Positions 1 through 32,000 of a stretch of DNA of 32,000 nt are shown piece by piece. The DNA lies in assembly GCA_048886185.1 (NCBI GenBank), contig JBHLKY010000001.1, forward strand, positions 284,046 to 316,045, read 5' to 3'. The stretch comes from Candidatus Hermodarchaeota archaeon (GTDB taxonomy: Archaea > Asgardarchaeota > Heimdallarchaeia > Hodarchaeales > Hodarchaeaceae). The first letter of the stretch is position 1. The number at the start of each line of letters is the position of its first letter. The notes beneath the pieces were generated by a model. That model saw only the letters and a program-made list of their open reading frames with translations, ran no database searches and was not told where the DNA came from. A program made the position numbers and the translations under genes.

Positions 1-134
1 ACAGGGATGATGACTCTTGATAATGTAACAATAGTAATACTAACAATTACACACAGTACCAAGAATTTTTGTTTGATAAGATGTGACAAAAACCACCTTT
101 TATCACTCGAAATCTTTTTAATGTCTAAACTCAT
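1..134 (-). CDS. 5' part of a gene running off the window edge; probable membrane protein, possibly the N-terminus of an ABC exporter (permease/ATPase fusion)
   Basis: Not in the ORF track. ATG at 134 reads MSLDIKKISSDKRWFLSHLIKQKFLVLCVIVSITIVTLSRVIIP, open to position 1. The 'RWFLSHL..K + hydrophobic helix + IP' pattern resembles ABC exporter N-termini. Lies downstream of kynU on the same strand. Confidence 0.5.
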   Translation of the reverse strand, partial: MSLDIKKISSDKRWFLSHLIKQKFLVLCVIVSITIVTLSRVIIP

Positions 135-241
135 GTTACTTACGCATTCCTGTGGTAAAATTTTGTCTAATTCAAAGATTTACACTGATTCGATTTAATG
201 ATTATGGAATATGGTAAAGAAACTTGTAAACCTTATTTCCA

Positions 242-1510
242 TTATTTTTTAATCATTTCGTATTCTTGGTTGTCGATGATATCTTTTAGAAGCTGTACAA
301 TTTGCCAAACTTCATGATATGAGTTGTAAAGCGCAACAGGAGCAATTCTAATGATATTAGGAGGACGAAAGTCAGTAATAACTCTTCGTGCTTTCAAAGC
401 TTCAGTAATTCGAAATGCTTCGTCGTGTTCGATCGCTACATGTCCAGTTCTTTGCTTAGGGTCACGAGGTGTCCCTATCTCAAAGTTATAAGGAGTTCCA
501 GTTAATAATTTATCAACTAAATCGATCAAGTAGGTGGTCAATTTTATCGATTTTTCACGAATGCGATCAATTCCAGCTTCTAGTGTGACAGCTAGAGCCC
601 CTTCAATCGGTGCAGAACATAAGATATTAGAGCTGGAAATTTGCCATCCCCCTGCTGATTTAGTATGTTTAAAATCCAATTGCATTTCAAATTGTTTTTC
701 TTTTATATATCCAAACCAACCTGTAAGTCCTGGTTCTTTGTGAAAATGTTTCTTATTAATGTATAAAAAGGCGGTTCCACCTGGTCCTGAATTCAGATAC
801 TTATAGCTGCACCATACTGCGAAATCAACTCCCCATTTATCAAAATAATGAGGTACGGCTCCAACGGAATGGGAACAATCAAATCCGATAGGGATTCCTC
901 GTTCATGGGCTTCTAATGTCAAATAAGCTATGTCTAATAACTGGCCACTACGATAAAGTGCTGATGGCAGCATAACAAGAGCTATTTCATCTGTCATATA
1001 ATCAACAATTTTTTTCTCATCCAAAAATCGTCCATTTGGAGGAACTAGTACTAAATGTTGGGTGGGATCTAAACCCTTTAACTTTATCTGACTTTGTAGA
1101 GCATAAATGTCAGTTGGAAAATCAAGAGTATCGGCAAGAATTTTTGTCTTTTTACCATCAGGGTGGTAAAATGTACTTACAAGTGAATGAAGATTGACCG
1201 TTGTTGTGCCTGTAGCAGCTACTTCAATTGGTTCAGCTCCAACCAATGGAGCAGCTATTGCTCCCAAATCTTCTCCAAAATACCACCATGGTCGTTCACC
1301 CTCAAACCAGCCAGAAATTCCAAAAGTTTTCCATTCTTTCACAACCCGTAATAGAGATCTCTCTGCATCTTTGGAAAGCAAACCAAGGGAGTTACCATCG
1401 ACATAAATTGTATCTGAAGGAATATAGAAGCGGGAGCGAAAATTTGCCAAAGGATCTTCTGAATCTAACTGGATAGCTTCCTCCTCATTGGTCGTAAATA
1501 GCTGAGTCAT
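242..1510 (-). CDS. kynU: Kynureninase (PLP-dependent)
   Basis: Motifs LDSEDPLANFRSRF, YVDGNSLGL, FDCSHSVG, WCSYKYLNSGPGG (PLP lysine), DFRPPNIIRIAP. Start placed at ATG 1510 (MTQLF); ORF track start is 1531. Confidence 0.95.
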   Translation of the reverse strand: MTQLFTTNEEEAIQLDSEDPLANFRSRFYIPSDTIYVDGNSLGLLSKDAERSLLRVVKEWKTFGISGWFEGERPWWYFGEDLGAIAAPLVGAEPIEVAATGTTTVNLHSLVSTFYHPDGKKTKILADTLDFPTDIYALQSQIKLKGLDPTQHLVLVPPNGRFLDEKKIVDYMTDEIALVMLPSALYRSGQLLDIAYLTLEAHERGIPIGFDCSHSVGAVPHYFDKWGVDFAVWCSYKYLNSGPGGTAFLYINKKHFHKEPGLTGWFGYIKEKQFEMQLDFKHTKSAGGWQISSSNILCSAPIEGALAVTLEAGIDRIREKSIKLTTYLIDLVDKLLTGTPYNFEIGTPRDPKQRTGHVAIEHDEAFRITEALKARRVITDFRPPNIIRIAPVALYNSYHEVWQIVQLLKDIIDNQEYEMIKK

Positions 1511-1608
1511 TTTTTTTACCTTGAAAAACATAAAAAAAGGGTCTCAATTATATTTTTTCTAGGAAATTTGATTTGTAGATTAGTGTTAAGATATAAAATA
1601 TGGCTAAT

Positions 1609-1639
1609 TGAAAAAAAAGGGAGTGGGGGGGAGAAAAAG
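1609..1639 (-). terminator. Pyrimidine/oligo-T terminator-like tract after the surface-protein gene
   Basis: Minus strand directly after the stop reads CTTTTTCTCCCCCCCACTCCCTTTTTTTTC; archaeal terminators are typically oligo-T tracts. Confidence 0.55.
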
Positions 1640-4600
1640 TTACTTTTTTCTTCGAAGCCAAACCAATAATAGACTTAACGATAGGATAGAGAAAATTAAT
1701 TCAAATCCGGATGCTCCAATTTCTGGGCCTTCTTTACTCTCAGGGGTTGTTGCAGTGGTTTCTTCAATGTTATTAATTTCAAAGAGATCTGATTGTAAGC
1801 TGGTAGTATCTGTTCCATCAGAGATTTCGATAATGATTCTATATCCAGTATCATCAGGATAAGCCGTACTGTCGAAAGAATATGTTGTATCAGTAGTGCC
1901 TGATTTTAATGTAATTTTTGTTCCATCTGGCTTAACAAGGATAATGGTAGATGTAAGAATATCTCCATCAGGATCACTGGCAGTCCAAGTAATGATTTCT
2001 GTACCACTGATAACATTATCTATATTTTCAAGTGTTCCTTCTGGAGCTCTATTCCCTATCTGAACTTTCACTCTAATGATCAATGGTGTTGTTTCATCAC
2101 CTATTAATCCAATGACAAATGTGCGAACTCCCGCTGTGAGGCCCGACGGATTGTAGTGGAAAGTGAACGTCTTTTGATCAACTTCTGCCCAATTTGTGAA
2201 TGATTGGGATTGTTCAACAAATGCCTCAGTCCATGCGAAAATTCTTCCAGAGGGAACAGTTCCAATGCCTATGTTGGTTAACCTGACGATAATATCAAAT
2301 TCTTCGTTTAAATCGACGTATGTTGGGGCGTTTATATCGTCAAATTCGACTGCATGTGTGAATGTTTCATATCCCTCGAATGAGAAGTGAATATCTATCC
2401 CAGATATTGTCGTTAACACCATTTTGTACCTTAGAACTTGAGGGTAATTATTTGGATAACTGTAATCAATGATATGAGTTTTGTAGCTAATAATATGGCC
2501 TGATTCTGTAAGAGCTCTTACACGTAAGACCATAACTTGTGGTTTTGAGATTCCAGCATCTCCTGCAACGGGGAAGACATCAATGAAATATTCTCCTTTA
2601 ATAGGTGAGTGAATTGTTAGATTTTGTGAATCCGGTATGAGTCCTGAATAGGTAGTTCCAGGATATGCCTCTTCAAAGCCTGTTGTATAGTTGTAACCAA
2701 CACTCATAGTTGAATTCCATAGGTAGATTGCAGAACCATCCACTGATTCCAAGGTAACTTCAAGCGAGTCCATTGGAATGTGTCCATAATAAACCTGCTG
2801 TGCAAGAATAGCTTGTACTGTCGCAAACACTGGAGGTTCTCCTCCCATGGTATTTTCCCAATAGGCTCTGGTGGAAGTCACATATATCATGTGAGTATTG
2901 AGATACTCTGTTATACTGTCATACCACCACTGATCACTATCACGTCCTGCCATAAGGAACGCTTTGCTTGCTGAAAGATACCAATAGTATTCAAATGAAC
3001 GACCTGAATGTGGATTTCCACCAACAATCTGTCCAGAATTGTTAATCCAATCGAGGGCGGATAATATGTCAGGATCGTTTGGTTCAGATCCACTGAGATA
3101 TAATCCCCAGATTCCTGCCGCTGTCATTGATCCATAGCTACTACTGCCCCAATCACGCCAATCTTCAGTACTCGGAGTGTAGGTAAAGCCACCATCGTAT
3201 CTCCAAATTCCTTCCTCGTCATATCCTCCTCTACAGCGCCTAACAAAAATATCGACTTTATCCCAAAGATTAGGATCAAATGGATCCAATCCCCCAGGAT
3301 TGAAGTTTTCATAGGTTGATAGTGTGAGGATTGCCCACTGACTTACAGAAAGATCAGACGATTGGTGATCGTCTCCATATCGCCAACCACCGTACCAGGG
3401 ATCACTTAGATCTACGCTCCACGTTTCGTCATTTTGTGTATAGACCAACCATGCAATAGCATCATCAATAAGTGAATCTAGAGCAGAATCGTACCCAGGG
3501 AGGGTCGCATTGTAAGCGAGTAAAGTAGTAGTTGCCATAGCAGTCTCATAAGTACTATGATAGATTGACCTACCATCATCTTGATCAAAGCTAAAAGTAT
3601 TTTGCAGGTATCCAATTGCATCTTCAACAACCTGATCATAAGCCAAACCTGCTTGGATGAAGCAGAGAGCAGCAAGAGCTGCCATTCCTGGTCTACCATA
3701 TTCTTGCCCAGGTTGATAATCCCATGATCCATCGGGATTTTGTTGAGTTCGTAACCAAGCTAATCCTTTGGTGATGGTACTTTCTGGTGAGGGAATCGTA
3801 CCAGGGTCGATAGTGATTGAAATGGTGGTTTCCGAGGTCTTATAGGTCATATCATACGCTCTTATGGTTATTTCAATATTTCCTATGAGATCATGTGAAG
3901 GGAACCAAGTAAACCTAAAATCAGGCCCAGAGGCTGGTTCACCCCAATTCCATTCATAAGGATTGTAAGTAAATAAAACCTCTTGACCAGAAAGAATCTG
4001 ATAGTATAATATAGCAGATTCATCAATGCTTGTTCCAGTGATAGAGATTCCATAGTATTGCCCAAAATGTGCTCCATTTGTAGGTGTGGTAATGCTTACA
4101 CTAGGTGGGGATGTATCTTCTGTTATATCTACTCTCACAGTAAGATCCTGAGTGGCAGTTGGGGGCTGATCGTAATCTGCATGGAGTACTTGAAAGAGCC
4201 ATGGACTTGTGTATTTACCAATCTGTATCAAGTAATGATCCGTATTGATATTCCCCATCCATTCCTCCCATCGAATAATATCTCGATCCCAAATGCTGCG
4301 AAGGCGTCCAAAACCATCTAGATACCATATATCGAAATCGGGTAATCCCACATCTACCGGTTCAGTTCGCTCTACCTGTAAGTGAAGAACATCATTAAAG
4401 TATTGTGGAACTATACCAAACAATTCAGAATCATTAACTGCGAGAGTCCCAAAATTATATTCATCACCAGGCCCTAGAACTTGTATTGGGGAAATAGAGC
4501 TAATATCTATTGCAGTCGAGTAAGGAGCGACTGCATATGACATATTACAAGGGCTAAAAGGTTCATGATGATATAGTTCAACAATTGCTACTTCTTCAAA

Positions 4601-5503
4601 GTATATTGTTGGATTTGTGTCACCATAAAAATCGAAAGCTCTAAGTATCCCTCTTGAGATTGTCAGCTTTATTTCATTTAGACTATTTGATTGTAACCAG
4701 AATGTTTGTTCCCAATGTCCTATTGTCTCTCCAGTACTATTTCGTAATACTAATCGGATATAGTACGGTTCATCATTATTCATCCAATGAAAGAAACTTT
4801 GAAATGTAATATTTACTTCTAAATAGTCCGATGTGAGAGTTGCATCATGCATTATGAACGATCCAATCTCCATTGGTTCATCAAAAGTATAAATGTCAAA
4901 TATTTGAGGAATTAATAATAGAGGGTTCTCATCGGGATTGTAGGACCAATTTTCATCAAAGATTTCATAGTTATATTGAGTGCTTCCATTCGCTAATTGA
5001 ACGTGAGAAATCCGATATGGGCCAGCTAGTTTCAATGCTCTTAGTTGTGTGCAGTTGAAATGAACTGTAATATTGTGAATACCATTTGATAATGTCTGAA
5101 AATTGCTTTTTCCCCAGAAAAAATAACCTCCATCATAGTATCGGTCATTAGTATATGGATCGGTGAATCTGCGTTGAAAAGTTTGATCATAGAGTGCTGC
5201 CATAACAATATAATCCGTTACGTATGTCGATGTAATTTCTACCTCAACATTGATCATTAATATGTCAAAATCACCGTCAGGCTCAATATCATTAAGCCCA
5301 TTATAGAAAATTCTTCCTGTTAGATGTCCTCGGGGATCATCTTGCATTATCTTAGTAGCAACAGTTGGAGAAGATGTCTGTATTCTTTGATCTTTATTTG
5401 CAAAGTTCGAAGATATATTTGTCAAATTTGTAGGTGACATTCCGAGAGAAAAAGCACCAACCAAAAAGATTGCTATCAATATAATGAAATTTCTTTTTAT
5501 CAT
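1640..5503 (-). CDS. Large secreted/cell-surface multidomain protein: signal peptide, beta-sandwich/Ig-like domains, prenyltransferase/squalene-cyclase-like (alpha/alpha) repeat barrel, CARDB/Ig-like domains, C-terminal PGF-CTERM-like anchor
   Basis: N-terminal MIKRNF plus hydrophobic stretch; QW-like repeats WLRTQQNPDGSW and WLVYTQNDETW...GGW; DGGFTY, YGSMTAAG; Ig-like DTSPPSVSITTPTNG and NRAPEGTL; Thr-rich linker then SGFELIFSILSLSLLLVWLRRKK. Confidence 0.85.
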   Translation of the reverse strand: MIKRNFIILIAIFLVGAFSLGMSPTNLTNISSNFANKDQRIQTSSPTVATKIMQDDPRGHLTGRIFYNGLNDIEPDGDFDILMINVEVEITSTYVTDYIVMAALYDQTFQRRFTDPYTNDRYYDGGYFFWGKSNFQTLSNGIHNITVHFNCTQLRALKLAGPYRISHVQLANGSTQYNYEIFDENWSYNPDENPLLLIPQIFDIYTFDEPMEIGSFIMHDATLTSDYLEVNITFQSFFHWMNNDEPYYIRLVLRNSTGETIGHWEQTFWLQSNSLNEIKLTISRGILRAFDFYGDTNPTIYFEEVAIVELYHHEPFSPCNMSYAVAPYSTAIDISSISPIQVLGPGDEYNFGTLAVNDSELFGIVPQYFNDVLHLQVERTEPVDVGLPDFDIWYLDGFGRLRSIWDRDIIRWEEWMGNINTDHYLIQIGKYTSPWLFQVLHADYDQPPTATQDLTVRVDITEDTSPPSVSITTPTNGAHFGQYYGISITGTSIDESAILYYQILSGQEVLFTYNPYEWNWGEPASGPDFRFTWFPSHDLIGNIEITIRAYDMTYKTSETTISITIDPGTIPSPESTITKGLAWLRTQQNPDGSWDYQPGQEYGRPGMAALAALCFIQAGLAYDQVVEDAIGYLQNTFSFDQDDGRSIYHSTYETAMATTTLLAYNATLPGYDSALDSLIDDAIAWLVYTQNDETWSVDLSDPWYGGWRYGDDHQSSDLSVSQWAILTLSTYENFNPGGLDPFDPNLWDKVDIFVRRCRGGYDEEGIWRYDGGFTYTPSTEDWRDWGSSSYGSMTAAGIWGLYLSGSEPNDPDILSALDWINNSGQIVGGNPHSGRSFEYYWYLSASKAFLMAGRDSDQWWYDSITEYLNTHMIYVTSTRAYWENTMGGEPPVFATVQAILAQQVYYGHIPMDSLEVTLESVDGSAIYLWNSTMSVGYNYTTGFEEAYPGTTYSGLIPDSQNLTIHSPIKGEYFIDVFPVAGDAGISKPQVMVLRVRALTESGHIISYKTHIIDYSYPNNYPQVLRYKMVLTTISGIDIHFSFEGYETFTHAVEFDDINAPTYVDLNEEFDIIVRLTNIGIGTVPSGRIFAWTEAFVEQSQSFTNWAEVDQKTFTFHYNPSGLTAGVRTFVIGLIGDETTPLIIRVKVQIGNRAPEGTLENIDNVISGTEIITWTASDPDGDILTSTIILVKPDGTKITLKSGTTDTTYSFDSTAYPDDTGYRIIIEISDGTDTTSLQSDLFEINNIEETTATTPESKEGPEIGASGFELIFSILSLSLLLVWLRRKK

Positions 5504-5762
5504 TTAAAATATTTCACCTTTCATTATTTCTATTCAATTAATAAAAAAAAACTTGAGTTGAGATTGTCTACTAGCTCAGTAATCATATTATAAGAAATAT
5601 TCCATATTATTTTATATCGTTTTTCACTTTTTAGTGTAGTAAATTGAACTAGATACCGTTTAATGCAAGAATTTTACTCATAATAAACTTTAAAGAGATT
5701 TTGGAAGTATTAGCTTCAGAATTAAAAGTATTTTCAGTGATAATAGTATCTTATTAATTTTC

Positions 5763-5782
5763 AGGATGATATAAATCATCCT
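5763..5782. promoter_or_regulatory. Perfect 8-bp inverted repeat, candidate operator in a divergent intergenic region
   Basis: AGGATGAT-ataa-ATCATCCT between the divergent starts at 5503 (-) and 5933 (+). Confidence 0.45.
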
Positions 5783-5932
5783 CTTTCTCTTCATCAAATA
5801 GAAAACATTTTATTCTCTGCATTGTGGAAGATCTACAACATATCCAAATTTTGTTAAAATAAATGAATACAGTGGATATCAAATGAAAGGTTTATACTAG
5901 GTTATCATCTGACATGAAATGGAGTCTTTTAA

Positions 5933-6934
5933 ATGTTTAGAAAGAAAAAGCCCTCTGAGATCGAGTTATTAGAACAGAAATTTTCTGAGAAGACAGATAA
6001 AATCGAAACACGAATAAATAATATGACCCAAGAATTAGCGGAAAGAATTGCAGCAATTGAGAAACATTTAGAGGGATCTGCAGTTCGGCAAAGTGAACTA
6101 TCTCAGACATTCGAGAATAGGAGTGTTGAAATTCGAACTCAGGCAACTAAAGAGTTTAAAACATCACTTGAGGAAGTTAGAAGTTCATTGGAGACCTTAG
6201 GATTAGAACTTAACAATCAAGTTCTCGACTTAAGTACAAGACTTGAACAACTTGATCAGAACTCGAGTAATTGGTCATTTGCTATTAATGAGCAGATTGA
6301 AGAGTTTCGACAAAATTACGTAAATGTCTTAGAAGAACTTCGTCAAGGTAGAAATATCGCGGTTGAAAAAGAGCGGCTTATGAGTCAAAAATATGAAGAA
6401 TTAGTTAATCAGTTGAAGGAAAAAGAAAAACTAGCAATTGAAAAGGAAGCATTAGCTCAGCAGCGGATTGGTTCTTTACAAGACGAAGTACAGAAAAAAG
6501 AAAAAGAAGTAGAAAAAACCACTTCACAGCTCGAACAGCTAGAATCTGAACTAAAAGCTAAAAATGGATTTATTGATGAATTACGAGAAAGAAAAATTAA
6601 AGCTGAAGAGCTGAAACTCGAACTCAAGCGTTTGAGTGAAGAAAATGAATTGAAGACCTATGAACTTGAGAGAGCTAAAAGCCAAATGACAACCATGTCG
6701 GATGATACCAGACGTTCTCTGGGTACAACAAAGGCAATAAAAACTTTTTTGAGCGAAAGTGAGTCGGGGAGAGTCTTAAGTCATCTGATGGGTGTGGAAC
6801 AAGCCTCAGTGGATGATCTAGCAACAATGACGGGGATTGCAACTTACACTGTTCAACAAATTCTTCAACACTTCCAAGATATGGGCATCATTACATTAGA
6901 TAAAACTACAAGACGAGCAAAGCTAAAAGAATAG
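5933..6934 (+). CDS. Long coiled-coil protein with C-terminal winged helix-turn-helix domain
   Basis: About 260 aa of E/K/Q/L-rich heptads, then SGRVLSHLMGVEQASVDDLATMTGIATYTVQQILQHFQDMGIITLD, a typical wHTH pattern. Confidence 0.8.
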   Translation: MFRKKKPSEIELLEQKFSEKTDKIETRINNMTQELAERIAAIEKHLEGSAVRQSELSQTFENRSVEIRTQATKEFKTSLEEVRSSLETLGLELNNQVLDLSTRLEQLDQNSSNWSFAINEQIEEFRQNYVNVLEELRQGRNIAVEKERLMSQKYEELVNQLKEKEKLAIEKEALAQQRIGSLQDEVQKKEKEVEKTTSQLEQLESELKAKNGFIDELRERKIKAEELKLELKRLSEENELKTYELERAKSQMTTMSDDTRRSLGTTKAIKTFLSESESGRVLSHLMGVEQASVDDLATMTGIATYTVQQILQHFQDMGIITLDKTTRRAKLKE

Positions 6935-6980
6935 ACAATTAAAGTCTTACGCTATTTGAATTGAGATAAAGGGGATTTTT

Positions 6981-7523
6981 ATGGAAGTAAAGATTGGATC
7001 AACCATTATACGTTTGGTTCTAGGGGATATTACTCAAGAAAACACTGACATCATTGTAAATGCGGCAAACACTTCACTCAGAGGAGGTGGGGGTGTTGAT
7101 GGAGCTATTCATCGTGCTGGGGGTTCTGAGATCCTGCAGGAATGTGTCGAGAAGTATCCTGAGGGATGTGAAACGGGGGAAGCTCGAATAACTACAGCGG
7201 GACAGTTAAATGCTAAATTTGTAATCCATACACCTGGTCCGATTTGGAAAGGTGGGAGACAAAACGAGGATGATCTTCTAGCAAGTTGTTATCGTAATTC
7301 TCTCCATCTCGCCATAGAATATGATGCTAAAACAATTGCATTTCCGTCTATTTCAACTGGAGTGTATAGGTTTCCGATTGATAGGGCATCAAAAATAGCA
7401 CTTTTAACCGTTATTGAAAATCTAGTGTCGACTTCTATAATAGAAGTTCACTTTGTCTTATTTAGTGATTCAGACCTTCAAATCTACGAGAAAAATCTTC
7501 TAGAGATAATTAATAACAGATAA
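6981..7523 (+). CDS. Macrodomain protein (O-acetyl-ADP-ribose deacetylase / ADP-ribosyl hydrolase, YmdB/MacroD-like)
   Basis: [45 protein letters not shown] motifs. Confidence 0.95.
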
Positions 7524-7567
7524 GTTAATCATCTCGTTCATTTGATTTGAAAAGAGGATGTAATGAA

Positions 7568-8317
7568 TTAAGAGTTACGTGGTTTTTTTGCTTTTATCCT
7601 AAATTTAGGGATTTTTTCTTCATATGTTGGTGGTGGTTTTTGCCTTGATGGTGTTTTTATTTTAATTTTTTTAGGAATAAGTCTGTTTATTCCCTTAGAT
7701 TCCTTTTTCTTTTCTGCTCCTCTTGATGTGGGAATAGTCATATTTATTATTGCTGCTGAAGGTTTTTTATCACTAACTCTGGGAACAGGTTTGTTAACGA
7801 AATTAGATTTCTTTTTTGAAGAGCTTCCTAAGGAATGAGGTATTTTAATTTCCTTATTCGGATGCTTAGGAATTGGAGCAGGTTGATTTGAAACCAATTT
7901 TTTTCGATTTCTTTTCGAAAGCGCCCCAAGACTAGTTGGTGGAGCATGAGATCTTTCTTGTTGTGAAGAAGACTTTGGAGGAGTTTTAGAATTAACTGTG
8001 TTTTGATCCTTCTCTTTTATTGGAGATTTAACTGGTTTGAGAGAAGTTTCGCCCTTAATTTGATCTGATAATGGAGGTGGAACATTATAATAAGGAGTAT
8101 CATCTTTTGATGGTTCAATTGTTCCATGTCTGGAAGGTAGTGAGTTTGATGACTTTGGTATGTTTACTTTCAACTTTTGTTTTGGTGGAGGAAGTTCAAA
8201 TACTTCTTCTGCCCCGTTTGGAAATTTAGATTTAATTATTGAACTTTTAGAATTCGTGGGGATCTTCTGTTTAATTTCCTTACTAGGCTTTTTCTCACGG
8301 ATTTTCCATCTTACCAA
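7568..8317 (-). CDS. Lys/Pro/Ser-rich, highly basic, probably intrinsically disordered protein
   Basis: 249-aa open frame, TTG start with upstream AGGA; composition dominated by K, P and S, no hydrophobic core; same strand as, and downstream of, the Ubl cluster. Confidence 0.7.
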   Translation of the reverse strand: MVRWKIREKKPSKEIKQKIPTNSKSSIIKSKFPNGAEEVFELPPPKQKLKVNIPKSSNSLPSRHGTIEPSKDDTPYYNVPPPLSDQIKGETSLKPVKSPIKEKDQNTVNSKTPPKSSSQQERSHAPPTSLGALSKRNRKKLVSNQPAPIPKHPNKEIKIPHSLGSSSKKKSNFVNKPVPRVSDKKPSAAIINMTIPTSRGAEKKKESKGINRLIPKKIKIKTPSRQKPPPTYEEKIPKFRIKAKKPRNS

Positions 8318-8340
8318 TTAATCCAATTTCCTAATCTGTT

Positions 8341-8363
8341 AAAGGAAAATTCTATTTTCCTTT
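8341..8363. promoter_or_regulatory. Perfect 10-bp inverted repeat (terminator hairpin or operator)
   Basis: AAAGGAAAAT-tct-ATTTTCCTTT in the 107-bp gap between the 6-TM gene and the K/P-rich gene. Confidence 0.4.
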
Positions 8364-8424
8364 TAATCTAATCAAATATTCTCTCTTAAATTTATAATGC
8401 TAACGAAATATATTACAAAATATC

Positions 8425-9009
8425 CTATTTTCCAAATAAAAATCCAATTCCAGAAAAGAGGAAAAATAAACCATATAGGATCCCTATTAAATCAGTAGTT
8501 ATTAGCCCTGCAGTTAAGAAAAGTGCACCAAATACAAAAAAAGTTATTAGAGCAGTCCATTCTGCTGAGGGCCCTTTCTCAGATTGCGAAGTAATTCTAA
8601 TGAATTGATATCGAGTGAAACTACGTAATAACAGGGCGGATGATACTGCTAAATACGGAAATGCTAATATTGAGGATACAGTAATTTGAAGTTGAGTGAA
8701 TTCATTTACAGGTAGAATTTCAACGTTAAAAGTTAACAATGGTTCTTCATTAAGAGGGAAGAACGAACTTGTAAGTATAACCAATAAGGGAATGATATTC
8801 GCTAATGAAAAAAAGTAAATCTCATTCAAGGTTGCTTTTACATCAATATAATATAGAATTCTTAGAAAATAAAATATAGTTATGGTTGCATATAGAGTCA
8901 GGTAGAGAATATTCATAGCATTACTGTCTTCATCACGTATGAAGAAAAAAATACTAGCTGATATTCCCATAAGGAAGACAAAAAATGCCATGGAATGACG
9001 TGAAGCCAT
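8425..9009 (-). CDS. About 6-TM integral membrane protein; apparent paralog of the membrane domain of the adjacent RING protein
   Basis: Six hydrophobic segments; starts 4 bp after the RING gene stop; by-eye alignment with the RING protein TM1-TM4. Confidence 0.8.
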   Translation of the reverse strand: MASRHSMAFFVFLMGISASIFFFIRDEDSNAMNILYLTLYATITIFYFLRILYYIDVKATLNEIYFFSLANIIPLLVILTSSFFPLNEEPLLTFNVEILPVNEFTQLQITVSSILAFPYLAVSSALLLRSFTRYQFIRITSQSEKGPSAEWTALITFFVFGALFLTAGLITTDLIGILYGLFFLFSGIGFLFGK

Positions 9010-9013
9010 CTTT

Positions 9014-10168
9014 TTAGCCCCATCGGTTATTTAGAAGATTTTCCTGAAACATTTTAATTAATTTCTCGTAATTCTTCCCAGAAAGACGATACATCTTTTT
9101 TGTTGAGATAGGTTTATTACATCGGGAACAAATATCTGCAACACTAAGCCATTTTTCTAACTCAAGCGAATGAGCTGGATGACCACAATGAGGACAGATG
9201 ACTACTTTCTTATCTGGTTCAGTGGGAAATCCATAACAAAAAATACATCGAAAGTCATCATGAGATAAATGTTGGCCAGAGGGAATAAGCTTAGTAATGA
9301 TAGCTGGATTTAGTCTGTCGATACGAGTAACTGTTCTCCCTGTTTGTATTCCTGGAGCTACTGTAACAGAGTTGATACTTTCGGATCGTGGTGTTCTAGA
9401 CATTTGGGGTACTGATCTTGGTTGTAATAGGCTTGCTTGATTCGTTCTTGGTTGGCTATTTGCATTGCGAGGACTAACTGAGGATGTTCTATTAACAATA
9501 AAAGATCTCCCTAATGTTTGTTGAGGTAAACGATTAACAGTCACACGACGGATTGGAACAAGAACAACCTTAAGTATATAATATTGGATCAGAAAAATAA
9601 TACTAACACTAACAAAACATAATCCACTAAATTCAATAATCCTAGTTTGGATCCAAAAAAAAGCTAAACTTAAAATTATACAGAGATTATACAGAATGAC
9701 AATTTTGTTGGGAACCTTCCTTCTAAAGATAAAAATTGATGGATACCTGTTTGAATAATACTTTTGGAGGAGAAATAGGAGAAATATAAAGAATGGTAAC
9801 ACAAAAATAATACTAAATATGTTTAGAAAAACAAAATAATTTCCACCATTAATAAACTCAATGTCGAGAGAGATTTCGAAGAAAGATGATCGTAGAAAAT
9901 CATTTTCTCCTAAAGACGCTGTATGAGCTATCAATGTTCCCCCATATGCGATTAACGACGGGATTCCAATAAAGATTCCCGAGGCAATTGGAGCATTATA
10001 ATGCTGGAAATATCGCCATTCCTCAAGAAATTTTAAAATCAAAATTGCAGTTAAAGTAATATAAGCAATTGTAAGAGCAGTTTCTATTGGTTGATCAGTG
10101 AGTAATGTTAATAGCGTAAAAACAAACCCGACGACACAGATAGAAAGATATACATTACGCCCGACCAA
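9014..10168 (-). CDS. Membrane-anchored RING-H2-like putative E3 ligase (about 6 TM, disordered linker, C-terminal RING variant)
   Basis: TTG start with GAGGT upstream; TM segments within aa 5-204; C308-x2-C311...C325PHC328GH330PAH333SLE336LEKW340...C347-x2-C350; operon position after JAB/E2/E1. Confidence 0.85.
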   Translation of the reverse strand: MVGRNVYLSICVVGFVFTLLTLLTDQPIETALTIAYITLTAILILKFLEEWRYFQHYNAPIASGIFIGIPSLIAYGGTLIAHTASLGENDFLRSSFFEISLDIEFINGGNYFVFLNIFSIIFVLPFFIFLLFLLQKYYSNRYPSIFIFRRKVPNKIVILYNLCIILSLAFFWIQTRIIEFSGLCFVSVSIIFLIQYYILKVVLVPIRRVTVNRLPQQTLGRSFIVNRTSSVSPRNANSQPRTNQASLLQPRSVPQMSRTPRSESINSVTVAPGIQTGRTVTRIDRLNPAIITKLIPSGQHLSHDDFRCIFCYGFPTEPDKKVVICPHCGHPAHSLELEKWLSVADICSRCNKPISTKKMYRLSGKNYEKLIKMFQENLLNNRWG

Positions 10169-10186
10169 ATACTTTTCGACCTCGAG

Positions 10187-11107
10187 TTAATTCTCATGAT
10201 CATATTCTAAAAACATACTACCATTTTTCTCTGCTAGTGGAAGAAGGGTATTCATCATCTCAGGAAGGCTCTCTAGAGGGCAATTAAGGACTTGGTAGGG
10301 TGGTTCTTCCCAGGTTTGCAAATCCTCTTTTAAACGGAATATTTTAAAGCCATATGAACGTTTAGATATTTTTGTTGGATCAATAACTAAAGCAATAGGT
10401 GCTGTTAACTGGGAGTCTTTCGTCCTTCCAAGTTTTTGGTAGCGAACTTGAGTCTCAAAATCGGTTTGACTCATGAATACTCCATATGATGGGTGACTAT
10501 GATACCAACCAAGAATAAGCTGATCATGGGTTTTCATTTTTATTTCATTATACACTCTGACCATGGATTGAGGATCTTGGATTTGTGCATTTACCTCAGT
10601 GCCATGACCAATTGGATAGGCATCCTCGACATTTAAACATGCTAATGGAGTATCTTTTTGTTCAATTTGTCCCGTTAAAAGCCCGATTACCTCAATCCAT
10701 TTACTTTGGGGTGTATTCGGATTTGCGTACTTTAAAGCATGTAAAGCAAGCTTTATGTAAGCTTTAAGATGAATTTTAACACGAGAAGGCTTCGAGTCGG
10801 GATCTAGGTCATCAAGATTTAAGTCAACAGATTCTGTGTTTTCTTCTCGATTTTGATTCATATTATGATTTTCATCCTTATTGAGATTCTCTGATCCGTT
10901 GGTAAAAAGCTTCTCTGTTTTTGTTTTTAATTGGGAAGGTTTAAACTGTATTTGCTTACTTAATGGATTCCAAGTATAATTATCAGGCGGGAGAGTAATG
11001 AAAGGAAATTTTAACGTAAATGATAAAGTTTGAGGGTCAAATGTTAATGAAAGATCCCGTAGTAGTAATTCGAAAACATTTTTGGGAATTTTATTATTAT
11101 TAGGCAT
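10187..11107 (-). CDS. JAB1/MPN+ (JAMM) metalloprotease, Rpn11/CSN5-like deubiquitylase or Ubl maturase, with about 110-aa N-terminal extension
   Basis: RVKIHLKAYIKLALHA...EVIGLLTG and LGWYHSHPSYGVFMSQTD (E...HxHx7Sx2D intact), IALVIDP. Confidence 0.93.
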   Translation of the reverse strand: MPNNNKIPKNVFELLLRDLSLTFDPQTLSFTLKFPFITLPPDNYTWNPLSKQIQFKPSQLKTKTEKLFTNGSENLNKDENHNMNQNREENTESVDLNLDDLDPDSKPSRVKIHLKAYIKLALHALKYANPNTPQSKWIEVIGLLTGQIEQKDTPLACLNVEDAYPIGHGTEVNAQIQDPQSMVRVYNEIKMKTHDQLILGWYHSHPSYGVFMSQTDFETQVRYQKLGRTKDSQLTAPIALVIDPTKISKRSYGFKIFRLKEDLQTWEEPPYQVLNCPLESLPEMMNTLLPLAEKNGSMFLEYDHEN

Positions 11108-11136
11108 TTTTCTAGCAACGCTCTATGTTTAGATTT

Positions 11137-11664
11137 TTACCATTTTTCAGAAGCATATTTCTTAGTAATTTTATGGGCTTTTTTCAAGAAATTCTTGCGA
11201 TCACTAAGATATTCTTGAGCTGCTTTCTTATTGAAAACATCATGAGGATTAGTATACGCTGTGTCAATGTTGAACATTGCTAAAATCGAATAAATTATTG
11301 TACTAATGTTTTTTGAAGGAGACCAACCGTCTGGTCTTCCCACAAGGTCGGGGTCAACAAGAGCTAGGCATATATTCCGTTTTCCTTGATATTCGTCAGG
11401 TTTTGGCCAGAAATTTGGATGCCAAATTGGAGTATGTAATCGGACAAAAGGGGGGGAATATGGGTAGTTTGATCCAAACTTAATTTCTAGTTTGAATTTG
11501 CCCTTTTCATAAGGGGTTCCTTTCGGTCCCTCAAGAAGAATTGCTAAGTGTTCTACGCTTTTTTTTCCGCCTGGAAAGGCCTTTAGCTGCTTAATGGTTT
11601 TTTGTTTGTATAATTTTTTTAGTTGTTTATAATCATCAGCGATTCGTTTAAGTCTGATAGACAT
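11137..11664 (-). CDS. Ubiquitin-conjugating enzyme E2 (UBC fold)
   Basis: RLKRIADD, GPKGTPYEKGKF, YPYSPP, HPN (82-84), catalytic C99, WSP, PHDVFNKKAA. Confidence 0.95.
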   Translation of the reverse strand: MSIRLKRIADDYKQLKKLYKQKTIKQLKAFPGGKKSVEHLAILLEGPKGTPYEKGKFKLEIKFGSNYPYSPPFVRLHTPIWHPNFWPKPDEYQGKRNICLALVDPDLVGRPDGWSPSKNISTIIYSILAMFNIDTAYTNPHDVFNKKAAQEYLSDRKNFLKKAHKITKKYASEKW

Positions 11665-11680
11665 TTCTCACACCTTTTTA

Positions 11681-12925
11681 TTACTCAATTTTCAATTTAA
11701 TATAGGATTGAGTGCCATCATCAAACCCCGTGACCAATATAGTCTCATAATCTCGGATTCCAGCTTCAAATATGCTCTGATTTGTATCAATTTCATTAAT
11801 ATCTGAATTATCTATACGAAAAACAATTGGAGGAAATTCTGGATCAATGGTGAGCTTTTTTTCTTCCGCTAATTTATTGATGATCTTTTGAATATTTGCC
11901 TTAGAATTCACTTTTATCCGATAGAGGGGGGAATGGTTATTACCACACATTGTACAATCTGGGTTCTTAGGTTTTTCAATTTCATAGAACTTCCCAGTCA
12001 AACCATTGTATATCACATAATTTAATTGAAGTGTTCCAAGTTTTCTTTTTTCTGGAGGTGTGTGGAGATGATGAAGAATTTTAACTGCTTCTTGTGATTG
12101 TAGAGATGCCATTACACAATTGATGGTGATAACTGTTGGCTCGTGATTATCTATTATTTGGATGATCTGATCAGTCGTAAACGGTTGTGAGCCGGGAAAA
12201 TATTGTTTAAGTAGATGATTCGCATATTCTCTAATGGTGTCAACTTCATCTTGTTTGAGAATGTTCACCGGCCGATTGTAATCCTGTTCAAATTTCAATT
12301 GGCCTTTGAGTATACAATGAGCTGGTCTACGGGGATTACCTACTAAAGTGCAAGCCCCTAGCTGATCTTGTTCTCGTTCTGTTAATGGATCACACTCTAA
12401 ACAAGCATTACTGAATGGCCAGACACAATAAACGTGTCCATTGAATGCTGCTGTACCAGCATCGATCAATGGCTTTCGATTATGAATAGCTCGCCTGTTT
12501 AATTCTGACCTTGCTTCTATTGAATCTAAGCCAGCGATGTAAAGATCAGCTTCATTATATAGATGGGGAGGTAGATCTTGAAGCGCGCAATTATGAGCCT
12601 CTACTTCAATGAAAGGATTCAATTCTTGTAAACGTTTAGCCGCATATTGTGCCTTAGATGTTCCCTCTGTGGCTCCGATGAACAGTACCTGGCGATTCAA
12701 ATTAGAATATTCAATTGTATCAAGATCCACCAGGATTAATCGGCCGACTCCGACCATTGCGAGGTTTTTTGCAACTTCCACACCGAGGCCACCAACGCCA
12801 ACAATAAGAACGGTACTTTTTTTAAGGATCTCTTGTTTCCATCCAGGTAAACGGAGTTGGCGATCAAAGCGACGCTTTTCTTCTTCAGTGAACAGGTTAC
12901 TGGTGAAACTTGATATTTTATTCAT
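11681..12925 (-). CDS. Ubiquitin-like activating enzyme E1 (ThiF adenylation domain, catalytic Cys insert, C-terminal ubiquitin-fold-like domain), UBA3/UBA2-like
   Basis: RFDRQ, VGVGGLG, DLDTIEYSNLNRQ, DAGT..FNG, Zn pairs CLEC and CTMC, ACTLVGNPRRPAHC with putative catalytic C192. Confidence 0.93.
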   Translation of the reverse strand: MNKISSFTSNLFTEEEKRRFDRQLRLPGWKQEILKKSTVLIVGVGGLGVEVAKNLAMVGVGRLILVDLDTIEYSNLNRQVLFIGATEGTSKAQYAAKRLQELNPFIEVEAHNCALQDLPPHLYNEADLYIAGLDSIEARSELNRRAIHNRKPLIDAGTAAFNGHVYCVWPFSNACLECDPLTEREQDQLGACTLVGNPRRPAHCILKGQLKFEQDYNRPVNILKQDEVDTIREYANHLLKQYFPGSQPFTTDQIIQIIDNHEPTVITINCVMASLQSQEAVKILHHLHTPPEKRKLGTLQLNYVIYNGLTGKFYEIEKPKNPDCTMCGNNHSPLYRIKVNSKANIQKIINKLAEEKKLTIDPEFPPIVFRIDNSDINEIDTNQSIFEAGIRDYETILVTGFDDGTQSYIKLKIE

Positions 12926-12938
12926 ATTTTTTCAACTA

Positions 12939-13301
12939 CTAATTTATTGATCCAGCTGTTGAAACTGGGATAATCAAACATTCAAGTCCATCTTCAATAT
13001 CATAATTCGAGAGAACATCATCTGCATCTAAGGTTCTTCCACTTATGGATATATGGAAGTCTTGTGGATCAAGACCGAAGATTCCTCCAAGCGTTTCTTT
13101 TAAATCTGAGACCCCCATCTCAGGATCGATTGTGAGTTTTTCAAGTTTCTCTCCAGGCCCAATTGTGGATCGAAAGAATAAACTAACGCGAGAATCTTTT
13201 GGGATTTTACTTGTAGGCACTTTTGTCGTCACTACAGGAGTTTCTGAGTTCTTCTTTTCTTCTTCAATTTCCAGGTCATCAAAATCTTCATTTTCAGACA
13301 T
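12939..13301 (-). CDS. Ubiquitin-like protein B: acidic N-terminal extension, beta-grasp core, ends STAG-SIN (putative pro-form)
   Basis: Start placed at ATG 13301 (GGAG upstream; MSENEDFDDL parallels Ubl-A). Core FHISISGRTLDADDVLSNYDIEDG aligns without gaps to ubiquitin residues 43-64. Confidence 0.9.
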   Translation of the reverse strand: MSENEDFDDLEIEEEKKNSETPVVTTKVPTSKIPKDSRVSLFFRSTIGPGEKLEKLTIDPEMGVSDLKETLGGIFGLDPQDFHISISGRTLDADDVLSNYDIEDGLECLIIPVSTAGSIN

Positions 13302-13477
13302 TAAGCAATTCTCCATTCTGATTAAAAGCATCCAAATTATCAATTCATCTTCAATATGAAAAACATTGTTTTTTGAATCTTCTTTTGTTTGCAAATAATC
13401 TTCTGAATACGTCAATTTAATTATTCCCTTTTATCTCATAGGTACAAAATTGATGTGATTTGATGATGGAAATTGAT

Positions 13478-13681
13478 TCAAATCAAAATCTCCCCTAAGA
13501 TAGACTCTTTTCCTGATTGAAGAAGCCAAAGATTAGCTTGAATATAATACTCAATTGACGCTAGTAACAAATTTAAATCGCTTTTGCAGTCTTTATGTTC
13601 GCTAAGAGCCCTTTTTGCTTTCTCTCGCTCAACCATGGCAAAAACAATTGTTTCAATAATACTAGCTCGAACCTCTTTCAA
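13478..13681 (-). CDS. Small hypothetical helical protein between the two Ubl genes
   Basis: 67-aa ORF with TTG start filling the gap between the Ubls on the operon strand; no clear family. Confidence 0.4.
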   Translation of the reverse strand: MKEVRASIIETIVFAMVEREKAKRALSEHKDCKSDLNLLLASIEYYIQANLWLLQSGKESILGEILI

Positions 13682-13701
13682 TAAAAAGCCATCCTGAGAA
13701 G

Positions 13702-13731
13702 ATAAAAAGAAGGGGAGTTCTTTCTTTTTAT
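13702..13731 (-). terminator. Hairpin/oligo-T terminator-like element after Ubl-A
   Basis: 10-bp inverted repeat ATAAAAAGAA...TTCTTTTTAT enclosing (minus strand) AGAACTCCCC; begins about 30 bp after the Ubl-A stop. Confidence 0.5.
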
Positions 13732-13760
13732 TCTAAAAAGTTGAATAATATGGAAAAAAC

Positions 13761-14108
13761 TCATCCAGCCGTACTGTGAGGGATCAAAAGAATTTCATCG
13801 CCGTTATCGACACCATAATCACCTAAAGGTGCTGACTCATCTAGAGTCCGACCGGCGTGGCTTAGATGAAAATCATCTGGATTTAACCCAAAGATGTTAG
13901 CCAAGGTGTCTCTGACGTCTCTAACAGGAGTGTTTTCTCCTACAGAAATTTTTTCAGTACGTTCAGGCCCAACGGTGGATTTGAAGAAAATATTCTTCTT
14001 AGGACCTGCAGATACTCCTGATACTGGAGTTTTCGATTGGGCGGGAGTTTTGGATTTAATTCTGGTTTTTTCTTCTAAATCAAAGTCCAAATCTTCAAAA
14101 TCTGACAT
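13761..14108 (-). CDS. Ubiquitin-like protein A: acidic N-terminal extension, beta-grasp core, mature C-terminus STAG
   Basis: AGGTGA ribosome-binding site before the ATG; FHLSHAGRTLDESAPLGDYGV matches ubiquitin [20 protein letters not shown]; ends GDEILLIPHSTAG*. Confidence 0.92.
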   Translation of the reverse strand: MSDFEDLDFDLEEKTRIKSKTPAQSKTPVSGVSAGPKKNIFFKSTVGPERTEKISVGENTPVRDVRDTLANIFGLNPDDFHLSHAGRTLDESAPLGDYGVDNGDEILLIPHSTAG

Positions 14109-14132
14109 TTTTTTATCACCTTATTCTTTTGT

Positions 14133-14161
14133 ATGAGTTTTATTTTGTATATGAAACTCAT
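14133..14161. promoter_or_regulatory. 8-bp inverted repeat in the probable 5' leader of the Ubl operon
   Basis: ATGAGTTT-(13 nt)-AAACTCAT. Confidence 0.45.
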
Positions 14162-14166
14162 GTAAG

Positions 14167-14209
14167 ATACGTACCTTACGTATTTATAAAACTTACGGAA
14201 TATACGTAA
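14167..14209. promoter_or_regulatory. Divergent promoter: TATA-like box flanked by two TACG-based palindromes (candidate operators)
   Basis: ATACGTA-cct-TACGTAT (14167-14183), TTTATAAAA (14183-14191), TTACG-gaatata-CGTAA (14193-14209). Confidence 0.65.
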
Positions 14210-14229
14210 CACCCGAAAAATATATAAGG

Positions 14230-14679
14230 GTGAAAGTAATATTTTCCATCAAAGAGATTATGAAAGAAGATGAGGTTGACTTATTGTCAGAAAGTGCCCA
14301 AAATACCAAAATTTCTAGTAAGGCGTGGGAACTTTTACGATGGGCAAAATTTGAGCTTGATGCAAAATCTTACAGTGATGTAATTGTTTTATTAAACAAG
14401 AAAATTAATAACCGGTCGAAAAGTATGGAAAAGGCATTAGAAAACTTCGATGAGGAACGACATAGGATCAAAGTAAAAACACCCGGTAATGATGAAGAAC
14501 AAAGCATTTTCTTAGAAAAACCTAAAACAATCTTATTAAGACCCGAAGCTCGAAAGATTCTCAATCGATTAAAATTAGAAAGCAATAAACCAGCATATAC
14601 ATTTTCGGATGGAATTGAATTTATAATAAAAGGAAATAAAGAAATCTGGAACGCTATTCCTGATCGTTTGAAGAAATAA
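14230..14679 (+). CDS. Putative tandem ribbon-helix-helix DNA-binding protein (two archaeal antitoxin/CopG-like RHH units)
   Basis: Unit 1 NTKISSKAWELLRWAK..DAKSYSDVIVLL; unit 2 KTILLRPEARKILNRLK..AYTFSDGIEFII; both fit the 'TI..S..A...L..LK...SFSDVI' pattern. GTG start at 14230 or ATG at 14260. Confidence 0.7.
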   Translation: MKVIFSIKEIMKEDEVDLLSESAQNTKISSKAWELLRWAKFELDAKSYSDVIVLLNKKINNRSKSMEKALENFDEERHRIKVKTPGNDEEQSIFLEKPKTILLRPEARKILNRLKLESNKPAYTFSDGIEFIIKGNKEIWNAIPDRLKK

Positions 14680-14708
14680 AAGGATTAATTTAATTGTGTG
14701 GTATTACC

Positions 14709-14915
14709 GTGTCAGAGACAGATTTAGAGGTCATTTTTGATTTAATTGCACGAAATCCCCCAATATTCGCAGTTATTGGTGGTATCAGCCTCGTTCTTCT
14801 TGGAGGAATACTAGAAATTGAAGCTCTGGTTTCTTCTGGTTGGAGTGCTCTGGTGACTGGCGCTTTTCTCCAAGTAGGCTGGATTGTAATGATAAACTCT
14901 AGAAGAAAACGTTGA
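14709..14915 (+). CDS. Small 2-TM membrane protein
   Basis: GTG start (MSETDLEV...), two hydrophobic helices, basic tail SRRKR; 29 bp downstream of the RHH gene on the same strand. Confidence 0.6.
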   Translation: MSETDLEVIFDLIARNPPIFAVIGGISLVLLGGILEIEALVSSGWSALVTGAFLQVGWIVMINSRRKR

Positions 14916-14964
14916 AAGTACAAATTTGACTGAGATCTCATCATATATTGTAGGAAAGAAATAA

Positions 14965-16200
14965 CTATGATTCTGGAGCATAATTTTTAGCCATTTCTGC
15001 TCTGGAAATTACAATTCGTTGAACTTCATTCGTCCCCTCGTAAATCGGCGTAATTCGAACATCGCGATAATAGCGTTCGACATCATATTCCTTGATATAT
15101 CCATAACCACCATGCATTTGAATTGCTTCATTAGTGACTTCTTGTGCAATTTCTGATCCGTAAAGTTTAGCAATTGACGCATACTCTGAAAAATCCTGTT
15201 TCAAATCTTTCATTCGGGCTGCAGAGAGGTATGCCAGTCGTGCAGTGTGGATTTTAGTGTACAAGTCAGCAAGTTTCCATTGAGTCGCTTGAAAGCTCTC
15301 GATAGGCTGTCCAAATTGCTTTCTGGTCTTCACGTACGTTGCTGCTTTTCTATAAGCAGCATCAGCAATACCAACTGCTTGGGCTCCAATACCGATTCGT
15401 GCGGCTGCTAACTCATATAGAACCACACTGAAACCGCGATCAATTTGGCCTAACACATTTCTTTTAGGGATTATGGCTCCATCGAGTAAGACTTCAGCAG
15501 TAGCGTTACTATGAAGGCCTAGTTTTTCTTCTATTCTTGCTATCTTGAACCCAGGGTTATTTCCTGTTTCAATGATACATGCAGTCAATCCTCTGGAACC
15601 TTTTTCTGGAGATGTGGAACCTAAAAAAAGATATGTATTTGCTATTCCAGCATTTGATATAAAGTTCTTCGTACCATTAACAACATAATGGTCGCCTTCG
15701 TCAACCATATTTGTTTTTAACGATCCTAAATCTGATCCTGCCCCTGGTTCTGTGAAAAGAAGTCCACCAATCAGTTCTCCACTTGCTAGCTTAGGTAAAT
15801 AATATTCTTTAGCCTCTTCCATACCAAAGGTCTGAATGACGTCGTAGGAGGAGTTTTGTAAACCGAAGAGTAATGATGTTCCTGCATCAGCACGAGATAT
15901 ACGTTCATAGCAGGCGTTGGTAAGTGTAAACGATAATCCTACTCCTTCGTACTTTTCTGGGATAGCTAAGCCCATCAAATCATTTTCTGCAAGTTTTTTG
16001 ACAATTTTGTATGTCTGTTCAGGATAAGTAATCTTTCCTGTTTGAACATCAAACTTACAGCCCTCCTTATCCATTTCTTGGGCATAGGGTTCGATTTCTT
16101 TCTTGCATAGTTCATCCATGAGATCAAGAACCATCTCATTTTGTTCCGTTTCTTCCTTATTATATCCAAATGTAGCCAAAATTTGTAACAAATCTTTCAT
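14965..16200 (-). CDS. Acyl-CoA dehydrogenase (ACAD family)
   Basis: FTEPGAGSDL, NGTKNFISN, EEKLGL, RKQFGQPI..FQ, IQMHGGYGY, IYEGTNEVQR. ATG at 16200 (GTG alternative at 16206). Confidence 0.96.
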   Translation of the reverse strand: MKDLLQILATFGYNKEETEQNEMVLDLMDELCKKEIEPYAQEMDKEGCKFDVQTGKITYPEQTYKIVKKLAENDLMGLAIPEKYEGVGLSFTLTNACYERISRADAGTSLLFGLQNSSYDVIQTFGMEEAKEYYLPKLASGELIGGLLFTEPGAGSDLGSLKTNMVDEGDHYVVNGTKNFISNAGIANTYLFLGSTSPEKGSRGLTACIIETGNNPGFKIARIEEKLGLHSNATAEVLLDGAIIPKRNVLGQIDRGFSVVLYELAAARIGIGAQAVGIADAAYRKAATYVKTRKQFGQPIESFQATQWKLADLYTKIHTARLAYLSAARMKDLKQDFSEYASIAKLYGSEIAQEVTNEAIQMHGGYGYIKEYDVERYYRDVRITPIYEGTNEVQRIVISRAEMAKNYAPES

Positions 16201-16260
16201 TAACACTAACCATCCATACTTTTGATGTTTGGTAGAAACATTTTCTGATTAAACAAAATT

Positions 16261-16536
16261 TCATACTTTGAATTCGCTGAAAGCGTGACAAATTTGAGAG
16301 AGTTTTTCCGCATAACCTTGGGAAATGTTGAATTTTTGTCTAACTTTCCATTCTCCTGCTTTATTCTTTTGCCAACCGTACAGCCTGATTTGATGTTTTC
16401 CTCCTCCAGTATCTACCAGAACAATAGCTTTAAGCCAAGCTGCGGTCTTTGCTAGACGTTTTCCAGCAACTACTTTTAATGTTTTACTAACAGGGAATTC
16501 TTCTATATTATCAGTGAGTAACTCGCGAAGTAACAT
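16261..16536 (-). CDS. Small basic protein, possible PC4/YdbC-like ssDNA-binding fold
   Basis: QIRLYGWQKNKAGEWKVRQKFNISQGYAEKL resembles PC4 [22 protein letters not shown]. ATG at 16536 with GAGG upstream. Confidence 0.55.
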   Translation of the reverse strand: MLLRELLTDNIEEFPVSKTLKVVAGKRLAKTAAWLKAIVLVDTGGGKHQIRLYGWQKNKAGEWKVRQKFNISQGYAEKLSQICHAFSEFKV

Positions 16537-16592
16537 ACCAATTCCAATCCTCAAGCTATCTTATATCAATAGAACTTCCAATACTGGTTCAA

Positions 16593-16615
16593 TTTTTATC
16601 ATTCTTTGATAAAAA
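16593..16615. promoter_or_regulatory. 9-bp AT-rich inverted repeat upstream of the small basic protein gene
   Basis: TTTTTATCA-ttctt-TGATAAAAA. Confidence 0.3.
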
Positions 16616-16796
16616 AATGTTTCGATTCTTATCATAATGTAGTTAATTTCTAATCAACATTTTAATCTATTTTACAGGTAATAAATGGTGATACGTCTCA
16701 AAATCCTGCTATTAAAATTACATAATCTTATCTGTGTGAAAAAAAGGTAGTTTTCCAGAGCTGTGAAAATACCGGAAAATTCTATTACATTTTTAT

Positions 16797-17831
16797 TTAG
16801 TTACTGTTTAAATAAAGGTGACATGCAACAAAATGTCCATTCCCTACTTCAAGAAGCTCTGGTTCTTTTTTCGGACAAGAATCGACTGCTTTTGCACATC
16901 TTGTATGGAATCGGCAACCACTTGGGATGTTAACTGGACTGGGAACCTCCCCTTTTAAAATAAAACGCTCTTTCTTTTGAGTTGGGTCTGGAATGGGAAT
17001 CGAAGAGAAAAGAGCTTCAGAGTATGGATGGAGAGGTTTCTTATAGAGATGTTCAGTAGGCGCTAGTTCAACAACCTTTCCAAGATACATGACACCTACT
17101 CTAGTGCTTATGCATTCAACAACACGAAGATCATGACTAATGAACAAATAAGTTAAATCCATGTCTTTCTGGAGTTCCACGAAAAGATCAAGAAGTTGAG
17201 CCCTTACTGATACATCGACAGAAGAAGTTGGTTCATCTAGCAGTACAAAATCAGGTTTTGTTACCAAAGCTCGTGCTATCGCTATTCTTTGCCTTTGTCC
17301 CCCACTGAATTCATGAGGATAGCGATAAAGATGAACCTCCCCAAGGCCTACTTTTTGAAGTATTGACAAAGTTCTTACTCGAAGCTCAGCTCCTTTAGCT
17401 AATCCCTGAACCTTAAGGGGTTCCCCAACTACGTTCTTAATAAGCATTCTTGGATTGAGTGAAGATGAAGGGTCTTGGTACACTATCTGCATTCTTCTTC
17501 GTAAATATTTCAACTTTTTTCCCTTATATGTTGAAAGATCGTGTTGGGACCTGATCTTTTGAAGCTGGGAGTTATTAACTTCAGAAATCGGGTCAGTTTC
17601 TGGTAGATCAAAATATATATGTCCTGATGTTGGCTCATAAAGTCTTAAAACAGTTTTTCCAAATGTGGTCTTACCACAACCCGATTCACCGACTAATCCA
17701 AAGCACTCACCCTTTCTTATACTTAGACTTACTCCATCGACAGCTTTAACATCTCCCATTTTCTTCCTAAAAACACCTCCAGTCACATGGAAGTATTTTT
17801 TTAGGTTCTCGGTTTGAAGTAGGATTTTCAA
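16797..17831 (-). CDS. oppF: Oligopeptide/dipeptide ABC transporter ATP-binding subunit (OppF/DppF-like)
   Basis: GESGCGKT, FSGGQRQR, LLDEPT, C-terminal NIPSGCRFHTRC...ACH. A TTG at 17831 overlaps the oppD TGA and has GGAG upstream; ORF track start is 17867. Confidence 0.95.
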   Translation of the reverse strand: MKILLQTENLKKYFHVTGGVFRKKMGDVKAVDGVSLSIRKGECFGLVGESGCGKTTFGKTVLRLYEPTSGHIYFDLPETDPISEVNNSQLQKIRSQHDLSTYKGKKLKYLRRRMQIVYQDPSSSLNPRMLIKNVVGEPLKVQGLAKGAELRVRTLSILQKVGLGEVHLYRYPHEFSGGQRQRIAIARALVTKPDFVLLDEPTSSVDVSVRAQLLDLFVELQKDMDLTYLFISHDLRVVECISTRVGVMYLGKVVELAPTEHLYKKPLHPYSEALFSSIPIPDPTQKKERFILKGEVPSPVNIPSGCRFHTRCAKAVDSCPKKEPELLEVGNGHFVACHLYLNSN

Positions 17832-19024
17832 TTCAAATTCTCCTTCTGATTGGAATAAAGATGACATGAAACTACATGTTCCTTAAAGACCACAGTAGTA
17901 GGAATCTCTTCAGAACACTTTGGACTTGCATTGGAACATCTCGGATGAAATCGACAACCCGATGGAGGTGTGATCAGGTTTGGTACTATTCCTTTGATAG
18001 ATTTGAAATCCTCTCCAGGTTTCGGAATTGATTCGAGTAATGCTTTTGTATATGGGTGGAGCGGATTTTTAAAAAGTTCGAAGACATCTGTGATTTCTAC
18101 AACGTTTCCAGCATACATAACACAGACTCGATCACACATTTCAGCCACTACACCCATATCATGGGTTATATAGATGATAGAAGAATTAAATTTCCTTTTT
18201 AGTTCTCTGATAAGCTGAAGTATCTGAGCTTCGATGGTTACATCCAAATTGGTTGTTGGTTCATCACAGATCATTATCTTTGGGTTACACACGAGACCCA
18301 TTGCAATTACAACCCTTTGTTGCATCCCTCCACTGAGTTCATGGGGGTACATCTTAATAATCCGCTCTGGGTCTGGTATTTTCATTTCTTTAAGGATTGA
18401 AATAATCTCTTTTCTAATCTCCAGCCTCAATTTATTATGAAATCTCCAAATAAGGGGTATTTTAGAAAGGATTCTTAATCGTACAGAATTGTGATTTTTA
18501 AGCATAATTCTGTATGTCATCCTCTGAAATCTATAAATGGCCATCTTAAACCTTTGTTGTAAACGAATGATTTTTGCCTCTGACGATAGTTTTTCTATAT
18601 CTTTTTCTATGGTTTCCAAAGTATTTCTAATGAATTCAGCTTTTCGATGGTGGATTATCACTTCTGCAATTTGTTCTTCAACAGTGAAAAGGGGATTTAG
18701 GGCTGAACGTGGTTCCTGAAATATCATTGAGATATCCTTCCCCCTAATGGTTCTTAGAGTAGCCTCATTATGACTCAATATGTCTTGAGTTCCACGTTCA
18801 TTCTTAAATAATATTCTCCCACTGATTATTTTTCCAGGAGAAGGTGTTAAGACGAGTGTTGAGAACCCAGTCATAGATTTTCCACATCCTGTTTCCCCTA
18901 CAATCCCTAAAGTTTCTCCTACTTTCATAGATAAATTAACTTTCTCCAGAGCTTTTACAACACCCTCATATGTGTAAAATCTTAGTACAAGATCTTGGAT
19001 TTCCAGAATATTTTGGTTTTGCAT
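17828..19024 (-). CDS. oppD: Oligopeptide/dipeptide ABC transporter ATP-binding subunit (OppD/DppD-like) with about 70-aa insertion
   Basis: GETGCGKS, ELSGGMQQR, CDEPT, THDMGVV, PPSGCRFHPRC. Confidence 0.95.
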   Translation of the reverse strand: MQNQNILEIQDLVLRFYTYEGVVKALEKVNLSMKVGETLGIVGETGCGKSMTGFSTLVLTPSPGKIISGRILFKNERGTQDILSHNEATLRTIRGKDISMIFQEPRSALNPLFTVEEQIAEVIIHHRKAEFIRNTLETIEKDIEKLSSEAKIIRLQQRFKMAIYRFQRMTYRIMLKNHNSVRLRILSKIPLIWRFHNKLRLEIRKEIISILKEMKIPDPERIIKMYPHELSGGMQQRVVIAMGLVCNPKIMICDEPTTNLDVTIEAQILQLIRELKRKFNSSIIYITHDMGVVAEMCDRVCVMYAGNVVEITDVFELFKNPLHPYTKALLESIPKPGEDFKSIKGIVPNLITPPSGCRFHPRCSNASPKCSEEIPTTVVFKEHVVSCHLYSNQKENLN

Positions 19025-19152
19025 TCGTTATGCCTCAATAGTGAACATAAGATCTCATTCAATAGTCATCCGTTTTTTGAAAAAGAATCTTTCTCAAAGA
19101 TGCAGTTCAAACTTAGTGTTACTCTTTATTTCTTTAAATTATTTATAATAAG

Positions 19153-19189
19153 CTGTTCTTAATCTAAATCCTTATCGGGATTAGAACAG
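19153..19189. promoter_or_regulatory. Imperfect 11-bp inverted repeat in the oppD/oppA divergent region
   Basis: CTGTTCT(T)AATC-(14 nt)-GATTAGAACAG with one bulged base. Confidence 0.35.
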
Positions 19190-19270
19190 TCTCTTAATCA
19201 CCCTAAACATTTTTAAGTATCGACTTCGTCTATAAATCGCTTCTTTTAAGGAAAAAAGGAGTACTGAAAA

Positions 19271-21133
19271 ATGAAACAATTGAGTAGAATTAAGATAATC
19301 GTCTTTTTCTTCCTCATTCTGATGATAACAAATCTTGTATCAATAGCAGTTGGAAGAACAGACGAAGATACGCTAGTTACCACAAATTATGGGTATGCAG
19401 ATCAATTAGATCCTGCTTTCGCTTATAATGGTGGTATAATTCAAATGATGCATGTCTATGAGACACTAGTATCCTTTGATAAAGAAAAAGTGGATGAATT
19501 TATTCCTGTCCTTGCCACTACGGTTCCAACAACAGCTAATGGGGGAATTAGTGCTGATGGTTTGACTTATACATTTACCATCCGCGAAGACGTCAAATTC
19601 TCGAATGGTAATGATTTGACCCCTGAAGATGTGGAATATTCCTTTGAGAGAATGTTGGTTGCAGATCCCGATCAGGGACCAATATGGATGCTTTACCAAC
19701 CCTTTTTAGATGACTATGGTAGTAGAGATTGGGAAACAGGAGAAATTTATTATAATGCAACAGATTTACAGGATATTGTTGAAGTTGATGGTAATGATGT
19801 TATCTTTAATCTCGCAAAACCGTTTCCATCATTCTTACAAGTACTATCATTAAGTACAGGCCTTATTATTGACAAAGAGTGGGCCATAACCAAGGGTTGT
19901 TGGGATGGAGATTGGAATACTTGGAAAGACTACAATAATCCTGAAGAAGCCCCGTTAGTGGACACAATGATGGGAACAGGCCCATATAAGCTTGATAAAT
20001 TAACACCTGGTCCTGGTGGAGAAGTAATAGTTGTTGAAAACGAAGATTATTGGGGTACAGCACCAAAACTTAAGAGAATACACTGGAAGTTTATTGACGA
20101 ATGGAGTACAAGGAAACTTTCTTTCCTCCAAGGTGATATTGATATCCTAGGTCCAGAAGATCCAGCACATGTAGAACAACTTAGAGGTGAAGAAGGTGTT
20201 ACTATCATCGAGGGATTAAATGCCACAACAACAGTCTGTATGATTTTTAATTTTAATATCGCTCCAGATAGCGAATATACTGGAAGTGGTTTGCTTGATG
20301 GTGATGGAATACCAATCGACTTTTTCAATGACACAGATGTAAGGTTAGGATTCGCTTATGCCTTCCCCTATGAGACTCTTATCAACGATACAATGCTTGG
20401 GCAAGCAATACAGCTAGTTGCTGGTATACCTAATAATATTCCTTACTTCAATCCAGACCAAGAGGGATTTTCATATGATAAAACAAAAGCAACACAACAC
20501 TTTCAACAGGCTTGGGATGGTGAAGTGTGGGAAAATGGATTCACATTTCAGATTCCATACGACACTGAGGATGACATTGCCCTTGCCTCAATCGATATGC
20601 TTGCAGAAAGTTTAGAAGATATCAATTCCAAATTTGTGGTCGAGAAGATAGGTCTTGGACCTAATAAATATTATGCAATGGTCGATGAAGATTATCCCTG
20701 TCCTGTACCAATACGACCTGACGGTTGGTGGTGGCCAGACTTCGCGGATCCCGACAACTTTTACGCTGGAGCATATTTGGGTGACTGGGGCTATTATTCT
20801 TGGAATATGTTTGTTAGTACTTCAGAGATTGAAGATTTAATCGCGACTGGATCAGGAACTCTTGATAAGACAGTGCGGAGAAATACTTACTATGAACTCC
20901 AAGAACTATATGTTGATGAAGCCTTGGGTATTCCCCTCTTTCAAGTAGTTGATAATTACGTGATGCGGGATTATGTAGAAGGATATTACTATAGGCCCCT
21001 TTGGCAAGACGTAAACTTCTTCTGGTACTTCGATAAGGATTATGGAGGCCAGGTTCCTGGATTTGCTTTGTTAACTGGATTATCAGTGTTTGTTGTTCTC
21101 ATCTTAGCCAAGAAATCTCGAAAACTAAAATAG
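19271..21133 (+). CDS. oppA: ABC transporter substrate-binding protein, family 5 (peptide/nickel), with PGF-CTERM anchor
   Basis: Signal peptide; LDPA, YETLV, PVLAT, YTFTIREDVKFSNG..LTPEDV.YS, GTGPYKL; C-terminus VPGFALLTGLSVFVVLILAKKSRKLK. Confidence 0.95.
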   Translation: MKQLSRIKIIVFFFLILMITNLVSIAVGRTDEDTLVTTNYGYADQLDPAFAYNGGIIQMMHVYETLVSFDKEKVDEFIPVLATTVPTTANGGISADGLTYTFTIREDVKFSNGNDLTPEDVEYSFERMLVADPDQGPIWMLYQPFLDDYGSRDWETGEIYYNATDLQDIVEVDGNDVIFNLAKPFPSFLQVLSLSTGLIIDKEWAITKGCWDGDWNTWKDYNNPEEAPLVDTMMGTGPYKLDKLTPGPGGEVIVVENEDYWGTAPKLKRIHWKFIDEWSTRKLSFLQGDIDILGPEDPAHVEQLRGEEGVTIIEGLNATTTVCMIFNFNIAPDSEYTGSGLLDGDGIPIDFFNDTDVRLGFAYAFPYETLINDTMLGQAIQLVAGIPNNIPYFNPDQEGFSYDKTKATQHFQQAWDGEVWENGFTFQIPYDTEDDIALASIDMLAESLEDINSKFVVEKIGLGPNKYYAMVDEDYPCPVPIRPDGWWWPDFADPDNFYAGAYLGDWGYYSWNMFVSTSEIEDLIATGSGTLDKTVRRNTYYELQELYVDEALGIPLFQVVDNYVMRDYVEGYYYRPLWQDVNFFWYFDKDYGGQVPGFALLTGLSVFVVLILAKKSRKLK

Positions 21134-21185
21134 TCCAACGGAGCTTCTATCCTCTTTCTCCCCCTTTTTTTATTTTATATTTCTT
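21134..21185 (+). terminator. Pyrimidine/oligo-T terminator-like tract after oppA
   Basis: TCCTCTTTCTCCCCCTTTTTTTATTTT shortly after the stop. Confidence 0.55.
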
Positions 21186-21362
21186 CTAAATGTGAGAACT
21201 AGAATTTGGGTGTGTAAATGGATCCCACTACAAGAAGGATGAAGAATTCAGAACAGAAGAATAGACAGAAGGATATATAATAAAATAAAATAACCTATCA
21301 CTAGATTTTTAATCGATTCCATATGATCAGAAAAATAACAATCTAAATAGGAGAACTTTTGT

Positions 21363-22394
21363 TTGCGGATGAGATCATATATAATTCGACGGATTCTGCT
21401 TGTCATTCCAGTTTTATTCGGAGTCACTTTAGTAATTTTTTCAATTTCGATGTCTTTCGGTCCTGACCAAAGAGCACTTTTGTATGCAAAGAGTCCAAAG
21501 GCACGGAGAAATCTACCAGCGATAATTGAAAAGTATGGCTTGAATGATCCTGCTTATGTTCAATACTTTAGCTGGTTATCACAAATTCTTCATGGTGATC
21601 TGGGGTGGTGTGAAAGATATGGTATGCTTGTAACAGAATCAATATTGATGTTTCTTCCTGGTACAATAGAGCTTGTTCTCTTTTCTGCTCCTTTTATTTT
21701 CATTGTTGGAACACGATTAGGTGTGAGGTCTGCAGTGAATCGGAACTCTTTAACAGATTATCTTATCAGATTCTTTTCTATTATTGGTTGGTCTCTCCCT
21801 ACTTTTTGGTCCGCAATTCTGTTATTGGCTATATTCTATGGTTTTCTCGGATGGTTTCCTCCAGGAAGATTGGGATTAAACGCTCAATACGTGGTAGAAT
21901 CTTCAAACTTCCATAGGTATACTCACCTTAATACAATTGATGCTTTACTAAATGGAAACCTTTTTGTGTTTGTAGATGCGTTACGCCATCTTGTTTTACC
22001 TGTTGTAAACTTGGTAATAGTAAGCTCAGCTTTGATAGTATTAGTAATGCGTTCAAGCATGCTTGAGGCTCTAGGTAAGAGTTACGTTATTACAGCGAGA
22101 GCTAAGGGGTTAAGTGAGAAAGAAGTTATTCATAAACATACTAAAAAGAATGCCATTATTCCTGTTATCACCATCTCGGGATTAATGTTTGCAGGAATGA
22201 TAACTGGATTAGTTGCCACAGAAGTGGTTTTCTACTACCAAGGTCTTGGTTATTGGGCTGCTGATGTTACGCTTCATCTTGATGTACCTTCAATACTGGG
22301 TTTCGGCCTTTTTGTAGCTGTCATATTTGTCATAGCAAATCTAATTGTTGATGTGTTATATGCCTACATAGATCCCAGAGTTCGATATGATTAG
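21363..22394 (+). CDS. oppB: Peptide ABC transporter permease (OppB/DppB)
   Basis: YIIRRILL, GLNDP..VQYF.WL..IL.GDLG, TARAKGL EAA loop, VIANLIVDVLYAYIDPRVR. Confidence 0.95.
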   Translation: MRMRSYIIRRILLVIPVLFGVTLVIFSISMSFGPDQRALLYAKSPKARRNLPAIIEKYGLNDPAYVQYFSWLSQILHGDLGWCERYGMLVTESILMFLPGTIELVLFSAPFIFIVGTRLGVRSAVNRNSLTDYLIRFFSIIGWSLPTFWSAILLLAIFYGFLGWFPPGRLGLNAQYVVESSNFHRYTHLNTIDALLNGNLFVFVDALRHLVLPVVNLVIVSSALIVLVMRSSMLEALGKSYVITARAKGLSEKEVIHKHTKKNAIIPVITISGLMFAGMITGLVATEVVFYYQGLGYWAADVTLHLDVPSILGFGLFVAVIFVIANLIVDVLYAYIDPRVRYD

Positions 22395-22408
22395 TGTGAG
22401 GTGATTTC

Positions 22409-23338
22409 ATGACAACTAAATCTCGATTTCAACGTTTAAGCTCTAGACCTGAAATAAAAGAGTTACGTTTTACTTTGAACATGTTAAGAAAGAGTCCGCT
22501 ATCGATTATTGGTATAACAATTATTCTATTTTTCCTTTTTATCGCTCTTTTTGCTGAGGTTCTAGCTCCACCTGAACCAGGAAAAAATCCCTTTTTTGTT
22601 CCAAGGGCTGGTTACTCACCTCTTCCAAAGCCTCCAAATCAAGAACATCCCTTTGGCACTACTGGCTTTCAGTTTGACATATATTATGGGTGTATTTGGG
22701 GCACTAGAACCGCATTCTATGTTGGAATATCAACTGTTGCGTTTTCTTTAATTGTAGGTACAATAGTAGGTAGTATAGCTGGTTATTATGGTGGAAAATC
22801 TGATGAAATAACTATGCGAATAACTGATGTTTTTTATGCTATTCCTTATTTAATTCTCGCTATGTCTTTTATCGTTGCTTTTGGTACAGGTATTGATAGT
22901 GTTATATTAGCTTTAGTAATTGTTTATTGGCCTGGTTATGCTAGAGTGATGCGTGGCGAGTTTAAACGAATTAGAGAAGAGGATTTCGTTGAAGCAGCTA
23001 AAGCTATTGGCTGTTCAGACTTTAGGATAATAACTAGGCATATTCTCCCAAACACTATATTCCCTGCTTTAATTATGGCTGCTCTAGACAGTGGAACCAT
23101 TGTTCTTGTAGCAGCCACATTAAGTTTCCTTGGACTTGGAGTTCCACATGGATATGCAGATTGGGGACAAATGATAGCATTTTCTCGTGACTTTATAACA
23201 GGTCTTCCTGGAGATCCGTTTGCATATTGGTATACTTTTATGATCCCAGGGATATTCATTTTTACATTCGTTCTTGGATGGAGTCTACTAGGGGATGCTT
23301 TAAGGGATATTTTGGATCCAATGATCAGAAGAAAATAA
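22409..23338 (+). CDS. oppC: Peptide ABC transporter permease (OppC/DppC)
   Basis: HPFGT, EDFVEAAKAIG, HILPN, LSFLGLG, LLGDALRDILDP. Confidence 0.95.
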   Translation: MTTKSRFQRLSSRPEIKELRFTLNMLRKSPLSIIGITIILFFLFIALFAEVLAPPEPGKNPFFVPRAGYSPLPKPPNQEHPFGTTGFQFDIYYGCIWGTRTAFYVGISTVAFSLIVGTIVGSIAGYYGGKSDEITMRITDVFYAIPYLILAMSFIVAFGTGIDSVILALVIVYWPGYARVMRGEFKRIREEDFVEAAKAIGCSDFRIITRHILPNTIFPALIMAALDSGTIVLVAATLSFLGLGVPHGYADWGQMIAFSRDFITGLPGDPFAYWYTFMIPGIFIFTFVLGWSLLGDALRDILDPMIRRK

Positions 23339-23444
23339 AATTATTGAGTCTCCCCACAAAGGAATCAACACTTTTTAGCCAAATATAGCAGTTGAAAGTC
23401 AAACCATGTTAATTGGATTATTGAAAACTCATAAGGATAAATAG

Positions 23445-24689
23445 GTGATCAAGCTGAATGACGAAGTCTTTCAAATCTCGAAAGATCCTGACTTTACCCG
23501 AGGAGAATACCAATCTCGTCATCAAAAAGCCCGGGATTTGATGGAAAAGCAGAATTTAAACGCTCTTTTTATTTTAGAAGAAACTAATTTAACTTACTTT
23601 TCTGGATTCAGAAAAATAATTCCGTATGGATCAAAATCACGAACCTATATGCTACACTTTTTTATACTACCTATTGATGAGGATCCTGTTTTGATTTTAC
23701 CTCTTGAAATGAGAGGAAATGCTGAATATATGACTTGGGTAGAAGATGTACAATTTTTTTATGATAATGATCCTGTGGATTTAGTTATACAGACTTTCAA
23801 TGAACTTAAGCTTACTAAGGGGATCATTGGTTGTGAGTTAGGTGATAGAACCAGACTTGATTGCTCGTGGAATGATTTTGAAGCTATAAGACTTGGGTTA
23901 CCAAAAGCTAAATTAATAGACGCAGCTCCACTCAATTGGGAGCTACGAACTGTTAAATCCGCTGCAGAAATCGAATATTTGCAAAAAGCTTGTGATATGA
24001 GTCAGATTGCGCTTAGGGCTGGTTTTGAAGTAGCTCATATTGGAATGACTGAAAAAGAGCTATTTACAGAGATTGCTAAAGCAGCTTTAGACGAAGGAGC
24101 TGGAGATTTACCAATTAAGATAGATTATGTGGTCGTATCAGGACCTGAGCGCCACTTGTTGTATGATACACGCCCTTCAAATAAAAAGTTCAGGAAGGGA
24201 GATATCGTGATCGTCGACGGTGGTGTGGCTTATAAAAGTTATTGGTGTGATTTTACACGACTGGCTTGCATTGGAACTCCTAATCAAAAACAAAAAGACA
24301 TGTATGAAACAGCACTTGATGCTCTGATTGTGGCCTTAAGTACGGTGAAGGCGGGAGTGACTATCTCTAATGTGAAAGGAGCAGCTGATGAATTATTCCG
24401 TGAACGGGGTTATGAGGAAAATAATCTTGATACTAGTTGCGGCCATGGAGTAGGGTTAGAAATTCATGAACCTCCATCTATTAGTCGATTAAACGAAACA
24501 TTACTGAACTCTGGAAATGTATTAGCCATAGAGCCAATGATTTATGCTACGGCCACAATTAAATATATGCAAGAGGGAATAGCAAAAGGAGAAAGGACTT
24601 GTGATTTTTTTCTTGAAGATAATATCGTAGTAACGTCAAATGGTTTTCAAAATTTAACCCCAATGGATCGTGAACTGTGGATAATTTAA
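23445..24689 (+). CDS. M24B Xaa-Pro (di)peptidase / prolidase family
   Basis: Creatinase-like N-domain; RTVKSAAEIE; metal ligands in IVDGG, CDFTR, GHGVGLEIHE, IEP, LED. Confidence 0.92.
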   Translation: MIKLNDEVFQISKDPDFTRGEYQSRHQKARDLMEKQNLNALFILEETNLTYFSGFRKIIPYGSKSRTYMLHFFILPIDEDPVLILPLEMRGNAEYMTWVEDVQFFYDNDPVDLVIQTFNELKLTKGIIGCELGDRTRLDCSWNDFEAIRLGLPKAKLIDAAPLNWELRTVKSAAEIEYLQKACDMSQIALRAGFEVAHIGMTEKELFTEIAKAALDEGAGDLPIKIDYVVVSGPERHLLYDTRPSNKKFRKGDIVIVDGGVAYKSYWCDFTRLACIGTPNQKQKDMYETALDALIVALSTVKAGVTISNVKGAADELFRERGYEENNLDTSCGHGVGLEIHEPPSISRLNETLLNSGNVLAIEPMIYATATIKYMQEGIAKGERTCDFFLEDNIVVTSNGFQNLTPMDRELWII

Positions 24690-24777
24690 TCTGGAGAAGA
24701 ATTGTTAATTTATTTGTCAATCAATAAATTGGACTAACTAATTCCCTGAAACAAGATATTAATTAGTTTCAAAGGAA

Positions 24778-25983
24778 TTAGGAAGGTTGATTATTCTTCT
24801 GAATATTATCAATTTTTATGAACATTGCTATTACGATTAATGTTCCTATGAATGTGACTAGTAACAAAGGTAAAAATCCCATTATTGAAAATAGAAAACC
24901 CCCAATTGCAGCTGTTGGAGCCCACCCCAAGTACTCTATGAATGAAATTGTTGCAAAGTTTGTAGAAGCTGCAGAAGATGTATCAATGGAAAATTTAGCC
25001 AAGGTGACCGCTGGAGCCCAAAAAGAAGAACTTGCTCCTAAAAATGCATTCGCAAAAAGTAACATTTCTGTCGTATTATCTGGAATTAATATTGCAATGA
25101 TTACTAATATTATCCATAAAATTCCTGCTATTTCTCCAGTAATTAGTCCAAATATTCTTCCAAAACGGTCGATAGCTAATCCAGCGGGGTACTGTAAGAG
25201 AACCATAAAAAGTATTTCCACAAAAGTTAAAGTGGCGATGAAGGTAACATCTACGTCGAATAAAATTATATAGACTCCATTGGCTATTGAATAAGGTAAT
25301 CCCCAAACGAATGAATCAACAGCAAGAGCTATAGCAGTTATACGGGAAATAGGTTCCCTAAAAATCTTAATAAAGAGAAAATCAATCTGTTTCTTATTTG
25401 GAAGTATATCATGTAAAAAGATCACATTAATTATTGTCGCTAAACCCATTAGAAGATATCCCATTTGAAAGAAACTAAAAAAGTCTCCGTTTGCTTCCTG
25501 TTGGATAATCAAAGAAGCGATTATACCAGCAATTGAGGATGAATTATAAATTATTGAATAAGCGGATCCTCGTTTTTCTTTTGGAGTGGATTCGTGAACT
25601 ATGGCTTGTAATGGGGGATCATAAAATCCAAATCCTAGATTAAAAACAGTAATACTGAAAAGAACAAGTAAAACGACAGTATTACTGATAGATAACCCAA
25701 TTAACCCAATGATGCCTAGAAATTGTCCGAAAAGAACAATGTTTTTTCTTCCATAAGAGTCTGCAAGGAACCCCATTAAAAGAGGAATCAGTGCTGAAAA
25801 AGAACCCAAAGATAAGATAAAACCAAGTATTTGGGCAGCTTCGTGGCTAGTACCATAGATTGATAAGAGAAAAGGTTGAATTTGGATCAAATAGATGAAA
25901 TTAACAAATCCCCAGATAAAATGCGTTACTGTGAGGGTCAATATATTTATAAAATTCTTGTTTAGAAAACTCATGGTTTTCAT
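24778..25983 (-). CDS. Major facilitator superfamily transporter
   Basis: About 12 TM; motif A GFLADSYGRK and its repeat AIDRFGR. Confidence 0.92.
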   Translation of the reverse strand: MKTMSFLNKNFINILTLTVTHFIWGFVNFIYLIQIQPFLLSIYGTSHEAAQILGFILSLGSFSALIPLLMGFLADSYGRKNIVLFGQFLGIIGLIGLSISNTVVLLVLFSITVFNLGFGFYDPPLQAIVHESTPKEKRGSAYSIIYNSSSIAGIIASLIIQQEANGDFFSFFQMGYLLMGLATIINVIFLHDILPNKKQIDFLFIKIFREPISRITAIALAVDSFVWGLPYSIANGVYIILFDVDVTFIATLTFVEILFMVLLQYPAGLAIDRFGRIFGLITGEIAGILWIILVIIAILIPDNTTEMLLFANAFLGASSSFWAPAVTLAKFSIDTSSAASTNFATISFIEYLGWAPTAAIGGFLFSIMGFLPLLLVTFIGTLIVIAMFIKIDNIQKNNQPS

Positions 25984-26257
25984 TTTCGTGCCTCTAATGT
26001 CATTAGTCGCAATTAATAATGATTTTTCATTACCCTGGTAGTTTTATTTCCTAGTTGAAAGACTAACTTTATTTATTTTAAGAGATTTTTTTAAAAAAGA
26101 ATGAGAAAATAGTATAAACTGATTGAATTGGAACAATTTTCTGATTTATAACTTATTTGATATAAAATAGCGTTTAATTAACATTGTTAAAAGAAATTAG
26201 TGAATTCTTTAAAAGATCAGTTAATTATTATATCTAAAACAAGATTATTCGGAAAGA

Positions 26258-27073
26258 ATGAATATGGGAGAAAAACTGAAAATCTATATCTCCGCTGATA
26301 TTGAAGGTATCTCAGGGGTGGTATCTTGGGAGGAAGTTGAGTCAGGAAAACCAGATTATGAATATTTTCGAAAAATAATGAGTCAAGAAGTAAACGCAGC
26401 AGTGGAAGCAGCATTTGATAATGGGGCTACAGATGTTATTGTGAGAGATGCCCATTCAAGTGCAAGAAATATTTTACCGACTCATATTAATCGGAAGGCA
26501 CAACTATTAAGAGACTGGTCATCTGGTCCATTAGACATGATGGAAGGCATTAAAGAAGATTTTGATGCAACTTTTTTCATTGGATATCATGCTAAAGCTG
26601 GAACCCCTGATGCTACTTTGAAACACACATTTACAACTAATATCTATGATTTACGAGTTAATAATGTCTCATTATCAGAAGCAGGTTGGAATGCTTTAAT
26701 AGCAGGGTATTACAATGTACCGTTGATTTTTGTTTCTGGTGATAAAGCTTTATGTGAACAGGTGAAATCATTCAATAACTCTATTGTCACTGTTCCCGTT
26801 AAAGAAGGGATTGGTAAGGCATGTCTGACTTTACATCCAGATGAAGCTCAAGAGCGAATAAAAAAGGGTGTCACTGAAGCTATAACAAAGAAGAATCACA
26901 TTAAGCCTTTTCAGATGAATTCTCCTTACGAATTAGAGATCAGTTTTACATGTGAGCATCTTGCTTGGAAAGCAAAATGGTATCCAGGAGCCAAACTCAT
27001 TGCACCAAGGATAGTTGGCTTTAAGACACAGAATTTCTTCGAGTGCATGCGATTCCTTTGCTTTGTGGGATAG
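26258..27073 (+). CDS. dppA: M55 family D-aminopeptidase
   Basis: IYISADIEG, RDAH, IGYHA, LKHT, SGD motifs. Confidence 0.93.
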   Translation: MNMGEKLKIYISADIEGISGVVSWEEVESGKPDYEYFRKIMSQEVNAAVEAAFDNGATDVIVRDAHSSARNILPTHINRKAQLLRDWSSGPLDMMEGIKEDFDATFFIGYHAKAGTPDATLKHTFTTNIYDLRVNNVSLSEAGWNALIAGYYNVPLIFVSGDKALCEQVKSFNNSIVTVPVKEGIGKACLTLHPDEAQERIKKGVTEAITKKNHIKPFQMNSPYELEISFTCEHLAWKAKWYPGAKLIAPRIVGFKTQNFFECMRFLCFVG

Positions 27074-27183
27074 AAACAGTTTGCTTTAGAATTATCTATT
27101 GAAAGATATTTTTTTGTAGCTCTAAATAAATAATCATATATTATTGATATTCTCAAAGAAAATTATGAAAACGGTGGATCTTA

Positions 27184-29745
27184 ATGGATCAAATTGAAGG
27201 GTTTGCATCTACTCAAGCAGAAAGACACTACAGGCCTGATTTGTCTCTTGAGCCCATTCATCAGACAATTAAATTAGAATTCTTGATAGAAAACAAAAAA
27301 GCTAAAGGTTATGTAAGCACAACCATCAAAGCAAACAATAAAGACGCTCGAACAATTAAATTTGACGCAATTGGTCTTGATATTCATAATGTTAAATGTA
27401 AATCCTCTCATGACTTAAAGTGGAGCTATGATGGAATTAAAATTCATATATCTTGGAACACTCCATTCTTTAAGGGGGAGGAGAGAATTGTGGATGTTTT
27501 ATATACAGTTAAAGAGCCTGTTGCAGGAATGTACTTTTCTTATCCTGATGATGTATACCCAGAACGACCAATTTATGTAGGAACCGATAATGAAACAGAA
27601 TTAGCCCGATATTGGCTTCCGTGTGTTGATCACCCAGTAGTGCGTTGTACACTTGATCTCTATTTAACATCAGATAAGAATCATACTATTCTTGCTAATG
27701 GAAAGCTGATTGAAGAGAGGATTAAGGTAAATGGAACTAAAACTGCCCATTGGAAATTAGATTTTCCGTGTTCAAGCTATTTGATAACAATCGCGGTAGG
27801 GGACTTTATTTCATACGAAGACAAAATGGTTGATGTTGGTTATGGGGAAATTCCAATTGCTTATTTCACAACTAAATATTACTCCCCAGAAGACCTAAAA
27901 AGATCCTTTGATAGGACACCTGCTTTTCTTCAATGGATGGCAGAAAAATTAGGGCCATATCCTTTTCCAAAATACTATCAATATGCGTTACCTTGCATTG
28001 GGAGTGCAATGGAGAATATTTCTCTTGTGTCGTGGAATGATTTTTATGTTGTTGATGAAATTTTTAAGAAAGAATTTGCCATTCCAGGTTATAAATGGGC
28101 TACTGATGACTTAAATATACATGAGATGGCTCATTCATGGTTTGGTGATGCTATAGTTTGTCATGATTTTGCACATAATTGGCTTAAAGAGTCTTGGGCG
28201 ACATATATCTCAACTGTATGGCGTGAAGAGTTTCTTCAATCAAAAGAAGAAGCAGATTATGATTGTTATCAAAATGCTGAAAGTTATATTAATGAAACCA
28301 AAAAATATAATCGTCCAATAGTTACAAATATTTATGATAGCAGTATTGATCTATATGATGATCATTTGTATCCAGGGGGAGCAATACGAATCCATATGTT
28401 ACGTCGAATGGTTGGTGACGAAATATTCTGGTTGGCAGTTCGTGAATATGTGAAAACTTATACATCGAAGACTGTTGAAACAGTAGACTTTCAACGAATG
28501 CTAGAAAAATATACTGGACAATCTTTACAGCAATTTTTTGACCAGTGGATCTACTCATCAAGTTACCCCCAATTAGAAGCTGGATTCAGTTATGAAGAAG
28601 AAAATAAGTTAATTGCTATTAACATCAAACAAAAACAGGTTGATAAAGCAAAAAATATAGGTCTTTTCACTTTTAATTTGGACATTGAGTGGGAAAAAGC
28701 CGAGAACAAATTTGAACGTCAAACAGTAGAAGTAAAAGAAAAGGAACATACGTTTTACATACCTTCTGAGAGAAAACCTCTCCAAGTGAGATTAGATCCT
28801 GATTTTAATCTACTTTTTTCACTCAATTTTAACCCTGGAACAGATATGCTGAAAAGACAACTCATTTATGGAAATGTTGTAGGTAGAATTATTGCTGCCA
28901 AAGAACTTGCAAATAAGGCCAAATTACCAGAAATTCAAGCTCTTTTCGATGCTTACAAAAAAGAGAACTTTTGGGGAGTAAAAGTCGAAATAATTAAATC
29001 TTTAATTTCCTGCCCATCTCTATCGACCATTGAAGGAACACTTCAATTATTAAAAATAGAATCAGACCCGCGAGTACTCAATCAAATATTTACAGCGCTT
29101 AAGGATGTTCGTTATGATAAGATAACTGAATCTCTAAAAAAGTTCCTTAAAAGAGATGATATCGAACTTTATCAAGTCACAGCAACAGCTCTTCAAGTAA
29201 TTGGTTCACAACGAAAACCAGAGCAATATCCGTTCCTTCGTGACTTCAAACCAAAGTATGATAAGAAGAGCATAATTCGAGGAGGACAGATGGAAGCTAT
29301 TGGAGCCCTCCGTACAAAAGAGGCTCTGGAATATTTACTTGAACGGTTACCATATGGGAAAGAACCAGAAAATGTAAGGCGAAAAATAATTTTGGCTATC
29401 GCTGATGCTTCAAAATGGGCTGATGATGGAATAAAAGATCGGGTTATTGAAAAATTAGCTGATTCAATTCGAACAGAAACAGATTATTTTAACTTGTTTG
29501 CATTAGTAAATGCTTTGACTTCCTTCAATGATACAAGAGTAATTCAATATTTAGAAACAATCAAACTTAAAATTGGTCATCAATCACATTCCTTTATTGA
29601 TAGGAAAATTCGTGAAATTACTAAAGCTAAGGGTCAAAAAGACGAAATAAAAAATCTACATGAAAAGATAGATAATCTTCAGACAATAACTGCCAAAGTG
29701 GTCACTCGAGTTGACCTCTTAGAGGCTCAGTTAAAAGGAAAATAG
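27184..29745 (+). CDS. pepN: M1 aminopeptidase with C-terminal HEAT-like repeats and coiled-coil tail
   Basis: SAMEN (GAMEN variant), HEMAH-x18-E (NWLKES), YPGGA..IHMLR; helical repeats after about aa 555. Confidence 0.93.
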   Translation: MDQIEGFASTQAERHYRPDLSLEPIHQTIKLEFLIENKKAKGYVSTTIKANNKDARTIKFDAIGLDIHNVKCKSSHDLKWSYDGIKIHISWNTPFFKGEERIVDVLYTVKEPVAGMYFSYPDDVYPERPIYVGTDNETELARYWLPCVDHPVVRCTLDLYLTSDKNHTILANGKLIEERIKVNGTKTAHWKLDFPCSSYLITIAVGDFISYEDKMVDVGYGEIPIAYFTTKYYSPEDLKRSFDRTPAFLQWMAEKLGPYPFPKYYQYALPCIGSAMENISLVSWNDFYVVDEIFKKEFAIPGYKWATDDLNIHEMAHSWFGDAIVCHDFAHNWLKESWATYISTVWREEFLQSKEEADYDCYQNAESYINETKKYNRPIVTNIYDSSIDLYDDHLYPGGAIRIHMLRRMVGDEIFWLAVREYVKTYTSKTVETVDFQRMLEKYTGQSLQQFFDQWIYSSSYPQLEAGFSYEEENKLIAINIKQKQVDKAKNIGLFTFNLDIEWEKAENKFERQTVEVKEKEHTFYIPSERKPLQVRLDPDFNLLFSLNFNPGTDMLKRQLIYGNVVGRIIAAKELANKAKLPEIQALFDAYKKENFWGVKVEIIKSLISCPSLSTIEGTLQLLKIESDPRVLNQIFTALKDVRYDKITESLKKFLKRDDIELYQVTATALQVIGSQRKPEQYPFLRDFKPKYDKKSIIRGGQMEAIGALRTKEALEYLLERLPYGKEPENVRRKIILAIADASKWADDGIKDRVIEKLADSIRTETDYFNLFALVNALTSFNDTRVIQYLETIKLKIGHQSHSFIDRKIREITKAKGQKDEIKNLHEKIDNLQTITAKVVTRVDLLEAQLKGK

Positions 29746-29877
29746 AAGACTAATCTTGGATTATCACTAAAAATCATCTATTAATATTGGAAAGTAGTAG
29801 TGAGTATTAGGAATCTTTTTTGTCATTTTTAATTCTTTTAAAGAAAAAAATTTAAGATGAAAATATTATGAGGTGTT

Positions 29878-31413
29878 ATGTTAAATCAAATCCTACTTTT
29901 TAACGGAAAGATTTGGACTTCTCAAGGTTTTAAGTCATGGATGTTAATAGAAGATAATATAATCAAAGCAATTGGAGAAAATCCGAAGCCTGATTTAGAC
30001 AATAAACAGATTGATCTAAAACAAAAATTAGTTCTACCTGGCTTGATGGATGCTCATAATCATGTTTATTACACTGGGTGGATGGAGTACACATTACAAT
30101 TAAACAGACCAAAATCAATTGCTGAACTCCAAAATAAATTAAAAGATTATATTAATGAAACTAAAGACGAAAGCGGATGGATTGTCGGATTTGGTTGGGA
30201 TCAAGATTATATGGAAGACAAACGTTACCCAACGCGTTATGATTTAGATCAGATAGCTAGAGATCGTCCAGTTTCGTTAACAAGAGGATGTTACCATGTC
30301 TCTGTGTTAAATTCAAAAGCCCTTGAAGTGTTAAATATCACTGCTGACACAGCTGATCCTGAAGGAGGAAGTATCGACAAAGATGAAAATGGAGAACCAA
30401 CAGGGATTTTAAGAGAAACTGCACTTGAGCTGGTTGATCCATTTATTGAAATTAAAGACAAGAAGAAACAGAAGAAGATAACTCTTTTGGGGCTTCAAAG
30501 GTGTCTTTCTGTAGGATTAACAACTGTTCAAACTAACGACGCTTCTGCTTTTGATATTTATTCAGAACTTGATAAAGAAGGTAGATTACCAATTAGAGTC
30601 TATCTTGTTCCAATGCATGAAGAAATATTTGAAAGAGATTTATCATCAAGACAAACAAAAAGCGAATTCTTTAACGTTAATCGCCTTAAGATATTAGCTG
30701 ATGGTAGCTTAGGTGGACATACAGCTGCCTTACGTCAACCATACACTGATACAGGAAAACTAGGACAATTAATTTTTCAGCAGAAAGAATTGAGTAAAAA
30801 GGTTAAACAAGCAAAAGAAAAGGGATATCGAGTAGAGGTTCATGGCATTGGTGATTTAGCAGCAGAATGTGTTCTTAACGCTTTTGATGAAGCAGGATTA
30901 AATACTAGAGATCGCCCTATTCTTACTCATTGTCAAGTTCTAGGTAAAGATCTAATTGTAAGAATGAAAAACAAGGGAGTAATTGCTAATATTCAGCCAC
31001 CCATGGTTACAACTGACAGCTTGTGGATTGAAAAGCGTCTTGGTTCAACAGAGCGCTTAAGGTATGCATACGCATGGAAAACACTAATTGATTCTGGTAT
31101 AACTGTTGCTGGAGGTTCTGATTCTCCTGTTGAAAATCCAGATCCTCTTTTAGGATTACATGCTGCCATTTTCAGATTTAATCCGAAAGGAGAGGTTTGG
31201 AAATCAGAGGAGTGTCTTACATTTGAAGAGGCCCTAAAAATATATACAGAAGGTGGAGCATATGCCATTAAAGAGGAAAACTCCCTTGGAAGACTTGAGA
31301 AAGGATATAAAGCAGATTTTATAATTGTTGACAATGATGTTTCCTCTCATCCTGAATTGTTAATCAATACAAAAATTGAAGAAGTCTGGATTGATGGAAA
31401 GAGAAAATTATGA
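29878..31413 (+). CDS. Amidohydrolase family 3 (YtcJ-like) metal-dependent hydrolase
   Basis: LPGLMDAHNH, GFGWD, KILADGSLG, HGIGD, H-CQ, GSDSPV, G.LEKGYKADF. Confidence 0.93.
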   Translation: MLNQILLFNGKIWTSQGFKSWMLIEDNIIKAIGENPKPDLDNKQIDLKQKLVLPGLMDAHNHVYYTGWMEYTLQLNRPKSIAELQNKLKDYINETKDESGWIVGFGWDQDYMEDKRYPTRYDLDQIARDRPVSLTRGCYHVSVLNSKALEVLNITADTADPEGGSIDKDENGEPTGILRETALELVDPFIEIKDKKKQKKITLLGLQRCLSVGLTTVQTNDASAFDIYSELDKEGRLPIRVYLVPMHEEIFERDLSSRQTKSEFFNVNRLKILADGSLGGHTAALRQPYTDTGKLGQLIFQQKELSKKVKQAKEKGYRVEVHGIGDLAAECVLNAFDEAGLNTRDRPILTHCQVLGKDLIVRMKNKGVIANIQPPMVTTDSLWIEKRLGSTERLRYAYAWKTLIDSGITVAGGSDSPVENPDPLLGLHAAIFRFNPKGEVWKSEECLTFEEALKIYTEGGAYAIKEENSLGRLEKGYKADFIIVDNDVSSHPELLINTKIEEVWIDGKRKL

Positions 31414-31575
31414 CAGATCATAGAATGGTTAATAATTTCTCCGTCTTGAATGGTTCTTGAAGTGATTCAGATCTTTTTAGCAATAATTTATTACCTGAAT
31501 ATAATAAAAAACTGTTCTTGAGTAATATAATTTTGCAAATAGTACCAAATAAAAGAATCATAGCCGGTATTAGAT

Positions 31576-32000
31576 ATGGAGCGTCCATTTCATTCATTGA
31601 GTATCAAAACTCTAACTAAAAATCTTGACACTAATCTTGAAAACGGATTATCCTTTGAAGAAGTTCAACAGCGATTAGTAGAACATGGGCCAAATGAGTT
31701 AGTAGCTGGGGAAAAAATCTCCCCAATTAGAATGTTCATTCTTCAATTCAACGATTTTATAGTGTATCTGCTTTTAGGTGCAACTCTTGTGTCACTCCTC
31801 TTTGGTGAATATGTTGAGGCTTTAATAATTGTGATTATTGTATTATTAAATGGAATCTTAGGTTTCATACAAGAATATCGGGCAGAGGCCGCTCTTGAAA
31901 AACTAAAGGAGCTTACTGGAGACGATACTCTAGTTATCAGAGAGGGGAAGGAGACACGTGTGGATGTACGAGATCTTGTTCCTGGAGATATATTATTGAT
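31576..32000 (+). CDS. P-type cation-transporting ATPase (type II, Ca2+-ATPase-like), N-terminal part; runs off the window
   Basis: Not in the ORF track. MERPFHSLS...GLSFEEVQQRLVEHGPNEL...QFNDF...ILGFIQEYRAEAALEKL...VIREG...DLVPGDI. Confidence 0.93.
   Translation, partial: MERPFHSLSIKTLTKNLDTNLENGLSFEEVQQRLVEHGPNELVAGEKISPIRMFILQFNDFIVYLLLGATLVSLLFGEYVEALIIVIIVLLNGILGFIQEYRAEAALEKLKELTGDDTLVIREGKETRVDVRDLVPGDILL

Follow-up and report, generated by a model that had tools for sequence, protein, structure and literature searches.

A conserved ubiquitin-like conjugation locus of Asgard archaea with Ala-Gly modifiers and a candidate membrane-embedded RING ligase

Introduction

Archaeal operons that combine E1, E2, RING and Rpn11 components are of an already known kind. 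The operon of Caldiarchaeum subterraneum encodes Rpn11, ubiquitin, E2-like and E1-like enzymes and the small RING finger protein srfp, and its E1/E2/RING cascade has been reconstituted in vitro (PMC5654768), with Rpn11 acting in both processing and deconjugation (PMC5654768, PMC6043591). Asgard archaea have Gly-Gly ubiquitin systems linked to ESCRT (Hatano et al. 2022, PMC9192718). The Helarchaeial E1, E2 and soluble RING E3 modify UEV-Vps23 (Lu et al., bioRxiv 10.1101/2023.07.25.550441), and the ESCRT-linked cascade has been demonstrated with recombinant proteins (PMC9192718; 10.1101/2023.07.25.550441). Asgard homologues of Ufm1 have also been reported (PMC12962969).

The locus described here comes from a Hodarchaeales (Asgard) archaeon, and its set of genes for ubiquitin-like tagging is complete within the window, the 32,000-nucleotide stretch of DNA that was analysed. 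Like the Caldiarchaeum operon, it encodes a one-chain E1, a UBC-type E2, a candidate RING E3, β-grasp modifiers whose precursors can carry short C-terminal tails, and an Rpn11-like JAMM protease, the last being closest in sequence to the Caldiarchaeum enzyme, CsRpn11. There are marked differences, however. The Caldiarchaeum RING protein is small and soluble, whereas here the RING is carried on a six-helix membrane domain; its modifier ends in Gly-Gly, whereas here there are two Ala-Gly modifiers with conserved N-terminal tails; and the present locus has additional linked genes, for a 6-TM paralogue, a K-x-P protein and a regulator candidate. The ESCRT-linked systems belong to the same phylum and draw on the same enzyme families, but their modifier is a pro-ubiquitin that ends in di-glycine, their RING is soluble and bears an N-terminal loop, and their genes cluster with those for ESCRT; in the host genome, systems of that type are found on other contigs. 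The membrane-embedded ligase and the Ala-Gly tags had no match in the searchable literature.

Organisation of the locus

The minus strand carries genes for two ubiquitin-like modifiers (UblA and UblB), E1, E2, the JAMM protease, a six-transmembrane-helix (6-TM) RING/U-box protein (TM-RING), its apparent RING-less 6-TM paralogue and a Lys/Pro-rich disordered protein, and a small regulator candidate is encoded on the plus strand, divergent from UblA (Table 1). From UblB to the 6-TM gene, the intergenic gaps are 13, 16, 29, 18 and 4 bp by ORF coordinates, matching exactly those given in an earlier note on this DNA. The view taken there of a full Ubl/E1/E2/JAMM/RING set is borne out by the Pfam families, the catalytic residues and the RING fold.

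Table 1. Features of the conjugation locus, in window coordinates.
Feature	Position	Strand	Length	Characteristics
Lys/Pro-rich disordered protein	7568-8317	-	249 aa	repeated K-[I/T/V/L]-P motifs
RING-less 6-TM protein	8425-9009	-	194 aa	probable paralogue of the ligase membrane domain
TM-RING, membrane RING ligase candidate	9014-10168	-	384 aa	AF2 model and fold search
JAMM/MPN+ isopeptidase, Rpn11-like	10187-11107	-	306 aa	JAB, E 1.8e-15
E2	11137-11664	-	175 aa	UBC fold; UQ_con, E 3.2e-27
E1-like activating enzyme	11681-12925	-	414 aa	ThiF, E 2.6e-54
UblB	12939-13301	-	120 aa	PF00240, 21.1 bits, E 2.7e-4 (below cut-off)
Small ORF, uncertain	13478-13681	-	67 aa	inside the 459-bp UblA-UblB spacer
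UblA	13761-14108	-	115 aa	PF00240, 31.2 bits, E 1.9e-7; ends ...STAG-stop
Shared control region	14109-14283			between the regulator gene and UblA
Divergent small regulator candidate	14284-14679	+	131 aa	from TTG 14284; weak RHH matches
Small two-TM ORF, uncertain	14694-14915	+	73 aa	after the regulator gene

The modifiers and their enzymes

UblA, whose gene is preceded by a GGTGA ribosome-binding site and followed by T-runs directly after the stop codon, has an acidic N-terminal tail containing K-T-P twice and then a β-grasp domain, with Ala-Gly placed directly at the stop codon. In the alignment with ubiquitin, which has no gaps, A114-G115 correspond to G75-G76. Within the genus, UblA is 85-89% identical. 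Its paralogue UblB ends ...STAG-SIN-stop, so that a Ser-Ile-Asn tail follows the Ala-Gly. For UblB, a start at TTG 13415 was rejected, the ATG at 13301 (MSENEDF...) being supported by the sequence and by orthologues. All 94 of the 94 linked Ubl ORFs have the Ala-Gly end, in the pattern S-[TIVR]-A-G, and the modifiers are thus non-GG, as had been claimed. The proposed distinction between one mature and one capped Ubl is not conserved: orthologues of UblB have either no tail or one of 1-3 residues, and on both paralogues a short tail may be present or missing. The 67-aa ORF in the spacer between the two genes has an open frame only in the three closest loci (46-48% identity) and no family match in Pfam and NCBIfam searches; it may not be a gene.

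The E1 comprises an adenylation domain, a Cys4 zinc site and a C-terminal β-grasp-like domain, with the catalytic Cys192 in an A-C-T-x-V-G-x-P-R...H-C motif; UBA1, UBA3 and SAE2 are the nearest proteins of known structure. In 59 orthologues G43xGGxG, N75xNRQ, the zinc cysteines 175, 178, 324 and 327, and A-C192-T are invariant. For the E2, most similar among solved proteins to UBE2T and UBE2L3, alignment with solved E2s places an insert of 7 residues between HPN and the cysteine and a short one after it, and both H82-P-N and NIC (Cys99) are invariant in 67 orthologues. The JAMM protein has an N-terminal extension of ~105 aa that can be aligned only within the genus, and its nearest solved relatives are CsRpn11 (6fjv, E 1.3e-12), Rpn11 and CSN5; across 69 orthologues there is no variation at E139, H203xH205, S213 or D216. 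The catalytic motifs, described as intact in the earlier note, are thus built of residues that are invariant across 59-71 orthologues.

The same genome also encodes a ubiquitin ending ...TTGG-NK together with an E1 and an E2, on contig 14, and a Ubl ending ...IKGG, again with an E1 and an E2, on contig 8. Identities between the enzymes of the locus and those of the Gly-Gly sets are low, 31-37% for E1 and 26-32% for E2, and the system is thus distinct, as had been suggested. The presence of these separate sets on other contigs implies an orthogonal pathway, and we therefore consider it likely that the locus encodes a dedicated ubiquitin-like conjugation pathway of Asgard archaea, operating apart from the cell's Gly-Gly ubiquitin systems by the mechanism that we propose below.

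The candidate membrane ligase

AlphaFold2 (AF2) modelling supports the claim of a polytopic ligase candidate, predicting six transmembrane helices within residues 4-202, then a disordered linker rich in Arg and Ser (204-282) and, at the C-terminus, a domain with a RING/U-box fold (about 288-380); the overall pLDDT is 78.6, with ~90 for the transmembrane part and 80-91 for the RING part. Basic loops lie on the RING side of the membrane in this model, pointing by the positive-inside rule to an N-in/C-in topology. The TM-RING of the window has no significant match to Pfam RING models, and its assignment as a RING follows from the fold search and from weak matches among its relatives to zf-RING_2 (best E 1.3e-5), zf-RING_16 and Prok-RING_1. 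The fold is supported for residues from about 299 to 381: the 50 best Foldseek matches in the PDB are without exception RING or U-box domains of E3s (TM-scores on the target of 0.57-0.78, probabilities reaching 1.0), and VIA-align gave a Z of 8.9 against 3lrq and of 8.0 against Ring1b, with a further Z of 7.7.

All 71 sequences share the signature C308-I-x-C-x13-C-P-x-C-x2-P-x-H-x2-E336-x3-W340-x6-C-x-R-C without variation. It contains only seven invariant Cys/His residues, the sixth ligand position being an invariant Glu, and both the zinc stoichiometry and the E3 activity are therefore putative. Such a ligand set, together with the lack of a Pfam match and a long disordered linker that could itself be a modification site, would also suit a degenerate RING in a protein that is not an E3 for other proteins but an anchor or receptor, docking the E2 or a Ubl at the membrane, or one that is the main auto-modified target and serves as a signal. 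We regard such a role as unlikely, since every fold match is to an active E3 RING or U-box domain, no second RING is encoded in the operon, and I309, the Ile after the first Cys, and W340, the helix Trp, which we take to be the E2-contacting positions of c-Cbl-type RINGs, are both invariant. Moreover, U-boxes function without zinc, so that an imperfect ligand set is compatible with activity as a ligase.

In its architecture and presumed logic, a multi-pass membrane domain bearing a cytosolic RING, TM-RING resembles Hrd1/gp78 with Der1, Doa10/MARCH6 and the MARCH RING-CH proteins, and a second multi-pass partner accompanies it, as Der1 does Hrd1. Sequence homology between TM-RING and the eukaryotic ER membrane RING ligases was not detected. 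The spacing C-x2-C ... C-x2-C-x4-H-x2-[E] ... C-x2-C resembles C4HC3, the Cys/His consensus of RING-CH/PHD domains, whereas Hrd1 is a RING-H2 protein and ligand 6 here is Glu. A kinship with HRD1 based on a structural match of transmembrane helices 1-4 (Z 8.2, rmsd 3.4, 113 aa) was rejected as being within the noise range of helical bundles, as was a match to yeast Hrd1 (Z 6.3); the HRD1 match was absent with the model of the 6-TM paralogue.

The UFM1 pathway, in which a Ubl ending in Val-Gly has its own E1 (UBA5) and E2 (UFC1) and a membrane-anchored UFL1/DDRGK1 ligase, offers another parallel, with its separate non-GG modifier, dedicated enzymes and membrane-tethered ligase. It differs, however, in that the Ubl here matches PF00240 and not Ufm1, the E2 here carries an HPN motif, which is absent from UFC1, and the ligase candidate is a RING.

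A proposed pathway

We propose that UblA and UblB would expose a C-terminal Ala-Gly, any tail of 1-3 residues being trimmed by the Rpn11-like JAMM protease, which would also undo conjugation. The cognate E1 would adenylate the terminal Gly of the tag and then hold it as a thioester on Cys192, from which it would be handed to Cys99 of the UBC-type E2. The cytoplasmic RING of the six-helix membrane protein would discharge E2~Ubl onto lysines and, with this RING being carried on a membrane protein, ligation would take place on the inner side of the cell membrane. In Heimdallarchaeia, the adjacently encoded RING-less copy of the membrane domain probably pairs with the ligase, and in Hodarchaeales a conserved palindrome-TATA-palindrome region is the likely site at which the divergently encoded protein, probably a tandem RHH, acts as repressor or activator. 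As to substrates, our guess is that they are proteins in or close to the membrane; candidates are the neighbouring K-x-P-repeat protein and the tails of the Ubls themselves.

A ligase within the bilayer, its conserved loops facing the cytoplasm, and a tag with a single terminal Gly preceded by a small residue would also fit attachment of the Ubls, as for Atg8-PE, to the head group of a membrane lipid rather than to proteins. This is improbable, in our judgement strongly so, because the E1 belongs with UBA1/UBA3 rather than Atg7, the E2 is a canonical UBC enzyme (HPN) rather than one of the Atg3/Atg10 type, and the accompanying protease is an Rpn11-type isopeptidase and not an Atg4-type cysteine protease. 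RING E3s, furthermore, promote aminolysis by lysine, and we know of no lipid-conjugating RING.

Distribution

The TM-RING family occurs in 69 of 201 sampled Asgard genomes, and a profile of its transmembrane domain found only 107 proteins among 1.84 billion representatives, the named weak matches all being Asgard. The order Ubl-E1-E2-JAMM-TM-RING is kept in 17 loci from relatives and, among 80 loci from named Asgard MAGs, in nearly all of those that extend far enough, the carriers including Hodarchaeum mangrovi, Heimdallarchaeota B3_Heim, Loki_b31, Promethearchaeum sp. and Borrarchaeum. Core synteny thus spans Hodarchaeales, other Heimdallarchaeia, Lokiarchaeia-type and Borrarchaeum genomes. 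Among the loci compared, those of Heimdallarchaeia type alone have the 6-TM partner and the basic protein, and the RHH-like gene occurs only within the genus of the window and in a single further genome from that order. The earlier note had named a lack of conservation of the TM-RING, 6-TM and RHH genes beside the E1/E2/JAB core as an outcome that would count against it; given the conserved core synteny, this is not what the relatives display, although the three membrane and regulatory genes differ in reach. The original interpretation thus stands in part (the full set, the polytopic ligase candidate, the RING-less paralogue, the Ala-Gly tags and the distinctness). The system is no local speciality, its core being Asgard-wide.

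Least credible of all is that the cluster acts in conflict or antiviral defence in the way of bacterial E1/E2/JAB operons (Bil, CBASS Cap2/Cap3-type), tagging viral parts at the membrane: defence is indeed a function of bacterial operons with Ubl, E1, E2 and JAB genes, and the E1 here matches PADLOC E1-E2 models via its ThiF domain (up to 75.6 bits), but these matches fall far below the general ThiF match, the E2, JAB, Ubl and RING have no meaningful PADLOC match, the cluster keeps its gene order across several Asgard classes, apparently through vertical inheritance, and its neighbours in the window are housekeeping genes (acyl-CoA dehydrogenase, peptide ABC transporter, Macro domain protein), unlike those of a mobile defence island.

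Linked genes and the control region

The RING-less 6-TM protein aligns collinearly with the membrane domain of TM-RING (18-148 against 18-140; hhalign E 3.4e-6, probability 88%), and in its AF2 model (pLDDT 80.9) helices and strands follow one another as they do there. This upholds the suggestion of a RING-less partner, the paralogy being of moderate probability as judged from a profile match between hydrophobic sequences and from matching predicted topology. In every Heimdallarchaeia-type locus of sufficient extent the gene adjoins TM-RING; in Loki-type loci it is absent from that position. In the Lys/Pro-rich protein, which has no family match in Pfam and NCBIfam searches, K-[I/T/V/L]-P is enriched relative to composition shuffles. 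Its position is kept in the genus, at an identity of ~30-36%, and a similar protein is encoded next to the 6-TM gene, on the opposite strand, in another Heimdallarchaeia family.

The 73-aa two-TM ORF has no match in a family search and is present in one related locus only (61% identity); it probably lies outside the conserved system. The neighbouring regulator candidate, for which GTG 14230 and ATG 14260 are alternative starts, matches Pfam VAPB_antitox (E 0.012) and NCBIfam PRK13696 (E 4.7e-4) weakly, and a PDB profile search found no match. A weakly matching internal repeat (hhalign E 2e-4, probability 46%) suggests that it is probably made up of two RHH-like units in tandem, a weak assignment. 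The gene is kept, divergent from UblA, in those genus loci that reach far enough, and is found at 41% identity in the same-order genome. Its product may bind the control region, which contains a palindrome TTACG-N7-CGTAA, a TATA-like box and a TACGTA palindrome; that the system is inducible, as the earlier note suggested, is likewise putative. The block GGTGTTACG..TATTTCGTAAG-(TATA)-..TACGTA..TTACATGA is conserved in 10 genus loci, and the window has three perfect copies of TACGTA.

An operon for Ala-Gly modifiers

We think it quite probable that the operon encodes a functional E1-E2-RING cascade by which Ala-Gly tags are ligated on the cytoplasmic side of the membrane. It occupies minus-strand positions 14108 to 7568, and its source genome (4.84 Mb, 75 contigs), which homologue names assign to Hodarchaeales/Heimdallarchaeia of the Asgard archaea, is 96% complete. 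Of the elements of the archaeal/eukaryote-type E1-E2-RING kind, the window has ubiquitin-like proteins (Ubls) with an exposed or exposable C-terminal Gly, an E1, a UBC E2 and the JAMM motif E...HxH...S...D. Pfam confirms the ubiquitin, ThiF, UQ_con and JAB families, and the gaps from UblB to the gene for the 194-aa protein measure 13, 16, 29, 18 and 4 bp, as the earlier note stated. T-runs directly follow the UblA stop codon, which suggests that UblA can also end its own transcript. Behind it, the spacer ORF has an open counterpart in just the three nearest genomes, at 46-48% identity; it could be a small gene or have arisen by chance.

Two genes run convergently to the basic protein gene, the first encoding a long coiled coil with a C-terminal MarR-like winged helix and the second a protein with a Macro domain (E 4.4e-44). 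In the relatives examined, the vicinity of the operon contained neither of them. The 1287-aa protein, with an N-terminal signal-like segment, a C-terminal TM anchor and only a weak Ig-like match, is probably a large surface protein. Rfam and tRNA scans found no RNA genes in the window.

Features of the operon, its surroundings and the related loci discussed in the text (window positions unless a contig or extracted locus is named)
Feature	Position	Strand	Length	Remark
UblA		-	115 aa	followed by a 459-bp spacer
Spacer ORF between UblA and UblB	13478-13681	-	67 aa
UblB	true start ATG 13301	-	120 aa
Ubl tails carrying K-[T/V/I]-P	13990-14060; 13190-13250
E1		-	414 aa
E2		-	175 aa
JAMM protein		-	306 aa
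JAMM N-terminal extension	10790-11107		~105 aa	residues 1-105
TM-RING membrane protein		-	384 aa	ligase candidate
6-TM membrane protein		-	194 aa	107 bp before basic protein
Basic protein	7568-8317	-	249 aa	Lys/Pro-rich
Macro domain protein	6981-7523	+
Coiled-coil/MarR-like protein	5933-6934	+	333 aa
Probable surface protein	1640-5503	-	1287 aa
Basic protein of a relative's locus	L060:9747-10481
Two genes between Ala-Gly Ubl genes, Loki-type locus	L078:2965-3774; 3860-4531	-		opposite strand to the Ubl genes
TM-RING orthologue, same-genus genome	G019:C103:5113-6216			in-frame TGA
Gly-Gly set, Ub	contig 14 (L030), 1483-1737			ends ...TTGG-NK
Gly-Gly set, E1	contig 14 (L030), 386-1411		341 aa	beside Ub
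Gly-Gly set, E2	C14:45202-45573
Gly-Gly set, UEV-like	C14:34641-34898
Third set, zinc-ribbon protein	contig 8 (L033), 477-1268		263 aa	N-terminal zinc ribbon
Third set, Ubl	contig 8 (L033), 1282-1611		109 aa	ends ...IKGG at stop
Third set, E1	contig 8 (L033), 1660-2892		410 aa	37% identical to window E1
Third set, E2	C8:10436-10912			divergent
E2-like ORFs and ThiF-family protein	contig 10, 154051-155672		435 aa (ThiF-family)	two weak E2-like ORFs

UblA is a beta-grasp modifier (PF00240 match), and a gap-free alignment places its G115 on G76 of ubiquitin, with Ala-Gly in the register of G75-G76 and Ala, not Gly, as the penultimate residue of the tag. An S-[T/I/V/R]-A-G end is present in all 29 Ubl ORFs from the first 17 loci and in all 94 from 80 further loci. 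The Ala-Gly of these linked ORFs is either terminal or trailed by 1-6 residues, and the short C-terminal tails occur on either paralogue, differing by species. Being mature or capped is therefore not a fixed property of UblA or UblB, and we reject, as a conserved rule, the notion that UblA is mature while processing gates UblB. At the other end, each tag has an N-terminal tail of ~35-40 residues, first an acidic [DE]-F-[ED]-[DE]-L block and then two K-[T/V/I]-P motifs some six residues apart; this arrangement is kept from Hodarchaeales to Loki-type genomes. No Lys or Arg lies within ~28 residues of the tag's end, so that a standard trypsin/di-Gly remnant workflow would miss the conjugates.

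The membrane RING ligase candidate

Is the C-terminal domain of the TM-RING protein a RING? The protein encoded in the window has no significant Pfam match, and its database relatives are all named 'hypothetical'. An AF2 model built on 32 relatives (pLDDT 78.6) comprises six TM helices over residues 4-202 (pLDDT ~90), the third and fourth of which flank a beta-hairpin, then a disordered Arg/Ser-rich linker (204-282) and a compact C-terminal domain (pLDDT 80-91). All 50 of the top-50 Foldseek PDB matches of this last domain are RING or U-box E3 domains, including Rad18, RNF4, LNX1, CHIP, Ring1b/Bmi1, TRAF6 and Prp19, with probability up to 1.0 and TM-scores on the target of 0.57-0.78. In VIA-align, an all-against-all aligner that is independent of the Foldseek search, residues 299-381 match 3lrq at Z 8.9 and Ring1b at Z 8.0. 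The signature C308-I-x-C311-x13-C325-P-x-C328-x2-P-x-H333-x2-E336-x3-W340-x6-C347-x-R-C350 is invariant in 71 family members from the whole phylum, and some relatives weakly match zf-RING_2 (E 1.3e-5), zf-RING_16 and Prok-RING_1 in Pfam. Taken together, the structural matches, the invariant signature and the relatives' RING matches make a RING/U-box fold well supported for the modelled domain.

Compared with the eight-ligand RING cross-brace, the domain has seven invariant Cys/His as putative zinc ligands and an invariant Glu336 at ligand position 6 (C4-H-E-C2), the place of the sixth ligand in C4HC3-type fingers; 37 of the 71 members retain His327. The pattern C-x2-C-x13-C-x2-C-x4-H-x2-E-x10-C-x2-C does not match the RING-H2 (C3H2C3) pattern of Hrd1. 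Its spacing resembles the C4HC3 of the RING-CH/MARCH-Doa10 type, but the sixth ligand is Glu rather than Cys and no RINGv match is listed for the window protein at E <= 0.1 or for the 32 relatives at E <= 0.05, so we do not place it in that type. That the protein should be a non-catalytic membrane anchor seems improbable, and we retain the ligase as the preferred reading. In the model, the linker and the basic loops share one side, which, by the positive-inside rule, fits an N-in/C-in topology with a cytoplasmic RING. In one genome of the genus the orthologue contains an in-frame TGA, which could be a sequencing error, a pseudogene or a recoding event.

The 6-TM protein is collinear with the membrane domain of TM-RING (hhalign E 3.4e-6, probability 88%, residues 18-148 against 18-140), and in its AF2 model (pLDDT 80.9) six helices and one hairpin follow in the order seen in TM-RING; most likely, therefore, it is a copy of the ligase membrane domain without a RING. 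A complex prediction for TM-RING 1-205 with the 6-TM protein scored 0.00, which counts neither for nor against their pairing. Atlas searches, one by shape and one by feature/structure with the TM domain, returned only Asgard hypothetical or RING clusters and the unrelated helical proteins PsiE, DctM and MgtE. In VIA-align, residues 1-141 of TM-RING match human HRD1 (9uav_B, Z 8.2, 113 aa, rmsd 3.4) and its yeast counterpart (6vjz_B, Z 6.3), such Z values being within chance for helical bundles. With the paralogue model neither Hrd1 nor Derlin is listed, only generic helical matches. Since the Hrd1 echo is within noise and is not reproduced with the paralogue, we claim neither Hrd1/Derlin homology nor any ERAD homologue.

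E1, E2 and JAMM components

In the E1 (ThiF, E 2.6e-54 in Pfam), the GxGGxG and NxNRQ motifs, A-C192-T...H-C and a Cys4 zinc site are invariant in 59 sequences, and the nearest solved proteins are UBA1, UBA3 and SAE2. The E2 (UQ_con, E 3.2e-27) is a canonical UBC, nearest to UBE2T and UBE2L3, with H82-P-N and C99 invariant in 67 sequences and an HPN-to-Cys spacing of 15 residues, compared with ~8 in UBE2T. The JAMM protein (JAB, E 1.8e-15) has E139, H203, H205, S213 and D216 invariant in 69 sequences, and its nearest solved proteins are Caldiarchaeum CsRpn11, Rpn11 and CSN5. Its N-terminal extension is alignable only within the genus, the N-termini in other families being shorter and unrelated; a 'KIPK' there was dropped as a motif, not being conserved in orthologues.

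The E1 scores 129 bits as UBA1/UBA3 against 35.6 bits as ATG7, and with this UBA1/UBA3-like E1, a canonical UBC E2 and a RING the system is not of the Atg8/Atg12 lipidation type; conjugation of the Ubls to lipid is more improbable still than a mere anchor. An antiviral conflict system is least credible of all, PADLOC being negative and housekeeping genes flanking the operon. Only the ThiF part of the E1 matches the PADLOC E1-E2/JAB models (<=75.6 bits), the E2 and JAB reach E 0.007 and 1.4e-4, and the other components match nothing, so the operon does not belong among the known anti-phage Ubl systems. In the favoured cascade, which would ligate the tags at the membrane, their processing and removal would fall to the Rpn11-like protease, by analogy with the Caldiarchaeum E1/E2/RING/Rpn11 system, which has been reconstituted (PMC5654768, PMC6043591).

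Conservation and relation to other systems

The whole order, from the divergent regulator through UblA-UblB-E1-E2-JAMM-TM-RING-6TM to the basic protein, is kept in 11 same-genus genomes, where the contig reaches. Other families of the class have Ubl-E1-E2-JAMM-TM-RING-6TM or a rearranged E2-JAMM-TM-RING-6TM ... Ubl-E1. A scan restricted to one genome per species gave 80 loci of named Asgard MAGs, including Loki_b31, Promethearchaeum sp. and Borrarchaeum, and nearly all of those extending far enough have Ubl-E1-E2-JAMM-TM-RING. Among 201 Asgard genomes, 69 yielded a TM-RING family member; some families had it often (9/9, 17/22, 6/7, 31/40), and the query used retrieved none from others (0/43, 0/19). 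Loki-type loci lack the 6-TM paralogue behind the ligase, and the regulator gene was found only in the genus and one same-order genome. The expectation that TM-RING, 6-TM and regulator would all be conserved beside the core thus holds across Asgard loci for TM-RING; the other two are narrower. In Loki-type loci, two genes on the opposite strand lie between two Ala-Gly Ubl genes: one encodes a membrane-anchored protein whose C-terminal domain is Ubl-like but lacks the AG end, the other a 223-aa winged-helix-type protein, and the window has neither.

A profile of the membrane domain only, searched against 1.84 billion cluster representatives, retrieved just 107 proteins, in two length classes (~340-465 aa and ~190-214 aa). 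The weakest named matches are all Asgard, and at the sequence level this search turned up neither a non-Asgard relative nor a eukaryotic homologue.

The same genome contains separate Gly-Gly systems. The contig-14 set, whose Ub lies directly beside its E1 and also a small GTPase and a KaiC-like ATPase, probably corresponds to the ubiquitin system with ESCRT links that has been described in Hodarchaeia, and a third set lies on contig 8. On contig 10, the E2-like ORFs adjoining a ThiF-family protein may constitute a fourth Ubl-type module. The suggestion that the window system is distinct is borne out by its enzymes: against the contig-14 and contig-8 sets the E1 reaches only 31-37% identity and the E2 26-32%, and both are much more similar to positional orthologues in other classes. 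Judged by these identities, the Ala-Gly system is an old, separate pathway and not a local variant of a Gly-Gly one.

Archaeal and Asgard E1/E2/RING/Rpn11 operons are already known, and the eukaryotic system is regarded as having its seed in the ubiquitin operons of Aigarchaeota and Asgard archaea. The Asgard and archaeal systems in the literature searched have small soluble RING proteins and di-glycine tags; in that literature we found no membrane-embedded RING or Ala-Gly modifier described in Asgard archaea. The kind of operon is therefore known, and its membrane-embedded RING and Ala-Gly tags are what we did not find described there. We conclude that in the most widely syntenic Asgard set the only operon-encoded ligase candidate is embedded in the membrane, with its own Ala-Gly tag, E1 and E2. 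If so, the archaeal relatives of eukaryotes already had several orthogonal Ubl pathways side by side, ligation of the ubiquitin type at a membrane predates eukaryotic endomembranes, and the origin of ERAD-like or sorting-type membrane ubiquitylation becomes testable with proteins from organisms now in culture.

The basic protein and a K-x-P motif

The basic protein has no family match; its position is kept in the genus, and in another Heimdallarchaeia family a similar Lys-rich protein adjoins the 6-TM gene on the opposite strand. In these two families the basic proteins are K-[I/T/V/L]-P arrays of 5-11 copies, the same motif that occurs twice in each Ubl tail. The relatives' proteins have 8-10 copies where 1-1.7 are expected (reached by 0/2000 shuffles) and the window protein has 5 where 1.4 are expected (22/2000); the motif was defined after being seen, so the enrichment is only a lead. 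The motif might act as an acceptor site, serve in recognition, or be a target of proline-directed phosphorylation. Were it recognised, SUMO-like chains would be possible through the Ubl tail, and the adjacent basic protein would be a dedicated poly-acceptor, adaptor or decoy. There is a small but real chance that the operon is an ancestral Asgard membrane-marking machine, a functional forerunner of eukaryotic membrane-protein quality control or sorting (ERAD-like/endocytic), and, jointly with this, that its ubiquitin-type marking may recognise the simple consensus K-[T/I/V]-P.

Regulator candidate and intergenic region

The divergent gene reads away from UblA across a 175-bp region. Its product consists of two similar units, strand-helix-helix by pattern, that align with each other at hhalign E 2e-4 (probability 46%). 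Matches to VAPB_antitox (E 0.012) and PRK13696 (E 4.7e-4) are weak, both far below cut-offs, a profile search of PDB sequences gave no meaningful match, and atlas leads to CopG and DUF7557 score <0.9. An RHH-like regulator (CopG/Arc/MetJ) is suggested by this pattern, not proven. The operator-like intergenic block is kept in ten genus loci, with TTACG-N7-CGTAA, a TATA-like box and a TACGTA palindrome, followed by a GGTGA site before UblA.

Follow-up and report, generated by a model that had tools for sequence, protein, structure and literature searches.

Two ubiquitin-like genes in one operon

The stretch of DNA analysed here (the window) comprises 32,000 nucleotides of a Candidatus Hermodarchaeota archaeon genome (GenBank assembly GCA_048886185.1, contig JBHLKY010000001.1, positions 284,046 to 316,045). 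Its minus strand carries two genes for ubiquitin-like proteins, Ubl-A and Ubl-B, within an operon that is laid out as follows.

13761..14108, minus strand: Ubl-A, 115 aa, ending IPHSTAG directly before the TGA stop, without a tail (stop 13761-13763, Gly 13764-13766, Ala 13767-13769)
13478..13681, minus strand: small ORF between Ubl-A and Ubl-B, 67 aa, a conserved protein in a subclade of congeners
12939..13301, minus strand: Ubl-B, 120 aa from the ATG at 13301, ending IPVSTAG followed by the three-residue tail SIN and a TAG stop (Gly 12951-12953, Ser (TCA) 12948-12950, Ile 12945-12947, Asn 12942-12944, stop 12939-12941)
12942..12950, minus strand: tail codons TCA ATA AAT (Ser-Ile-Asn) of Ubl-B, located within the 13-nt gap ahead of the E1 start codon at 12925
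11681..12925, minus strand: E1-like activating enzyme of the ThiF family, 414 aa (Pfam ThiF, E 2.6e-54)
11137..11664, minus strand: E2-like conjugating enzyme (UQ_con), 175 aa (Pfam UQ_con, E 3.2e-27)
10187..11107, minus strand: Rpn11/CSN5-like JAMM metalloprotease, 306 aa (Pfam JAB, E 1.8e-15)
9014..10168, minus strand: putative E3 with a hydrophobic, membrane-like N-terminal part (judged by eye) and a Cys/His-rich, RING-like zinc finger at its C-terminal end

An initial reading, made from the sequence alone, held that both Ubls end in Ala-Gly, and the codons confirm it: Ubl-A closes with ACG GCT GGA TGA (Thr-Ala-Gly-stop) and Ubl-B with ACA GCT GGA TCA ATA AAT TAG (Thr-Ala-Gly-Ser-Ile-Asn-stop). 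The TCA codon to which that reading drew attention exists, but it occupies 12948-12950; positions 12951-12953, where it had been placed, encode the Gly. Ubl-A and Ubl-B are paralogues (43% identity, E 9e-31), and the single-base difference between TGA in one and TCA in the other, which had been pointed out, is coincidental in two genes with no more identity than that. The most likely start of Ubl-B is the ATG at 13301 rather than an upstream TTG at 13415; the N-terminus that begins there (MSENEDFDD...) parallels that of Ubl-A (MSDFEDLDF...), and in one congener the open frame is only 118 aa long.

In Ubl-A a ubiquitin-type beta-grasp domain comes after ~36 aa of disordered, acidic/basic N-terminal tail. 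It scored 31.2 bits against the Pfam ubiquitin family (PF00240), above the cut-off of 25.4, while Ubl-B scored 21.1 bits, below it; across the family PF00240 matched all 66 aligned members (best E 3.5e-10). The AF2 model of Ubl-A has a pLDDT of ~90 over the core (37-110). Its best Foldseek match was the Caldiarchaeum ubiquitin CsUb (6fno_D; 29% identity, TM 0.82, E 1.3e-08), and VIA-align aligned 74-80 residues of it with ISG15, ubiquitin and NEDD8 at Z values of 13.6-15.5. Positions 50-106 of the family profile pair with ubiquitin 11-67 without gaps, so that Gly115 corresponds to ubiquitin Gly76 and Ala114 to Gly75. Structural alignment of the model (37..115 to ubiquitin 0..76) agrees with this register, which had also been deduced in the sequence-only reading. 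Phylogenetic analysis placed Ubl-B in an Ubl-B clade of 85 rows with a support of 98, and in a search of NCBIfam neither the Ubls nor the E2 could be assigned to a named family.

Matches of the E1 to the MoeB/ThiF and Ube1 models of NCBIfam all fell below their cut-offs. The E2 sequence contains an HPN motif and a downstream Cys. For the putative E3, Pfam returned weak zinc-ribbon matches and no RING family match, with a Cys/His-rich segment visible at the C-terminus; its place in the operon is filled by a 374-400 aa protein in two other contigs, one Loki-type and one Hod-type, both of which share with the window the gene order of modifier, ThiF E1, UQ_con E2 and JAMM. The small ORF between the two Ubl genes had no match in Pfam. 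It was detected by tblastn at 46-57% identity in four genomes, and a further operon, L051, has a 70-aa gene at the same position.

Membership of a defence system was considered and set aside. PADLOC, run with a 2023 library that may lack Bil models, yielded nothing specific: neither Ubl nor the RING-like protein was matched, the E1 adenylation domain alone matched E1-E2 (Cap2-like) models, and the JAB and E2 matches were weak. No defence context is visible within the window.

The Ala-Gly terminus is conserved across the family

Homologues were retrieved from records labelled Hodarchaeales, Heimdallarchaeota, Lokiarchaeia/Promethearchaeota or Hermodarchaeota, and all 200 carry x-Ala-Gly at the end of the domain, a match far beyond chance. 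An alignment of 66 homologues shows no variation at Ser112, Ala114 or Gly115, and conservation of 90% or more at Thr113. The family thus lacks a C-terminal Gly-Gly: an invariant Ala stands at the position of ubiquitin Gly75, and the final Gly alone is kept. Because Ala-Gly is conserved, the possibility that homologues mostly end in Gly-Gly, which had been named as an outcome that would overturn the sequence-only reading, falls away. The family is widespread: of the 201 Asgard genomes sampled, 78 contain it. Its Ala-Gly end is a conserved trait and not a quirk of one genome, and no description of an archaeal Ubl family with this terminus was found in the literature searched, the coverage of which was incomplete.

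Elsewhere the same genome encodes a ubiquitin ending TTGG-NK, which adjoins an E1, and a Ubl ending IKGG, which adjoins an E1 and has an E2 and a JAMM nearby. These Gly-Gly proteins stand in separate E1/E2 clusters, with a JAMM gene beside one of them.

Turnover of the C-terminal tail

The SIN tail of Ubl-B is real and not an assembly error. Two assemblies that probably stem from the source study (depth 12 and 19.5) agree on its codons, and an independent estuary metagenome contig that spans 12922-13469 (548 nt) shows 10 differences, every one outside the tail codons and none in 12939-12959. Moreover, the exact 120-aa protein is on record in six contigs.

Tails are common in the family and variable in sequence. 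Of the 200 members 101 are tailed, mostly by 1-3 residues (range 1-7), and 99 are not; the residues just behind the Gly are often bulky (Leu, Phe, Tyr or Trp). Tail state requires at least 44 changes on a tree of 198 tips, compared with a mean of 66 after shuffling. The nearest relatives end in FILNRS, H, R or YY, or have no tail, and exact SIN was absent from all other retrieved homologues. Conservation of the pro-tail, which had been suggested as a check, is therefore not observed: about half of the family is untailed and the tails that exist differ.

In the spacers between orthologous Ubl-B and E1 genes, one-base differences toggle between no tail, I, IYY, FDF and SSNRS. The Ubl-B tail is simply the short spacer ahead of the E1 start codon read as protein. 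The congener tails SSNRS and FILNRS suggest that SIN is a shortened form of an older tail and not a new read-through. Random stop loss in tail-less genes would be expected to add a median of ~11 codons, more than the tails actually observed (1-5 aa, median 2), which hints at some constraint on them.

These results bear on the proposal, made in the sequence-only reading, that the two proteins form a protease-gated pair, with Ubl-A ready for use, Ubl-B kept inactive by its tail pending release by the JAMM, and the difference between them the reason for keeping two paralogues. The asymmetry is present in this genome, exactly one Ubl is tailed in 13 of the 17 congeners with a tandem pair and both in none, and tails shorter than random extensions would also be in keeping with the proposal. 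However, the tailed paralogue flips within the same 17 (Ubl-B only in nine, Ubl-A only in four, neither in four), and operon L051, which lies beyond them, has tails on both, so that all four combinations occur among orthologous operons. The Ubl-A and Ubl-B clades are each about half tailed and half untailed, and the Ubl-B tail reads as translated spacer. The apparent rule that tails never occur on both (nominal hypergeometric ~0.03) was set aside, as L051 breaks it and as the four A-tailed congeners have near-identical tails, WN or WR, which fit a single event and leave 0/17 without statistical meaning. Taken together, we consider a gated pair unlikely. The tail is better described as a common, fast-changing and non-conserved cap that, judging from these comparisons, is neither the property of one paralogue nor a fixed regulatory switch.

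The operon JAMM as a candidate tail-trimming enzyme

A tail must be removed before the E1 can adenylate the Gly carboxylate, as described for CsUb (PMC6043591) and for BilA (PMC10557695). The earlier suggestion that Ubl-B needs the co-encoded JAMM therefore survives in part: removal of the tail is needed and the JAMM is a credible processing enzyme, while the designed division into a ready Ubl-A and a gated Ubl-B is not borne out. The catalytic motif of the JAMM is intact, with Glu139, His203, His205, Ser213 and Asp216 (E...HxHx7Sx2D) invariant in 49 homologues. Among proteins of solved structure its closest relative is CsRpn11 (E 1.3e-12), and eukaryotic Rpn11 is also among the best. CsRpn11 trims the precursor CsUb-pre (PMC6043591), in line with what the sequence-only reading had stated about the Caldiarchaeum enzyme.

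We modelled JAMM (100-306) in complex with Ubl-B (38-120) and Zn. The model scored 0.90 against 0.01 for the best control, a pass that may reflect likeness and not independent evidence, because a similar complex has been solved (6FNN/6FNO); when the tool was calibrated, 58 of 80 solved complexes and 2 of 110 mismatched pairs attained this mark. Runs shared at least 97% of contacts and the partner pLDDT was at least 91. The modelled interface brings JAMM residues 139, 203, 205 and 213-216 together with Ubl-B 109-120, and the C-terminus of Ubl-B is thus predicted to be held at the catalytic residues.

Two properties of CsRpn11 qualify the analogy. Replacement of the penultimate Gly of CsUb by Ala (Gly77Ala, which creates an Ala-Gly end) greatly slowed processing, which was blocked altogether when bulky residues directly followed the cleavage site (PMC6043591). 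As the present family has the Ala and often such bulky residues, the JAMM encoded here would need a different pocket. Alternatively, another protease could trim the tail, since the genome has at least three further JAMM genes. The operon JAMM is kept beside the Ubls in four genomes in which neither Ubl is tailed, which would be understandable if the enzyme also removed the modifier from targets.

Could the tailed Ubl-B instead go unprocessed in this organism, acting as a non-covalent adaptor or decoy for E1/E2 while Ubl-A alone is conjugated? The case for cleavage is indirect, and non-conjugated ubiquitin-like proteins such as Hub1 are known. Nevertheless, Ala-Gly and indeed the whole IPVSTAG do not vary among Ubl-B orthologues, whether these have a tail or not, which would be unexpected if the terminus were idle. 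The tail itself differs among close relatives, and the complex model puts residues 109-120 in the JAMM groove. We regard an unprocessed Ubl-B as very unlikely.

Discussion

We propose that Ubl-A and Ubl-B are the two paralogues, A and B, of an Asgard family of ubiquitin-type modifiers in its own right, in which the reactive end would be an invariant Ala-Gly within I-P-x-S-T-A-G, replacing Gly-Gly, and which travels with its own E1, E2, Rpn11-like JAMM and putative membrane RING-like protein. The cap after the Gly is short, non-conserved and quickly gained and lost on either paralogue. A capped Ubl, here Ubl-B with SIN, needs a cut after the Gly before adenylation by the E1; the operon JAMM most likely makes this cut and probably also takes the modifier off its targets. 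We consider it likely that this account of an Ala-Gly family with its own enzymes and a labile, JAMM-removed cap is correct. Cleavage after Ala-Gly by the operon JAMM, and conjugation of both Ubls by a single E1/E2 pair, are steps that we infer.

Going further, and purely by inference, Ala-Gly (S-T-A-G) might serve as a recognition code that separates this pathway from the co-resident Gly-Gly ubiquitin pathways. We hold this idea tentatively and with some doubt. If it were true, the cognate E1 and JAMM would accept a penultimate Ala and reject Gly-Gly, with the opposite preference in the other systems.

The mechanism as such is not new, as JAMM tail trimming and an Ala-Gly end have each been documented elsewhere. 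The operon of Caldiarchaeum subterraneum (Ub/E1/E2/small RING/Rpn11; PMC5654768, PMC6043591) likewise combines a ubiquitin-type modifier with a ThiF-type E1, a UQ_con E2, an Rpn11-like JAMM and a zinc-finger E3 candidate, and CsUb is, like the tailed Ubls, made with a C-terminal extension, which CsRpn11 removes. In contrast to CsUb, which ends in Gly-Gly, the family described here has an invariant Ala-Gly, two paralogous modifiers and a long disordered N-terminal tail; its putative E3 differs in the hydrophobic, membrane-like part recognised by eye.

The closest experimental precedent for Ala-Gly together with a variable tail and a JAMM is BilA, with its JAMM-cut Ala-Gly-Ala end. BilA of the Ensifer aridi type II BilABCD operon carries up to nine non-conserved residues behind a universally conserved Gly, and the JAMM BilC cuts it between Gly97 and Ala98 to leave the mature end Val95-Ala96-Gly97 (PMC10557695). 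The Bil operon JAMM also strips conjugates (PMC10557695). Unlike the Asgard operon, Bil is a bacterial antiviral defence system and uses a CEHH-type E2.

Within the Asgard archaea, a helarchaeial pro-ubiquitin encoded with E1, E2 and RING resembles the tailed Ubls in its short C-terminal extension, Ser-Pro-Lys-Asn, and its conjugation has been reconstituted with the trimmed form (10.1101/2023.07.25.550441). That modifier differs in its Gly-Gly end and its linkage to ESCRT genes, and the Ala-Gly family is separate from it.

UFM1 and ATG8 also have a residue other than Gly before the reactive Gly, as well as a short pro-peptide. UFM1 has the same I-P-x4-G spacing as the two Ubls, and its pathway employs UFC1 and cysteine proteases. 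The sequence-only reading had pointed to this shared spacing, and one could go on to regard the Ubls as archaeal UFM1 homologues that owe their single-Gly end to UFM1 ancestry, the more so as a 2026 study reports UFM1 homologues, recognised by structural modelling, in nine Asgard clades (PMC12962969). However, PF00240 was found in 66 of 66 members, the list of families with E up to 10 did not include the UFM1 family PF03671, and a scan of the whole genome gave no PF03671 match at E up to 1. The best fold matches were CsUb, ISG15, ubiquitin, SUMO and NEDD8 (Foldseek, VIA-align), and UFM1 was not among the 50 matches listed by Foldseek, nor among those listed by VIA-align. The enzymes are of ubiquitin type (UQ_con, JAMM) and not UBA5/UFC1/UFSP or ATG7/ATG3/ATG4. 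Neither the profiles (Pfam, genome scan) nor the folds (among the matches listed) gave a sign of specific kinship to UFM1 or ATG8. We therefore keep the analogy at the level of the motif and reject the assignment to the UFM1 family, which we find highly improbable.

Least credible is the reading of SIN as a sequencing or assembly artefact, or as a recent private stop loss without meaning: although no other retrieved homologue has exactly this tail, its codons recur across both source-study assemblies and in the independent contig, despite the 10 differences in the latter, and the congener tails SSNRS and FILNRS are related to it.

Looking forward, Asgard ubiquitin-like operons serve to reconstruct the origin of the eukaryotic ubiquitin system. 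The Asgard and Caldiarchaeum modifiers studied so far end in Gly-Gly, whereas the family favoured here, with its labile cap, is fixed for Ala-Gly, and the presence of both kinds of system in one genome offers a natural test of how the tail sequence of a modifier sets the specificity of E1 and protease. For proteomics, neither Ubl-A nor Ubl-B has an Arg closer to the C-terminus than 28 residues, so that trypsin would leave a 28-residue branch on the target. Searches for a di-Gly remnant would miss conjugates of this family, as had been foreseen, but the Ala-Gly remnant search recommended in its place would miss them after trypsin as well. For annotation, short tails on Ubls are not to be taken for errors.

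Some family members, found on short metagenomic contigs of 1.2 kb, are head-to-tail fusions of two or three Ubl units. At their internal junctions ...STAG, ...SQAG or ...FSTAG is followed at once by the acidic N-terminus of the next unit, so that the units could be released only by cutting after Ala-Gly. These repeat genes, which close with a short extra tail, resemble eukaryotic polyubiquitin precursors, which have to be cut into monomers by proteases. They differ from polyubiquitin in that every unit retains an acidic N-terminal linker of ~40 residues and that the units are not alike in sequence.

The Ala-Gly terminus and its operon

Open reading frame analysis and Pfam searches place seven consecutive ORFs on the minus strand of the window, which forms the end of a 316-kb contig from a genome of 4.8 Mb with 96% completeness. 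By the labels of its close homologues, the organism belongs with Hodarchaeales/Heimdallarchaeia Asgard archaea.

Consecutive minus-strand ORFs of the window
13761-14108, minus: Ubl-A, ubiquitin-like
13478-13681, minus: small ORF of 67 aa, between Ubl-A and Ubl-B
12939-13301, minus: Ubl-B, ubiquitin-like
11681-12925, minus: E1, ThiF-type (Pfam)
11137-11664, minus: E2, UQ_con (Pfam)
10187-11107, minus: JAB/MPN metalloprotease, here JAMM (Pfam)
9014-10168, minus: 384-aa protein, hydrophobic in its N-terminal part and rich in Cys/His at its end

The two ubiquitin-like paralogues are 43% identical at the protein level. From its sequence, the probable start of Ubl-B is the ATG at 13301, giving an N-terminus that parallels that of Ubl-A. 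As the sequence-only reading had described, both proteins end in Ala-Gly and Ubl-B carries three extra residues: Ubl-A closes with I-P-H-S-T-A-G before TGA, and Ubl-B with I-P-V-S-T-A-G-S-I-N before TAG. The TCA codon had been misplaced, however, since 12951-12953 is the Gly codon and TCA lies at 12948-12950. A family profile alignment places the last Gly at ubiquitin Gly76 and the Ala at Gly75 without gaps, as proposed, and the predicted model, aligned by structure, puts them at the same positions.

Two word-indexed searches plus an exhaustive profile search retrieved 200 motif-bearing proteins, and x-Ala-Gly closes the domain in every one (200/200), most commonly as VSTAG (95), HSTAG (52) or ASTAG (21). 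An alignment of 66 sequences shows no variation at the motif's Ile, Pro, Ser, Ala and Gly, and at least 90% of the sequences keep the Thr. The proposed alignment of homologues finds Ala-Gly kept throughout, and the conserved terminus of a sizeable Asgard family is real. Our search of the accessible literature found no description of an Ala-Gly-ending Asgard Ubl family.

The likeness to UFM1 suggested earlier holds for the shared I-P-x4-G spacing only; profile and fold place the family with ubiquitin, and a UFM1 identity was rejected on these grounds. The Pfam ubiquitin family matches 66/66 aligned members, Ufm1 is absent among the Pfam families listed for them, and the whole genome contains no match to the Ufm1 profile. 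An AF2 model (mean pLDDT 78, core >90) has Caldiarchaeum ubiquitin as its closest fold by Foldseek, and ISG15, ubiquitin and NEDD8 by VIA-align (Z 13.6-15.5).

Distribution of the family

The same genome holds at least two additional Ubl/E1/E2 clusters with Gly-Gly modifiers, on contigs C14 (about 34.6-45.6 kb; a canonical-looking ubiquitin ending TTGG then NK, adjoining an E1) and C8 (about 9.9-13.2 kb; a Ubl ending IKGG adjoining an E1, with an E2 and a JAMM close by). Ala-Gly is therefore specific to the window cluster rather than an organism-wide habit. On contig C10 (about 154-157 kb) there is a third cluster, with a ThiF gene, weak E2-like matches and a weak JAB match alongside.

Labelled family members come from Hodarchaeales, Heimdallarchaeota, Promethearchaeota (Lokiarchaeia) and Hermodarchaeota. 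Among 201 sampled Asgard genomes, each at least 80% complete, 78 carry the family; they cluster in a few taxonomic families, and in several others of the sample none was found. The gene order Ubl, E1, E2, JAB, 400-aa protein also occurs on a Loki-type contig. Upstream of the Ubl-E1-E2-JAB operon on the Loki-type contig L048 lies a second member, ending IPASIAG-KCIC, and genomes of one large family in the sample (f14) typically have 2-4 copies; paralogue multiplicity thus recurs outside Hodarchaeales.

The tail is labile

The SIN tail is not an error, and its TCA codon is authentic: two assemblies of the probable source study share the codons exactly, as does an independent estuary-study contig that differs at ten other positions.

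The sequence-only reading went further, proposing that Ubl-A is ready for activation while Ubl-B is gated by the JAMM. Comparison does not support this as a conserved design. The 200 family proteins divide into 99 tail-less and 101 tailed, with tails mostly of 1-3 residues. In a tree the A and B paralogues form separate clades (support 98 each), both about half tailed, and at least 44 changes of tail state are needed across 198 tips. Of 17 congeners with the tandem pair, nine have the tail on B alone, four on A alone (WN or WR) and four on neither; on a second Hod-type contig (L051), whose operon has the same arrangement, both paralogues are tailed (RY and KI). Having a tail is thus not particular to paralogue B: B, A, neither or both may be tailed among operons, and the tail is a labile cap.

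In Ubl-B the tail is the translated short spacer preceding the E1 start codon, and single-base differences between orthologous spacers give no tail (TAG), I (ATC TAA), IYY, FDF or SSNRS. Because such differences set the Ubl-B tail, the single-base contrast between TGA in Ubl-A and TCA in Ubl-B, pointed out earlier, is incidental. Random stop loss in tail-less genes would be expected to yield longer extensions than the tails observed; in this small sample of related members, that is a hint of selection against long tails.

A conserved element, TGA AGT TGA G, recurs in several congeners just before the E1 start (window 12926-12941 and orthologous spacers). It provides the stop codon terminating most Ubl-B tails, and may be an E1 translation-initiation signal. 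In three congeners (G014, G015 and G006; loci L009, L012 and L013) the Ubl-B stop is in the E1 frame with no later stop between, such that a single read-through would yield a Ubl-E1 fusion; the arrangement may be chance, as one frame in three suffices.

Probable cleavage after Ala-Gly

Two genes, known from short contigs, encode head-to-tail arrays of complete Ala-Gly Ubl units, a layout like that of polyubiquitin precursors: three units in P0182 (L046/L047, two contigs from different sources) and two in P0183 (L052). Each unit has its own acidic N-terminal linker, the junctions read STAG, SQAG or FSTAG with the next acidic N-terminus immediately after, and both genes finish in a 2-residue tail. 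With such junctions, monomers would arise only by cutting after Gly.

The operon JAMM, whose catalytic residues are all invariant among homologues, is most similar to Caldiarchaeum subterraneum Rpn11 (CsRpn11) and eukaryotic Rpn11. It is kept in the operon in 4/4 congeners without any tail, which would fit an additional role in removing conjugates. Modelled as a complex with Ubl-B and zinc, the JAMM domain scored 0.90 versus 0.01 for the best control, passing a mark reached in the tool's calibration by 58/80 solved complexes and 2/110 mismatched pairs. Runs agreed in at least 97% of contacts with partner pLDDT of at least 91, and the catalytic residues contact Ubl-B residues 109-120. Because the complex of CsRpn11 with Caldiarchaeum ubiquitin (CsUb) is already solved, this pass indicates likeness rather than proof.

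There is precedent for such processing. CsRpn11 trims the CsUb precursor (PMC6043591). The bacterial Bil modifier BilA, from a family in which as many as nine variable residues come after a conserved Gly, ends Val-Ala-Gly97-Ala98 and is cut after Gly97 by its operon JAMM (PMC10557695). In Caldiarchaeum, however, replacing the penultimate Gly with Ala strongly slowed processing, and bulky residues directly after the cut blocked it (PMC6043591). Whereas CsUb has Gly at the penultimate place, the present family has Ala, and L, F, Y or W often follows the cut site among the 200 proteins. We infer that the JAMM pocket would have to differ from that of CsRpn11 if the JAMM processes these tails. The system would then trim the tail, activate, conjugate and finally remove the modifier. 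This mechanism is of an already known kind.

We agree with the earlier suggestion that di-Gly proteomics would miss the conjugates. The Ala-Gly lysine remnant proposed in its place would not appear with trypsin: both Ubls have their last Arg 28 residues before the C-terminus, and the tryptic branch on a target lysine would therefore be 28 residues. Detection would need Glu-C, or an engineered Lys as in BilA.

Associated sequences

In four larger proteins (P0217, P0251, P0197 and P0200) the family domain lies at the C-terminus and ends STAG, SRAG or SHAG. They comprise a HerA-like ATPase, a protein with CDC48_N and VWA domains, and two proteins with long N-terminal parts, acidic or uncharacterised; no E1 or E2 adjoins P0197 on its contig.

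The 67-aa ORF (13478-13681, minus) matches no Pfam family. It is conserved at the protein level in four congeners (46-57% identity), with no match in congeners whose A-B spacing is shorter, and L051 has a 70-aa gene at the equivalent position. The N-termini of Ubl-A (13995-14108) and Ubl-B (13190-13301), about 36-40 residues, are predicted to be disordered, with low model confidence. They begin with a conserved acidic D-F-x-D-L type motif, whose Phe at least 90% of the 66 aligned homologues keep, and continue into a K-T-P-rich segment.
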